In this document: positions 1-64,000 of the stretch, one piece after another
How positions within the stretch are numbered: the first letter of the stretch is position 1
Layout: each line of letters opens with the position of its first letter
DNA from: Antedon mediterranea
Lineage: Eukaryota > Animalia > Echinodermata
Direction of reading: 5' to 3'
DNA: 64,000 bases
Assembly (NCBI RefSeq): GCF_964355755.1
Contig: NC_092677.1
Span: forward strand, 5,664,101 to 5,728,100
Program-made: the position numbers and the translations under genes
The notes under the pieces: generated by a model
Databases searched by the model: none
Seen by the model: only the letters and a program-made list of their open reading frames with translations
What the model was told of the DNA's origin: nothing

Positions 1-1874
1 CAGTCCAGATTTTTCTGTGCACAATAGAAAGAAAAACTATTCACAAATATTTATAAGCTGCCCATTGTCCAATCACAGAGTGATTTATTTTTGTTCTAAT
101 CACTTTCATTTATAAAATTTGCACTGGATATTTGGGCACTCTACAAAATAAAAAAAAAAGAAGAAAAATATGAGGAGCAACTGGTCATGTATATAAAAAT
201 ACGATATAAAGATTAAAGCATATCATATAGAAGGAGTGGCATGCAAAAAAAAAAACATGGGTCTAGGCCTAGGTCCAGCCTGTGTATTTTTAAAGGCCAG
301 GTGCAGGCAAAAAATCATATTTATCCAATAATTATCGATCTATAGTTTCCCCTATATGTTTCATAATTTTTGGGATTTTATTTGTGTTACACGAGCTTGT
401 TGGAAATGGATTAAGGAATAGAAGGATATGCATCAGTTTGAGATCAAAGCTTCCATGACTCTAACCGCCGACAATGTAAAAACAAAATAAACAATTTAAT
501 TAACCGTTGTTAACAATGAAATGGTCGTGTGCCTATATATTGTTTACTGCACATGCTCAACAACCTTTAACCTTGTTGGCTATGCTACTCACGTTTACTT
601 AATTGTTTGAATATGATGACCTTTTCAAATTAAAAACAAAGTTCATATGTCTGAAGGAAAATGTTTTGAGTAATAACATTATTGAAAATTGGAAGAAAAT
701 TGATAACGTTTACGCGATATGCGCTCTATTGAATGTGACGAAGGTCTAAATTTCACATGAATTCATATCTACAACTCATTACCTTTTAGAATAATTTTTA
801 AAAATGGGGGGTCACCAGCCATCTCGGACAGCTATAATCGATCGAAAAAAGGCATATTTTTATACAAATTTGCATATAATGGCCCATTTTCAAGCGCACG
901 ATTTTTAAAGTTTGACGTGCATGTGTGTCATTATTTTAAATTCATAATTCATCAAAAATGAAAGGAACTTATCCCAAAAGGTATATACAGAACAAAATCA
1001 AGTGCAAAAACGGTTTGTCTAAGCTGCGCGAGAGCTAAGTACGTAAAAGTGAGCATTTTATAACTTTCAAAGCGCGCGTACGCGCGAAAATACCAAGGTT
1101 CAAAATTTTGCTGATGATACAGGAAGATGACCCTTGACATGAAGCATCCGTGTGTCCAAGTTTCATTCGAAAAAGGCTGTTTCGTGTTAGTTTTGAATTT
1201 ATAGTCATATTTTCATTAAACCATTTGTTGCACAACTACATATACGTGCATCTGCTGGCCAAGTTGCAACATAACTGCTACCACCGTTTTTGAGATCTGC
1301 TGCTGCGGACAAAAAATGAGCAGACTAAAAAATGAAATCTTTGACAATAACAATAATTACTAATATAACTTGAATTTTACGTTTCTTGGCCTAGTTAGTA
1401 TTTTAACTTCAGAGTTCACTGTATTTTCATGCTAGGCCTATATAGAGCAAACATTTTTCACAGTATATCCACCATCTTTTTTCACCTTCTAGGGAGTCAC
1501 CAGACATGTTATTACATTAGGTTAAACTACCTATCTTCCTGGTTTTTATAGCAGAATTTTGCTAAATTTTGTATTTGACCATGCATAAGGGAAATTCATG
1601 TTTTTTCGTCTAAACACAGGTTTTATATTTAAAATTCATGCCTGTACCTGAGCTTTAAGACACACAGTACAAATCCTAGAAGGGGGAGGGGAGGGGCTAT
1701 GCTGGAATAGTAGCTGAACAACATACTAGCCTACCAATAAAGGGGCCTCTTGCTCTGTGTGTGTGCCACACCTTACTTCAACCAAAGCCTGGTGATTGGC
1801 TAGTGGTTATGTCATCCACATCACATCCAATCACCGGGATACATCACCACTGACTCTACTACTCTCTGGCAAAC

Positions 1875-2722
1875 CAAAGAATATATATCACAAGAATGAG
1901 TATTCCGCGATTTTTGCATGAGAAATTTGTAACAGAGAGCTCCAGTGAGTGATGCCCGCCCTCATAAGGGTGGATGTATACATACTAAATAAGACTTGAT
2001 TTTATAGACATGATACATGTCACATTAAATAGAATTATGATGATAGTTTTTGCAATTGTAAACTATTTTATAATACATATTTATTAACAAACTAGTGTTT
2101 ATTCACTTTTACAGACAATTATTTACTAACATGCTAAGTTAGTTCACAAAAAAGGCCCAACACAGCAACACCAAAAACCAACGAATATTACTCAGCACGG
2201 CCTATTCTCTACCATTGCCGTGTGCTACTGTACGCCCGGTAAATTAAGTATTGTTTTTATGATATAAATTAGTATAAAACACATGTTATTAATAGGAGAA
2301 AATGTTAAATGTCATTAACATTTATTTGTTTTACCAGAAACAAGTTAAATATAGGAATATTATTAAACTATCCTTTGTGAAAACCCGTAAACACCAACAC
2401 GCCCGGTCACGCTATCGTAGCGCCCGGTTGATAAATCAAACTGTTTATACGGCAGTTTTTACTAAATAAATTGCATAAAACGAACAATTAAATATTCAAA
2501 TACTAGTACAGTATTTAACATGATGTTGGCATGTAGTTGATAACATTTTTTATCATGAAAATACTAGCTACCGGTGGTCTAGCCTTTGATTATTGAAACC
2601 GTCACAAAAAGTTGTATACATCCCAGATACATCCACACTTATGGCGGCGCCCTACCACATGGACAATATTACTGTTACAGAGAAAATCGCGGATTACTCA
2701 TTCTTGTGATATATATTCTTTG
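1875..2722. mobile_element. MITE-like element with long imperfect TIRs
   Basis: caaagaatatatatcacaagaatgagta at 1875 is the reverse complement of the 2695-2722 end. Further inverted matches lie inside. Confidence 0.75.
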
Positions 2723-2976
2723 CTTCAACAAAAGGCTGGCCTAGATTAGATCGATCTAGCCTTAGAGACCTACTAGGCCCAGGCAGGGTAGCCTATCCCC
2801 CATGGCCCAGCCATTATTATTACTACTAGGCCCTAAACACCAAACGGAAACAAACGATACCAAATGAGAATCAGAATGGTGTAAATACCTACCAAACGAA
2901 AATAGATAATTGATATTATGATAAAATTATTTATGAAAAGCCAATTTTTATAGCACCAGGCGCTAGCCTCCTACTA

Positions 2977-3790
2977 GCTAGTTCCGTTTCGTACCTGTCA
3001 TTTATTTCGTAACTTTATTGTGAGTACCACACCTTAGAATTAGGCCTCAAAAATACTTTTAACGAAGGAGATCAAATAGGCCTAGCCTAGATCCTTTAAA
3101 TTGATGAATTTACAGACGTGTTTCTCGCACAGGTTCGTGAATTTTGCATACGCCATGTTCAATGTTGTTGTTTCTATGGAGCGCCAAAAGAGCAATCATA
3201 ATAGAGGGCTAAAAACTCAGTATAATGCGTATATTTAATGCATTTTGTGAAAATTACGTTAAATTTTAAAATATTTTGTCAATATCAATGCAACAAAATT
3301 ATTACTGTTGATAATGTACATGGTTTTCGCAGTTTTCATTAATTTTTAAGAATGAAAATCGACACTGTTTGTTTACCTCAATGATCTAAATAATATTCCT
3401 CTTAGTCGTAAGTTGATATTTGAAAACAGCACATTATTAGCAGTAAAATGTTACAGCATTTTTATTGACAAAATATATTAAAATTAAACGTGTATTTCTA
3501 TAATAGATGTATTAAAAGAAGACGCATTCCACTGAGTTTTTAACTATCTATTATATTTGCACTTTTGGCGCTCCAAAGAAAAAAAATATTGAACTTCGAG
3601 TATGCTAAATTCGCGAACGGTATGCGAGAAACATGTTTGTAAAATCATCAATTTAAAGAATTTATTTGTTACTTTTTATGTGATTCTTCTTCATAAAAGT
3701 ACTTATGAGGCCCAATTTTAAGGTGCGGTATTCACAATAAGTTACTAAACAAGTTTGGAGTCAAAAAGAAGTCGAAATAAAAACAGGTAG
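2977..3790. mobile_element. Foldback/MITE element with its right tip displaced to ~12331-12350
   Basis: About 400-bp diverged arms (ggagcgccaaaag/cttttggcgctcc, aaaaactcagt/actgagttttt). The left end agctagttccgtttcg pairs with cgaaacggaactagct at 12335-12350. Confidence 0.7.
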
Positions 3791-4093
3791 ATAAGATAAG
3801 ATAAGATAAATTTATTGAACGAACGCTTTTGTATCAGCGGCACACGTTTATAAGACGGCAATTGTTCATTTACAAGGCAATGTAAAAACAAAAAGAAAAG
3901 TATCAAAAAATAACATTTAAGTCTTAACTAAGAAGCGAATTATACAAGTAAAATGAAATTAGTAAAAACAAGGTAATCTTACATATCGAACAATACTTAA
4001 CCTATATGATGGAGTTAATGTTATTATCTATTTATTATCAGTATTATTAATATTTTCAAGTTTTAAGCGAATATATTATCATTATTATTACTA

Positions 4094-4130
<37 letters not shown>

Positions 4131-4255
4131 GCTAATTGATTTATTATACTGTTATTATTAAAATAAATGCAACTTTTATATGAATATTTGTTCTTATTAT
4201 ATTTAATATTAATAGTTATTTGTAATTTAATTAAATGTGATACAATTTTTATTAT
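3791..4255 (-). mobile_element. Probable LINE 3' fragment with (CTTAT)n tail, continuing at 12048-12330 past the LTR element
   Basis: (ATAAG)n followed by tttatt (AATAAA on minus). It interrupts the foldback TIR. No ORF recognised. Confidence 0.45.
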
Positions 4256-4946
4256 TGTAATATAATGTTGCGTTGTTGAGGTACTAATGAAGGACTCTGA
4301 CTCGCTTGACTGTCGTAACACATATATTGTTTATTCAGTATAATACTTCAGTACAATATACAACTATAAGTATAGATAAGGAACGGACGGTCAATGATGC
4401 TGTCAGTGAGGTGTGGAGTGTGTAGGTCTGCTTCTGAAGAAGTGGCTGTGAGGTGTGTGCTCCGTGAAATGGCTGTAAGGTGTGTGCTCCGTGAAATGGC
4501 TGTAAGGTGTGTGCTCCGTGAGGTGGCTGTAAGGTGTGTGCTCCGTGAGGTGGCTGTAAGGTGTGTCTGGGCCCTTCTGAACTTGGGGGTATATTGGCTC
4601 AGTTCATTAGCATAATGTCATTACATCATCTGTGAGGGTAACGATTGGTCCTAAGTTGATCCAGGGGTGTTTAAGTGGGAGTGATTAACGGTATAATAAG
4701 GTATTTCTGTGATGGATGACACTGTCAAATCTGTACTTAAATAGTGTCGATCACTCCTGGTTTAACGATGGGAAAGTCACAAAATTAAGCTAAGTGTTTT
4801 CTTTAGGGATTCTATTATAAACTAAATGGTCATTAAAACATCTGGACAAACTCTCCTTTGGACTTTCTGGGTCAAGTTTGTGAACCTATTTGAATTCCGA
4901 TACAAAGGTCAATTTCTTAAATATAAAAGTATATCTTTATATCACA
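4256..4946 (-). repeat. 3' LTR (691 bp) with ~5 copies of a 27-bp tandem repeat at ~4442-4567
   Basis: Direct repeat of 11460-12043, ends TGTAA...ATCACA. Repeat unit gtggctgtaaggtgtgtgctccgtga(a/g). Confidence 0.95.
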
Positions 4947-4972
4947 TCCCTCTGTTTCCCTTTTTTTTTTTC
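4947..4972 (-). other. Polypurine tract
   Basis: Minus strand A-run then GGGAAACAGAGGGA, directly before the 3' LTR. Confidence 0.85.
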
Positions 4973-5069
4973 TGCAAAATCAAAACAAATCTCATCAAAT
5001 ACGTAGACTATGCTATCATTAATTTAGCAAATGTCGTAATTTAAAAATAATCTTGCAAAAACAATTTAA

Positions 5070-8000
5070 TCAGTAATTCGTTGCATTATACAAACGTTTT
5101 ATGAATCGTTTTGGCGATCCACTTATCGGTATCTGTTTATCATTAATGATCTCTTTAATCAATTTATCTGTATCGTTATATCTGTCAATATTCCACCAAA
5201 ATTTGCGATCATTAGATTCGTGTTTTGTTTTATCAGTGTTGCGTTTGGCTGAAGTCGGTTTAGAATACGAAACTAAAACTTGGAAATGTCCTGCTTTAAA
5301 TCTACCTCGGTTTAATGTCATACTTGAATCATTAGGTGCTGTCATAATTAGATTAGTTTGTTCCTTAATTTGTTCCTCTTTCATTTGGAATGGGGCTGCT
5401 AATCCCATGTTATTCTCTACACAGTCAATGTAAGGTTGCAAGTTAAGGGGTTCTACTTTAGTTGGATGTGTAAGGGTATCTGATTGCAATTGGGCTGGTG
5501 TCCTATCATGTTCGTCTACAAATTCAACATTGGTTTCGTCATTTACTACATTAATGGTGTTTTGGATTTTATCGTTATTATCATCAGTTGGTTCATTCAA
5601 CAATTGTTTAAGTTTTTGTAGATGTGTAAAATTTTTGCGTTCTTTGGGTGTTCTCATAAAACAGGGTTTCAGTCTGTTATAATTGAATACGTCGCGAAGT
5701 ATTTCTCCTTTAATCGTCGCTAGGATGTAGTGTGTTCTGTCTAGTACTTCATGAATTACTAATGGTCCGACCCATTCTGCGGCGATTTTCTTTGAATTTG
5801 CCGTTAGTGATGATGATGTTGGCTTGTATAAATATACGAGTTGTCCTACTGAGTAAATTGGACTTTTTTCTAAGCGTTGGGAAATCTTTGAGTTTTGGAC
5901 GTTTTGTTGTGTTCGCTGTAATTGTAGCATTGTCTGTGAAATGTTTTGAAATTTCTTCTTGAGATGTTCAAAGTATTCTTCATAGGAATGAGACAATCCT
6001 GAAATAGGGTTAAATGCTAATGAGGTCAAACTTGGAGGTTGGCGGCCAAAAACTAATTCGTAAGGGGAGTGGTTTCCTAGATGTGGGGATGAAAACGAGT
6101 TATAAGCATAACATGTTGTTGATACAAATCTAACCCAATCTGTTCCGAATTGGTTAAGGTTGACTTTTAACAGGTCCGATACGGTGCGGATATGACGTTC
6201 AACTTGTAAACTACCGTGATTGTGGACGCTGATGATTTTCCTATCAATATTAAGGGTGTTACATAATAGTGTTAATAATTTTCCTGTAAGGGAGGTTGCT
6301 GCATCTGAAATAAGACGAGATGGGGGCCCAAAAATACTGATGACCTTTTGAATTAGTGCTTCGCAAATTGTTTCGGCATCAATGGATTTCAAAGGTACAC
6401 AAATCAAAAATCTAGTTATCTCATCACATACTACCATAATATGTTTAAAACCTGAAGGTGATGTTGGCATACTCTTAAAATCTAGACTGAGTGTATGAAA
6501 GGGACGGTAAGTTGCTGGTACTCGATCGTGTAAAGGACGTAATTTATCGGTTTTGGGACGAAATTGTTGACATCTAAGACACGCTTGGGTATAATTGTTG
6601 ACTTTCTCAAACATAAGGGGCATGTAAAATAATTTCCTAATAGTAAGGTAAGTACGCATCGTACCTTGGTGGATACTTAACAAATTGTCGTGATACTGAG
6701 AAATAATAGTCTCGGCTAAGTTTTCAGGAACAGCTAATTGCAATACAAATTCTCCACCTTTATCTTGGAAAAATAAACGGAATAGTAAACCGTTGCACAA
6801 TATGTACTGCTCTGACTTATTCTGAACTGCACGAGCTGCTTTCTTATCAGCTGGAAGGATATCATGAGCTAAATAATCGTAAACTGGCTTAAAAAATGGT
6901 GAAGTTTCTTGTTCAACGCGTAATTGTTTAACATCTATTGGGAGGTTATAATCTCTAATTATCTTTCTTTGAATAACATCCATTAATCTATCCAAGTCTT
7001 GTTGTTTTGGGATGTGTGCTGACTTAAATTCAGTTATGTTTGGTACTAGTGGTTTGGGAGATGTATACAATTCAACTGGTACATTTCGATGTGTAGTATC
7101 TTTGCTTTGCTTATTTTTGTCTACTAGTCGTTCCTCTGGAGGTTGTCGAATGTTTACATTACGTATTGGGGGTGGCGTTACGATAGGTGGCGTTATGATA
7201 GGCGGTGATCGATGTGCGTTTGTTTGTTGTCTCGTGATTATTTGTGGTGTAGCGGTAGGTTGAGGTGTAGGTCGCGTGTTTGTTGTCACTGGGTTTTGAA
7301 TAATGACAGGCGTTTGTTTGGGTTTGGGTTTATGTAGGTCAGGTATATTTATTCCCATTTGCTTGGCGTATGACCTTGTTACTGGTCTGCAAGTAGATGT
7401 GTTTGTAATCGGGTTAAGAGATTCAGTCTCTGTAATATTAAATGCAATGGGTACAACTTGATCAATTTCGGAATCGTCGTCACGAGGGGCTCGGGAGAGA
7501 AAATCTGCTAAAACTAATTCAGTTCCTTTCTTATAACCAATTTGGAAAATGTATCCGGACAATCGTAATATTAGTTTCTGTAAACGGGGTGTACATGGCT
7601 GATCTTTTGAATTCCAAATTTGTACAATTGCTGAGTGGTCTACGAATGCATCAAATTCGCAACCCTTTAGTAAATGTCGAAATGTTGAAACGTTAATGTA
7701 AAGTCCAAATAACTCTAATTCTGTGACGCTATATCGTTGACAGGCTTGTGGTAAGATTTTGGAATAATAACCTATTATGTGTTCTTTACCGTTTACTGTT
7801 TGTGTTAAATATGAACCTGTTGCGGTTCTTGAAGTGTCGCTATATAGCGTAAATCTACCTTCTTTTCTAGGCATTTGAAGAGTTGGTGGTTTAACCATTA
7901 ATTGTTTAATTTCGTCAAATGCTTTCTGGTGTTCAGTAGACCAACAAAATTTTCGGCGTTTGCTTGCGAGTGTGTGTAACGGACGTAAAATTGATTGTAT

Positions 8001-9785
8001 TTGAGGGAAAAAATGGGATACATAATTTACTGCACCAATAAATCGTTTAGTTTCTTTATGGGTTCGTGGGACTGGCAAATTTCGGATAGCTGCACACCTG
8101 TCGCCTAATGGTGTGATACATGCGTGTCCTGAAGAATTAATCAGGATGGTGTGTCCCATATATTGCACTTTATTCTTGAATAACTTACATTTCTTTGGAC
8201 AAATTCTAAAACCATTTAATTGTAGGGCTTGTAAAACGGAAACAAGGTGCTGCTTATGAGCAAATTTGTCTTGGCTAAATAAAATAATATCATCATGATG
8301 GGCGATACAGAATTCTCTAGAATTTGGGATTTCATTTAAAATTTCGTCAATCTTTGCTTGAAATATACCTGGTGAAACGTTTAATCCTTGTGCTAATCTC
8401 TTATAATAATAATGCTTTCCACCATGATATGAAGCTATACCTGTGTATTGTTGGGCATGTTCGGCTAATGGTACACAGTGGAACGCTGATTTCAAATCAA
8501 TTACGCTAAGAATCTGTGCATTAGCGTTACCTATTGTTTTCAGAGTTTCGGCTAATAATGGGAATGGGTGATTAATACGTTTTATCCTGGAATTTAGATA
8601 GCGAAAGTCTGTGACAACTCTTTTATCTTTTGAATTTTTCTTTGAAACAAGAAGGACAGGGGAAGTATACGATTGGTGTCCTACTGCTAAGATTCCTAAT
8701 TTGACTAATTTGTTCAATTCGGCCTCAATAACATGTTTGTCTTTGTTTGTCGCGAAGTATGGTCGAATAAAAAATGGTTCATCGTTAGAGAGGTGTATGT
8801 CAGCTTTGAAGTTTGGGCAGCTAGATAGTTCACCGTATAGTGAAAATGCATTTCTGTTTTGTTGTAAGGTTTTATACAAATCTTCTTTTTCTCTATGTGT
8901 TAAAACGCTGTCTGTTAAATCAACTTGTTTTCTAATTATTTCTTCCTCGGTTAAAGTTAGCAATGGGTCTGTACGTTCTAAATGTGGGTACTTGTTTGCG
9001 TTGTCATTGGTCAACTTTATTCTATCAATTGGTAGGTCGTTAGTAACTGTTACAAGGTTGGTTAAGTGAAGGCTCGCGATAGGTTGATGTGTATTTAGAG
9101 ATACGTTTCTGTTTGTGTTGTTAGTGATATCAATGTTGGTTTCTCCTCTATGTAATTTTACTAACATGTCTGATGGACAAAGTTTTGAAATATGGGTGGT
9201 TGCATGTAGAACAACATCAGAATTGCGTACGAAGGCGGGAACCCTTCCTTTTAATTTAACTGTTTTAGTATCACCGGGTTTAAGAAAAATCTTGTGTACT
9301 GGACGAAAGCTAAAAATCTTTGGTCTAATGCGAAAGGTGTTTTCCTTAAAATTTAAAGTACCGTCGAGTTCAGACAATGTTTCGGTTCCAAGTATCAGGT
9401 CAATACCTGTCAAATTTTTAAAGATTAATGCTGAAATTTTAAATTTGTATCCTTGGATAAATAATTCGAATTGCACTAAGTGGTTGGCATATAAGAAGTC
9501 ACCGTTACCTAATCGAAATTTAGTTGTGTTCACTTTAACTGGCTTTAGACGCGATAAATAAAGTGAGGAATTAACGTACGATTGTGAGATTATAGTTCTA
9601 GTTGAACCACTGTCAAATAAAGTTAAAACATTTCTACCATCTGGTAAATTTCCTTTAACGTAATTTCTGTCGTTAAGTAACAAATCAATATTATCTGAAT
9701 TCCCTAAGTATTTTGCCTTAAAATTGTCGTATTTAGTATGGGGGGCCAGATTATAGGCGGCATCTAGTCCCCTTTTTAAAAATCC
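5070..9785 (-). CDS. pol: Pol (protease, RT, RNase H, integrase), probably made by -1 frameshift
   Basis: LFDSGS protease. RT motifs IDLKSAF, LAQG and HHDD. RNase H LYSDTS and YSVTELE. Integrase HHCC plus SLDF/ISDA/QVER. The frame stays open upstream of the listed 9683 start as far as the gag stop. Confidence 0.95.
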   Translation of the reverse strand, partial: GFLKRGLDAAYNLAPHTKYDNFKAKYLGNSDNIDLLLNDRNYVKGNLPDGRNVLTLFDSGSTRTIISQSYVNSSLYLSRLKPVKVNTTKFRLGNGDFLYANHLVQFELFIQGYKFKISALIFKNLTGIDLILGTETLSELDGTLNFKENTFRIRPKIFSFRPVHKIFLKPGDTKTVKLKGRVPAFVRNSDVVLHATTHISKLCPSDMLVKLHRGETNIDITNNTNRNVSLNTHQPIASLHLTNLVTVTNDLPIDRIKLTNDNANKYPHLERTDPLLTLTEEEIIRKQVDLTDSVLTHREKEDLYKTLQQNRNAFSLYGELSSCPNFKADIHLSNDEPFFIRPYFATNKDKHVIEAELNKLVKLGILAVGHQSYTSPVLLVSKKNSKDKRVVTDFRYLNSRIKRINHPFPLLAETLKTIGNANAQILSVIDLKSAFHCVPLAEHAQQYTGIASYHGGKHYYYKRLAQGLNVSPGIFQAKIDEILNEIPNSREFCIAHHDDIILFSQDKFAHKQHLVSVLQALQLNGFRICPKKCKLFKNKVQYMGHTILINSSGHACITPLGDRCAAIRNLPVPRTHKETKRFIGAVNYVSHFFPQIQSILRPLHTLASKRRKFCWSTEHQKAFDEIKQLMVKPPTLQMPRKEGRFTLYSDTSRTATGSYLTQTVNGKEHIIGYYSKILPQACQRYSVTELELFGLYINVSTFRHLLKGCEFDAFVDHSAIVQIWNSKDQPCTPRLQKLILRLSGYIFQIGYKKGTELVLADFLSRAPRDDDSEIDQVVPIAFNITETESLNPITNTSTCRPVTRSYAKQMGINIPDLHKPKPKQTPVIIQNPVTTNTRPTPQPTATPQIITRQQTNAHRSPPIITPPIVTPPPIRNVNIRQPPEERLVDKNKQSKDTTHRNVPVELYTSPKPLVPNITEFKSAHIPKQQDLDRLMDVIQRKIIRDYNLPIDVKQLRVEQETSPFFKPVYDYLAHDILPADKKAARAVQNKSEQYILCNGLLFRLFFQDKGGEFVLQLAVPENLAETIISQYHDNLLSIHQGTMRTYLTIRKLFYMPLMFEKVNNYTQACLRCQQFRPKTDKLRPLHDRVPATYRPFHTLSLDFKSMPTSPSGFKHIMVVCDEITRFLICVPLKSIDAETICEALIQKVISIFGPPSRLISDAATSLTGKLLTLLCNTLNIDRKIISVHNHGSLQVERHIRTVSDLLKVNLNQFGTDWVRFVSTTCYAYNSFSSPHLGNHSPYELVFGRQPPSLTSLAFNPISGLSHSYEEYFEHLKKKFQNISQTMLQLQRTQQNVQNSKISQRLEKSPIYSVGQLVYLYKPTSSSLTANSKKIAAEWVGPLVIHEVLDRTHYILATIKGEILRDVFNYNRLKPCFMRTPKERKNFTHLQKLKQLLNEPTDDNNDKIQNTINVVNDETNVEFVDEHDRTPAQLQSDTLTHPTKVEPLNLQPYIDCVENNMGLAAPFQMKEEQIKEQTNLIMTAPNDSSMTLNRGRFKAGHFQVLVSYSKPTSAKRNTDKTKHESNDRKFWWNIDRYNDTDKLIKEIINDKQIPISGSPKRFIKRLYNATNY
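9740..9785 (-). promoter_or_regulatory. -1 ribosomal frameshift signal
   Basis: G GAT TTT heptamer (9785-9779), 6-nt spacer, hairpin GGGGACTAGAT...ATCTGGCCCC. Pol is in the -1 frame relative to gag. Confidence 0.75.
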
Positions 9786-10741
9786 TGCTGGTGGCTAGGG
9801 TAGTAATTGTTTGACTGTTGGTATGGGTATGGCGGGGGATAGTTTCCGTAAGAGCGGTTTTGTTGTCGGCAGTGCCTTGCTATGTGGCCTGGTTTCCCGC
9901 AGTAATAACAGGTTGGGGGAGGTTGTCTATATCTTGGGGTCGGTGGGGTCTGGAATCGGGGTTTGTATGGGCTTGGGCTTCGATTTCGTCTTGGGACATA
10001 ATTTCGGGTGGGGGAACGTGAGCGTCGAGTATCATCATTAAGGGATCGTTTTGTTGTGGCCATGTCTAACTTGAGAGAATTTATCTCATGTTGGAGCGAT
10101 TCGAGACTATTAGGCCTATCTGTTTCCTTATTGATATTGAATGAAACTTCCCGTGTGGCATCATCTACGGAAAGGTCAAGGTAATTTTGTGTGCTATTTA
10201 CAATATTTTCAATAGTGGCATCGATTGGGGTGGACATGGCTACAGCTGCTCTACATTTTGGTGGAAGGGTCGAAATAAATTTATTCTTTATCTGCTGGTC
10301 AGCGTATCCAATTCTGTCTGCGGCTTGTTTGATTTTGGTTAAGTGCTTTTCGGCGTTGTCGCCAGTGGTGTATGTAATTGAATCGTATTCTCTTATGTGC
10401 GCATAGATTGATTTGTTTTTACTAAACCTGTTGATGAATTGGGTTTTTAAGGATTCCAGTGAATCAAACTGCTTTCCCTCAATCCAGAGTCTAGCTTGGC
10501 CCTGAAGGCTACGTTTAAAAATACTTATTACATTAATTAATTGGGCATTGTTTACAGGGTTTTCTAACGTGTGGGCCTCAAGGTAGTCGGTAAACGATAA
10601 GTAATGTGCACTACATTGGTCGTGATCGGTTATGGAACCGTCATATCTTTTGGGAAGGAAATCGGTTTGTCTTAGGTGGGGCACGGGGTGAGGATTGACG
10701 GGCTCATTTAAAATTACTTCGTTATCAACAACGTCGACCAT
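9776..10741 (-). CDS. gag: Gag, 321 aa
   Basis: Capsid-like LQGQARLW and CCHC knuckle CYYCGKPGHIARHC. Confidence 0.93.
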   Translation of the reverse strand: MVDVVDNEVILNEPVNPHPVPHLRQTDFLPKRYDGSITDHDQCSAHYLSFTDYLEAHTLENPVNNAQLINVISIFKRSLQGQARLWIEGKQFDSLESLKTQFINRFSKNKSIYAHIREYDSITYTTGDNAEKHLTKIKQAADRIGYADQQIKNKFISTLPPKCRAAVAMSTPIDATIENIVNSTQNYLDLSVDDATREVSFNINKETDRPNSLESLQHEINSLKLDMATTKRSLNDDTRRSRSPTRNYVPRRNRSPSPYKPRFQTPPTPRYRQPPPTCYYCGKPGHIARHCRQQNRSYGNYPPPYPYQQSNNYYPSHQQDF

Positions 10742-10914
10742 ACTTTATAATATTAATTATTAATCAAATATCAAAACAATTTAGTGTATATGTAAACTCT
10801 CACTTTTTCAATAAAGGTTACAAATCAAAATTCGAAATGGTTTCGACTTACCCCAAATGCTTCGGATCCAATTAAAATGAATTAAAAGAATGCAAAAGTG
10901 TTCAAAAATGTTTA

Positions 10915-11330
10915 AATGTTCAAACAACGAATTAAAAAAAAATGCGAAAGGTGTTCATCAATGTTCAAATTTTCAAACAACGAATTAAAAAAAATGCGAA
11001 AGGTGTTCATCAATGTTCAAAAAAGTAAATGTTAAAAAAAACGATCGAAAAAAAACGGCGTGAAGTTGAAAGTGTCCAAACGAAACAGTTCTTGTCCGCT
11101 TGCTTCTGTTTTGATTCTTCTTGGGTCTTCCTCGATTATCTTCTTTGTCTTTATCCAATGGTTATAATTTCATAAAATTTCTGCTTGTCTCGATTTCATT
11201 CAAATATAATTTCAGCTTGTCTTTTGTGTCTTCCTCGATTATCTTCTTTGTCTTCATCCAATGGTAATAATTTGATCAAATTTCTGCTTGTCTCGATCTC
11301 ATTCAAATATAATTTCAGCTTGTCTTTTGA
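10915..11330. repeat. Tandem repeats in the retrotransposon 5' UTR
   Basis: Two copies of a ~55-bp unit (caaacaacgaattaaaaaaaatgcgaaaggtgttc) and two of a ~105-bp unit (tcttcctcgattatcttctttgtc...). Confidence 0.8.
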
Positions 11331-11441
11331 GTCAAAGTAAATTTCTCTCCTTTCAAACAAATATGGTTATTTTTGTCTTTGTCTTCGTCTTCGTGTCTTG
11401 TTAAGTGTTTATTTCTTGTTTTCTCACTCCGTTCCTTATGA

Positions 11442-11459
11442 AATTTGGGTCTTCCACCA
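11442..11459 (-). other. Primer binding site
   Basis: Minus strand TGGTGGAAGACCC... abuts the 5' LTR. TGG is complementary to tRNA CCA. The tRNA was not identified. Confidence 0.7.
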
Positions 11460-12043
11460 TGTAATATAATGTTGGGTTGTTGAGGTACTAATGAAGGACT
11501 CTGACTCGCTTGACTGTCGTAACACATATATTATTTATTCAGTATAATACTTCAGTACAATATACAACTATAAGTATAGATAAGGAACGGACATTCAATG
11601 ATGCTGTCGGTGAGGTGTGAAGTGTGTTAGTCTGCTTCTGGAGAAGTGGCTGTAAGGTGTGTCTGGGCCCTTCTGAAACTTGGGAGTATATTGGCTCAGT
11701 TCATTTGCATAATGTCATTACATCATCTGTGAGGGTAACGATTGGTCCTAAGTTGATCCAGGGGTGTTTAAGTGGGAGTGATTAACGGTATAATAAGGTA
11801 TTTCTGTGATGGATGACACTGTCAAATCTGTACTTAAATAGTGTCGACCACTCCTGGTTTAACGATGGGAAAGTCACAAAATTAAGCTAAGTGTTTTCTT
11901 TAGGGATTCTATTATAAACTAAATGGTCATTAAAACATCTGGACAAACTCTCCTTTGGACTTTCTGGGTCAAGTTTGTGAACCTATTTGAATTCCGATAC
12001 AAAGGTCAATTTCTTAAATATAAAAGTATATCTTTATATCACA
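11460..12043 (-). repeat. 5' LTR (584 bp)
   Basis: Direct repeat of 4256-4946 with only one partial 27-bp unit. Confidence 0.95.
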
Positions 12044-12124
12044 TTATACTATTTAGTCTTATTTTTAGTACTGTATTATTTATTTATTTTATTTAGATTT
12101 AGGTTACATTATATAATTTTGAAG

Positions 12125-12156
<32 letters not shown>

Positions 12157-12354
12157 TAAAAATATAATATATTATTGAATTAGATAAATGGTAAAATAAT
12201 GTTAGTAGATAATATGGTGGGCGGTAAATATTTATATATTATATATTAAGTGTAGTCTTTCTATGTCTCTTTCTATGCAGCAGTTAAGTATTGTTTACAG
12301 TGATAGTCTACAATTTCACCGATTCTCTCGGGTGCGAAACGGAACTAGCTCCAA

Positions 12355-13360
12355 AAAGTGTCCGAATTTATGTTAAAAACAAATTTAGCAACAAAAAAAT
12401 AATATCTATGGCACGCCCATAGTGCATTTAATAGGAGAACAATGAGTATTAAACAACAGATCGTTTATCATTTGTGTTTCTCTTACTTTTATCGTTTTAA
12501 CATAAAATTGTTGATGAAAAAAAAAAGATTAACGTAGCCTTAATATAAATAGATATTAAATAATACTGTATATTTGTGAACGAATACAGTATCCAACAAT
12601 TACACGCCCAAATTGCATTAGTGTACATGGTCATAATTAACGTAAGTAGTAGTACAGTCCGAGCAAACTTGGGAAATACCTGTATTTATAATAAATTAAT
12701 AATAAATAAATATTTTGAAGACATATGGTACCATGATTAATTTATATAATAAAAAAAACCTTTTATTCACCAAACAATACATTTATATTCGCCGCATCAT
12801 TATTTTGTATATTTATGTACTAAAATAAATAATAAACCCAATTCTATTCTTAATTAAATCATATTTATTTTAATTAGGCCTATTTATTAAATTTTAAATT
12901 TTTATATATCTTTTTAAAAATTGAATATATTTGCAAAGGCTCTGATAACCTTTGCTTTCGGTCAATATGATGTTTCCTAAATTATTATTATATTTGATTA
13001 AAACGATCAAAGAAGAACACAAATGATATTCGATCTGCTGTTGTTCAATACTAATTATGTATTTGTACTTTGTACGACTATTTCGTGTTTGAATGTTTTT
13101 TGTATAAATTTGTTTTGCTTAATGTTTTGATGTTTTTGTGTACTTTTTATACGGTATTTATGTAAATGCAATACTTTCAGTTTCTGCTGCTTTTTGGTAT
13201 ATACAGTACTTTATACTGTATATGTTTTTTATACCGAAATAAAATAAAATGTTCTCCTATTAAAGGCTCTATCGCGCATCGGCGTGTCAACGATACTCTC
13301 GTTTGGTTTTACTTTTTGTTGCTAAATTCATCATTTTTGACATAAATTCGGACGATTTTC
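12355..13360. mobile_element. Degenerate inverted-repeat element
   Basis: tccgaatttatg...aatttagcaacaaaaa...taataggagaaca is mirrored by tgttctcctatta...tttttgttgctaaatt...cataaattcgga. Confidence 0.6.
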
Positions 13361-13439
13361 TATAAAAGTTGGGTTTTCATAATTAATAAGAAATTTGAAA
13401 TAAACGACAACTAAGGCACACATTTTTTTGCAACAGAAT

Positions 13440-13800
13440 TTTTAATACTAAACAAAAAGTACAACAGGCGCCTTCAATTAAAGACCACTTCGTCAGACAT
13501 GTTTCTCCTGTAGGTCTAAAAATTATAAATATTTGTGCTGCGTTGGTAATCCCTAATATTTGATTGATTTCTTCTAACCCTAACCCTTTTATTGTGTGAT
13601 ATTTGAGCAGTCTGTACTGTACTTTCGTTACTATACTATGATTACATTTTAAATGTTTTATTCTGAGACATCTTGTTTGTATGACTTCCAACTGTTTAAT
13701 CACAGCACATCTTGCGGCGCATATTCAATAATGTTTGAATGAGCACAAAAAAGGTAGTCTTTAATTGAAGAGACCTGCATTACATTCCAGTTTTTATAAA
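13440..13800 (-). mobile_element. Decayed LINE RT C-terminal fragment
   Basis: IKQLEVIQTRCLRI resembles the L2/CR1 RT C-terminal LExIQxR motif. Confidence 0.45.
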
Positions 13801-15789
13801 ATATTACACCGTAAATAAATAGTACGCTACTGCGTTTTTACTGTTCTGCAGCCCAAAATGCTGATTTGGTTTATACAAAAAATAAAATGCAGAAGAAATT
13901 AATTCCTTTAAAGTATAACTTTTACAATGATTAGGCCTAATACACCTTTTGCGATGGGTATAACATTATACAAATGTTCAACGCATCATACAATAATATT
14001 AATTACTTTAGTGACATAGTCGAATGATGGTGGTCTGAACCAAACATACTAAAATAAAATCAGAAAGAAAAGGAACAATCTTTGGCTGAAGTATGAGCAT
14101 ACTTGTCCAGTTCATATTATAGGTCAGCTGAGAAGAATAAACTATAATGTTTAGGAAATTAATACTTAGAATACCAATATTACCATTAAAATAAAATGAT
14201 ATTATCATAGAAATGTGCCTTATATAAGTGTTTAATGTTAACAATACTGGCATTTTCTTTTATTTAATCTTCTGTTTTTGTTATGTATTGTGATATCTGA
14301 GGATATCTACATTATAATAGGGGATATTTAAGAGAGAGGGAAAAAATGTTCAAGAAATTGAAAAAAAGGAAACAATACAGCAGAAATAAGAATACGAATG
14401 ATAGGAGAATGGAAAGAACATAAGGAATGGTCTAAATAGTAATTACCTGTATAATAAATTCACAGTCATAAAGAAATTGTTAAGCACCAAATCACATCAT
14501 GGACATTAATTAAATGGTTAATGTATATACATAACTAATTTTTGAAAATATAGCTAATAACTGTATAATAATTTGCATTATAAGATAATAAATTTCAGGT
14601 TTAGTTGTTGGAACCAATATGTTTGTCAAAAATACAATTTTTGGCCAAATAAAATATAATACCAAATACCAATAATAACAATATAGAATAAATCCAAAAA
14701 TTGAGAAAACATAGGTTAAAATAGTACTATAATTAAATTAGAACATTTCAGATATTATATATATATATTTTTCTCATTCTCACAGATTTCCTCATCTTTA
14801 TCGTTTCAAATTAATTAATTAAATTTCTGTATATCACCGGGCGGTTTAGAATTAATGTTCTGTGCCTGATTTGTTTATATATATATATCAATATATATTT
14901 TTTTTGATTGAAAAAAAAGACATGTGTTTTAGATTACTTGAAACCATTTTAAATTTGATTAAAAGTACGGTATTTTTTAAATTAGGCAAATCTAATACAG
15001 AATTAAACAAAATAAAAAATAAGTAAAAAAATCCAATACAGAATTATTAATTTCAGTATAATATAAGACCTACTAATTGAAATGCCTGTCAATTTTTAAA
15101 AGCATTAGCTCTAAATTTGTCTAAAATGACAGTAAAACTATGAAAAATGCAATTAGAAAAATGTAATCAAAACTACTATCTACTTATCTATTTATTTATT
15201 CCGGATTAAATGTTTAAAAAGTACAAGGTCTAAATTCTAAAATGTAATAAATGAGTAAAAGGTCTGAGTATTTGATTAGTATTCCAGCTTCACCACCTAA
15301 GCTACTTTCCTATATCCCAGCCTTATATGGCCTACTACTATCCTACATAATTGGTTGGACTAACATGCAAAAGGCATAAGTAATGTGTGATATACTGTAA
15401 ATAATTAATACTGTCCAAATATAGAAATTACATTTAATTCACTTTCATGTACATGTTTTTTGCAGTGTAATTGGTGTTTTTAATGTGGAACATTTTTAAA
15501 AATAAATCTTATATAAACATGATTGATGTTGACATTAAAAGGTCACTTTAGAATATTTTGATTTTAATGTCCAAATCAAGATAGTATTAGTTTTATTAAA
15601 AGTTATGTGTATAAAGATGTTTACAGTATATTTTGTAATGTAACTTGAAATGTAACATTTTAATTTATGTTGCTAATGATTCAGCCAATTTCCAACTGAG
15701 TTGGTGTTTTAAAATATATATCACATCAGAATTGTTAAGCCTTCTGAATGCAATCAACCGAGCAACATGGAAACCAGGTTAATTCATAA

Positions 15790-18700
15790 TTATTTTAACA
15801 TAATTTTTTTGTCAGAAATCAACTGCATTCCAATGGTATAGCCCTTTGTTTCTGAACCATAACTGTAAACACATACTATTCCCTCTGCTTCTTCTTTCCC
15901 TTCTTTTACACTGTAGTAAGCTAGGTCAGATTCTTCTGCATTCACTGCACCTAGTGTACACAACTGAGACCAGGTTTTACAACCATCTTCACTTAGGTGA
16001 AGTGTAAGATCCTTATTTGTTTCATTTCCATGACTTGCCATTGCTATTTGGAAGAAGTCATCTTTCTTGGCTGGTAAACGTACAATACCACCCTAGATAA
16101 AAAAGCAATTTAAGGACAAATTATACAAATAATGAATTTATCCAAGGAGTAGCAGAGTTCAATACAACATTTTTTTTTCTACAGTATAACTTCTAATTCA
16201 TCAAATCTTTTATCAGAATGAACTGCTTTAATTTTTCTACACAGTAGTGATGACAACATTTTAGAATATGTACATTAAAATAGACAGGTAGTGTTATACT
16301 ATACAACTACATTATACAAATACTACAACTAGACAGACAACACTAGAGATACAAACTTTCATATTGTAAAGTACCTGGTATTCTGGATTTGCATCTTCAA
16401 TCTGGCCTTTATCACTGTATATATGGAAACACTGCTTAGAGCCCTCCAATGAACAGCTGATGTAAACCTGATCCTTAGCATATTCAACAACCTAATAAAA
16501 TCACAGGATATGATAATATGGCATTTAGAGATCTCTACTAAAATCTGTGTGAAAAAGTGATACCACAATTTCAAATAAACGCAATGGAAAATTCTTACTT
16601 GTATATGTTCACCTAAGGTAGCATCTGGTGGAGCATCTGGTGGTTTAACATCTGTTGTCCAGATGTCACCATTATCATCACTTGTCATTACAAATAGTCT
16701 TCCTGCAAAAACAACAGCACAAATAACTTAAATTAAAATAATTAAAATTAATGGTCAGATCAATGCCATAGTGTATGGAGAAATTTTAATTATTATATTT
16801 AAAATCTCTGATTGGTTATGTAGAGGCAGCTCCAGAGCCATTAAAATAAACTTGCATGCTTTAAAAATGTCTCACACAAGCTATAGTGACAAAGCATGTA
16901 ATCTGCATCTTTGGAATCAGCTTATCTGTAAAAATGCTTCTGTACTGTGTTCTTTGTAGAGCGCTATAATATCAATTGTTATTATTTATTACTTGTTCAG
17001 TTTACAAGAATAGTTGATGTAGATGTTGATATTAATTTCCTAAAACAATAAAAAGGCTTTGCCATCATCTTTTGTATTTTTTTTTAAGACTGGCAGATGA
17101 ATAATTTTATGTTCATAATTATTCAGAAACTACACTTTTCAAGAACTATCTCTGTACACTACTTACTATAGAATGAGTACACCCTCTACATTCTATAATT
17201 GTATGTAAAGGGTGAAATGAGGAGGACAATAATCTCTATATTAATTATGTCAGGAAACTAAGAATGAGAAAGAAATATGAATTGAATATTGTATGTGCAA
17301 TGTTTGAGGGCAATTATTTGACAACTCTTTCAATGCTACTTTCTTACGCTGATCATTTTTCAGCTTCAAAATTCCTGCAATAACCAATTTTCCAGAATTT
17401 AAGCATACACCATCACCTAAACCTGAAAAACACAATGTATTTTTTGTAAGAAAATCAAGAAAACAAATTTTCCTGATAAACATTATAAACCAAGTAGAAG
17501 TAAAAATAAAATAAAATAGAACAAACAAGAAGATGTAGATTCGGATTAAATGTTTCTTTTGCTTCATACCTATGGTAAATGTGTTTAGAATTGTGAATGA
17601 AGTAAAATGACAATTGTATATGTTAACAAATACAAAATAAGAAATGTTGATAAATTATGTTATGAGTTAACATAAAAGAGAAAACAATACAAGCAGAAAA
17701 TATGTTTATGATGATTTTTCAAAATATATTTTAAAAATAAAAAAATATGTAATGTAAGTGAAAATATATGTAAATGCAAAAAAAAAAAAAAAATGTATGT
17801 TAACGAATAAAAAATATGTATGTTAATGGATAACTAGAAAAAAAAAAATATGTAATAGGAGAAGAATACAAGCAAAGATTATATACTGTATAGATAATAC
17901 ATAAAGTTTTTAAAATTAAAACATGTTGATAAATTATCTTATGAGTTAACAAACATTTTTTTTTTTTTTTAAATCAAGCAGAAAATATATGTATGATGAT
18001 ACAAACATAATTTTTTTTAAATCAAATTATGTTTATGCTATAAAATATATGGAATAACATTAGTAGAAATGTATGTTGAACATAAAAGTATGTATTTAGT
18101 TGGAAAATAAACTATGTATTTAGTTGGAAAATAAATTATGGATTAAAAAAAAAAGAAGGTAAATACTCTAAACATAATATGTTTAACTGTAAATAAACAA
18201 AAAAAGTTAAGTGTTCAAAGATAACAATGGGAAAGAAAAAAAACTAAAAAAGAACTGTACTGTAAAATTATTATATTATGTATTTATGGAATAAAAGTGG
18301 GATGAACCCATGTAAGACAAAAAAATGACAATTGTAATGAAAAAGAAATATTGAAGTAACAAACCCAATAAAATATTTCCCTGTAAATCCTAATATAAAT
18401 CAAGCATACAGTATACTTACTTAGACTATCTACTGGAAAGCTTGCCAAATCTAGTTGTACATCATTTGGTCCTTTCCATTTCTCTCCATTATCATCAGAT
18501 TCCATCATCATTATCTTCCTCTCTTTTGTGTTTTTATTTTCTCTAACACACATGATAATTACCTTTCCATTGTTCTTATCGGTCACAATTGGTACTAGAT
18601 TGTGAATTCTGTGCAGTAAATAGTACAAAAACAAATTGTTAACACTTTCAATCATGTTAACCTTAGTTTTTTCCATTTTACAGTATTTCTTCCCTACCCC

Positions 18701-19664
18701 CATCCCCTCCCACCCCAAAAAAGTAAATAAATGGAGGAGGAATATAATTAGTTAATTTGCTATACAGATACAGATTTATGAAAAATAAATAAAAACACAA
18801 AAAAGATACCAACATCTTTTCTGAATTATAGAGATGGTTTTGGTGTAGCATTCTGACACTTTTATTTGATAACTTTTCAGCAACATCAATGATAATAATC
18901 TATATGCAAGAAAAATCCTCAACAACTGATTCTGCATTGCCAATTATCCCTCATGGAAAACACAATAGTTTTTAGGGCCATACCAGATTATTATTGCAAT
19001 ATCCCATTTCCATACCTATTATCCTTCTCATGTAAAATCACTCTTGGTTTTTCCCATTTAATCAACCTCTTTATGTTTATCTTTCCTCTTCTCATAATTA
19101 AATCTGATTTTTGCTCACAAAAGACAAAAAAATGAGAATTTATACAGATCACTGCAGGATATCTAAAAAATAAACAAAAAAACATCTCTATAATAATGTG
19201 TACTGTATATTCAAATTCAAAGGTTTATTATAATTATATATATTATTTTGTATCCTCCATTCAAAAGAGCTTCATGCTTGTATATTTAATGACCATACAG
19301 TAAAAAGAAATGGAACTTTAGTTATATGGGGAAAAAAGAAAGCAGAATAGAAGCTGTTACTAACATTTATACATTTAAAGTTTAAATATGTATTAAATTT
19401 TTTATTTTTTTTAATACAGAACATTGCTTTAAATTTCTAGATACAAACTAGTTTCTTATCGCATATAGGAAAAAATCTCTCTTAGACCAACAAAGTAGTA
19501 GAGAACTAAAAAAAAATGTAAATACAAACCTCTCTAATAAACAAATTTTAATTCCATATTAAAATATTCTGTGTAATATTATTTGTAGATGGTGGATAAA
19601 AATGGTCATAACAATTACCTGTAAATGTTTCTTGGTTCCTTATCAACTGCAGCAAACACATCCA
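15790..19664 (-). CDS. Sialidase (GH33/NEU-like) beta-propeller exons, probably inactive
   Basis: YRYP (RIP-like) motif, Asp-boxes SDDNGEKW, SDDNGDIW and SEDGCKTW, plus LGDG..SGKLV and YQGGIV. Order is colinear with NEU2/NEU3. Confidence 0.88.
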
Positions 19665-22600
19665 CTAAAAATAAACCAATTTTGTAGTCATAATTAAGTT
19701 AAATATTATTTTTGTATGTCATTTTGTATGAAATTTTAACAATTTTAACAAAAAATTCATTGCAATGCATTGCATATTGTTGATTTTGTCAGAATAATAA
19801 AGATTTATCCATCAATTATCTCATACATTTAATTATTGCAATGATTGCATAGTTAAATCTAAAAATCCAAATGAATTAGATCTGGTAACAAATTTGTATC
19901 TTTTTTAAATTTCCATACCTAAATTAAACAAATAAATTAACTTTTAAAAGGGTCACAAAAAGACAGTGACTTCTCTCATGAGGACCCTTAGAACAAAACA
20001 AACAAAAAGATCTATTGAATATTTACTTCTAAAGAAAATGATTTTTATACCATACACTAAAGTAATTTGCAAAAAAATTTCTTATTTCAAATAAACATCG
20101 CTCTAAAATATCAACCAAGTGCGTCATTCCTATACGTATGCATCACTTTACCTCTGGGAGTTATGGTAATATTTCTGATATTATTTTGCAGTGCGCATTA
20201 TTTTAAATGTATTAAAAATAAATAATAAATTTAATAATATGACTGTTAAAATGCTATGATTTTAAAATGTTACGCTGACAGTTGCATTTATTAGGGCTAC
20301 AATATATGTTTTGGGAAATAAACTACAGTACTATTCATCAGAATCCGAGAATAGCAATTCATTCACAGGATAGGGCATAGGCAGAAATTGTGAATTGAAA
20401 TGGTGAAGCTAATCTACTTTTACATTGTCAAAATTAAAAGTGGGAGATGGGGTGGGCTGGGCCACTCTTCACATTGTGTTACAGGTTACTTTTGAAAAGC
20501 AAATAACCAAAATTAGGGTTCTGGAGGCAAAAGCTGAAAAACAATTGGCTTACATTGTACACACAGGCTCGATGCTCTTGTATGTAATAGTTTATTTATA
20601 ATACCAATCTGTGTAAGTTCACAAATGTACTGTCCAGCATCAACTAATTCCACTTTCACAAACTCTAAGCAGGACCCATTACCATCAAAAGTTACATTGC
20701 ATCTTTCTTGTACTTCTTTGAATATTTTCTTCTGTTTTGATTTATCAGAAGACCATATCAATTTTTTTACTGAATTAGTCTTCTTATACCAACTGACGAC
20801 AATATCTTTATCCTTTATTTTATATTTGCAAGTTAAAGAAGCTTTTCCTCCAACTGATGTTGCAAAACTATCATCCATGTCTAAAACTAAAAGATAAGAT
20901 ACTGAAATACTTAATGAATTTCTCATTCATCTATTTCTATAATTCTATTCAGGCCATGTCAAATTACCATGGAAATGTGCATACCTGTAATTTATCATAT
21001 TGACAGACATAACGTCAATAAGGTTGAGAGGGTTTGTATGCAAACTTTACAGATCACACACAAATTGATATGTTTTACCAGCTCTAAATAACTCATAAAG
21101 AATCATAAGAACAGCGTGCTAGAGTTTGTTCTACAGGCATAATGAAAGCAACTTGACATAATTTCAGAAAGAATTTGGCTCAGTGAATGAACCACAATAA
21201 CACTTATATCAAACATACTTACAGCAATCCACAACTAATCTGCTTGTTGCCGAGTGGATTTCACTATCCTTTCCTTCTGTCACACATTCACAAAGGAAGT
21301 CACCAGCATCAGATTTTTCAACCTTAGAAATTTCAAGATAACCTGCCTGCTCTTTCTTACTAAATTTAACTTTAAATCTGCCAAAAACTGTGAAACTATC
21401 ATCAGCAAGTTTCTTCCATTTATCAGATTCATATTTATAGAAAATAAACTCTTTAATTGATCTTTGTATTGGTGATGTAGTAAAAGGAATCTTAAGGTTT
21501 TCTCCTTCAATAGACCGTACAATTTCTTTCATTTTTAAAACTGGATCTATAAAGACAACAAAAACATATATTGTAAGTAAATTACCAAAAAAAAAATATA
21601 CCACACAAAAATTAGGTTTTTTGTCAGATATTTTTTAAAATAGTATAAATTAGTATACTATAAAGACTACTATATAAATTAGTAGTTAATTGTTTATTAC
21701 ATTTTAATTATATATAAAATATAATATTATCATGATGATTTTTTTTTTATTAAATAATATTTTTTTTTTATTTATGGACATCATTTCATTCAAACAGGTC
21801 TTCAGCTGAGCTAAAGGATGATTATGTGTTTAGATGTTTGGATTCTGTTTTTCTTTAAAGAGATTAATGTTTTGAGATTTCATTGCTTACATAAAGAATA
21901 GGTAATTTCACTTCAATGACTTTATTTAGATTTACTTTTTTTCTTGCTTTCAAACGACATTTTATATTCAATTTAGCTATTGGCATTGTTCAAAGAATAA
22001 ACAATGATATAACACATAGAAATAAACACACTTGGGAGAATTGCATGGTGATTCAGAAAAAGAACATTGAATTATAGCAAAGAGCAAAGCAGGACATGAA
22101 ACTGTACATTCTCTTTTACAAAATTCTGTAAAATATAAGCACTATACACAGATGCTCGTTTGAAAACACTGCACTAAAATAAAAAAATGCCACACAACAA
22201 TATGCCAACAGATAATCCACAATAGTCAGGAATGAACTGAAAGGGTGAGAGCCAATGATGGATATAGATGAAAGCACTGAAAAAATGACAATGTACATAA
22301 AAATGACAAGGATTATTAGAGATCTTTTCTAAATCACAGCATAATGAGAGATATAAAGGTGAAGCTTTTATGGGTAACAAAATCACTGCATTGGTTAAAA
22401 AATACAAATACATACACTTACCAAATCTTTTATAAACAAAAGTTATGTTTACATTTTTGTGAAAATTTCTAAAATAAAGATACTGGACAAACCATGTTAC
22501 TGGAAATATTTATTTCTTAAAAATGTTCAAAAATAGGTATAGACAAACATCAATTAGTTTCTGAATCTGAAAGTCTATTCCTGGTGTTTCTTGGAATTTA

Positions 22601-25600
22601 GAAATTATTAGAAATTCTGACATAGTGAAGAAGATTAAACTTCAACAAAAATCAATATTTTCCCATTTATAATTAATATCATGTATATAATTTTTTTTTA
22701 TTGTGTTCTAAATCAAATCATCTTTGCTTCATAGTACACATATGATGTGGATAAATCATGAGGATCTTAATTTAAGATTGGTATATCAACATTATATTCT
22801 ATTACTTCATTCAAAGAAAACAAAATGTTTTAACACTGTACATTGTAAAGTATATAGAAATAAGGAATAAGGACCTCAAAGTGAGTATTCTTCTTCATAT
22901 TGATACTAATTATTAAATACTATTATTATTATTATTTATACAGATCAGAAATATAATATGGGTGATACCTGTTTTTTTTTTAAATATTTACCTACCAGAA
23001 TTTATAAATTTGCCTTTTAAAATAAAAATATTTGGCAAATTATGTATCATATGGTGGAAGGTATTGATTTCAAGTTAGTGTTCCTTGATATGCAAGACTA
23101 AATTGACCAAGACTTGTCTGTTTAAAATCAATAGAAATGTCTTTTCTTGAATTAAGTCATTTGACTAAATAAGTCATTTGACTAAATATGAGATTAAGTT
23201 GACCAGACTGTAATTAGGGATTAAGGGAGGATATCAATAGAGGTGCCTTTGTTTATTGATTTTTTAAATTTATTTTTATATACAGTGATAAAGTCTAATA
23301 AATAAATGACATTAATTAATATTAATATTAAAATATTTTTATTGATTGTCTTGATTATATTATATTGATTTCAATAACAATAAGAAGAAATTAAAGTTAA
23401 TAATTAACATCTTCAACATCAGGCAGATTGAAAGTGTAGGTCCACTTTTAAATTCTAACAATACAAAAGATAGTTTCCATTTTTAGGCTCTATTTAAAAA
23501 AAGAAAGACTTTAAAACAAAGGTTCACACTGATAAAAAATACAGTATACATAACACTTTGCTTGGCATTACCACCCACTACATGCAGTATAGTTCCAGAC
23601 CAAACAATCCAACAAATTATTAAGTTTCAAGAATGAATCCGTTCATCAATTCCAAACTAAAGTATTATTAAATTTGATCGACACTACCTCTGAAAAAACT
23701 TCAAGGAATGGCACACCCTTGGTAACCTCCTTAATACCAACATTCTGATTATGATCCTGTTGTATATCTGTAGATTTAGGTGTATTACCTTGAACTGTTA
23801 ACCTTCCAGAACACCTGTGTATTTTGTGTACTTTGTGTATTTTGTGTTGCTCCGTTTCTTTAAATTCAACTTCACATATGTAATTTCCTTCATCTCCAGA
23901 TTCAACATTCCTGATCTCAAGATATGCACTGCTTTCATTGACATATCCACATTGATAGCGTGATGTTGAATCAAGTGAATTTATTGATGTCAGCATCTTG
24001 TTTTCTTTACCTTCAACATGCTTATACCATGTCACATTGGACATTTCACCATAATTCTTAACATTTGTTAACTTCAGTATCAAATTAACATAATTCACAC
24101 TCTTTCTGGTAATAATGGAAGGAATATCCATTATGAGAGGAACTACAAAAACAAGACAAAACAAATCATCACAATATTGTGTATATCACAATTTGTTTGC
24201 AAATAATTAATAACAGGTATGTGCATGCAATACATATAGAATAGATACGATAAGGTTTCTTGTTTTATTACAACTGTGAATGATGACTTTAAGTTTCAGA
24301 TTGAAAAATCCATAGTTGTTCACACCTTCATGATAAACAGACTCTACAATGTTGTGTTGATGTCTAAGATGGGGTCACCAAGAAACCACTTTATCAGGTT
24401 CAATTGTTTTTTAATGATATTTATGCCCAGGACAGTCTTATAAGGGCCTAAATTAGTAAGTAAGTTGCTTTTTGAAATTTTGGTATTATAATAAGTTCAA
24501 TTTTTTTTCTCTTTTGTGGTGTAAACACCACTTTTATTCACATTAATATCATCTTTCATGTTATCACCATAAAATCATATTATTCATCACATTTTTGTTA
24601 TATTGTACATAATATTCTACATTTATTACAGTGAATTAGGCTGATGATAAATCAGTATATTCAGAAATAAGAACATTTCATCATCTTTAAGATTATTTCA
24701 ACATAAAATTACCTTCCTTAACTGTCAGCTGTGTAGTGTCTTTTAGTTCTTTTTCTCCATCAACTGGCTTCACTTCACATTGATACTTGCCAGCATCACC
24801 AAGTACAACATTCTTTATCTTCAAAGACAGAATGTTGTCTTCTTGGTAACTTGTTACTTCAAATCTATCATCTTCTTTACAATCCTCAATCTCTGTTGTG
24901 CCATCTTCCCTAATCTTCTTCCACTTGTAACATGTTAATGGCATATCTGATGGTTCATATCTGCACTTCATTTCAAAATTACTGTTACCTTCTTCTGTTG
25001 AGTACTTGGGAGCTGCCATCTCAATGCCTTAAATATATAATATATATAATAATATATATAAATAATAAAAATATATATAGTACAAATATTAATTGAATGA
25101 ATTTATGACAAGTATAATATAATATTGTACTACGGTTGGGGCAACATTTTTTGTTACTTGATTTTCTCATCTTTATCTTTTCAAATTAATTAATTTTCAG
25201 CATATCACTGGGCAGTTTAGGATATATTCTGTGCTTGTTAATTTATATATTATGATTAGCCTACTAATTTAAATTCAAAATAAAACTTACAATAAACAGA
25301 TAAATTGTTGACACCTGGATGCTGCTGTCTACTGCCCTCTATGCTGCAGTTGTACTTCCCTGAATCAGATCTCACATGATTTAGAAATGTTAGGCTGATT
25401 CTTCCTCTACCACTTGTAGACACTTAAAAAACACAAAAACAAACAAAATATCATCTAAAATTTAATTTCTTCATTTTATTACTTTTAATTGTGAAAGTAA
25501 AAATGTTTCATTGATGTGCATTGTCTATGCATCGGTACATTCAACATTTCAGACATTTTATGAATTCAGTGTGTCAAGAGTTTTGTTATAAATTTCTTTC

Positions 25601-28600
25601 TAAAATTAAAGTTAATTAATTTAATGGCTTCCAGAAATATTAGTTTAACAGGAATCTTATTTTTAAATTAAAAAAAAACAACAAATAATTTATTTTGCAT
25701 CTAATTTGTGTATTTAATAATTACAAAAAAAAATAATGTTACTTACTTGAGTAAGAAGTTTTAGATCTGAAAAACAAAAAAATATACATTATAAAAAATT
25801 AAGAAAAAATACAGATTTAGAAATGGTGCTGAAATGATCAGAGTTCATTGGTCTTTCCCTCTACAATGTAATTTATTTATATTTGTAATAATTAGAAATA
25901 ATAAAAAAAATCACAATGAATATTATCAGTACCATATTAACATTTTATGAAAAAAAAAAGGTGTTTGGCATGCCAGACAGTAGTGATAAATTATCTATAT
26001 AACTTTTTTTTTCAAAACTAAATATATTCTATATTTGTAAAATTTGACCACTATCAATAGTGAAAAGTTCCAAATTATACAAATGATTATGTAAAATATG
26101 GAATAAAAATGTATATTTATTCATTTATGTTGTGGTAAATTCATATAACAAATTTGCATTATTACTATGCAAATTACAATAAAATCTATAAGCTGATCTT
26201 TTGACATTCAACAAATTTCCTCTATGTAAATTGTTGCCTTTAATTAATGGATGAAATCATAAAAATGTAAATTTGAATAAAGTGAAACATAAAATTTAAG
26301 TATTTATTTTCTACATAACACACAGTTACTATTTAAAACATTATCTATTTAGTATAACATGCGATACAAGAAGAAACATTCTCCCAATTCATAAACATTC
26401 ATTAGTTGTATACTATTTTAATAGGTTTAATTCAAATAAATTAATATAAAATAAAAGCAAGCTTGTGTTTAAAATACTCAAAAAATAAAGATGCACAAAG
26501 CTAAAAATTCCCAATTGAAGTTATAAAAAAAAATTTAATGTACAGGTATAAAATAATATTCAATGTAATATGGTAATGAGTTTTGAATCAAATAATATTA
26601 CAGATACAAATAATGGCAAATTATTGAAGAAATAATCTGGTAAGTTTATGTACATGATACAGGATTCTGAATTATCACAAGTAGTCATATTATAAATGAT
26701 ATAAATGGCCAGATGCAGCGAGAAGTGAATGGCAAGAATATATACTACATATCTATGTATTTAAGTGTATTTTGTAGAAGACTGCAACCAAGGTACGAAC
26801 AAAACAGAGGCAATGGCAGGCAATGAAAGACTGTATATAATCTATGGTAAATAAAGCAACCAAAATTATGTATGCAAAGTATGTAAATTATTATAGTACA
26901 GTATTAGGGACAGCAGATAATGAAAGGAAAAAGTTAAACTACCAGATTAGTCAGGCAAACCCTAAAACCGATAAAGATAAATTGCCACAAAAAAACAAAA
27001 ACAACACAAGAACTAAATTGTTTGCCAAAGAAAAAAATAGATTGCTCGTTCTTCAACATTCGCTCATAAAATGTTTTGTAAAAAAGCATGCACATGAATT
27101 AAGCATAAGGAATCCTATTCACGCAGTTTTATTTGGGTTTTTTTTTTAGCTGATCTGAAGAATCTGAAATCCTCCATTTATCATGGCTTGTAAATTAGAC
27201 TCATTTAAACAAACCCAATTTGTGTTTTGTATGTAACATTAAGGGTTGAGGGATGGGGGAAGAAGATAGGTACAAAGAGGAAACATTTTAAAATATATTC
27301 TTATCCACTCAGTAACGAAATATTGTTTTTAATGTTTTATAGGCCTATAAATAATATACCACTAAATACAGTAAAACATTTACGATTTAATACGGTACTT
27401 TGTTAAAACTCTCACTGTCATAGTCGATTGAAATAGTAAAGTACATGTAACGATACACCACTACGACGTTTATATATTTTTAAATTATTAATTAATACAA
27501 ACGTTGAGAAGCAACTGTCAGTAATAACGTTTATTTATTTGTATATTATATGTTTATAATCTAACAGTAGGGCCTACCCACACTCACAGTAATAAAGTTT
27601 ATTTGTATATATTTTTATATTACATCTAACAGTACCAACACTCACAGTAAGAAATTTACGATTCAAATTGCGATCAAAAGTGGTTAATACCTTAACAGTA
27701 TTGTACAGCATTGCAATACTATTTATGTTTATTCTCCATGGGGGCCCATAAATCTAAATCTATACCTCTATGGTTAAACCAAATAATTTGGAATGTTTAT
27801 TTGTATATTATATGTTTATAATCTAACAGTAGGGCCTACCCACACTCACAGTAATAAAGTTTATTTGTATATATTTTTATATTACATCTAACAGTACCAA
27901 CACTCACAGTAAGAAATTTGCGATTCAAATTGCGATCAAAAGTGGTTAATACCTTAACAGTATTGTACAGCATTGCAATACTATTTATGTTTATTCTCCA
28001 AGGGGGCCCATAAATCTAAATCTATACCTGTATGGTTAAACCAAATAATTTGGAATGTTCCATTCATCACAAATCAATACATTTGTAAAAACGTATATTA
28101 AATGTATCACAATAGTATTTTTTAAGAAAATCGGCCTGTCTTCAACATTATGATACTGTACTCGAGCTGTTCAACCGGTTTTCAGCTATTAAAAACAATT
28201 ATCGAAGGAGGAGATAGGAAAATGCGAAGCCTCCTCGCATTTTTGTGGCGGGTATTTTTCAAGATGGACATCCATTAGACAGTGTATACCACGATCGGAA
28301 AACACCCCTATTTGGGGCAAATCGTTGAACCTAAATTCGTTTTAATCGTCAATAACTAATTATCTAACTTAATTTAATTAGTAAACAGGGTTACATCAGG
28401 TGGTTAAAATCAGTACCGAAAGTACGAACCAACTTTATATACCATCGAGTAAAAATTCTAGAAGTAAGGCGCGATTTACCGAATTTTGCCCTTACGTAAA
28501 TTTATATATAGATACTTAAGAGGGTTTGGTGTCATGTAAGGTTTTGGCAATTCTCATAGCAAAAAACTATAAGCATTTCACTACTTTGCATAGATGTAGA

Positions 28601-31600
28601 TGTGTTGTACATACTGTAACTAGCAGAGAGGTTTTGAATCGTGAAAGAAATAGAAATGGCTGTAGTAACTCTTTGGTCACATAGCATGAAGTACTTCGTA
28701 TAATAAATGAAGTTTTATATGTTAGTGAAAAGTTATTTTGTGTAATTTTGAATATAATGGGTAAATATGAACAAAAGAGCTTTGCTGGAAGTGTATCTTT
28801 ATCATAAAAAAAATCCCAATAAAAATAAAAATCAAATACCAAAAACATTACCTTTCATTCAAGTCTTTAGCTAGAACATGAAATAAAAAATAATACAACA
28901 GTTAGACAATACAGGTGTGATGATGGTATAATAGCAACAAAAAAATACAAAACTATATAGTACAGTAATTATTAGGATTTTGAGTGGTCATTGTCTTATC
29001 AAATATCAAACAACAACATTGGGAATAGGTTATGGAAATACACTGGTACATTTATGACAGTACAAAATAACAATTAAAAGTCCAACATTCTTGTTTATAA
29101 CAATTTAAACTTAATCGGGTGTAAGTGTAAGACGGCATCTTAGCGTATGATCATTTTTTAATTTGAGAATAATGTGGTAGTAATATTTTATTACAATTTT
29201 AAATAGCCTAATAATAATTTAAAGGTCTTTATCTTGAGTGGAAACATGTTTGCTATGCGTTTTATGTAAATGGTCATAAGAAATAACATAGATTCTATAT
29301 TACCATTACCACTTGTCTGTGTAAATTGGCCATTAGAGGAAAGTATTTTGTTCAAAGTGAAGAATAAACAGAAAAAGATCAGAAAAATTATATCAATAAG
29401 AGTCATTACAAAGTACCAGTATGTATTATAAATACAAACACCACAAGTACAATGGTAATCATTAATACATATATAATACAATGGATACATTTATAATAAT
29501 GGATACATTTATAATACAATGAATAAAAATACAATACAATGGATACAAATACAATGAATGTAAAATAACACAAAGTACTGATAGTATATTAAAGTAATTG
29601 AAGCTCAGTCTGCAATTGAAAGAAAACCTGTAATGGGTATAAAAGCATAACAAACAATAATGACTACTACTAAAAAAGAAAGTGCAATCTATTCTATTAA
29701 ATATTTGTTAAAACAATGGCGTAATGGCTATGAGCACTCACTGGCTTAGTCCAAGGGTTCCTAAGCTTATAAGGGCTCCTGAACTGCGCCCAGACATAAC
29801 AATTTGTCAAAAAAAAGGCTAAAATGCCTCAAGGCCTCCAGCGTTTGAGAGCCATTTTGGGTCGCTAAACTGCGTTACAAAAAAATTAATAAAAAGATAT
29901 TCATTTATGTTAATATACAATAATTGGTACTTTTTCTATACCAACAAACAATTATATTTTTTTCAATCAATCAATCAATCAATCAATAAACTTTGGAATG
30001 TATAGAATTATAGAGTACTACTACATTTTCATGAATGAAAGTGATGATTACAAATAAAATATCATACAACAGATTCAAATAGACTGTATAATACAATAGT
30101 TCAACAAAGCCAGCTTGCACAACGTGCAGTTGAAAAGTAAAAAGCTGAAATTACAACACATTAGCATCATTTAAAATATATATATATATATATATAACCA
30201 AAAAAAATATATCAAAATTTGAGATAATAAAAGGAAGAAGGCGGGTTCCTAGAAAGCTACAGGATCTTGAGTTGTGGTGTCTGTGAGACAGAGGAACGAA
30301 GGGACAAATCAACAGAAATATCCAGCTAAAGCATGCATTTGTAAAAATTTGTCAATTCTACTGAAGTAAAAAAAAATGCATTTAACAAAACTTTTCTACA
30401 TTTTTTTTTTGGAGACTTTCAAATTACCTTTAGGGTGCAACACTCCTTGAGAAAACTCAAAATAAGGTGTCTGTTCCTCGGTTCTTATTATTTTCGATTT
30501 ACATGTACTGGGACGCAAATCTAGGTCAACATATTTTATCTCTTTCTATAAATAGAATAATTGCAATAATAGAAAAAACATGTATCTGTAAACTATCCTT
30601 TTATACCAATATATAAATCCAACAAGGAGATTTTCAAATGGTTTGTTACCATATTTGCAATTGATACCATTGGTATCTCATATTTTAAAACATTTTAACT
30701 AACTTACAGGTTCTGCAGCTGGTTTTTCCTTTTGATCAGTTTCCGATATTCCTATATTGAAAAGAATATCCACTACAATTAAGTATAATCAACTGACTAG
30801 ACTACTCCTATATGATGAATAGATTTATACAAATTAAAGAAATTACTAATAAATAAATTATGCGCTCAGAGGGCGTAAAATTATTCTTCATATTGAAGAT
30901 AAAGATACAGATAACTCAATATTTTAATAATCATGACGTCACCAATATATTAATTTTCCTGAAATTTAATAGGTATTTTCTACTAATATTTAAACCAAAA
31001 TATTAATAATTTGAAAATTGTTGACACTATCTATGATACTACTACCAATGATATTGTAAACCAACGATGTCGTTGGTTAAAATGCCTTTTCTGAATATGT
31101 AAACAAATTAATATAGTTGTCAATAAAAATATAAAACAAGTCTTCTATTCTTTATGAGAGTATTGATAGAAGTTACACTGTTTTCAATCTACATTTCAAA
31201 ACAACTATATACCTTTCTTAACAAGCTTTCCCTGGGATACTTCCATATACGGTGTTTGTTCTTCATTACTTATAATCCCTCCTGAGGAGGTACTGGCTTG
31301 AAAATCAAGATCCGCATATTGAAGCTCTTCTTCCTAACATTTTCATAAACTAATCAATATCTCTTTTAAAAAAACAATCTAAAATGGACAAATTAACTAA
31401 TTGCCAGATTTTGAATAGACAAAATAATTCTTCTATCTCAAACGAATAAAGAAATGAAAATTAAACAAAAATGTTTTAAGGGATTTTGGTGTATATTCTC
31501 TAGCAAAAAAGTCAACTTTGCTAAGAAATTATCTTTAATTTGCAAAAGTGTCCGTCTAAAAATCTAAAATACCTTGTGTTTATCTTCAATTTCTGATATT

Positions 31601-34600
31601 CCTATAGTAGCATATAAAAGAAAATTAATTAAAACATGATAAAATAGATATACCACTTTGAATGAATTACTGCATGTATGTACTATAATTATTTACTACA
31701 TATATAATACTAGTCTATAACTTATTTTACTTTACATTTAAAATGCAATTAAAATAGTTTCAGGTAGCATATACAGTACATTAAGACTGTAAATTAATAA
31801 ATCAAAAACAAGATCTACAATCATGCTTTCTACAAAAAAAAAAGTTGTTTGTAATATAAATATCGTTTGTATTATTACGTTTGTTAGTTTCGATCAATTA
31901 AACACAACATTTAAATGTTAGAAATTATCTATTCTACAAAATGAATATACACAAAAGAAGATGATAATTATAAAGTATAAGACATTATAAAATGCAACAC
32001 ATCAAACCAATCAACTATGACTCAGACTAAATGCTAAATATGTTAGTCTAAAAAAGAAAAAAAATATAATAAATAAATGATATGCTAATCCAATACTATA
32101 AAATTAATATACCAATCAGAACAATTATATATTTTAAAAAACCGTCCACTTACAAAAATAAAAGCATGGGTAGATTAAAAAGCGGGACAAATAGGTTTTG
32201 TGGTTACATAGGACAAATGTTAAGCTGTCTATTTCTACACTATAACTGCAATACTAATTCATTATAATTAGTAGAAAAAAATCGGCAGCATAATGAGAAA
32301 GGTTAGTAATGTATGTTTGGTCAGTTGTTAGTAAAAATTACACACATTGCAGTGAAATCATCTAAGAACTGTCCACAATGACAAAGTTAAGCATACATTT
32401 TGCCAAATGATATTCTTCCAAAAATACACTCACTGGGTGAAGAATAATAAAATGAAGTGATTTTTTTGGCATTTTTTTCTACTTTGCTACTGTACTTATT
32501 GTAAATAAGCAGCAAAATTGTCTTTAAAAATATGACATCACCAGTAGACTTTCTGCCACGCTGTCCAACTTCAGCATAAGTGACAGGTTGTTCAAATGAC
32601 ATAGAAGAACCAGATTCAACATTTTCATAAATTATTTCGTCCTGTAAATACATTTTGGCCAAGTCACAATAGTAATAATATCCTGGACTTATAAAGCGCC
32701 TAATGTTGTGAATGACCGGCGGCTTGCAGCGTAACTGGGCTAAATTGTGCACAAGTGAAACAGGGGTAGATGGCCAAGTACAATGGGGTAACCACTCCTG
32801 GGATGCACTGGATTCTCGCAAACCAGGTTTGTAAACTGGACATCCAGTCCAAAAAGACTAATTTTTACCAATGAAGAACACATTTTGTTTTGCGGCACAC
32901 CGGCCTTATAGCACTTAACCACTTGAATCAACATTGCTTTGATTATTATATTCACACGTTTAAAAAAAACTTAATTTTAATACTGGATATCTAGATAGAC
33001 ATAGATCATATTTTCTATAAATGCTTCAGAATTGATGCATATGTCTTTACACAATTATTGTCATATAAATTGGGATTACATAACTTTAAAAATAGCTATA
33101 ACAATATATATATTCAAACATTTTTTGTGCATGCCACTGCGTTTTTAAAGTTTTTAAATAAAGATTCTTACTGTATAACCGATGTTGAAGGATCCTCCTT
33201 AAATAAATATAGAACAAACAGATATTGTAATATTAACAACTTCTAATACAAAAATAAATAAACCTGTACTTCATTAGCAATTTTAACAATACAATAATTA
33301 AATTTCTGAGACAGAATAGTTTGCTTGATTGTGTTTGGCCACTCTATAACTACTCCCTTAACACACCCTGCCCCCATCCCCACTTCACCGTCCACCTCAG
33401 TAATAACTGCTGGTTAATTGAGAAAAATAATTTGTAAATGCAAACATTGACAGCTTTAGAATTCACTGTATCGTAAATTATTGTAATGTTTACTGTAACT
33501 TAACAATCAAATAAAAACAAATTCTACAATAAATGTATACTCTATTGCTCATAAAGAGTCAGAGAAACCTAAACAAAATAATAAGTTGATTGATTGATTG
33601 ATTGATTGAAGTAAGAGATATACATTCAACTCTATTGAAACAGGACTTTTTGGAATGCATATCAAGTAAAAAATTAATCATGTTCCACCTGAAGCTAAAA
33701 AAAAGTAATCAAGAGAATAAATAAATAGCAAAGTTTATACTCACCAGATGTTGCTTGATGTTCTGCTAAAAGTTCACTACCTTCATCAACAGGATTTGTC
33801 TTCGAAAACAAAATTGAAACAGATTTTACATTATTTTAAGCATGTTTTAAAATACTGTAATGTTTTTTTTCAATATGACAGTAAAATACGTAGAATAAAT
33901 CAATTCTTTTTAAAATCAACATTATTAATTGTTGGTTGTTTGATGTGGTAGGTAATTTCTTGCCTTGACAGTTGTAAAATAAGATGATTTTGAGATTGAT
34001 AGGAAATTCAGAAAACGTAAATAAATAGCAAGATAGCAAGGCATAACATTGTAAGCATATATGCTATATTTATTATCTATTTAAGAATTTGTAGAAAAGT
34101 GAAAAAAATACAATATACTGTATATTAACATACAAAATAACTAGACATAATTTAATGTTAATGACACAAAATAATGGTAGAATTAATTATTGACCTAGCA
34201 TTTTAAGAGTAAGGTTTGGCAGTAGATATTTATATACGACAGATATACCAATATGATATAAAATAGATAATTATTCATATATGGTCTTTTCAAGTTAGTT
34301 GATACTATTCTCATAGTACCAACCTTTGATGTTTCTCCAGATTTAGGAAGTGCAGCAGTGTCTTCAGTTTCTGCAGACTGGTTTGGTGAACTGGATTTGA
34401 TTACAACAAGAGGAACATCTGCACCATCAGGTTCTTCTCTTTCACTGCCGTTCATGCGACTCTCTTCACCACTTCTACTACCACTGCTGTTGGGTTGACA
34501 CAATAAAAGAAAATAATATTACAACACAGGTACCTCTGTACCATCAAGACATTCTCTTTCATTCACCCTCAGCTGATATTCTACACTCCTCTGTTGCTAC

Positions 34601-37600
34601 TGGGTCAATATAATAAACAGTTGTTTTGTTGTAAATTGAAATCAAATTTATTGTGAGAGTTTTTCATACTTTGATTAAAATTAAAAAAAGTAAAAATAAT
34701 GTATTTAATCATGCTAGGTAAATGTAAGTTCAGTATTCAGTTCTGAACGTAGAGGAATGAGCTGTAGTGTTAGGAGCTCATTTTACTAAGCCTCTGCTTT
34801 ATGTGGTAGGGTGGCCAGTTTCTTTCCACGCCGCCTTATCCTCTCTAGTATTTTCAGGTACTCATTTACCGCTGAGTAGACTGGAAGTTGTCGGGAATTT
34901 AACCCAGGTCTCTCTGTACCCAACTTCTTATCATCATGTTACAATGGTGAAAAATCTCACCTGTGTTTCTTTTTATCTTTACTGTTGTATTCAACTATGA
35001 AATAAAACAAAGAGTTAATGCATTAATACAATATATTGAAACGGACAAAAACAGTCAGTACCTAAAACATTTTAGTAAAAAGGAAAATGAATAAATAAAT
35101 TGAAATTTGAATATAGAAATCATTATTTACATATCATTTTATTGTCCAATAAAAAATAATAATTACATTATTCAAATGATTATTTGAAAAAAAAATTGAA
35201 ATAAAATGGTTTGAAAAATATTAATATACTTTAGGATAAATAAAAAATATGTAATACAGTAACTTACCCGATTTGTTACAGTATTCAATACAAAAGAATC
35301 CACAAAAGTAAAGACAACAATAACAGACAAACTGACAGACTGTTTTACAACTACTGAATTGCTTTTGATTTGAACCAAGCACTTTGTTGTCTTTCTTTAT
35401 TTCAAAAGTCTTGAACCTTGCAATACTTGGACGGTATTTAAAACTCATCTCAACTTGTTTACCACCTTCAACTGTCAATGTATTAATATCTTTATTACTC
35501 CACTCAATATTCTTGTAATGCATAAAAACTAAAAGTAAAATATTATCCTTAATATTTAACATTATTTTAATGTATTGTTATTATCAAACTTTATATATTA
35601 TTTGAAAATAAATTATTGTATCTAGAATAATTTGTTTATTGTTCTCTGGCATTGTCTGTGTAATATTTTCCAGAACATATGGAATTGGTTTCCAACGAGA
35701 ATTTAAAATGGTGTAAACAAATAAACAAAGAAGCTATTATCAATTATTATAATACATTCTACATTAATCATGGACATTCATTTTTTTTACATAAAAATCT
35801 GAATGAAGAAATAATAAAAAAAAATGGTATAAAACAGTATAATGAATAATGTTAATGAATGAATATTAAAATCCTAAAAGAAAACTATATTTATTTAAAT
35901 TCCATCTAAATACACATGCTAATTGCTATGAAATTTATATAAATATTATTTAATTCACTGTGCAAATAAGAGCACTGAGGCAGACATACCTTATTGGATT
36001 CAAATGGGGCATTTAAAAATAAACCAATTGAGGGATAATGTTATATGCATGCTATGCAAATGAGGCAAATATTTAAACATGGGAGATGATACTTTACTTA
36101 CAGACAATAAGCAGTAACCATAGGAACAAACCAACAACAACAACAACAATCAGGAGGATGAACGATCCAGCACCTGAATATACAAAAATAGTCAAGACTT
36201 CCATTAATAAAATACAGATACATTTTTTGAAAGCTAAGGTATTGCTTAAAACAGAATTATTGATATTATAATGAAATTATTAAGCTAACTTTTAAATACC
36301 AAAAGCACTAAAATATTTTAAAATGCTGGCCAGAATATCATCAACTCTTAGTAAGTCAAATATGATATTTTACAGACATATTAATCATTGATAATAATAC
36401 AATTTTACATTTGTTAATTTTGTAGGTGTGGTTACTATAACACAGGAACTCCAGTACACTGTGATGTTTTATTTTTAATCTATACAAAAAAATCACAATG
36501 ATTCAGGATGACCCATTTAATACTTATATTGAAAATTCTTATCTATAACTAAATTGTTTACTCATCTAGAAAATAATAGGAAATTGAATAAAGGAAGTCA
36601 TTCAGTAAAGCCTAGTAATGTGGTAATACAGATGAGTTTTCTGCCATTAGTACGACGGATATACAGAAAGAGCATTACCCCTCTTAAAGCAAATTAGATA
36701 ATGGTGAAAATCTGTATACTTTACATTTATTTTACCAACTTGACATCACGATCAAGTTCATTGAATTGAGCAATAATGGTGCAACAACCTCATGTTTTAA
36801 AAATTAGGAACACAAATGCCATAAAAGTTGCACTAATATGCCTAGATAGAATAGATCATTTTGCTAGATGCTAAATTTTGTCCAAAATATATGCTAAGTT
36901 AAGAAAATTTATGCTAGCACTACTACTATTACTAAGGACTGATTTGTGATAGACAATTATATCGAACATAAGTCCTTTTGGCCTATCTATATCAATTCCT
37001 AAAAATGTATATCTGTGTTTACTGGAATCAAGTATTAGTATACTATCTGAATAAAGGTTTTTTTAAATTTTCTTTGCATATGCATTGTTATACAGTAATT
37101 AAATTCAATATTTTCTAAATAAACATGTTTGAATGGGCGCCATTAAATTTTAATGAGTGGGTAGGTGAATAGCTAGTGTTAGCAACATGAATTTAGCAAA
37201 TTTATGATGATTCTTTTGAAAAAAGACAAAGTGTATTATAACTAAAGACAACTGTACCGTATGTAACTTTCAATTATACTGTAATTGGGCCAGAGGCCTC
37301 TATACATGATTGAATAAATGGCCTAGGTCACGTGCCTAGGAACGAACGAATTTCATATATAATGGATTGAGTGAAAGTTTGTATTTTTATTTTATTTTTT
37401 TATTGGTTTGGTTTTTTAAATATTTAAGTGAAATAATAACAACATGCATAAATTATTCTTATAAAAAAAATGCTGATTGGAATATTTACTGTACCTAGAA
37501 ACATTCTAATATAATTCAATAATAATAAAATACACTTTTCAGTTAATAAAAAAACAGCTGTCAAAAGGGAACACTATACTATACTGTATATATCAGCTCA

Positions 37601-40600
37601 TTATACTGTAGCATTATGTTTGATTGGAACAATACTACAGTAGTAGAGGAGAACCACTGATAAATCTAAATAACAATTGGAATACAATTTTTTTACAATA
37701 GTAATTTTGCAAGATTAAACAATTTATAAGTACTTGTTATAATAAGTTTTTTTTAAAATGCAGGTTATTTCCCTAATTTGTCCATTCTCAGAGAGTGAAA
37801 TTGTTTCTAATAATAACAGTGAAACAAGGAAGAACAATTAAAGCAAACTGAAATTGAAAGTTGTATACATTTTACAACTTCCTTTGTTTAAATTTTAGAA
37901 CTTTGTAGGATAACTAAATATATTAAATTATTATTGGAAACATACGAACATCAAATAAAACTTTAAAAGAATAAATTAAAATTAAAGGATTTCAAATTTA
38001 AAATTATATTTTCAATTGCAAAAGCATTGATAAAATAAATTTGCATTGACAAGCATTGAACGACCATGTTAACTTTTATTAGGATTCATTATTTAGATAT
38101 GCATACCAAACTGGCTACCAGCAAAATCATTTGAGTTTGGTGTCAGTCCTACAATAAAAATGTTTGTGAGACATTTTGCTTCTACTAATGTAGAGTTTCA
38201 TTTCCATTCACAATTTATTCATTATAAAACACTTTTCATACTGCAACAAACACATAGCACTTATGAATGTTTACTGTTTACTTCTAGTTTTTGCATCTAA
38301 TCTATACAAACATGTACCTAATGGTTAATTATGCGCATACAGATAGCACATAGTATTTGATTTAAACTGTACGATATGCACAAGTATTATTGAATAAGAA
38401 AGAAAATTAGGAAATTGCAACGTAATTCATGAATGCCTTACTAAATAGTAAATTTAATACATTACCTGCTACATTACCTGCTTCATTACACTCCTCTAGT
38501 GTTGTTGTGTCATTAAGCTTTCCATTCTCTGCATAACATGTAATATTTGATTGACATATCTCATCATTAATTTCTATAGTTGCTGTATTTTCTTCTTTCT
38601 TAACCACTTCTCCATCTTGTAATATCAATACAGATGATGGCTTGGGATGGCTCTCTGCTGTACATGTTGCAATGCCATCTTTAGATGTAAACTTAACAGT
38701 GATAACTAAAAGCATTTAAAGATCAGTGTGAATGCACATCTCGTACAATGTACTAATAAAAATAAAAGCATTTAAAGATCAGTGTGAATGCACATCTCGT
38801 ATAAAATGTAAAGCTGGCCACTTAAAAACTAGTTTTAGTTCATGTTCATAAACACCTCAAATTTCTGTATTCAATTCTTGATTTTTTCAGAAATACACAG
38901 TAGGTTATACTTTGCTGTGTTCTCATGAAACAACATAAGTTGTTGTTGATACATGAGTACTAACAATAAATCACATCTTGAATCACACATGAATACATTT
39001 CAAGTAAACAGATCAGTGGTAAATTTGATAAAAAATCATCCCAAACCTTGGCAATCAGAATTTCACAACCCCACTATTTTAATTATAATTAATGTATGTA
39101 CATGGATTAGGTGATGTTTTTTATATTTTACATACAATATCCAATTATGTTCAACTGTTTTCCAACACTTGTTTTAGCATCATCTCCTTTAAACTGATCA
39201 CTTTCTGCTTTACATGTAAATATCCCACCATCTTCTTTAGTAGCTGATTTAATCTTAAGAACTGACACTGTACTGTTACTCGCAATCTCATATCTAGATA
39301 GGTTGTTGGTGTTGACTGTCTGTCCATCTTTATACCAAGTAATGTCAGGAATAGGATCACCATCAGTACTACAGGTAAAGGTCACTGATTGACCTTCATA
39401 GACAGAGCTTGCTGAGGCATCAAGAAGTGGTTGATCCAAGTCTGAAATGAAAAGATGAAAAAAAATGAACTAGCTTTACAAAATTATATTTACTAAAAGT
39501 TGATGCTAAATATTGTATCAAAAAAAGAACAAGCCAACATCCCTTTTTAGATCTAATGAATTTTTACTGTTTCTGGTTTGTTATTTATGTACTCAACTCC
39601 AAAAGAGATGAAAGAATATACTGTAGTATAGTTTCCACATTAACTGTAGACTAAAGTGCTATAATTAATATATTATAATATTACAAAACATATGTTTTAG
39701 TCATAATCATAAAGGGAATGCGATTCATGCAAAAAGAGCCATTTAAAGAAAATTTGACTTGAATTGAAAATAGGTAGACATTAAAGTACTTTATATAACA
39801 CCTATATAAATTCCTGCCATTTGATTGGACGAATGTGGGTCACATGGCGTGCAATAGTACGCACTATTCAACGATCGTTAAATAGTACTTTTTGAAACAT
39901 TTTTGTTTGTTATTTAGATGTTATATAAAACAAATAATGGATGTTTTGTATTCGTGTAATGGTACAAATAATGGCACTTGGTGAATGATGAAAGGTTATA
40001 TCAACTCGGCTTTGCCTCGTTGATATAACCTTTCATCATTCACCTCGTGCCATTATTTGTACCATTGCACTCATAAACATTCATTATTTGTATATTATTT
40101 GATATGTTCAGTATTATGCTAAAATTAGGTGGTACCCAGACTGTTAATTGAGTAAGAAGTAGTGGTTTCAAAACCTTTATAATAGTTGTTAGTGCAGTGA
40201 ATGATATTATTATTTGATCAATTTAATTAAAAATAACAAATTTAGACTTGGGAAATTACATATAACAGTGATTTTAGAATGATTTATGAAAATAGAAAAA
40301 TTCTTTTGATCTTTAGTCTATTTTATGATATTATACTCACAATATACAGTTAGAATAGATGGATTTGAGGTTGCAATATCTCCATCCGTTGTTCGTATCT
40401 CACACTGAAATGTTCGTTCAGAATCACCTCTGGTTGGCTGTGACATCACCAAGTCAGCTTTCCCAGGTTTTATGTTTAATTTAAAACGTCCATTTTGTAT
40501 CTTCTTATCATTTACAAGGTTTGTAGATCTATCTTCATACAGTTCATTCCATTCTATTGTATAAGGTGTAGTAGATGTAAATTGTGAATAATCACAAGTT

Positions 40601-40996
40601 ATCACCACTTCAGCATCACCTTCCTTGGCCGTCTGGTCAGATGTTGTCACCGACTGAGGAATTGCTTCTGAAAAAAAAAAGCATAAAAAAAACCACCAAA
40701 TCATGAGTTAATTTAAACATAACACGAGTATGATCTGTAAATGATATTACCTACTTTTACAATCTGCTAATTTCCAAAGTACAGTTATATACAAAAATCA
40801 AATAATATTGTCCATAATGAAATGTTGTTGATACTGTATTTAGACCACATCCAACTTTATACATTATCCATACACTTTGTCCTTTTTAACATTATGACAT
40901 ATTAAAAAGATAAGACATCAAAACAGTTACATGAAAATAGCTTTTACCTTGAATAATACTCAGCAATATCACAAGGAAACATACAGCTTTTAAAGC
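15790..40996 (-). CDS. Gene A: Ig-superfamily TM receptor with ITIM/ITSM tail, post-TM Ig domains and C-terminal sialidase-like domain (~1470 aa; ATG exon not located)
   Basis: AG/GT exons with compatible phases, total 4404 nt: 40948-40996, 40341-40667, 39136-39441, 38478-38705, 36102-36173, 35268-35528, 34961-34994, 34324-34486, 33745-33799, 33172-33197, 32542-32641, 31573-31601, 31213-31333, 30708-30751, 30428-30545, 28852-28870, 25747-25766, 25291-25422, 24713-25027, 23789-24142, 21223-21546, 20554-20880, 19619-19664, 19016-19162, 18421-18608, 17348-17422, 16599-16702, 16375-16491, 15790-16092. The micro-exons are the least certain part. Confidence 0.75.
20554..25422 (-). CDS. Gene A post-TM Ig exons (one half domain plus four full domains)
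   Basis: F-strand motifs DSGKYNC, DAGKYQC, DEGNYIC, DAGDFLC and DAGQYIC. All are phase-1 exons. Confidence 0.9.
27198..28512 (-). mobile_element. Helitron copy, 3'-truncated
   Basis: Reverse complement of 47703-49013, including the internal duplication. Confidence 0.8.
30428..32641 (-). CDS. Gene A ITIM/ITSM exons
   Basis: IIYENV and VTYAEV (32542-32641); LQYADL and TPYMEV (31213-31333); IKYVDL and TPYFEF (30428-30545). Confidence 0.85.
32665..32920 (-). mobile_element. Probable SINE just upstream of the first ITIM exon
   Basis: GC-richer block with an L2-type tail gcgctttataagtccaggatattatta on minus. Confidence 0.45.
36102..36173 (-). CDS. Gene A transmembrane exon
   Basis: GAGSFILLIVVVVVGLFLWLLLIV, conserved in the paralog at 58849-58920. 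Confidence 0.88.
38478..40996 (-). CDS. Gene A ectodomain: signal peptide, V-set, I-set and short C2-like Ig exons
   Basis: ALKAVCFLVILLSIIQ; ITCDY..IEW..FQCEI; FTCS..ITWYKDG..DGGIFTC; ATCTA..ITCYAEN. Phase-1 exons with N-glycan sequons. Confidence 0.9.
39923..40095. repeat. Long near-perfect palindrome in a gene A intron
   Basis: tggtacaaataatggcac..ggtgaatgatgaaaggttatatcaac, a short loop, then its reverse complement. Confidence 0.85.
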
Positions 40997-41454
40997 CTAA
41001 AAATTAGAAAAAGGCTGAATATCAATTAGTGTGTATGCTCACTTTACATGTCGTAATAATGTCTAACTAAACATTTTATTGAATTGAAATTGAACTACGA
41101 CAATGTCAAGTTTGAGGTTTGCGATGGCTTGAGATTATGAATGTCTAAATGTTCATTTGATAAACAAATTAATTTTGAAGTTTTCAAGTCATTTAAAAAA
41201 AAAGGCAATATTGGTTAAAAGCGTGAGATTTTAGGTGCATGGTGCGCGACCTTGAGGTTGGGTAAAACGCATGAGCGCGAGACTGGAAATGTATGGACAT
41301 TATTACATTAGACGTACTGTACAGTACAATAGATATGTATTGAACTGGAGATGAAATGTATACATACTGTTGCTTTTATATACCGTACAGTAGTAGTGCT
41401 CTGTCTGGTGTTGCCAAAATGATGTAGCGCGGAAAACTGAACAATACATTAGGC

Positions 41455-42430
41455 AGCTGTTACCCTTTTAATTTTAGGAAATTTAGGAACTTAGGAATCT
41501 GTCCTTGGTCTGTTACTGTTCTTGATATACATAAATGATTTACGTCGTGTTAGTGATACTCTACATGTTGTTTCATTTGTTGATGATACTCACTATTTTT
41601 TTTAAATAATAATATTATTAATTTGTATAATAACTTTAATAGCAAATTAACAAAGATTTGTGCTTTTGATAAATACTACTAAAACCATTAAAAAAAAATG
41701 TAATACACACCGTAAAAATCTAAATTTAAGCTAAAAAATCTAATGGCAAAGAAATCTTAATGGCAATATCATCGAACAGCCATCAAAAGTATATTTGCAA
41801 TAAAATATCCAAATATATTGAGATTTTAACAAACTGAAGCAGCCAACTTTACCACTAATATCATAAAAATTCTTAAGTTAAAGAAACGAGTTGTAAGAAT
41901 TATTTCATTATCTCATTTTATTGCTCATGAGTCATAGTGAACCTATTTTAAGAAGTTGAACATTCTAAATATTTATGATCTACAACATATAAGTTTTATC
42001 TATTATTTATATATACATGTAAATAATGTATTGCCCAATCTCTTTCTTAAACATGTCTTGTAAACATAACGTATGTAACATTTATCATCTTAGAAATACC
42101 AACAGATTGGAAGTACCATTTACGAGGCTAAACAAGACTAAATTTTTGTTACAGATGGTCCTAAGTTATGGAATGAACTGTCTATGGAAACGACTTGCTG
42201 TATAGAAACCTTAAAATATTTTTATAATCTGTTAAAAACATATATTTCCAAATACAAATAATGTGCCATAATTGATTGTTTGTTTAGGGGTTGGTGTTTG
42301 ACAAGTTCTTTTACTTCTTTTTCCGATCCCAGATACAGTTTTTATTTAATGTTACCATTTAAGTTATTGTAAAACTAAATGTATGCTTTTTTTATTTCTT
42401 GAACTGTTTCTAAATAAATTTTGAATGAGT
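41455..42430 (+). mobile_element. Decayed L2/CR1-like LINE 3' end
   Basis: Frameshifted RT motifs FLIYINDL...FVDDT and KKRVVRII, then an AATAAA tail. Confidence 0.7.
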
Positions 42431-42695
42431 GAACAAGTTATGAATTTTTAAGTCTCTGATATGTGATAACAAGTATGACCGTTGAGTTATGTTTTTGGTT
42501 ATGCCTAAGGCTACTACTAAAAAATCCTAGCTAGTACCTACTGTACTACTACTAGGAAGGCTGGGAGGGCCTATCTAGCTAAGCTATGCCTATAGTAGGG
42601 ACCTATAATGCCTGCTTAAGTGCTATACTATAGGCATAGACTAGTAAGTACTAGGCCTAGGCCTACTACTACCTAGTCCGAATTACGATCATCAC

Positions 42696-44635
42696 GGTCG
42701 CGTTTCATTTCGGTCGCGTGTCAATTAAGGTCAAGGTTCAACAATATCGTTTGTGGTGTATAGCGCGTCAATTATGCAAGCATACGAAAATGGATGCTAT
42801 TATAGAATTGAATAGACTTAAATGTCAGATTTAACTCTCTTTCAGCAGTCGGTACGTATAGTAATTCGAATTTATAAACCTGTTTGCATTTTTAACGATT
42901 TTGATCTATATTTTAAGGATACAACAAGTAGCTTACGAAGAAGACTCCAATATGTTATAATTATGAATGAGTAAATTGGGAATATTTGTTTGGTAGCAGT
43001 TAAAATCAGTGAGAGAGAGACTTAACTATATGAGCTTTTTTATACACTGAAAGACATTATTACGATTATGTAATACATTTTTTAAAAGCATAATGCATTG
43101 ACATGTCGCATTATGTCTCGTGCTATTGAATTAGAATGAAACCATATTGTCTGTTGACTTTGTATGCTTATTGTTAACATATGAAATACAATAAAAACAG
43201 AAATAAAGAAATAAGCTGAATTGTCTATTTTACCTTTTTGTGTCTATTATTACCACAATACAAATGGAATGGGTGTAGCTTTTTTAGATGAATTATTATC
43301 AAAAAAATATTCGTAAAACGAAAAAAAAAATGTCTACCATGTCCCTCCATCCAGTGTATAATTATTAGCTGTCAAGAAGAACTACACCGCTAACATAACA
43401 ATCGTTAAATACTACTTTTCCAGTCATTTTTTTCTTTAAAAAATAATTTTTTAAAAAACATGATGAAACGCTGATTGTCCACAGACAACGTAAAGCTGGC
43501 GGCAAAAATGTCTTACATTTTACAAAGTCCTACATTTGTAGTTGCAATTTACTAAATCTACAGCATTAATTTTCCAAAGAAGCCCCTCTGTTAATTTAAA
43601 AAGTAGTCTTAAAAAGAAGCCCATCTTGAAATGTTCTTAAAAGAAGAAACCACCACTGAGCCCTTTTTTCAAAGTTTTACTGTATTGTGATGTATAAATT
43701 TAATTAGTGGCAATAAAAAAATATATCAGCATAAGCACGCAAAAAGAGAGCGCGTGTGCAGCGGGGAAACAATGCACGCATCCCAACAAAAGGGCACAAA
43801 GCTCATTGTATTTGTCGGAAAAAGTAACGCACGTAAAAGGAAGTAGCGAACAAATGAAATTGGGCGAGCGGCTACGCTTTGGTTGATCAGCGAGATCGCT
43901 CCTTAACGCTGGATCGCACGTTATATCAAATGATGTTCGCAATATGTAATTAGATGAGATAGATGTAAATATTGCTAATAAATAGAAGATTAAATAAATA
44001 GATAAAATAACGTCTGTAGATGTAAATAGAGATTAACATTGGTAGGCCTAATAAATAAAAGATTAAATACATAGATAAATTAAATAACGTTTGTAGGTGT
44101 AAATAAAAAGGTTTCAATTTGAATGATGAATGTAAATAATTGTATATGCGTTTTTGATTAAAAAATAAAAAGGTGGAATGATCATTGACAACAGTTGGTT
44201 AAAGAACTGATAAATGTAAATGTATGTAAATATTTGTGATGTTTTTGTTTTTAAAATAAAAAGATGATCATTAAAATTAAAAAAAGTGTAAAGTGAGTTT
44301 GTTTGCTATTTGCTATTACGTCAGAAACAAATAGAATATTACAAAATATATTAAAATATAATGCTTAAGTTATAAAAACATTTTTAAAAACGTTAAACTA
44401 ATAAAATACTATATTTACAATATTTATTTAAATATAAAGATTTATTATATAAAAACATTTTTAAATAAACACATAAAAACCTTAATAGAGCCTATCACTT
44501 CGATCTTTAATTAGCGCTTACATTGTACACTACTGCAATTGTCAATGCAGTAGTGTACAATGCCATTGAGCGGCGTTTCATAGAAATCGCCGGAAGTTCG
44601 ATTTACCGGAAGCGCGACCGAAATGAAACGCGACC
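42696..44635. mobile_element. Non-autonomous DNA transposon (23-bp TIR, 3-bp TSD)
   Basis: Perfect TIR ggtcgcgtttcatttcggtcgcg, flanked by CAC on both sides. Confidence 0.8.
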
Positions 44636-45414
44636 CACCCCTAGTCCTAGACCACTACGGCGCTAGGGCCTAATATAGACTAGGCCTAGTTAGTGTGGAA
44701 TTCGTTAGTGTTAGGTAGGGGCCCAGCTAGACTACTGTAGGCTAGCCTAGGCCTGCTGGGCTGGCCCTACTAGATAAACCCTCTAGCCTAGCTAGGCCTA
44801 GCCTAGCCCAGCTAGGCCCAGAAAAAGAAAGCGGAGAATCTTAAACCAAACTAAAAACTGCTTACTAACTTTATGTCTAGGTCCAGGCCTACTACTATTA
44901 GGAATAGGCCTAAAAGTAGGCCTAATAGTGGGTCTAATGTTTAATGCCATCACTCTTCTAGTTCTACATCCTTCTTTTACAATTAACAACGTAGCGTATT
45001 TTATGTGGGGTGGGGAATTCCCATTTCTTTCTTTCTTTTTCTACGTAGCGCCACCAGCGGACGTTTCGAAGTTTTTGTATCGATCAATCAATATTGGAAC
45101 TAGAAAGATGAGGGAACTCGGACAGTGCAGCATATGATTATTATAAGTATAATTCCTCTACATATGATTTCCCCCGAATTATTTTGTCTTAGTGCTGAGT
45201 GTGATTAGGCTATTTGCAATAAGAACTTTTTTTTTTACTTTCTTATATTTTATTATTTTCGACTCTTTAATAATTATTTTATATTGTAATTTCTTTTTGA
45301 CTATGAAACTAACGTTACCTTCTCAGTATCAGATCGTTAGCTTTTGAAAATTGTCTCTTATCTTTTAACACTGGCATGAGTGAAAATAATAATAAAAAGT
45401 GGTGCAGGATTGTG

Positions 45415-46430
45415 ATCAATCAATCAATCAATCAAAGTAACATTTATTTCTCTTGTCTTTCATAGAAAATAAAAATTAACAGTAAAAATTATTAAAATAA
45501 GAGGGGCAACATTCCTAAAAAGCAAAGCTTGTATAAGGCAGCCCATAGAAAATGAAAAAAAAAAAAAACAGGACAACACGGGAACCGGAAACAGGACAAA
45601 AACAGTAATGAAGACTTTTAGATTCAGGGTACCGAAAAGACTAAATATCAAAACTACAATGAGTGAAAGGATAATTAAACATAACTAGATAAGAGGTGCC
45701 GTTTCAATTTAAAAGAAAAACTCTTCTTAGACAAAGCACTTTTTATATTAACTGGTACGTTATCCCAAAGTTTAGGACCAGTGAACTTAATGCTATGTTT
45801 AAAAGAAGTAGTTTTAAAAAAAGGAATACGTATTTGATTTGCGCTCCAAGTACTGTGGTTATGAAAATTAAGATTGAAACTAAATAAATCATTAAAGTGT
45901 GATGGCAGGATCGAGTTTAGCCATTAATTTAGAGGAAAACACTTTGTTGAAGATGGTTAATATCCTGAATTTTAAGAAGACCAAATGAAGAAAATAAAGG
46001 ATTGAAATGGGATAAAGGAGGAGCATTTGCTATGTATCTTACGGTTTTCTTTTGGATCAATAACAGTTTGTTTAAGTAGGACGGGTATGTATTACCCCAA
46101 ATAATATTACAGTAAGTGAGGTAAGGGAGGATTAGTAAACAGTAAAGATCCGGAGTATGTTTTGAGGGATGAAAGATGATAATCTATATATGATACCAGA
46201 ACTTTTGGATATTTTGTTTTCGACTTGAGTAATCTGATGTTTCCAATTTAGCTTACAGTCCAGATAAACACCAAGAAATTTAGTTTTCTCAACAATAGGT
46301 ATTAATTGATCTTTAATTTTTAGTTTAAAAGTACTAGTATTTAGTGGTATTTGTGAATTTTTGAACACCATACAACAGCACTTTTTTAGATTAACAGAAA
46401 GTTTGTTTGCAGAAAAGTATGTTTTGATTG
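45415..46430 (-). mobile_element. L2/CR1-like LINE 3' fragment
   Basis: KFLGVYLDCKLNWKHQI...KISK RT C-terminal motif and (TTGA)n tail. Confidence 0.8.
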
Positions 46431-46589
46431 AGATTGACTACATATCTATATGTGGTTCAATTTGGTAACTGAAAAAACGTGTTGAGTAATCCAGGAAAGA
46501 CACAGGAAAGACACACGCGATCGACTACGCGGAGGTACTTATCCATACTTTACAATCATGGTACACACAAAAAAGGTGCAGCCATACTG

Positions 46590-47432
46590 TACATAACAAG
46601 GCCAACAGCCATTAAGTCGCGTGCTACAATGCATAGTGATACCAGACCGACAGACAGACCGACAGACCGACAGACAGACCGACAGACAGACAGACAGAGA
46701 GACCGACCGACCGACATAGTGAACTATACTGACCGAAATTACTGAACATGTTTAAAAATGTTGAAATGTTTAAAAACATTTATTTTTTTAAATTTACACG
46801 TGCGTAGCCTGTCACTTTCGACGTGCTCGTATAACGTAATTTCGAGTTGAAAAGTAAGTCAAGAAAACAGAAATCGGGCAAAAAGAGTGCGCAATAACAT
46901 TTAACGCGCAGTGCGCGCGCAAAAATATGCGCACTCATGGCAATTTTGTAAACGCTTAAAATTGCCTGAAATGTACTCTTATTTCATCGAAAATAAATTT
47001 TGAAAATGTTAAGCGCGCGTACGCATGCGTTACATGCGCTACGCACGTAATTGTATTGCCATTATGATGATTTATGCCCTGAAATTTATGAGTACCAAAT
47101 TTTATTTAATTGTGATTCATGGTTGTGAAGATATGATTACAAACGTGATTTCGTTAAATCGTGCGTAGACCGCGTAATTTTTTATTGCGCACCGTGAAAA
47201 CATAACCACATTGATTCCTGGCCATAAGGAATATACTGTGAAAAATTGACCTAGCTAGATTAAACTGATATCAAGATAAGGTCAGAAAGCGATAAAACGC
47301 ATAGTGATACCGGACCGACAGACAGACAGACAGACCGACAGACAGACCGACAGAAAGACCGACAGACAGACAGACAGACAGACCGACCGACCGACATAGT
47401 GAACTATAGAGTCGCTTCCACGCGACTAAAAA
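46590..47432 (+). mobile_element. Helentron/DINE-like non-autonomous element with (GACA/GACC)n microsatellites
   Basis: Two copies of gcatagtgatacc-(cagac)n-ccgacatagtgaactata, and a 3' stem-loop agtcgc...gcgact followed by an A-run. Confidence 0.55.
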
Positions 47433-47702
47433 CAGTATGTCCAATGGAAAGACAAGAACAGGCTGCTGCAATCATTACCTTTCACATAATAATAAACAAC
47501 AAATTTGTAATACCGTATTTATTCGAATAAACGCCCCCTTTGTATATACGCCTCCCTCGAATAAACGCAATATTGTATTAAAACACAATAATATTTGTTG
47601 ACACAAATTGTATTTTGATACAATTTGTACTGTATTTTTTTACTCCCCAAATAAACGCCCCCCTAAAAACCCTCCTGAACAATACACGCCGTGGGGCGTT
47701 TA

Positions 47703-49255
47703 TCTATATATAAATTTACGTAAGGGCAAAATTCGGTAAATCGCGCCTTACTTCTAGAATTTTTACTCGATGGTATATAAAGTTGGTTCGTACTTTCGGT
47801 ACTGATTTTAACCACCTGATGTAACCCTGTTTACTAATTAAATTAAGTTAGATAATTAGTTATTGACGATTAAAACGAATTTAGGTTCAACGATTTGCCC
47901 CAAATAGGGGTGTTTTCCGATCGTGGTATACACTGTCTAATGGATGTCCATCTTGAAAAATACCCGCCACAAAAATGCGAGGAGGCTTCGCATTTTCCTA
48001 TCTCCTCCTACGATAATTGTTTTTAAAAGCTGAAAACCGGTTGAACAGTTCGAGTACAGCATCATAATGTTGAAGACAGGCCGATTTTCTTTAAAAAATA
48101 CTATTTTGATACATTTAATATACGTTTTTACAAATGTATTGATTTGTGATGAATGGAACATTCCAAATTATTTGGTTTAACCATGGAGGTATAGATTTAG
48201 ATTTATGGGCCCCCTTGGAGAATAAACATAAATAGTATTGCAATGCTGTACAATACTGTTAAGGTATTAACCACTTTTGATCGCAATTTGAATCGCAAAT
48301 TTCTTACTGTGAGTGTTGGTACTGTTAGATGTAATATAAAAATATATACAAATAAACTTTATTACTGTGAGTGTGGGTAGGCCCTACTGTTAGATTATAA
48401 ACATATAATATACAAATAAACATTCCAAATTATTTGGTTTAACCATAGAGGTATAGATTTAGATTTATGGGCCCCCCTGGATAATAAACATAAATAGTAT
48501 TGCAATGCTGTACAATACTGTTAAGGTATTAACCACTTTTGATCCCAATTTGAATCGCAAATTTCTTACTGTGAGTGTTGGTACTGTTAGATGTAATATA
48601 AAAATATATACAAATAAACTTTAATACTGTGAGTGTGGGTAGGCCCTACTGTTAGATTATAAACATATAATATACAAATAAATAAACGTTATTACTGACA
48701 GTTGCTTCTCAACGTTTGTATTAATTAATAATTTAAAAATATATAAACGTCGTAGTGGTGTATCGTTACATGTACTTTACTATTTCAATCGACTATGACA
48801 GTGAGAGTTTTAACAAAGTATTAAATCGTAAATGTTTTACTGTATTTAGTGGTATATTATTTATAGGCCTATAAAACATTAAAAACAATATTTCGTTACT
48901 GAGTGGATAAGAATATATTTTAAAATGTTTCCTCTTTGTACCTATCTTCTTCCCCCATCCCTCAACCCTTAATGTTACATACAAAACACAAATTGGGTTT
49001 GTTTAAATGAGTCCAAATAAAAAAATTTGACTCATTTTGTTTCTCTCTCGGAAGTAATTCCCAGGGTGCTAATTTTGGTTGACTACATAAATCATTGTAT
49101 ATATTTCTTCGTTTCTGTAAACGACAATGTATTATAGTCCTGCGGTACGTACATTTGAAATCTCCATTTTTTTCTCGCTGGAAATACTGTGTATTCGAGA
49201 ACCACCTGTGGGCACGACCTAGATGGTACGCGAGCGAAGCGAGCGTGCCATCTAG
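47703..49255 (+). mobile_element. Non-autonomous Helitron, complete copy
   Basis: 5' TC, 3' hairpin ctagatggtacgcgagcgaagcgagcgtgccatCTAG, inserted between A and T with no TSD. Internal ~250-bp tandem duplication. Confidence 0.85.
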
Positions 49256-49294
49256 TTTGAATAAATACGTTAACAGATTGTGAAATAAATTCTA

Positions 49295-52200
49295 TACTCT
49301 AGTAGCTAGATCAACTTTCGTATGCACTTTGAGGTCCAGAGAATTTGACTTCAGAAATTGGTTTAGGGTGGTCAAACAATCATTTTTGGCTTGGTTACAC
49401 ATTTTGAAAATGTGGCGAAAGGTCAAAAGGTCAGGGTCAAACGTTATAAGATCAAACACCATTATGTCCTTAAATCTCGACAACCACTGGTCACAGCGAG
49501 GTAATTTTGGTCTCAAATTGATCAGAAGGTATACATTCATATTCAGTCTAATGAAACATTTTAGTCGAAAATGACCGGAAATGCCATTTCTGACCTTTGA
49601 CCCATAAACCAGGGCATGTCTGTATCTCTGTAACTATTGGCCGTAAAGACTTGAATTTGGGCTCAAATTGTTCGAAATATACATTTAGTTATTTGTTACA
49701 CATTTTGAACAATGTTACAAAAGGTCAAAAGGTCAAGGCCAGGGGTTATATGAATAAACACAAATAGGTATTTTTATCTCGGCAACCACTGGTCACAGCG
49801 AGTAAATTTTGGTCTCAAAATGTTCAGAAGGTATACATTCATATTCAGTCTAATGAAACATTTTGTAAAAAATGACCGGAAATGACATTTCTGACCTTTG
49901 ACATACATACCAGGGCATCTTCTTATCTCTGTAAGTACAGGTCGTAGAAACTTAAATTTAGTATCAAATTGTTAGAAATACACATATTTACATTCATTCT
50001 AACAGAAAATTTGGATAAAAGATGATCATAAATACTATTAATTACTAATCTTTTAAATGAAAAACATATCTACCCAACTTATCATTAGACAGTAATGTTA
50101 TGCAATAATTGATGCTTAATGATTTCATTATACTGTAGGAATTAAAACAAATCCTTTACTGTTTGTAATAATTGTACTTTTGCTTATAATAATGCTAGAA
50201 ATTATTGTTGACCCCCGAACGTTCAAACATTTTGAGAATGCTACTGAAGTAATTTACTGTAGTTACCCGAATAAAAGCCTCGGGCATTTATTTATTCAGG
50301 GAAGGCGTTTATTTTGTTGGGTGTAATAATGGTAACATGTATAATCAACTAAATACACCCCAGATATATATATATAAAACATATGTATATATAATAACGG
50401 GATTAAACCTCATTCTATCCTGGAGGAAGTACAATCATGTAATAAAAGGTATCGGAGACCACAATAATATATTATTACGTAACACTGTTGCATAATAGTT
50501 TTGAATGTCAACGACAAAACTTATACATATACACGTCTGTTCCCAGTGTAGATAATAAAACAATATATATTTCTGGAGATTTATTATCAATACCACTAGA
50601 AACTTTGACATGTTTTAGGTACTGAAAGCATTGACAATAAAACCATCAGAAGTTTATCATGATAAAATCATACTACAACACTGTACTACAGTACACAAGG
50701 GTGTTTTCAGGAAAGCTGGAAATATTGTACAATAGTAATGAAACTATGTATTGGCATTTAAAACTATGCAAAAGATTGTTGTCAAATTGTAGTTACAAAC
50801 AAATAGATGATAGAATGAAGATCCATTATGAGTGCAATCGTGTCAGGATAATGATGTGTCATTGTTTTATATCATTATACTGGCACATGGAGGTGAAGAT
50901 CCATTTAATGGAATCTATCACTTTTATTTTAAAAGACAGAAACATTTCGTTAAAAAGCATAAAGAGGAAAACGAATCATGTAAATACCTTTTATCAGTTG
51001 AGAAACGAAATACAATTATTAAAATTAGAGTATTCCTTCAAATAAACGCCACCATTCTCTCAAATAGAACACCATGTGGAATAAACGCCCCGCCACATGC
51101 ATTTACACAATAATTGTATCACGTCAACACATTTCATTAACTACCATAATCTACAATTTACCAAGCATTTTGACATAATTTTATCACTTTTTGATATTAA
51201 TTGTGCAGTATTTGTTTACATCTAGGTGGTATTTATTTGATTATACATGTTACCATTATACCCCAAATAAAGATGTCTCCTTTACCCCTAAAAACCATTT
51301 TGAACAATAAATTCCTGGGGCGTTTAATCGGATACATATGACAAGTTACTTCTAGCATTCTGAAAAGAACTGTTGAGCTTAACGTTTCTATCTATTTTCT
51401 ATTGTACAGCGCTTTGGTCACTTGGAAAAGCGCTATATAAATCCAAAATTAAATTAAAATTAAAATTATCAAAATGTCCTCGGGGACAGCAATAACTAGT
51501 ACTTGAAATTAAAACAATTTAAGTATCAGTTATTGCATAACATTACTGTCTAAGGATAAGTTGTGTAGATAAGTTTTTTGTTTGAAACATTATTAAGAGT
51601 ATTTCTGTTCATCTTTTAACCACATTTTCTATTACAATGAATGTAAATATGTATATTTCGAACAATTTGATACCAAATTTAAGTTTCTACGACCTGTACT
51701 TACAGAGATATGAAGATGCTCTGGTATGTGGGTCAAAGGTCAGAAATAGCATTTCTTATCATTTTTTACTAAAATGCCCCATTAGATGGAATATAAATGC
51801 ATGCCTTCTGAACATTTTGAGACTTGCTGCGACCAGTGGTTGTCGAGAAAAAAGTACCTTTTTTTATTTGTTCAAATAACCCTTGACCTTGATCCTTTGA
51901 CCTTTTGTAACATTTTTAAAAATGTGTAACAAATAACAAAACATATATTTCGAACAATTTAAAACCAAATTCAAGTGTCTACGACCAGTAGTTACGGAGA
52001 TACATACATGCCCTGGGTTGTGGGTCAAAGGTCATAAATGACATTTCCGGTCATTTTTTACTAAAATGTCCCATTAGACTGAATATAAATGTATACCTTC
52101 TGATTAATTTAAGACCAAAATTACCTCGTTGTGACCAGTGGTTGTTGACATTTAAGGACATATTTATGTTTGGTCTTATGACCTTTCACCTTGACCTTTC

Positions 52201-52330
52201 GACCTTTCGCCACATTTTCAAAATGTGTAACCAAGCCAAATATGATTGTTTGACCACCCTAAACCAATTTCTGAAGTCAAATTCTCTGGACCTCAAAGTG
52301 CATACGAAAGTTGATCTAGCTACTAGAGTA
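49295..52330. mobile_element. Large foldback element with ~1-kb inverted arms
   Basis: tactctagtagctagatcaactttcg... is mirrored at 52330. Arms contain ~300-bp tandem subunits. Inner ends lie at ~50365 and ~51220. Confidence 0.8.
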
Positions 52331-52457
52331 CTAAAAGCTTCACGTCTGACAGATTCAAAATTCATAATATTCCATTTCGATGTTTCATACACTTTACTTA
52401 CTATGTTGCGCTGCTTTATCCAGTTTTTCTAATGAAACCAACAGTTTGTTTAATAAA

Positions 52458-55400
52458 CTAGCCTACATTACCTTTAACTTGTAACATTCCTTTACAGCTT
52501 TTCATTTTCTGTTTTCCTTCAATTTCTACTTCACATGTGTATTCTCCTTCATCTTCAGATTTAACATTTGTAATCACAAGACACCTATCTTCTGCACATT
52601 TGTATCGTGATGTTGAGTCATGTGACTGTAATGATGTCAGCAGCGTCTTTGCTTCAGCTTCATTCTTATACCACGTAACATTAAGTATGTTAGCTGAACG
52701 TTTATCATCAAGCCATTTTATGTTTAAGAACAATTTAACATAATTCACACCCTCATGGGTGGTAACATCAGGAATGTTCATATTCAAAAAACCTACAAGA
52801 AAGAAATGTTTATCAACTCAAGAAAATGATACTGTAGGATATACTTACTAATTATTTATTCTTAGTAGTAAAGTTAGATAATGTATTAAATGTAATTCAA
52901 AATAAACATGTTTCCTTATTCTTCTTTTCAAACATATTTTATGGTGGGACTGGGGGGTTGTGGTAAGCTCATATTCATATACATTCATTTATTGTTCGAT
53001 TTTCTTTACACGAACAAATAACAGATAACGTTGCAGAAGAATTAAAACCATAAACACAGAAACATTTAAATTATGAAAATGTACAATAGTTATGATCAAA
53101 TAGAACGCTTATTTCATTCAGCAGTAACAAAATACAACTATTTAATGATATAGCTTCAGGAATAATTATAATCTTCATATACATTTTCTTCAAATAATTT
53201 GTGTTTAAATATTTTGTAACAACACATTACTACATAAAAACCTCATCAAAAAGGAATAATATGTAGGCCTACGTGATTTTGTATAGTTAAAAAGAATTAA
53301 AGCTCTTAACACCAGGTATTGTAAATGAAATATTATAACATAACCTTTATTAACTGTTAGCTGTGTTTCTGCTATCAATTCTTTTCCATCAACTGACTTC
53401 ACTTCACATTGATACTTTCCAGAATCAAGACATTCAACATTCTTTATGTTCAAAGACAGAATGCCATTTTGGCTTGTTACTTCAAATCTAGAGGAGCCCT
53501 CAATCTCTGTTGTGCCATCTTCCTTAATCTTCTTCCACTTGTAACCTGTTAATGGCATATCTGCTGGTCCATATTTGCACTTCATTTCAACATTACCGTT
53601 GTCATCTGTTGAGTACTTTGGATTTTCTATTTTAATCCCTTTAAATATATGAATTTACATAATTTAAATTACACAATTGGTGGAATTTGTTTTCTATGAT
53701 TGTCCTTTACATTTTTTTTAAAATTACAAATAAAAAGTAAAATTACCACTTTTAACTGTTAGCTGTGTAACATCTTTCATTATTTTTTCTCCATCAACTG
53801 GCTTTACTTCACATTGATACTTGCCAGCATCACCAGGTATAACATTTTTTATCTTCAAAGATATAATTTGATTTAGGTAACTTGTTACTTCAAATCTGCC
53901 ATCTTTAGAACAATCCTCAATGTCTGTTGTGCCATCTTCCTTAATCTTCCTCCACTTGTAACCTGTTAATGGCATATCTGATGGTCCATATCTGCACTTC
54001 ATTTCAAAATTACTGATACCATATTCTGCCGAATACTGTCCATTTACCAATTCAATCCCTAAAGACATAACAGTAAAGGTACAAAATGCTATGCAATGGA
54101 ATTTTCTTGTTTATAATTTTCATTTTTGCAGAAATAAAGGGAAATTGGTCTTCTAACTATATTAAAATAGCATATTGATTTTGCAGTGATATTATTTGTA
54201 CTATAAATTGATTCTTGAAAACAAATAAAACTCACAACAAACAGATACATTGTTGACACCTTGACCCTGCTGTCTACTGCCATCTATACTGCATGTATAA
54301 TCCCCTGAATCAGATCTCACAGGATTAAAATATTTTAGGCTGATTCTTCCTCTACCATTTGTAACCACTTGAAAAAGAATAATTAAATGCGCATGGAGAC
54401 ATGTCTATGTAATGTGCTCTTTAATATTTGCATTGATTTCATAACACCAATTAAATTGATTTTTTATTCATTTTGTTATTTCTTAATAGAAACAAATCAT
54501 TTGAAGTTTAAAGATACATTTATCTTTAAAGATGTAATTGTCCCCCTGAAAACATTCTTAAACAATATTTTGTTGAATATGCCATGTTAATGTCACATAA
54601 TAGTTATCCACTTTGACCAAAAAGTGGATTTAAAAAAAAAATGTATTTGTCTAAAAAACTGTCGTTTAAAGCAAAAAATAGTAAAATTGGCTGCCAGCCA
54701 ATGAGTTTTTGGATGAATTTAACCATTTATTTTGTCATTTTTATAAGTGAAAACATTTGCCTTTTCCATTTTTTTCTCCAAAAGTGATTAACTTTAATAA
54801 ACTACAAAATAATCTATTCAAAGTCTGATTTTATTAATCTTCATTTTTCAGGTTGTTGTGGAAAATACGTCTTTAAATAATATAGTGTAAAACCTAATCC
54901 AGAGAGAGAGAGAGGGAGGGAGAGGAAGAGAGAGAGGGAGGGAGAGGAAGAGAGAGGAGAGGAGGGAGAGCGAGGGGGTGGAGAGGAGATATGGGGAGGG
55001 GGGATTAGTTGACTCATTGATTAAATAAGCGATCTGAGAATAATAATGCTGGATTTAATAAACAGTTGACTCGGAAAAAAACCTCAGCTTGTTGAAATGT
55101 TTTTGAGTAAGAAACGAGTTTGACCCATTTCTTAACAAGCAACTAAATAAAGACAATAATAGTTTACCTTCTTCTTCAGTTGTAGGCCTATTGTTGACAT
55201 TTCCATCAGTTGTCTGTTGATGTTCTGATACAAGTTGACTATATTCCGCATTATCAGGGATTGTCTTTGAAAAAAGAAACATTTTATATTAAAGAATTTT
55301 TCAAATAATTTACAAAACTAGATGGTACGCTCGCTTCGCTCGCGTACCATCTAGGTCGTGCCCACAGGTGGTTCTCGAATACATAATAATTTCAGCGTTA

Positions 55401-58400
55401 AAAAACTGGCGATTTCAAATGTACGTACCGCAGGACAATAATACATGTCATTTACAGGAACGAATAAATAGACTGTGATTTATGTACTCAACTAAAATTA
55501 GCACCCTGGGAATTACTTTCGAAAGAGAAACTTGTCACAAAATGAGACCAATTGTTTAAGTCAAATTTAAACAAACTTAATTTGTGTTTTGTATGTAACA
55601 TTAGGGTTGAGGGATGGGGAAGAAGATGGGTGCAAAGAGGAACAATTTTTAAATATATTCTTTATTCATTTAGTAACGAAATATTAATTGTTTACATGTT
55701 TTACAAATAATATACCACTAAACACAGTGAAACATTTCGATGTATTACTTTGTTGAAACTATCACCGTCCTAGTCGATTGAAATAGTACATTACATGTAA
55801 CGATACATCACTACGACGTGTATATGTTTATATAATGTAAAACAATTGTGAAAACCACCTCTTTTCAGGGCAAATCATAAATTCGATTTCATCGTCAATA
55901 AATATTAAATTATCTAACTCAACTTAATTAGTAGGCCTAATGGTTTTCAATTGCTTCTCAGAGCCAATTCATACTTAAGTTGGTTCCAACCCTACCCACC
56001 AAAGTTGTTCTGCGTTTAGGGCATGTGATGCACCGTAGGCCTATCCTCTACTGGCTTTACAACGCTACTCTCATGCCAGTGAGGGAAGGGTGATGTGGGT
56101 GGTTTAACTGCAATAATAAAGATTTGTACATAATATACGGCGACTGAAAACGTTAGCTCATTATCCGTTTAAAAAAAATCTATATCCAACAACCTCTGCA
56201 GCACAGATTGAAAAATAAATGAATCGAATTTCTGTTATGAGTATACAGTACTTGCCTTTACGACGCCTGAGGGAATATACACTTGTGGAACAGAGATTGG
56301 AATGTTCCATTTATCGCAAATCAATACATTTGTATAAACGTATATTAAATCCATCAAAATAGTATTTTTTAAAGAAAATCTGCCTGTCTTCAACATTATG
56401 ATGCTATACTCGAGCTGTTCAATCGGTGTTTAGCCATTAAAAACAATTATCGTAGGAGGAGATAGGAAAATGCGAAGCATCCTCGTATTATTGTCTGCGG
56501 GTACTTTTCAAGATGGACATCCATTAGACAGTGTATACCACGATTGAAAAACACCCATATTTGGGGCAAATCGCTGAACCTAAATTCGTTTTAATTGTAA
56601 AGAACTAATCATCGAACTCAATTTAATTAGTAAACAGGGTTACATCAGGTGGTTAAAATCAGTACCGAAAGTACGAACCAACTTTACATACCATCGAGTA
56701 AACATTCTAGAAATAACGCGCGATTTACCGAATTTTGCCCTTACGTAAATTTATATATAGATATACCTATATATATGTAAGTCCATCATAAGAGTACATA
56801 AAAATATAAATGAATGATAAGCATTGGCCTTATAATTGTTTAAATTAAAAGTATATTTAGGATTTTTCCGTCCAAGTTAAAACTATATATGAAGCCACCT
56901 AACTGTTTAGACAGAAGAATACACTTACTGCCAATAACAAAATAAATTTGGTTTTAACTTTAATGTCAGTCGTATTTAAAAAAAGATGTTACATACAGTG
57001 TTATGTAGGGTGAAATGCTTGAAAATGCTGATCTATGAAACCAAACCGAAAGACAAATTAATTGGGTATTATTGGTTTAGGACTTTTCTTTATCTGTTGT
57101 CTTTTATAATTTAAGTCATAAAGACAAATGGTAATAAAATGAATTCTCATCATAGCAAACCTGGTCGCCAGTAGACCTATTATTAGTTGCTGCAGCCTGG
57201 TTAGGTGAACTTGAATGAACAGGGACCTCAGCACCATCAGGACCTTCTTTTTCATTGACCATCATTTGATACTCTTCACCACTTATATTTGTATTATCAC
57301 TGCTGTAGTTAACACACAAAAAAACCGATTATTAAACTATCTTAAAGTTGTATTGTCCCCACAAACATATAAAAGAAAGACTAATAAAATCAGACTTTGA
57401 ATAGGTCATTTTGCAGCTATAATAAACTAAATCCCATTTTCTAGAAAAAAAAAAGAGCAAGAAAAATGTTTTCATTAATAATAAAATACAAAATAAACTG
57501 TTGAATTTAACCCACCATTTCTTGCTTTTAATGACAGTTTTTAAAATGGAATGTGTTTTCAATCCAATTTTTGGTAAAAGTGATGGGGACAAATCAAGTG
57601 TTGCTACAGTATCACCATTACCACTTCGAACACCACTAACTCAATAGCAAAGTTTATTATCATGATTTTTAATAAAAGGCTTTTGTAATTGTGTTCAAAT
57701 ATAATAACATATCAAGCATAGTAATGTTGCAGACTAAACTCACCTGTATTTCTTTTTATCTTTATTACTGTAATCAACTATTAAAAAAAAAAAAACAATA
57801 AAAAAAGATTAAAAAGTAATTATAGTAATTGATATTGAATCTGACACTTGAGGCATGGTTGACATGAAATTCTGTACTCTGCATGCAAAATTAACTTCCA
57901 TTAATTAAAAAAGTTCAATCTGTAAAATATACTTAGCATTAATGAAAACATTTCTTCTGGTTGCGATTCGTATAATGATATAAGTAGTTCTGGAAATATA
58001 TAGTGGCTGGAAAAGACACCAGTCGGCGTCATAACGCATCATAGCAACTGGAGAAGTCAAGCTGACAGCTAGACGAAACTGTATTGCCAACGTAAGTTTT
58101 TTTGGTTTACTATCAAAGAACTACTTATATCATTATACTTAGCATTGAAAACAAAAGACTATTGGAAACAAGCTTTTGGCTTATAACCTCTATATGAATG
58201 AGCAAACAATGTTTCTTGACCCCATTTTGAATTATTGACTGAATCAAACAAACAAACTTATTAATAGGCCAATGATCTACTCAATAAATGAAAAAAAACA
58301 ACTCACATAATTACTTACAGGATTTGTTACAGTAGTCAATACAACAAAATCCACAAAAATAAAGACAGCAATAACAGACAAACTGACGGAATGTTTTACA

Positions 58401-60270
58401 ACTACTGAATTGCTGTTGATTTGAACCAAGCACCTTGTCTTCTTTCTTTATTTCAACTGTCTTGAACCTTGCAATACTTGGACGGTATTTAAAACTCATC
58501 TCAACTGGTTCACCACCTTCAACTGTCACTGTATTAGTACCTTTATTGCTCCACTCAATATTCTTGTAATACATGAAATCTAAAAATTAAATAAAAAAAA
58601 CTAAACTGGTAAAACTAGTATTTTTTTATTTTATTAATTTAGTCCCCGAAATATTTATTTACATGAAATATTCAATAAAACCTGCAGAAAAAGGAAAATC
58701 AGAAAAATAGAAATGTTTGAAACATAACTCAGAACATAATAGTATAACATTGTCGAAGCGCTATTATGAATATGACATGTAAAATATAAAGGCACTATTA
58801 GCTTAATACATCAATTAGCTTTCTTCTTTAATTCAGATTTTTACTTACAAACAAGAAGCAGTAACCATAAGAACAAACCAACAATCAAAACAATAAGTAT
58901 GATGTACAATAAACCTGAACCTGTTGGGAAAAAAAAAGAAATTACAGTGAAAAACAAATGGATACAGAATAGTATTACAACTATATATTCTACAGATATT
59001 TAAACTACCATTATACTCTGCACATTGACGCTGGTTATAATTTCATCTTTCTTTGAATAACACAATCCAATTTAATTATAAATAAATACTGTTATTATGC
59101 ATTTTAATTTAAGTACAAGTAAGTTTAAGAGTCTGGGCAGAAAACATATTTGTTTACATATTTCAATTTGTATTGGCCACTTTTGTGTAAAGTAAATCAA
59201 GGAAAAAAAATTAATACTAATGCATTTTACTTTGCATTTGACGACTAAAGCATCATTCTAATTACGCAGTTACACTTTGATATTCAAACAAAAGGAAATT
59301 AACGTTACAAACACAAATTATAGAATACCTGTACATAATGGTACTGCAGGTTCAGAAAGATAACAGAACATGTTCATGTGTTTGGTAAAGAAGATAATTT
59401 TAAAGTGTGTCGGCTTCTTGTGGAACATGGTATGCACTTCACTGTAAATACTGTACTACGCTAGAGGTTATTGTCCAAATTTGTTTAGGTGTACTGAAGT
59501 CAATTAAATAATGGAAAGTAAAATTTAAACTATATTGCCTATGTAATTTACGTAAGGGCAAAATTCTGTAAATCGCTCGTTACTTCTCGAATTTTTACTC
59601 GATGGTATATAAAGTTGTTTCGTACTTTCGGTAGTGATTAATTAACCACCTGATATAACCATGATTATTAATACAATTTAGTTAGATAAATAGTTATTAA
59701 TTTAGGTTCAACGATTTGCCCCAAATAGTGGTGTTTTTCGATCGTAGTATACACTGTCTAATGAATGAATTAGTGAGTGAGTGGCCGAGCGGTTAAGACA
59801 GTGGAACCGTAATTACGTAGCCATAACATCGGCATGGGTTCGAGGCTCACTCACTCCATGGTTCTGGTGGTAGAACGAGTCTTCTCGGATAAGGACTATA
59901 AACCGTAGGTCCAGTGTACACATCTAGCTCGTGTGCACTTTAAAGAACCTAGTACATCTTTCGAGACAAGTAGGGGGTTACCCCGGTGTATTAGTACATC
60001 ACAGCCACTGATCATCAACTGGGCCATCTGGGAGACCAGTCTTTGACTGAAGAGGTTACCCAGTATAAATATAAATTTCAATCAATTTCAATCAATGTCC
60101 ATCTTGAAAAATACCCGCACACAATAATAAGAGGATGCTTCGCATTTACCTATCTCCATCTACGATAATTGTTTTTAATAGCTGAAAACCGGTTAAGAGG
60201 TCGAGTACAGCATCATAATGCTGAAGACGTATTTGTTTTGTGTGTGAAGTGCCTTGCGTTCACTTTGAAG

Positions 60271-60306
<36 letters not shown>

Positions 60307-63300
60307 AGTTTATTTAATTGGTACATTTACCTGGGTCACAATTCTCTAGTGCTTTAGTGTCATTAAGCTTTGAATTCACTGCATAGCATGTCAGATTTGA
60401 TTGACATATCTCATCAGTAGGCCTAATATCAATAGTTGCTGTATTTTCTCCTTCCTCAACCTCTTCTCCATCTTGTAATATCAATATTAATGATGGCTTG
60501 GGATAGCCCTCTACTGTACATGTCGCAATACCATCTTCAGATGTAAAAATAATAGAAATATCTAAAAAAAAAGGAAAGATATATGATCAGCTAATGTCAA
60601 TATTGATTTTTTACTTATTGGGTTCATAGACTTTTTAACTGTTCAAACTCGATTGAATAGCGACTCTTTATCAACTGAACTGAACTGAATTGAAACTGAA
60701 TTGAAACAATATTTCAAAATTAAACATAGATAAATTATTATTGTGCCATTATATCAGATGTTTTGCTTATATATTTATGAACCCCGTCTCATAATGTTTG
60801 TTTTGTTAAAATTATAATTACTATCTTTTTTTAGGGACCACATTGGAATTAAGCTGTTTTACTTTAAACGACTTTATGTGTTTTCCCGTGCATCGTCAGA
60901 CTTCATTAATCCCGCCATTTTTATTTGCTTTTTTGATGTATTTTAATATTTAAGGTGATAATATATATTATTGATGTATTTTATAATGTTATGTATTGAG
61001 ATGCCAAATAAATGAAAGAAAGAAAGAAAGAATCACTCTCGGCGTTGTACGGCGGAACAGGCACTAATCAATTTTTATCAAAGAACATGATTATTGACAA
61101 ACTTAAATCAATAACTTAAAACAAACACGCCACTCTCAGTAGGGGACTTTGACCAGATAGATAAGTACATATTCATATCAACATGGTGATAATGTTGTAA
61201 AAAAACAATTGTCTATCAAAATTACACATATACTGTACAGAATAGTTAATGTAAAATAATATTTACGTACAATGTACTATCAACTGTTTTCGTTCACTTG
61301 TTTTAGCATCCTCTCCTTTAAACTTATCACTTTCTGCTTTACATGTATATCTTCCACCATCTTCTTCAGTAGCTGATTTAATTTTAAGAACTGACTCTGT
61401 ACTGTTACTCGTAATCTCATATCTAGATAGGCTGTTGGTGTTGACTGTCTGTCCATCTTTATACCAAGTAATGTGAGGAATAGGATCACCATCAGGTTTA
61501 CTACAGGTAAAGGTCACTGATTGACCTTCATTGACAGTGCTTGTTGATACAGACAAAAGTGGTTGATCTATATCTGGGAAAAATAAAATCATAAATAGAG
61601 TTTTTGAGTTTAGCCTTTCTCCAGTATTCTGTAACTTTTGCACATCTATATATAAATTTACGTAAGGGCAAAAATCGGTAAATCGTGCGTTATTTCTAGA
61701 ATGTTTACTCGATGGTATATAAAGTTGGTTCGTACTTTCGGTACTAATTTTAACCACCTGATGTAACCCTGTTTACTAATTAAATTGAGTTCGATAATTA
61801 GTTATTGACGATTAAAACGAATTTAGGTTCAACGATTTGCCCCAAATAGGGGTGTTTTTCGATCGTGGTATACACTGTCTAATGGATGTCAATTTGAAAA
61901 ATACCCGCACACAATAATACGAGGACACTTCGCATTTTCCTATCTCCTCCTACGATAATTGTTTTTAATAGCTGAAAACCGGTTGAACAGTTCGAGTACA
62001 CCATCATAATGTTGAAGACAGGCCGATTTTCTTTAAAAAATGCTATTTTGATACATGTAATATACGTTTTTACAAATGTATTGATTTGTGATGATTGGAA
62101 CATTCCAAATTATTTGGTTTAACCATAGAGGTATAGATTTAGATTTATGGGCCACCTTGGAGAATAAACATAAATAGTATTGCAATGCTGTACAATACTG
62201 TTAAGGTATTAACCACTTTTGATCGCAATTTGAATCGCGAATTTCTTACTGTGAGTGTTGGTACTGTTAGATATAATATAAACAAATATACAAATAAACT
62301 TTATTACTGTGAGTGTGGGTAGGCCTTACTGTTAGATTATAAACATATAATATACAAATAAATAAACGTTATTACTGACAGTTGTTTCTCAACGTTTGTA
62401 TTAATTAATAATTTAAAAATATATAAACGTACGTAGTGGTGTATCGTTACATGTACTTTACTATTTCAATCGACTATGACAGTGAGAGTTTTAACAAAGT
62501 ATTAAATCGTAAATGTTTTACTGTATTTAGTGGTATATTATTTATAGGCCTATAAAACATTAAAAACAATATTTCGTTACTGAGTGGATAAGAATATATT
62601 TTAAATATTTCCTCTTTGTACCTATCTTCTTCCCCCATCCCTCAACCCTTAATGTTACATACAAAACACAAATTGGGTTTGTTTAAATAGTCCAAATAAA
62701 AAAATTTGACTCATTTTGTTTCTCTCTCGGAAGTAATTCCCAGGGTGCTAATTTTAGCTGACTACATAAATCATCGTGTATATTTATTCGTTTCTGAAAC
62801 CTCCATTTTTTTCTCGCTGGAAAATACTGTGTATTCGAGAACCATCTGTGGGCACGACCTAGATGGTACGCGAGCGAAGCGAGCGTGCCATCTAGTTATA
62901 GAAATGCTGCATAAAAAGCATACAGTAAACCTCTCATATCCTTTTAAATCACAGTTTTTATGTATCTTCATTAGAATGCTAAATATTAGTCAATGATTTG
63001 TTTTTAATTAAATATGGAAGCAAATTGTCTCTTTTCTTTTTGACGATCCGTTAATTTTCATGGGCAATAATGAGCATTTAGAAAAAACTTGACTTTAGGC
63101 CTAATTAACTAATACAAAATTGATTCTATTATTACTCACAATATAGAGTTAAAATAGATGGGTTTGATTCTTTAATGTATCCATTATTATTATTATATAC
63201 ATTGACATTATTCACAATCCAGTGAATCAAACAATAAAGTATTCTAATTTAGTTTTTACTTACAATATACATTTAGAATAGACGGATTTGAGCTTTTAAT

Positions 63301-63839
63301 ATCTCCATTCGTTGTTCGTATCTCGCACTGAAATGTTCGTTTAGAATCATTTCTCCTTGGCCGTGACATCACCAAGACAGCTTTCCCAGGTTTTATGTTT
63401 AATTTAAAACGTCCATTTTCTATCTTCTTATCATTCACAAGGTTTATTGTATATCCATTTTCATATAGTTCATCCCATTGTACTGCATTAGGTGTAGTAG
63501 AAGTAAATTGTGAATAATCACAAGTTATCACCACTTCAGCATCACCTTCTTTAGCTGTCTGATCAGACGTTGTCACCAACTGAGAATAAGCTTTAATAAA
63601 TACCGAATTAAAAAATGAAAAAAAAAATCAGTAGTTAAATCAGTGTATGTATTTAGTTATGATTGAAAACAAAATAACGATTGTCGCTGCATATTTTATA
63701 ACTCTATTACATCACACATTTTCACACACAAATATTGTGACACTGTTTATTATAAAACATTATTAAACAATTGACAACAACATTAGAAAACGACTTTACC
63801 CTTTTTGGTAATATCCAGCAATATTACAAGGAAACACAT
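52458..63839 (-). CDS. Gene B: shorter tandem paralog of gene A (~860 aa if it reads through to TAG at 52458)
   Basis: Open, phase-compatible exons: 63800-63839, 63264-63590, 61271-61573, 60331-60561, 58849-58920, 58319-58579, 57744-57777, 57161-57302, 55168-55264, 54236-54367, 53747-54058, 53345-53638, 52472-52792. Each is homologous to a gene A exon. The 3' end is uncertain. Confidence 0.75.
54530..54872. mobile_element. TTAA-flanked MITE (Kolobok-like)
   Basis: ttaa-agatgtaattgtcc...ggaaaatacgtct-ttaa. A related left end occurs at ~57342. Confidence 0.45.
54900..55005. repeat. Polypurine (GA)n tract
   Basis: gagagagggaggga... simple repeat. Confidence 0.9.
55318..56761 (-). mobile_element. 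Non-autonomous Helitron, diverged subfamily copy
   Basis: Same termini in reverse orientation, with a different middle (~55830-56290). Confidence 0.8.
59544..60230 (+). mobile_element. Helitron 5' fragment interrupted by a SINE
   Basis: Matches the first ~370 bp of the family on both sides of the SINE. Confidence 0.75.
59772..60095 (+). mobile_element. tRNA-derived SINE with Deu/Nin-like central domain
   Basis: A box tggccgagcgg, B box ggttcgagg, core ctcggataaggactataaaccgtaggtcc...ttaaagaacc...agtagggggttaccccggtgt, and (tcaa)n tail. Confidence 0.8.
61645..62895 (+). mobile_element. Non-autonomous Helitron, complete copy
   Basis: Same termini and near identity to 47703-49255, without the internal duplication. 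Confidence 0.85.
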
Positions 63840-64000
63840 GCCTACAAAAAACTGAAAACAAATATATTTGTTAGTGATGCCATGAAGTGCCGCTAACCGC
63901 ATAGGCCTACTGGTTTAGTTAGTTTACTATGTAGTCAAAATTGGCATCTCAGAGGACGTTTGACTAATAAGGCTCGTTGCCTTGCCTAGGTAGTTCTAAA

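What the first reader, a model, noticed from the sequence alone, without database searches (positions are those of the whole stretch)
15790..19664. Sialidase domain looks like a preserved pseudoenzyme
Manual alignment to human NEU2 from memory. Kept: first triad Arg (YRYP), the E218-like Glu (TLGEHIQ) and the Q270-like Gln. Changed: R41 to K with the D46 loop deleted (FCEQKSDLIMRRG), R237 to S (VYISCS vs TLNAR), R304 to N (NKDL vs RADL), nucleophile Y334 to E (AEESDL vs CAYSDL) and E355 to S (VCVYS vs CLYE). All seven exons are open and three Asp-boxes are intact. Inference: the fold is retained as a scaffold or ligand sensor, not a hydrolase.
Basis: partly seen in the sequence, partly recalled or inferred. 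Interest (0 to 1): 0.82.

Follow-up and report, generated by a model that had tools for sequence, protein, structure and literature searches.

The report
Dead sialidase on crinoid receptor tail
A feather-star-type gene encodes an immunoglobulin-domain membrane protein ending in a sialidase-like domain that has lost five of its six catalytic residues; the domain likely sits inside the cell and likely docks partner proteins instead of cutting sugars.

Summary
The domain is real and the pseudoenzyme reading holds, with one correction and a wider context. Seven open exons give a 325-aa sialidase-like domain. A paralog's model is a confident six-bladed propeller whose best match is human NEU2 (Z 37.3). 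The 'kept' catalytic Glu is one residue out of register: that column is Glu in 18 of 18 intact enzymes and His in 12 of 12 family members. Five of six essential residues are therefore gone (D46, E218, R237, R304, Y334); only R21 remains. The domain is the C-terminus of a 1,348-1,494-aa protein: signal peptide, three Ig domains, a transmembrane helix, a split Ig domain around a Cys-rich stretch and optional ITIM/ITSM cassettes, four more Ig domains, then the propeller. Relatives were found only in crinoids (Antedon, Anneissia) and group with intact crinoid NEU-type enzymes (99/98). Conservation follows the fold, arguing against plain decay, though this copy has two private lesions. Cytoplasmic location and docking role are inferred. 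Sialic-acid binding is unlikely, since two triad arginines are lost. Ten literature searches found no description.

The parts
15790..16092 (-). Sialidase-like exon S7: variant Asp-box, R304 position (Asn, codon at 16017), Y334 position (Glu, 15933-15931), E355 position (Ser), stop codon
   Evidence: 77-87% identical to Antedon paralogs, the most uniform exon
16375..16491 (-). Exon S6: R237 position (Ser, 16452-16450), Q270 (16377-16375); private deletion of about 7 aa at a fourth Asp-box site and Tyr in place of an otherwise invariant Cys
16599..16702 (-).
17348..17422 (-). Exon S4
18421..18608 (-). Exon S3: N86 position kept; canonical Asp-box
   Evidence: (BNR_2, E 5e-4)
19016..19162 (-). 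Exon S2: E39 kept, R41 lost, D46 loop deleted
19619..19664 (-). Exon S1: start of the domain; R21 codon split across the intron
20554..25027 (-). Four post-membrane Ig exons (25027-24713, 24142-23789, 21546-21223, 20880-20554); the second and third lack the B-strand Cys
25291..25422 (-). C-terminal half of a split Ig domain
   Evidence: Pfam V-set positions 70-95; family Ig profile positions 66-93
25747..28870 (-). Two linker mini-exons (28870-28852, 25766-25747)
30428..33197 (-). Three frame-preserving Tyr-motif cassettes (33197-33172 + 32641-32542; 31601-31573 + 31333-31213; 30751-30708 + 30545-30428) with 4 ITIM and 1 ITSM consensus matches; the first mini-exon is a candidate only
   Evidence: the third cassette is 80% identical to an insert present in RefSeq isoform P0156 and absent from isoform P0155
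33745..34994 (-). Linker exons (34994-34961, 34486-34324, 33799-33745)
35268..35528 (-). N-terminal half of the split Ig domain followed by a Cys-rich, moderately hydrophobic stretch
   Evidence: family Ig profile positions 7-38; hydropathy about 1.8 in homologs
36102..36173 (-). Transmembrane exon
   Evidence: hydropathy 3.1-3.6 in homologs
38478..40667 (-). Three N-terminal Ig exons: V-type 40667-40341, I-type 39441-39136, short Ig 38705-38478
40948..44950 (-). Start exon 44950-44870 and signal-peptide exon 40996-40948 (predicted by likeness to P0157)

Best explanation
The domain is a sialidase-derived propeller that has lost five of six catalytic residues and ends a crinoid Ig-transmembrane protein; it likely lies in the cytoplasm and likely works as a non-catalytic docking module of a signalling receptor. 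Shown: gene structure, residue losses, retained fold (in a paralog's model), and grouping with crinoid NEU-type enzymes. Inferred: a copy of a signal-peptide-less crinoid sialidase gene was fused to the 3' end of an Ig receptor gene, lost catalysis stepwise, and was amplified. Inferred mechanism: a ligand binds the three outer Ig domains; the optional ITIM/ITSM cassettes are phosphorylated and recruit SH2 phosphatases; the inner Ig chain holds the propeller away from the membrane, where it binds or clusters partner proteins. Splicing the cassettes in or out would switch inhibitory output. Separate odds: no sialidase activity 0.95, cytoplasmic 0.8, protein docking as the main role 0.5.
For: Catalytic loss; the six essential residues are named in PMC3431349 (passages). 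Fold: model of the P0006 domain (68% identical to the window's), pLDDT 90.8; Foldseek top hit NEU2, TMq 0.81; VIA-align NEU2 Z 37.3, rmsd 2.6, 320 aligned. One gene: 24 exons give 1,348 aa, 30 exons give 1,494 aa, with 29 of 29 AG and 29 of 29 GT sites; RefSeq P0004, P0005, P0006 and P0161 have the same layout. Origin: pseudo rows plus 3 crinoid NEU rows form a clade at 99/98 in a 41-row tree. Anneissia P0058 keeps R21, R41 and E355 but not Y334 and branches first (95/80, on a long branch). Constraint: window versus Anneissia P0010 is identical at 42 of 75 columns conserved in intact enzymes and 82 of 240 variable ones (p 0.001). Of 19 listed exon differences in DNA and RNA-guess contigs, 9 are synonymous against a site fraction of 0.20 (p 0.007; 0.018 with multi-hit codons collapsed; 40 of 61 rows shown). 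Topology: one strong TM; the pieces flanking the Cys-rich stretch map to profile positions 4-38 and 65-98 of one Ig domain in 8 of 8 sequences each; N-glycosylation sequons exceed the shuffled mean before the TM in 6 of 7 homologs (p 0.05 or less in 4) and are not significant after it in any of 7; P0161 lacks most of the Cys-rich stretch.
Against: No partner is known and no binding was tested. R21 (11 of 11), N86 (11 of 11), E39 (9 of 11), Q270 (11 of 12) and the new His and Ser are conserved at the old pocket across both genera, which fits a retained pocket as well. Only 1 of 8 Antedon homolog models carries ITIM matches. The AlphaFold model of the split-Ig region failed (pLDDT 34.9) and drew the Cys-rich stretch as helix, so a second membrane pass is not excluded. 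Branches to the family are long (1.42 and 0.97). This copy has a private deletion and a Cys-to-Tyr change. The modelled protein is a paralog; AlphaFold was also given many intact sialidases in its alignment, which favours the sialidase fold.
Confidence: 0.5

Rival explanations
1. Re-tuned ligand sensor: the old pocket now binds a cytosolic sugar, metabolite or metal other than sialic acid and modulates receptor signalling.
For: Pocket positions R21, E39, N86 and Q270 are kept, and His (E218 column) and Ser (R237 column) are newly fixed across Antedon and Anneissia; several new invariant Cys appear (aa 84, 133, 199).
Against: Two of three carboxylate-binding Arg are lost and the D46 loop is deleted. 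The Y334 position differs between lineages (E, S, C, N) and E355 is lost in Antedon. The kept residues may be structural, since most are also conserved in intact enzymes.
Confidence: 0.2
2. Integrated decoy or regulator: the dead domain mimics the host's cytosolic sialidase, trapping a pathogen factor or a sialidase partner and so triggering or damping the receptor (analogy to plant integrated-domain receptors, recalled).
For: The intact parent type coexists in both species (P0015, P0016, P0027). The family is clustered and fast-evolving: in-window paralog exons show dN/dS 0.3-1.2.
Against: Identity to the intact enzyme is only 24%, so mimicry would be poor. No such pathogen factor is known. 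The last exon is the most uniform part among paralogs.
Confidence: 0.1
3. Two-pass topology: the Cys-rich stretch crosses the membrane, so the later Ig domains and the propeller are extracellular adhesion or lectin-like modules.
For: The stretch is about 20 residues with hydropathy 1.75-1.77 and was modelled as helix at low confidence. Ig domains are usually extracellular.
Against: It would separate the two complementary halves of one Ig domain and place the Tyr motifs outside. Sequons are not enriched after the TM, and 2 of 4 later Ig domains lack the B-strand Cys. P0161 lacks most of the stretch.
Confidence: 0.1
4. Passenger in decay: the domain, or at least this copy, no longer has a function.
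For: Private deletion at an Asp-box site and loss of an invariant Cys in this copy. Family members without the domain exist (P0155, P0156, P0157, and the neighbouring copy in the window).
Against: Open in all 11 near-complete family rows from two genera, with fold-directed conservation and a synonymous excess. The whole gene is one open frame with 29 of 29 canonical introns.
Confidence: 0.07
5. Still a hydrolase, with a new catalytic set (for example His and Glu).
For: Invariant His and, in Antedon, a Glu at the nucleophile position face the old site by alignment.
Against: That Glu is Ser, Cys or Asn in Anneissia; the acid/base loop is deleted.
Confidence: 0.03

Closest known systems
Animal NEU2/3/4 and invertebrate NEU5 sialidases (GH33; PMC3431349, passages seen)
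   Same: Six-bladed Asp-box propeller, R-x-P start motif, best structural match NEU2, nested in this clade beside crinoid enzymes
   Different: Five of six essential residues are lost; fused to a membrane receptor. That paper kept only sequences with all catalytic residues, so it could not have listed this family.
Plasmodium CyRPA (PMC5349852, passages seen)
   Same: Sialidase-fold propeller without catalytic residues, acting non-enzymatically in a protein complex
   Different: CyRPA is 9% identical to its nearest sialidase, has one Asp-box and is a stand-alone parasite protein; this domain is about 24% identical to a host enzyme and is a receptor tail
Trypanosoma cruzi inactive trans-sialidase (PMC5632715, passages seen)
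   Same: Conserved inactive sialidase-family member kept by selection
   Different: It carries a single Tyr-to-His change and still binds sugar; here the carboxylate-binding triad itself is dismantled
ITIM/ITSM-bearing Ig receptors such as Siglecs, PD-1, LILRB (consensus motifs recalled; LILRB passage in PMC11999971)
   Same: Outer V-type and further Ig domains, one TM helix, paired Tyr motifs, clustered fast-evolving paralogs
   Different: Those have short unstructured tails; here the tail holds a split Ig, four Ig domains and a propeller, and the motifs are on optional cassettes

Membership tests
GH33 exo-sialidase (NEU2-5 type) | Six-bladed beta-propeller | tested here: met
   Model of paralog P0006 domain, pLDDT 90.8; NEU2 Z 37.3, rmsd 2.6, 320 aligned. 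The window's own spliced protein was not folded.
GH33 exo-sialidase (NEU2-5 type) | Asp-boxes | tested here: met
   2 canonical and 1 variant; a fourth site is damaged. BNR_2 passes its cut-off in 6 of 6 homologs scanned.
GH33 exo-sialidase (NEU2-5 type) | Arg triad R21/R237/R304 | tested here: not met
   Only R21; S200 and no Arg in the R304 loop
GH33 exo-sialidase (NEU2-5 type) | Tyr/Glu nucleophile pair Y334/E218 | tested here: not met
   E279 and H184; the E218 column is H in 12 of 12
GH33 exo-sialidase (NEU2-5 type) | Acid/base Asp D46 | tested here: not met
   Loop deleted in 11 of 11 main-clade rows; 8-residue gap in HHalign
GH33 exo-sialidase (NEU2-5 type) | Descent from animal NEU2-5 genes | tested here: met
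   Clade with crinoid NEU 99/98, inside an animal clade 97/94; rooted on 10 unnamed prokaryote-like rows; no NEU1 row was included
GH33 exo-sialidase (NEU2-5 type) | Sialic-acid hydrolysis | not testable with these tools
   Needs an assay
Inactive trans-sialidase-type lectin | Binding site intact, only the nucleophile changed | tested here: not met
   Two triad Arg, R41 and the D46 loop are also lost
ITIM-bearing IgSF receptor | Signal peptide, outer Ig domains, single TM | tested here: met
   the signal-peptide exon is predicted by likeness
ITIM-bearing IgSF receptor | ITIM/ITSM consensus after the TM | tested here: met
   4 ITIM and 1 ITSM matches on cassette exons; homologous cassettes in 1 of 8 Antedon models
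ITIM-bearing IgSF receptor | Motifs are cytoplasmic | tested here: inconclusive
   Sequence evidence favours it; the structure test failed
ITIM-bearing IgSF receptor | Tyr phosphorylation and phosphatase recruitment | not testable with these tools
   Needs biochemistry
Siglec | Sialic-acid-binding Arg in the V domain | not tested
   No Siglec alignment was made; the resemblance is limited to ITIM plus ITSM

The most novel reading that the evidence does not exclude
Crinoids evolved an expanded, polymorphic Ig receptor family that senses on both sides of the membrane: variable outer Ig domains, an ITIM switch set by alternative splicing, and a captured, disarmed host sialidase on an intracellular Ig stalk that detects a cytosolic ligand or pathogen factor. 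This would be an animal counterpart of integrated-domain immune receptors.
Probability: 0.18. Interest if true: 0.88.

Novelty: new variant of a known kind. Interest (0 to 1): 0.64.

Why it matters
Animal sialidases are treated as uniformly catalytic, and the metazoan survey read here filtered out inactive ones. This is a conserved, amplified dead copy with a traceable parent in the same genomes, and an apparent intermediate (P0058), so stepwise loss of catalysis and gain of a new role can be studied directly. The receptor layout is unusual by itself: Ig domains and a propeller apparently inside the cell, with optional ITIM cassettes. It offers a concrete candidate for diversified recognition receptors in crinoids, the least studied echinoderm class. 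Databases label these proteins 'uncharacterized', 'sialidase-3-like' or 'obscurin-like', so the sialidase label on P0010 is probably wrong as to function.

Tried and rejected
No whole genome is held, so there is no true dN/dS or paralog count. Single-exon Pfam scans were weak, and a full-length paralog against the PDB returned only Ig hits. No RNA holder was listed for the stretch. Reads were laid only on 15600-17600, so exons S1-S3 were not examined. Summed contig depth over S7 was about 40-80 times that of single-copy bins in three DNA runs of one sample; the tool states this is no copy number, so it is a hint only. The AlphaFold model of the split-Ig region was unusable. The two-chain complex test was not available and the ESM Atlas did not complete. 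A FastTree run left the nearest relatives unresolved (0.60-0.70); the IQ-TREE runs replaced it. A bacterial origin was considered because Clostridium sialidases scored best in the PDB sequence searches, and rejected on the tree and fold ranks. Among the 143 further profile hits only 3 carry family-type Ig domains, all crinoid; only the best 150 of 799 hits were seen, so absence in other taxa is not shown. Ten literature searches listed no paper describing this family; most subscription journals are not covered. Two look-ups in earlier findings were empty.

Full report
Observation. The window is AT-rich animal DNA. Seven minus-strand exons between 19664 and 15790 have canonical splice sites and give one open frame of 325 residues plus stop. 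The last exon found 8 Antedon mediterranea proteins at 64-85% identity, 7 of them with a BNR_2 domain. A profile of nine family domains found 799 proteins at E up to 0.001, of which the best 150 were listed. The named top hits were crinoid family members and then NEU-type sialidases of crinoids, hemichordates, other echinoderms, amphioxus and vertebrates.

Catalytic residues. The six residues essential in animal sialidases are R21, D46, E218, R237, R304 and Y334 (PMC3431349, passages seen). NEU2 numbering was transferred through the intact Antedon enzyme P0016 (E 2e-29 to NEU2 chains) and an L-INS-i alignment. That column is Glu in 18 of 18 intact rows and His in 12 of 12 pseudo rows; the Glu of the GEH motif is the residue before it and is present in 7 of 12 (P0051 and P0058 left out of this count). 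HHalign gives the same register at probability 99.7. Five of six essential residues are thus missing. E355 is kept in the Anneissia rows, and Anneissia P0058 still has R41, suggesting stepwise loss, though P0058 is on a long branch and aligns poorly in blade four.

Fold and origin. The window's own spliced protein was not folded, so the P0006 domain (68% identical) served as proxy: pLDDT 90.8, pTM 0.91. Its best matches are human NEU2 by Foldseek (TMq 0.81) and by VIA-align (Z 37.3, rmsd 2.6, 320 aligned; bacterial sialidases follow within 1-2 Z units). The alignment given to AlphaFold held many intact sialidases, which favours this outcome. In a 41-row IQ-TREE tree the 12 pseudo rows are sister to three intact crinoid enzymes at 99/98, inside an animal clade at 97/94 (no NEU1 row; outgroup rows unnamed).

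The whole gene. The domain is not free-standing. Twenty-four exons from 44950 to 15790 join to one frame of 1,348 aa, or 30 exons to 1,494 aa with three optional cassettes, with 29 of 29 AG and 29 of 29 GT sites. The order is signal peptide, V-type Ig, I-type Ig, short Ig, TM helix, half an Ig, Cys-rich stretch, linker, the other half, four Ig domains, propeller. RefSeq models P0004, P0005, P0006 and P0161 have this layout. The cassettes hold four ITIM and one ITSM consensus matches (consensus recalled). Homologous sequence is present in isoform P0156 and absent from isoform P0155, which suggests alternative splicing; only 1 of 8 homolog models carries ITIM matches.

Topology (inferred). There is one strong TM segment and one weak Cys-rich segment. 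The sequences on either side of the weak segment match complementary parts of one Ig profile in 8 of 8 cases each, two of four later Ig domains lack the B-strand Cys, and sequons are enriched only before the TM. P0161 lacks most of the weak segment. These points favour a cytoplasmic tail. The structure test of the split Ig failed (pLDDT 34.9).

Selection. All 11 near-complete family rows are open. Identity between this copy and Anneissia P0010 is 56% at columns conserved in intact enzymes and 34% elsewhere (p 0.001). Listed exon differences among alleles or paralogs are 9 synonymous to 10 non-synonymous against a synonymous site fraction of 0.20 (40 of 61 rows shown). A run guessed to be RNA had depth in 13 of 30 bins, over the four exons examined and the 3' flank and not over the purely intronic bins, with a loose end at the S6 acceptor that reads by eye as the previous exon of a paralog. 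Only 3 of its 27 contigs were 99% alike or more, so this speaks for the family and not for this copy. Against constraint: long branches, Antedon-Anneissia identity of 32-43% versus 49-56% for intact pairs, and in this copy a private deletion and loss of an invariant Cys.

How it likely works. Catalysis is very unlikely. Binding of sialic acid in the manner of the inactive trypanosome trans-sialidase (one Tyr-to-His change, sugar binding kept; PMC5632715, passages) is unlikely, because the carboxylate-binding triad is broken and an acid occupies the nucleophile position in Antedon. The better analogy is CyRPA, a sialidase-fold protein with no activity that serves in a protein complex (PMC5349852, passages). 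I therefore favour a docking module at the end of an intracellular Ig chain in an ITIM-switchable receptor (0.5). A re-tuned pocket is the main rival (0.2), since R21, E39, N86, Q270 and the new His and Ser are conserved across genera. No step of the signalling model was tested.

Novelty. Dead sialidase folds are known, and a degenerate fish sialidase-3 turned up here (P0051), so this need not be the only animal case. A conserved, amplified pseudo-sialidase as the tail of an Ig receptor was not found in ten literature searches (listings only, except four papers read as passages) or in earlier findings. The proteins exist in RefSeq without a functional description. Verdict: new variant of a known kind, interest 0.64.

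Noticed in passing
window 4256-11976, minus strand: Ty3/Gypsy-type LTR retrotransposon with open gag-like (9776-10744) and pol (5070-9794) frames and terminal repeats 95-99% identical, so probably recent.
   Followed up: partly
window 52458-63681, minus strand: Tandem paralog of the same receptor (three outer Ig, TM, split Ig, three inner Ig) with open exons but no further Ig or sialidase exons before the next gene starts; exon dN/dS against the main copy is 0.3-1.2.
   Followed up: partly
window 15790-16092 versus paralogs: The last exon is 77-87% identical to Antedon paralogs while the other six are 23-77%, yet only 41-43% to Anneissia: recent homogenisation or a lineage-specific binding surface.
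   Followed up: partly
P0051 (Nothobranchius furzeri sialidase-3): Lacks R21, R41, D46, R237 and Y334 in the alignment: possibly an independent pseudo-sialidase in fish.
   Followed up: no
P0058 (Anneissia japonica LOC117121679): Ig-Ig-sialidase-like protein keeping R21, R41 and E355: a possible earlier stage of the same fusion.
   Followed up: partly
window 35268-35330 and homologs: Cys-rich aromatic stretch inserted in the split Ig domain; could be a palmitoylated membrane anchor. Several paralogs also have a YxxM motif just after it, absent in this copy.
   Followed up: partly
window 27574-28015 and 28126-28345, 47937-48167, 61879-62109: A tandem duplicate of about 260 bases and a dispersed repeat recurring in introns and between the genes (seen in ORF lists).
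   Followed up: no
window 45675-46437, minus strand: Fragmented frames resembling the end of a LINE reverse transcriptase (resemblance recalled, not scanned).
   Followed up: no

What the first reader, a model, noticed from the sequence alone, without database searches (positions are those of the whole stretch)
25291..35528. An Ig domain split in two, with the whole signalling tail inserted between the halves
Right after the TM, TLTVEGGKQVEMSFKYRP...EIKKDNKVL reads like Ig strands A'-B-C with Cys replaced by Phe. About 280 aa later, a 132-bp exon gives only strands E-F-G (GRISLTFLNHVRSDSGKYNC...LSV). Both halves are conserved in gene B (58319-58579, 54236-54367) around a much shorter insert. 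Inference: the halves refold into one Ig that loops out the Cys string and ITIMs, so the tail evolved inside an Ig loop.
Basis: partly seen in the sequence, partly recalled or inferred. Interest (0 to 1): 0.8.

Follow-up and report, generated by a model that had tools for sequence, protein, structure and literature searches.

The report
Split Ig domain in feather-star receptor
A feather-star membrane receptor carries, just after its membrane anchor, two complementary halves of one immunoglobulin domain about 115-270 residues apart; they are predicted to fold together inside the cell, which would loop out a likely lipid-anchored cysteine helix and an optional set of inhibitory-type tyrosine motifs ahead of further immunoglobulin domains and a likely inactive sialidase.

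Summary
Genes A and B, and six RefSeq genes of the crinoid Antedon mediterranea, read ectodomain-TM-[Ig N-half, Cys string, variable linker, Ig C-half]-1 to 5 whole Ig domains, often followed by a degenerate sialidase. On a profile of the family's own intact Igs the halves cover complementary parts; joining raised the score in 8 of 8. An Anneissia homologue of the N-half keeps the canonical Trp. AlphaFold folded both halves into one V-type sandwich (Z 11.5, 2.6 A over 107 residues), but only when intact paralogous Igs were in the alignment; the full-length run without them left both halves unfolded. Co-folding is therefore predicted, not shown (about 0.65). Corrections: the insert is not the whole tail; the ITIM block is an optional spliced cassette; most of the cytosolic chain follows the C-half. 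Against: a stop-ridden Ig-like trace upstream of gene B's C-half (3 of 2000 controls), and database models holding only one half. Split Ig-like domains are known (lipin/Pah, RTX adhesins); my searches found none in an IgSF receptor.

The parts
40948..40996 (-). Gene A signal-peptide-like exon (start codon exon not located)
   Evidence: hydrophobic leader by eye
40341..40667 (-). Gene A extracellular V-type Ig
   Evidence: V-set E 0.0026
39136..39441 (-). Gene A extracellular I-type Ig
   Evidence: I-set E 1.7e-17
38478..38705 (-). Gene A extracellular short C2-like Ig
   Evidence: Ig_2 E 0.0037
36102..36173 (-). Gene A transmembrane exon
35268..35528 (-). Gene A Ig N-half (strands A-A'-B-C-C', B-Cys to Phe, C-Trp to Ile) followed by the 8-Cys string, a predicted helix that is likely S-acylated
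33745..34994 (-). Three constant linker exons (34994-34961, 34486-34324, 33799-33745), charged and Ser-rich, predicted disordered
30428..33197 (-). Optional six-exon tyrosine-motif cassette (33197-33172, 32641-32542, 31601-31573, 31333-31213, 30751-30708, 30545-30428) with 5 ITIM/ITSM-type matches; the last two exon pairs look duplicated; skippable in frame
   Evidence: isoforms
28852..28870 (-). 19-nt linker micro-exon
   Evidence: the same peptide is in P0003/P0004
25747..25766 (-). 20-nt micro-exon giving the start of strand D
25291..25422 (-). Gene A Ig C-half (end of D, then E, F with Tyr corner and Cys, G)
20554..25027 (-). Four intact, likely cytosolic Ig exons (25027-24713, 24142-23789, 21546-21223, 20886-20554); two lack the B-strand Cys
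15793..19664 (-). Exons of a degenerate sialidase-like (BNR) propeller that ends gene A
   Evidence: BNR_2 70.3 bits in relative P0003
58849..63590 (-). Gene B ectodomain exons (V, I, C2-like) and TM
58319..58579 (-). Gene B Ig N-half plus Cys string (one Cys replaced by Arg)
55168..57777 (-). Gene B three linker exons, no ITIM cassette
54368..54548 (-). Intron stretch that reads, with 3 stops, as a weak Ig N-half (fossil or chance)
54236..54367 (-). Gene B Ig C-half
52472..54058 (-). Gene B three intact Ig exons; no further exon of gene B was located

Best explanation
These are crinoid Ig-superfamily receptors whose chain, right after the transmembrane helix, carries two complementary halves of one V/I-type Ig domain that are predicted to fold together in the cytosol, which would loop out a likely S-acylated Cys helix and a likely disordered linker with an optional ITIM cassette. 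Shown: exon order, frame, sequence complementarity of the halves, conservation, and skipping of the cassette in RefSeq isoforms. Inferred mechanism: (1) the ectodomain binds a ligand; (2) strands A-C' and D-G close into one disulfide-less sandwich next to the inner leaflet; (3) the Cys helix in the C'-D loop is palmitoylated and pins the start of the loop to the membrane; (4) when the cassette is spliced in, its tyrosines are held near membrane-bound Src-family kinases and recruit SH2 phosphatases, as ITIMs do (established knowledge, untested here); (5) because the linker returns into the same domain, the downstream Ig array and the likely dead sialidase propeller stay tethered at a fixed distance from the membrane as a scaffold whatever the linker length, so splicing can switch the inhibitory module without moving the scaffold.
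For: Halves map to non-overlapping profile parts, N about 3-50 and C 60-107 of 110; joined scores 20.1-32.1 bits against 12.9-22.9 for the C-half alone, higher in 8 of 8. N-half shuffles: 0, 1, 0 and 26 of 1000. The Anneissia N-half (XP_033114273) scores 18.2 bits, 0 of 1000 shuffles, and keeps the C-strand Trp; it has Asn at the B-Cys column where Antedon has Phe/Trp with Ile at the Trp column, which looks like one compensating core swap. Core columns stay hydrophobic: N-half 7-9 of 9, C-half 6-9 of 12. Intact post-TM domains keep B-Cys in only 18 of 28 (one row had its N part outside my cut), and one intact type has Phe or Tyr there, so Cys loss is normal in this chain. Six A. mediterranea genes give the same joined architecture; mean pairwise identity is 0.71-0.80 for the N-half, 0.87 Cys string, 0.50 linker, 0.67 C-half, 0.77 next Ig. 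A paralogue (P0005/P0010) has about 64 extra repeat residues just before strand D of another, otherwise whole Ig, the same loop (read by eye). AlphaFold with intact paralogous Igs in the alignment: strands in both halves, 10-residue pLDDT means 62-88 over the strand blocks (47 in the loop after C), Cys string helical, linker mostly under 50; that model matches whole single V domains, e.g. 1nam_A Z 11.5, rmsd 2.6, 107 aligned, model 6-219 against chain 1-116. Cytosolic side: N-glycan sequons are 1.75x expected in the ectodomain but 0.98x in the later Igs and 1.15x in the sialidase part (8 related chains); the Cys string scores +0.7 to +4.0 against -6.1 to -7.8 for the TM on a recalled Hessa scale without positional terms, and gene B has Arg in it; its Cys lie on one helix face, 311 of 10000 shuffles.
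Against: Full-length AlphaFold of P0001 with only its 11 paralogue/isoform rows left residues 330-565, both halves, under pLDDT 50, though the intact next Ig reached only 50-63. The successful fold had 7 intact Igs aligned across the gap, so the pairing signal was supplied; pTM 0.45, Foldseek best E 1.3e-3, none at 0.001 or better. The N-half has no Pfam or PDB sequence hit and hhalign against the window's intact Igs gives probability 7%. The intron upstream of gene B's C-half adds 7 bits as a stop-ridden N-half, as much as the true N-half (20.0 vs 20.1 bits); 1 of 500 shuffles and 3 of 2000 real intron stretches reach it, while gene A shows nothing (187 of 500; 396 of 2000). Between genes A and B the C-half shows dN/dS 1.39 (3.5 synonymous differences only) against 0.52 for the N-half core. 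RefSeq has a model that begins at the C-half (P0013) and one with the N-half only (P0015). No transcript of the window's own genes was seen; exon joins rest on phase and on predicted models of a related species.
Confidence: 0.65

Rival explanations
1. The halves are relics of two duplicated Ig exons that each lost a half and do not fold together; the N-half exon is kept as a linear binding and membrane-anchoring module.
For: Ig-like trace in the intron upstream of gene B's C-half; no fold without intact Igs in the alignment; N-half weak by hhalign, whose alignment runs on through the Cys string onto strands D-E; C-half dN/dS 1.39; half-only database models.
Against: The retained halves are complementary with no overlap in 8 of 8; the Tyr-corner motif and F-Cys are kept in every C-half and the core pattern in every N-half; no trace in gene A. 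An origin by duplication does not exclude co-folding today.
Confidence: 0.14
2. The Cys string is a second transmembrane helix, so the C-half, the later Igs and the sialidase-like domain are extracellular and the halves sit on opposite sides of the membrane.
For: Kyte-Doolittle 19-mer means of 1.75-2.0 in 7 of 8 chains; 18 of 28 later Igs keep both canonical Cys; some sequons recur in the C-half G strand; a two-TM echinoderm receptor with an Ig between the helices is reported (PMC13133943, passages).
Against: Positive insertion energy in 8 of 8 and Arg inside the string in gene B; no sequon excess after the string; the ITIM-type motifs would be outside the cell; a similar Cys-rich 'TM' in CYSTM proteins proved to be palmitoylated and not transmembrane (PMC10840359, abstract).
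Confidence: 0.11
3. The halves do fold as one Ig but between chains (domain swap, or a separately made C-half-Ig-sialidase chain), so the split domain is a dimerisation or docking device.
For: P0013, the same protein in three RefSeq records, starts at the Met made by the micro-exon/C-half junction and has no signal peptide or TM; linkers over 110 aa allow pairing in trans (inference).
Against: P0013 may be a truncated model; its genomic upstream could not be read here; pairing in cis is favoured by tethering (inference).
Confidence: 0.06
4. Two adjacent genes (an ITIM receptor and a cytosolic Ig-sialidase protein) are merely joined by gene prediction.
For: A possible phase-1 terminal exon at 25860 would stop an ITIM-only receptor before the C-half; P0013 and P0014 are Ig-sialidase models without TM.
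Against: Six A. mediterranea genes are joined at the same junctions; both window genes are in frame throughout; the halves are complementary.
Confidence: 0.04

Closest known systems
Lipin/Pah phosphatidate phosphatase split Ig-like domain (PMC7066176, passages read)
   Same: A cytosolic, membrane-associated Ig-like sandwich built from two halves that co-fold across a 250-500 residue linker inserted in one turn.
   Different: Lipin's is an atypical Ig-like fold in a HAD enzyme, split at its E/E' hairpin. Here it is an IgSF V/I-type domain of a type I receptor, split between C' and D, with a Cys helix and a spliced ITIM cassette in the loop; no sequence relation was found.
Split Ig-like domains of bacterial RTX adhesins (PMC10865825, passages read)
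   Same: Discontinuous Ig-like fold that projects an inserted functional module; hard to see by homology search.
   Different: Bacterial, extracellular, and the insert is a folded ligand-binding domain, not a disordered signalling linker.
Split PH domain of phospholipase C-gamma (PMC2573054, passages read)
   Same: Signalling modules sit between two halves (about 330-340 residues apart) of a beta-rich domain that folds when the halves meet.
   Different: PH fold, soluble enzyme.
AjNLR-new of the sea cucumber Apostichopus japonicus (PMC13133943, passages read)
   Same: Echinoderm membrane receptor reported to have an intracellular Ig domain that binds cytoskeletal partners.
   Different: Two TMs and a NACHT domain; no split Ig, ITIM cassette or sialidase-like domain appears in the passages read.
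ITIM-bearing IgSF inhibitory receptors (Siglec, CD300, PD-1 type; recalled, no call)
   Same: Extracellular Ig domains, one TM, consensus tyrosine motifs on small exons.
   Different: Their ITIMs lie in a free C-terminal tail; here they are an optional cassette inside a loop, followed by 450-850 more residues.
GH33 animal sialidases (PMC3431349, passages read)
   Same: BNR_2 above the Pfam cut-off in relatives, Asp boxes and an N-terminal Arg-x-Pro motif.
   Different: Fused behind a receptor and an Ig array; several catalytic positions appear replaced.

Membership tests
IgSF V/I-set domain (the two halves together) | B-strand Cys | tested here: not met
   Phe or Trp in 8 of 8 Antedon-type N-halves, Asn in Anneissia; 10 of 28 intact post-TM rows also lack it
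IgSF V/I-set domain (the two halves together) | C-strand Trp | tested here: inconclusive
   Ile in 7 of 8 Antedon-type chains (the eighth aligned in another register), Trp in the Anneissia homologue
IgSF V/I-set domain (the two halves together) | F-strand D-x-G-x-Y-x-C (tyrosine corner) | tested here: met
   G-x-Y-x-C in 9 of 9 C-halves, Asp in 8 of 9; Pfam V-set 70-95
IgSF V/I-set domain (the two halves together) | All strands A' to G present once, in order | tested here: met
   Complementary coverage of the in-family profile in 8 of 8
IgSF V/I-set domain (the two halves together) | Joined halves pass a Pfam V-set or I-set cut-off | not tested
   Only the separate exons were scanned against Pfam; the joined form was scored against an in-family HMM
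IgSF V/I-set domain (the two halves together) | Folds as one two-sheet sandwich | tested here: inconclusive
   Yes with intact Igs in the alignment; no without them
ITIM-bearing inhibitory IgSF receptor | Extracellular Ig domains plus one TM | tested here: met
ITIM-bearing inhibitory IgSF receptor | [SIVLT]xYxx[ILV] motifs after the TM | tested here: met
   5 in gene A, 3 in P0008, 1 in P0007, none in the other 6 of 9 chains scanned
ITIM-bearing inhibitory IgSF receptor | Phosphorylation and SHP/SHIP recruitment | not testable with these tools
   needs cells
GH33 sialidase | BNR/Asp-box propeller | tested here: met
   BNR_2 70.3, 57.6 and 44.1 bits in P0003, P0014 and P0013, cut-off 31.4; window exons match P0003
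GH33 sialidase | Arg triad, Tyr/Glu pair, acid-base Asp (PMC3431349) | tested here: inconclusive
   First Arg kept; the third-Arg stretch aligns to Asn/Lys in a weak match to a solved sialidase; loss of the Tyr and second Arg is judged from recalled motif positions, not from a full alignment
CYSTM/CYSPD palmitoylated module | Small protein with a C-terminal Cys-rich helix | tested here: not met
   Internal segment of a large receptor; no Pfam hit on the exon; it may still work like one
Lipin/Pah split Ig-like domain | N-Lip/C-Lip and HAD catalytic domain | tested here: not met
   Pfam scans of five relatives list only Ig-type and BNR families, none for P0015; works-like comparison only

The most novel reading that the evidence does not exclude
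A crinoid receptor family has built its signalling module inside a loop of a cytosolic, membrane-proximal Ig domain: a palmitoylated helix and a splice-switchable ITIM cassette hang out of a split V-type Ig that keeps an intracellular Ig array and a pseudo-sialidase propeller at the membrane, and opening or swapping of the split domain (including docking of separately made C-half-Ig-sialidase chains) regulates signalling.
Probability: 0.2. Interest if true: 0.85.

Novelty: new variant of a known kind. Interest (0 to 1): 0.62.

Why it matters
If the halves co-fold, this is a natural circularised signalling tail: motifs can be added or spliced out of an Ig loop without moving the downstream scaffold. 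It would extend split-domain architecture, known from lipin/Pah, RTX adhesins and PLC-gamma, to Ig-superfamily receptors, and it shows a kind of domain that Pfam scans miss (the N-half has no hit). The wider chain (cytosolic Ig tandem plus a likely dead sialidase behind an Ig ectodomain) defines an expanded, apparently crinoid-limited receptor family, a candidate for immune or self-recognition in the least studied echinoderm class. The core claim can be tested with two short recombinant fragments.

Tried and rejected
Expression: no RNA holder listed for 23700-25450. Laying four contig sets on 25150-29940 listed no joint from the possibly-RNA run among the 15 rows shown (166 not shown); that run had cover in the bins holding the C-half and the 20-nt micro-exon and none in three neighbouring bins, which is not usable as evidence; one contig of another run matches 25399-25725 without a difference. 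No whole genome was held. ESM Atlas: best feature score 0.78, unnamed, uninformative. Searches for an unsplit orthologue: HMMER over 1.84 billion representatives with the two N-half exons gave 8 hits, 6 crinoid and 2 that I judged chance from their sequences; word-seeded searches gave only A. mediterranea proteins (7 of 19, 9 of 1930 and 7 of 7853 candidates; length-limited), so no Anneissia C-half and no unsplit orthologue were found; the nearest unsplit domains are the paralogous Igs in the same chain. DNA-level searches (blastn, nhmmer) for an N-half remnant upstream of either C-half found only short chance-level matches. No counterparts of the two micro-exons were found in gene B. PDB sequence searches gave generic Ig proteins, nothing for the N-half profile and weak sialidase matches, best E 0.03. 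The scan's earlier findings held nothing by sequence or words. Literature: 0 papers for sialidase + immunoglobulin domain + crinoid, 0 for half-domain exons; of 52 papers with split/discontinuous Ig terms I saw 25 listed, and the relevant ones concerned lipin/Pah and bacterial adhesins or secreted substrates; listings showed no paper on this family. Subscription literature is not covered.
Full report
Setting. The window is AT-rich animal DNA (GC 26-38%) with no genome held. Two paralogous genes lie on the minus strand. Their closest relatives are RefSeq proteins of the crinoid Antedon mediterranea (76-86% identical over the N-half exon), so the source is likely an Antedon-like feather star; I did not determine it.

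Anatomy. Gene A, built by hand from AG/GT boundaries and phases, reads: leader, V, I and C2-like Igs, TM, the 261-nt exon (Ig N-half plus Cys string), three linker exons, six exons with tyrosine motifs, two micro-exons, the 132-nt C-half exon, four whole Ig exons and a sialidase-like domain. The chain up to the first sialidase exon is 1158 aa without a stop; the remaining exons match P0003 down to 15796. Gene B has the same order with three linker exons and three whole Igs, 841 aa without a stop. Six A. mediterranea genes join the same parts at the same junctions. P0003, 100% identical to gene A over 44 linker residues, lacks the tyrosine block; in another gene, isoforms X1 and X2 include part of such a block and X3 skips it. 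Skipping is in frame in gene A. These are predicted models; no transcript of the window's genes was seen.

Are they halves of one Ig? I built an HMM from 30 intact Igs of the window and six relatives. N-halves match about positions 3-50 and C-halves 60-107; joining raised the score in 8 of 8 (20.1-32.1 vs 12.9-22.9 bits). N-half shuffles reached the real score in 0, 1, 0 and 26 of 1000; with a narrower profile in 7, 20, 25 and 49 of 1000. A full HMMER search found one further relative, in Anneissia japonica, with N-half and Cys string (E 4.7e-8); it scores 18.2 bits, 0 of 1000 shuffles, and keeps the canonical C-strand Trp. Core columns are hydrophobic in 7-9 of 9 (N) and 6-9 of 12 (C) positions, and 10 of 28 intact post-TM rows also lack the B-strand Cys, one type with Phe or Tyr there. 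Weak points: no Pfam hit for the N-half, hhalign probability 7%, no PDB sequence hit.

Do they fold together? Two AlphaFold runs disagree. Full-length P0001 with 11 paralogue/isoform rows left 330-565 under pLDDT 50, while the intact next Ig reached only 50-63, so the alignment was too shallow to decide. The natural fragment from N-half to C-half, aligned with window exons that included seven intact Igs, which MAFFT placed across the gap, gave strands in both halves, a helix over the Cys string and a low-confidence linker (pTM 0.45). That model matches whole single V domains: Z 11.5, rmsd 2.6 A, 107 residues, model 6-219 on chain 1-116 of 1nam_A; Foldseek TM 0.67-0.70 to 109-112 residue TCR V domains but best E 1.3e-3. 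The intact rows supplied the pairing signal, so this shows compatibility, not independent proof. A two-chain prediction with controls was not available. Supporting by analogy, paralogue P0005/P0010 has about 64 extra repeat residues just before strand D of another Ig (by eye).

A six-frame scan of the window found no intact N-half exon upstream of either C-half. In gene B, however, the 181 nt of intron upstream read in frame, with 3 stops, as a weak N-half: 20.0 vs 12.9 bits, 1 of 500 shuffles and 3 of 2000 real intron stretches; gene A shows nothing (187 of 500; 396 of 2000). DNA-level searches did not confirm it. It is either chance or a fossil showing that the C-half came from a once-whole exon. 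That bears on origin (duplication with reciprocal half-loss instead of insertion into a loop) more than on present folding. Selection is mixed: among six relatives identity is 0.71-0.80 (N-half), 0.87 (Cys string), 0.50 (linker), 0.67 (C-half), 0.77 (next Ig); A versus B gives dN/dS 0.52, 0.16 and 1.39 for N-core, Cys string and C-half on very few sites. Two database models hold one half only (P0013, P0015), unresolved.

Topology. Co-folding needs both halves on one side. The Cys string is moderately hydrophobic (Kyte-Doolittle 1.75-2.0 in 7 of 8) but scores +0.7 to +4.0 on a recalled Hessa scale against -6.1 to -7.8 for the TM, and gene B has Arg in it. Sequons are 42 vs 24.0 expected in the ectodomains but 23 vs 23.4 in the later Igs and 15 vs 13.1 in the sialidase part; the linker has 16 vs 11.2; the 8 chains are related, not independent. 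The Cys fall on one helix face (311 of 10000 shuffles). A comparable Cys-rich 'TM' in yeast CYSTM proteins proved palmitoylated and not transmembrane (PMC10840359, abstract). I therefore read everything after the TM as likely cytosolic.

Mechanism (inferred). The N-half starts at the membrane; after strand C' the chain leaves the domain as an acylated helix on the inner leaflet, runs through a charged linker with an optional ITIM/ITSM cassette (5 consensus matches in gene A, none in 6 of 9 chains scanned), and returns for strands D-G. This would hold the tyrosines near membrane kinases while the Ig array and the propeller (BNR_2 above cut-off; likely inactive, judged partly from recalled motif positions against the six residues named in PMC3431349) remain at a fixed distance as a scaffold. 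Confidence 0.65; rivals: relic halves 0.14, second TM 0.11, pairing in trans 0.06, two fused genes 0.04.

Comparison and novelty. Split Ig-like domains that co-fold across a long linker are known in lipin/Pah (PMC7066176, passages) and RTX adhesins (PMC10865825, passages); PLC-gamma has a split PH domain (PMC2573054, passages); an intracellular Ig is reported in a sea-cucumber receptor (PMC13133943, passages). My searches (open literature only, no supplements read) showed no split V/I-type Ig in an IgSF receptor and no paper on this family. It works like the lipin split domain but is not a member of that family. Verdict: real feature, new variant of a known kind, interest 0.62.

Noticed in passing
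window 15793-25027 (-): Gene A continues after the C-half with four whole Ig domains and a degenerate sialidase-like propeller, all likely cytosolic; this receptor-Ig-array-pseudo-sialidase architecture is unusual by itself and recurs in four of six A. mediterranea genes.
   Followed up: partly
P0005/P0010 (A. mediterranea), third whole post-TM Ig: About nine 8-residue repeats sit just before strand D of an otherwise whole Ig: a second long insertion in the same loop.
   Followed up: partly
P0013 (XP_071944339-41) and P0015 (XP_033114273): One model starts at the Met formed at the micro-exon/C-half junction and has no N-half; the other has N-half and Cys string but no C-half. Truncated models or real half-genes.
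   Followed up: no
window 25860-25837 (-): Possible phase-1 terminal exon that would end an ITIM-only receptor seven codons after the cassette.
   Followed up: partly
window 54368-54548 (-): Intron reads with 3 stops as a weak Ig N-half in frame with gene B's C-half.
   Followed up: yes
window 5073-10744 (-): Two long overlapping ORFs (322 and 1574 codons) that look like gag and pol of an LTR retrotransposon of the Ty3/gypsy type (label recalled from motifs, not scanned).
   Followed up: no
window 27070-28670 and copies near 56300-56750, 59550-60250, 61650-62700: A high-copy dispersed repeat in introns of both genes (very high contig depth at 27070-28670; other copies by eye).
   Followed up: no
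window 53345-54058 (-): Gene B has two tandem copies of the first whole post-TM Ig exon; no sialidase exons of gene B were found in the window, so it may be a shorter or truncated paralogue.
   Followed up: partly
window 38478-40667 vs 60331-63590 (-): Ectodomain exons of genes A and B show dN/dS 0.66-1.30 on few sites, compatible with relaxed or diversifying selection on a recognition surface.
   Followed up: partly

Follow-up and report, generated by a model that had tools for sequence, protein, structure and literature searches.

Gene B and its predicted protein

The window, the whole 64,000-nucleotide stretch of Antedon mediterranea contig NC_092677.1 analysed here, carries the tandem paralogs gene A and gene B (Table 1). 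The tyrosine motifs reported in the first-pass annotation lie in the middle of gene B, a setting absent from that annotation. The gene B model has 29 exons, every one with AG/GT ends, and an open frame of 1467 amino acids. In the predicted order, three Ig domains of V, I and C2 type precede a membrane helix, which is followed by a cysteine string, the tyrosine cassette, another four Ig domains and, last, a sialidase-like domain. RefSeq relatives show this order of domains too. The Ig ectodomain and the membrane helix are both present in the model as judged by Pfam and hydropathy, and the predicted post-membrane region comprises 1140 aa. Every junction is phase-compatible in both window paralogs. 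No start-codon exon was found upstream of the signal-peptide exon in the 64-kb window. The Ig V-type exon of gene B encodes two cysteines, and 69-84 of its 109 residues are identical in five of the six tabulated relatives. The named relatives are crinoid proteins, and their RefSeq models are automatic gene predictions.

Table 1. Predicted genes and exons in the window (window coordinates)
Feature	Position	Strand	Details
Gene A, tandem paralog	52472..63590	-	12 exons, 841 aa without stop; same layout through the post-membrane Igs
Signal-peptide exon, gene B	40948..40996	-	hydrophobic frame, AG/GT, ends in phase 1; N-termini of P0006 and P0011 similar
Ig V-type exon	40341..40667	-	Pfam V-set E=0.0026, under the curated cut-off
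Ig I-set exon	39136..39441	-	Pfam Ig_3 4.5e-18, I-set 1.7e-17
Short third Ig (C2-like) exon	38478..38705	-	Pfam Ig_2 E=0.0037, under cut-off; RefSeq relatives homologous
Transmembrane exon	36102..36173	-	best 19-aa hydropathy 3.5
Likely split-Ig N-half, then cysteine string	35268..35528	-	8 Cys in 24 aa; family Ig profile, Cys count
Three linker exons (basic patch, polar linker)	34994-34961, 34486-34324, 33799-33745 (span 33745..34994)	-	
Pair 0 short exon	33197-33172, 26 nt	-	phase 1 to 0, AG/GT, required for frame
Pair 0 long exon	32641-32542, 100 nt	-	phase 0 to 1; IIYENV (ITIM-like, YxN), VTYAEV (ITIM)
Unit 1 short exon	31601-31573, 29 nt	-	phase 1 to 0
Unit 1 long exon	31333-31213, 121 nt	-	phase 0 to 1; LQYADL (ITIM), TPYMEV (ITSM)
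Unit 2 short exon	30751-30708, 44 nt	-	phase 1 to 0
Unit 2 long exon	30545-30428, 118 nt	-	phase 0 to 1; IKYVDL (ITIM), TPYFEF (ITSM-like, F at +3)
Two micro-exons out of the insert	28870-28852, 25766-25747 (span 25747..28870)	-	
Split-Ig C-half (strands D to G)	25291..25422	-	Pfam V-set positions 69-95 of 109, E=0.0066; family profile 66-100
Four intact post-membrane Ig exons	25027-24713, 24142-23789, 21546-21223, 20880-20554 (span 20554..25027)	-	Pfam V-set/I-set matches
Seven exons, BNR/Asp-box sialidase-like domain	15790..19664	-	stop codon at end

The sialidase-like assignment rests on Pfam BNR_2, which matches relative P0003 at 2.3e-19, and on a profile of three relatives that matches PDB sialidases, up to 2.3e-7. 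Like GH33 sialidases, gene B has Asp boxes (two, by pattern) and the R-x-P motif with the first Arg of the triad; R-x-P is found in all five proteins compared. The Arg of 'MSTR' or 'FMRN' in solved sialidases, which we take to be the second of the GH33 catalytic triad, aligns with 'ISCS', a stretch also present in gene B, so that, unlike in GH33, a Ser stands at this position. The GH33 nucleophile Tyr lies in the motif Y-S-x-L. At the expected place of this motif all five proteins have EESDL, in a stretch that lies outside the displayed alignment and where the folds are unreliable, and the nucleophile appears to be replaced by Glu. The domain is probably inactive.

The tyrosine cassette

The first-pass annotation had described six tyrosine motifs in three pairs. 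For these tyrosines and the four exons of units 1 and 2, the AG acceptors, GT donors, phases and single frame all agree with that description. In the gene B model the tyrosines are Y512 (IIYENV), Y529 (VTYAEV), Y556 (LQYADL), Y579 (TPYMEV), Y610 (IKYVDL) and Y633 (TPYFEF), spaced by 17, 23 and 23 aa within the pairs. A seventh cassette tyrosine, Y506, matches no motif. The idea that units could be skipped in frame holds, as the frame stays open without unit 1, unit 2, both, or the entire cassette; loss of any one of the six cassette exons breaks it. The least certain exon of the model is the short exon of pair 0, for which no counterpart was found in the relatives.

The ITSM consensus TxYxx[VI] is matched by Y579 only, the +3 residue being F at Y633 and L at its P0002 counterpart. 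The ITIM consensus [ILVS]xYxx[IVL], as quoted in bioRxiv 10.1101/2022.03.04.482883, is matched by Y512, Y529, Y556 and Y610. The proposed order of ITIM followed by ITSM is found in unit 1, but TPYFEF of unit 2 is no strict ITSM, and the first pair does not follow this order and has a spacing of 17 aa. When unit 2 is left out, the four Yxx-hydrophobic sites (p=0.007) and the four ITIM/ITSM-like sites (p=1e-5) still lie above chance under residue shuffling. The pY+1 residues at the ITIMs Y529, Y556 and Y610 are A, A and V, and a class of this A/V type is reported as the best for SHP1 docking (PMC8631942). The acceptors of unit 1 are the weakest of the 41 scored (the short exon ranks 41 and the long exon 40), which might fit alternative exons but could also reflect decay. 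A possible acceptor near 29626 is followed by an in-frame stop.

Units 1 and 2 align with each other over the long exons (71/118 nt identical), the short exons (22/29 nt; 0/500 shuffles in both cases) and the protein (27/54 residues, 0/1000 shuffles). Their inner introns and flanks are unalignable, the scores being reached in 46, 13 and 184 of 200 shuffles. Between the units pS is 0.81 and pN 0.30, with synonymous sites saturated. With no more than 60% identity between the units, and introns that cannot be aligned, an assembly artefact was rejected. By these comparisons, units 1 and 2 arose by an old duplication and have been under purifying selection. The proposed expansion by exon-pair duplication is supported for these two units. 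For the first pair a common origin with them is not supported: in the DNA comparisons 49 and 32 of 500 shuffles attain its scores, and at the protein level p is 0.001 against unit 1 and 0.44 against unit 2.

Relatives, paralogs and isoforms

One A. mediterranea paralog is represented by RefSeq isoforms X2 and X3 (P0002 and P0001) with and without a one-unit cassette, and the difference between the two is the cassette bearing three motif tyrosines. On skippability the annotation thus agrees with the first reading of the locus. The long exon of unit 2 shares 32 of 39 residues with the P0002 cassette exon, and that of pair 0 shares 13 of 30 with a P0002 stretch containing PVTYADL (0/1000 shuffles). 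The tyrosines of TYADL, KYVDL and SYFEL are retained in P0002. The cassette was present in only one of the six distinct RefSeq loci examined, and a two-unit cassette in none of the RefSeq models examined. A homology search with the unit 1 long exon gave no match in 12 candidates, which is a weak negative for so short a query (40 aa).

Conservation of the tyrosines in orthologs, by which the first-pass annotation was to be judged, was not borne out, because P0003, the nearest relative by its flanking exons, has no cassette. The three linker exons share 9/11, 53/55 and 15/18 residues with P0003, and the micro-exons are identical in P0003 and P0004 (6/6 and 7/7); exon skipping and absence of the cassette look the same in P0003. 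The tyrosine cassette had no match in the span of gene A, whose insert has YQMM and YSQL instead. Across the paralogs the same insert contains YQMM, YSNL, YSQL or none of these. Of 1217 candidates with lengths of 776-2470 aa, a search with the BNR region returned only four, all of them Antedon proteins. Two of eight profile matches, P0014 and P0015, are unrelated repeat proteins matched by chance and were set aside.

Topology, alternatives and proposed function

From profile matches, the cassette appears to interrupt an Ig domain that is split around it. The N-half matches positions 2-40 of the family intact-Ig profile with a score of 24.3, against 10.9 +/- 2.6 for shuffled sequences (1/100), and the C-half matches the back of the family Ig profile. 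In an HMM test, in which the Ig profile held two poor P0010 rows (left out of the later split-Ig profile and of the Cys and sequon counts) and the P0010 C-half was shortened, the N-half scored above every one of 50 shuffles in no more than two of seven proteins. Against an Ig7-type profile the N-half gave no alignment, and 8/100 shuffles reached its score. Only Ig proteins were among the matches listed by Foldseek. The AlphaFold2 models have a mean pLDDT of 44.6 for P0002 (residues 333-646 below 50) and 40.0 for P0010, and are unreliable for the split Ig, the insert and the last propeller blades. The apparent location of the cassette inside a split Ig favours a cytosolic position.

If the cysteine segment instead crossed the membrane, the cassette, the later Ig domains and the sialidase-like domain would be extracellular, and the tyrosines would belong to an acidic stalk, possibly sulfated, with no SH2 sites. 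Ig and sialidase domains are usually extracellular, the segment reaches a 19-aa hydropathy of 1.75-2.0, enough for a second helix, and a helix is predicted in it. Acidic residues precede the cassette tyrosines, and both canonical cysteines are kept in 16 of the 24 intact post-membrane Ig domains. However, the B-strand cysteine is missing in the other eight, including two of the four in gene B, and in the split Ig. The apparent split Ig flanks the segment on both sides, and the insertion estimate, our own approximation, is positive for the segment (+0.7 to +1.5) and negative for the true helix (-3.8 to -5.3). Moreover, K/R residues are commoner after the segment than before it (4-6 and 2-4, in 7/7 proteins), and ITIM-type residues at -2 and +3 far exceed chance. 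We consider a second membrane crossing unlikely. A cytosolic position would also agree with the sequons, which account for 39/123 Asn outside and 60/378 after the helix when the seven related proteins are pooled, with rows that are not independent; gene B alone has no such contrast (4/17 and 10/55, p=0.73). The cysteine-string exon is conserved in Anneissia, with 32/78 residues identical. In yeast CYSTM proteins, the cysteine-rich 'TM' is described as palmitoylated and not membrane-spanning (PMC10840359). CYSTM/CYSPD proteins are reported to be small, with a C-terminal cysteine-rich segment (PMC10840359), whereas that of gene B is internal in a large protein and has no Pfam match, and the comparison is an analogy only.

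It is also conceivable, but quite improbable, that splicing seldom or never includes the cassette, or unit 1, and that a cassette-free form like P0003 is the working protein. The two weakest of the 41 acceptors belong to unit 1, and the cassette is missing in five of the six distinct RefSeq loci, including the one that matches in the flanks; against this, the frame, the splice ends and all four unit tyrosines survive despite saturated synonymous sites and unalignable introns, and RefSeq isoforms X1 and X2 hold a homologous cassette. We give very little credence to the suggestion that an ordinary ITIM/ITSM tail stops with the tyrosine exons and that the downstream Ig and BNR domains are a separate gene, fused by gene prediction only. 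The in-frame stop near 29626, the automatic origin of the RefSeq models and the early-ending isoforms P0001 and P0012 of the family would agree with it, but the downstream part begins in mid-Ig and without a signal peptide, the phases match at all junctions of both window paralogs, and the same join, from membrane helix to BNR domain, occurs in the models of four distinct Antedon RefSeq loci (P0003, P0004, P0006 and P0010).

We propose that the cassette is an insert that can be spliced in or out and serves for SH2 docking, in a diversified family of crinoid Ig receptors predicted to be single-pass, and put the probability of this reading at about 0.6. The sequence itself yields the exon structure and frame, the duplication with its purifying selection, and the order of the domains. 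In the proposed mechanism, the three outer Ig domains would bind ligand, and the intracellular cysteine string, likely palmitoylated, would anchor the tail at the membrane but not span it. Between the split-Ig halves, a disordered insert, about 85-240 aa long, would loop out. A Src-type kinase may phosphorylate the acid-flanked tyrosines, each ITIM/ITSM-like pair could then dock a tandem-SH2 phosphatase of SHP type, and YENV would be open to a Grb2-type adaptor. The number of docking pairs would depend on how many exon pairs, from none to three, are included, the downstream Ig and sialidase-like domains staying untouched, and the differing motif sets of the paralogs may give a receptor family with mixed activating and inhibitory outputs. 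A broader and rather doubtful reading is that crinoids have a large exon-shuffling immune-receptor family of their own, with outer Igs and one helix followed by a cytosolic Ig, split by the insertion of a palmitoyl anchor and of a spliceable rack with at most three SH2-docking pairs, and then by an Ig rod and a dead-sialidase propeller sensing an intracellular ligand; splicing and exon exchange among paralogs would switch between inhibitory and activating output.

A comparable loop is the kinase insert of the PDGFR/KIT type, a variable phosphotyrosine docking loop (YxxM, YxN) in a folded cytosolic domain, where the host is a kinase and not, as apparently here, an Ig domain. Butyrophilins combine an Ig ectodomain and one helix with a folded, ligand-sensing cytosolic domain, but this is B30.2 and not tandem Igs with a sialidase-like domain, and the likeness is an analogy only. 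PD-1, BTLA and CD33-related Siglecs have short tails with one pair; in the Siglecs the tail ends after an ITIM and an ITIM-like motif, and the sialic-acid-binding V domain has an F-strand Arg. The suggested resemblance to Siglecs and PD-1 extends to the spacing: these receptors are described with an ITIM followed some 23-25 aa on by an ITSM(-like) motif and with A or V at the ITIM pY+1 (PMC8631942, PMC6994217), and the 23 aa of units 1 and 2 come close to the distance between Y223 and Y248 of PD-1 (PMC7078208). It is not supported for the tail, since the gene B model has three pairs amid its post-membrane region with about 820 aa of folded Ig and sialidase-like domains after them, one 'ITSM' is off consensus and most relatives are cassette-free.

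Motif-swapping Ig receptors are already known from Botryllus (FcoR) and Hydractinia (Alr). The FcoR are described as expanded, recombining invertebrate Ig receptors with several tail tyrosine motifs exchanged by splicing, but with Ig and Sushi ectodomains, intron retention with early stops, and FF gene partners (PMC12582321). Gene B differs in its frame-neutral whole exon pairs and in the folded domains that follow the motifs, and Sushi domains had no Pfam match in 25 window frames or five relatives. FcoR adjoin a cognate, motif-less FF partner, whereas within the 64-kb window the neighbour of gene B is a paralog of the same family. The Alr are likewise described as clustered single-pass V/I-set receptors with exon shuffling and ITIM/ITAM tails, but their Ig sequences are unusual, they include an Fn3-like fold, and the likeness is one of description; the available text of that source (bioRxiv 10.1101/2022.03.04.482883) mentions no post-membrane Ig or sialidase-like domain. 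Before the helix of gene B, the third domain matches Ig weakly and no Fn3 model in Pfam, which a divergent fold could escape.

In the literature searched, neither the architecture of gene B nor an ITIM/ITSM receptor family in crinoids or other echinoderms was found described. If the proposed reading is true, variable ITIM-bearing Ig receptors would have been invented independently once more, in addition to Alr, FcoR and those of vertebrates, and, if the family holds, the cassette would offer a clean test of whether frame-neutral exon pairs tune the number of docking sites. More surprising still is the architecture, with Ig and sialidase-like domains beyond the membrane helix and a signalling insert in a split Ig. 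Both topologies would be unusual, whether the protein has an Ig rod and a pseudo-sialidase in the cytosol or crosses the membrane twice and has two Ig ectodomains. Run X1 was rejected as RNA and treated as DNA, because intron pieces are covered and no exon joints were seen. In run X2, the summed contig depth, which is not copy number, is about 2000-6000 for the Ig and cysteine exons and about 60-170 for the cassette, only a hint of a large family with few cassette-bearing members.

The tyrosine cassette of gene B

The model of gene B, a predicted giant Ig receptor gene, comprises 29 exons in one open frame of 1467 aa; its start exon was not found within the window. The predicted product begins with a signal peptide, Ig V, I and C2-like domains and a membrane helix. 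After the helix come an 87-aa exon whose end packs 8 cysteines into 24 residues, then a polar linker and the tyrosine cassette. Behind the cassette lie one half-Ig, four complete Igs and a sialidase-like domain of the BNR/Asp-box type. The resemblance to Siglecs and PD-1 noted in the first-pass annotation does not extend to a short tail in this model, since the cassette exons are not terminal and Ig and BNR exons follow them.

The cassette is a real feature of the minus strand; the window as a whole is AT-rich animal DNA. The four exons named earlier are present with AG/GT ends, and a further pair upstream joins them to make three pairs. In every pair the short exon runs from phase 1 to 0 and the long exon from phase 0 to 1, and each long exon encodes two tyrosines. 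As predicted, the frame survives the loss of any pair; it does not survive the loss of any single exon. The proposed spacing of about 23 aa between ITIM and ITSM is found in units 1 and 2, but the first pair is more closely spaced, and TPYMEV is the sole motif that fits the ITSM consensus in its strict form.

Coordinates of the cassette, the two paralogs and the repeats in the window
Feature	Position	Strand	Remark
Gene B model	40996-15790	minus	
Cassette, first pair	33197-33172, 32641-32542	minus	IIYENV and VTYAEV, 17 aa apart
Cassette, unit 1	31601-31573, 31333-31213	minus	LQYADL and TPYMEV, 23 aa apart
Cassette, unit 2	30751-30708, 30545-30428	minus	IKYVDL and TPYFEF, 23 aa apart
Gene A	63590-52472	minus	tandem paralog of gene B; same layout, without cassette
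Gene A, duplicated Ig exon	54058-53747, 53638-53345		
Short duplicate of 3′ end of gene A V exon	63188-63141	minus	within the next intron
Inverted repeat, 509 nt	49295-49803, 51822-52330		90% complementary; just past last found gene A exon
Repeat with internal 262-nt tandem unit	27188-28514, 47698-49023, 56297-56766, 61644-62688		copies 92-100% identical; in introns of genes A and B and between genes
LTR retrotransposon-like element	10744-5073	minus	322-aa gag-like and 1574-aa pol-like frames (class judged by eye)
Direct repeats flanking this element	4580-4879, 11677-11976		99% identical
Broken frames resembling 3′ end of LINE reverse transcriptase	46437-45678	minus	judged by eye

Duplication and distribution of the cassette

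The suggested exon-pair duplication is borne out for units 1 and 2, which share 71 of 118 nt in their long exons and 22 of 29 nt in their short exons (0 of 500 shuffles each), but alignment gave no proof of common descent for the first pair. The introns and flanks of the two units aligned no better than chance. At the protein level 21 of 39 aa are identical, concentrated at the tyrosine motifs. Synonymous sites have reached saturation (pS 0.81), and replacement changes are less frequent (pN 0.30). The duplication is therefore old and both copies have been under constraint as protein, an indirect sign of their use.

Of 19 candidates in the search with the cysteine exon, 7 matched; every one is an uncharacterised RefSeq protein of Antedon mediterranea (76-86% identity). 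The full profile scan gave eight matches: five of these proteins, one protein of Anneissia japonica (identical at 32 of 78 residues, cysteine string kept) and two others, rejected as chance matches. Since only Antedon and Anneissia matches were kept, the family is crinoid as far as the searched libraries show.

The cassette is present in one of six distinct RefSeq loci. Isoforms X1 and X2 (P0008, P0002) include a version of it (PVTYADL, EIKYVDL, QTSYFEL), and isoform X3 (P0001) lacks it with the frame kept. The predicted skipping is therefore seen in the RefSeq annotation, for the cassette as a whole. The same insert carries YQMM, YWMM, YSNL or YSQL, or no such motif, in other family members. 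The linker exons of gene B match P0003, a protein without the cassette (53/55, 15/18, 6/6 and 7/7 aa), unit 2 matches P0002 (32/39 aa), the V domain is nearest P0006 and the last Ig nearest P0011; gene B looks like a mosaic.

DNA contigs from at most two samples, one possibly the source of the window, carry at least four residue-changing differences and at least one removed codon in the unit-2 long exon; none among the differences listed alters a tyrosine. At 31285, beside the first tyrosine motif of the unit-1 long exon, two contigs of sequencing run X4 diverge from that exon, which hints that the genome has a further exon of the unit-1 kind at another place. Short tandem peptide repeats are expanded in the same insert of P0006 and in a later Ig of P0010, a further sign of insertion tolerance in the post-membrane region.

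Membrane side and possible function

Whether the tyrosine motifs can work is decided by the membrane side of the cassette. The stretch after the helix aligns with positions 2-40 of a profile built from the family's intact Igs. The split-Ig N-half profile scores 24.3 against 10.9 ± 2.6 for shuffled columns (reached by 1 of 100); the signal of single N-halves is modest, with all shuffles beaten in 2 of 7. The exon after the insert matches an Ig back half. It seems that the cysteine string and the cassette split a single Ig domain, both halves of which would then be needed on one membrane side. This and the positive, if approximate, insertion estimate for the cysteine segment make it unlikely that the protein crosses the membrane twice and exposes the cassette outside the cell, although the hydropathy of the segment (1.75-2.0) is sufficient for a helix. 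Basic residues are more numerous after the segment than before it. One study describes a yeast cysteine-rich segment, annotated as transmembrane, that is palmitoylated and does not span (PMC10840359). The B-strand cysteine is absent from 8 of 24 later Igs and kept in 16. Pooled sequons per Asn are twice as frequent outside as after the helix, a contrast absent in gene B alone. On balance, we consider a cytosolic cassette likely.

We propose, with a probability of about 0.6, that the cassette provides a membrane-tethered loop with a rack of paired docking sites for phosphotyrosine-binding partners; the kinase, partners and ligand of the receptor are putative. A rarely used cassette is quite improbable given the constraint on both units, even though both unit-1 acceptors come at the bottom of the 41 splice sites scored in the two window paralogs; such weak acceptors fit either regulated skipping or decay. 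Two separate genes in place of gene B are very unlikely, as P0003, P0004, P0006 and P0010 likewise combine a membrane helix and a BNR domain in one protein. In PD-1, SHP2 is activated when the ITIM and ITSM of one chain engage both SH2 domains (PMC6994217), and the tyrosines lie 25 apart (PMC7078208). The pY+1 residues of the gene B ITIMs at Y529, Y556 and Y610 are A, A and V; ITIMs with the A or V class at this position favour SHP1, according to PMC8631942.

Among invertebrates, Ig-receptor families that bear ITIM tails and change their motifs through splicing are known: Botryllus FcoR (PMC12582321) and Hydractinia Alr (bioRxiv 10.1101/2022.03.04.482883). Gene B would function alike if the docking reading is true, yet it is a member of neither, nor is it a Siglec. 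Motif-varying invertebrate Ig receptors are thus known already; the addition here is duplicated motif exons within the gene B receptor architecture. Literature searches lying mostly outside subscription journals found no account of ITIM-bearing Ig receptors in crinoids or other echinoderms, of an expanded echinoderm family of transmembrane proteins with Ig and sialidase domains, or of an invertebrate transmembrane receptor with intracellular Igs. Papers listed on Antedon immunity, echinoderm ITIM and ITSM motifs and feather-star gene-family expansion show nothing on this family in their titles or abstract openings, though supplements of genome papers could list the genes. The protein models are already public, but unnamed.

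The sialidase-like domain and gene A

The BNR domain matches solved sialidases (to 2.3e-7) and retains Asp boxes along with the first of the Arg motifs. The Arg that we take to be the second of the sialidase triad aligns with a Ser, and a Glu occupies what is presumably the site of the nucleophile Tyr. By these residues the domain is probably not an enzyme.

No counterpart of two gene B micro-exons was found in gene A, and no BNR exons were found between the two genes; gene A may be truncated or end early. The 509-nt inverted repeat is probably a DNA transposon.
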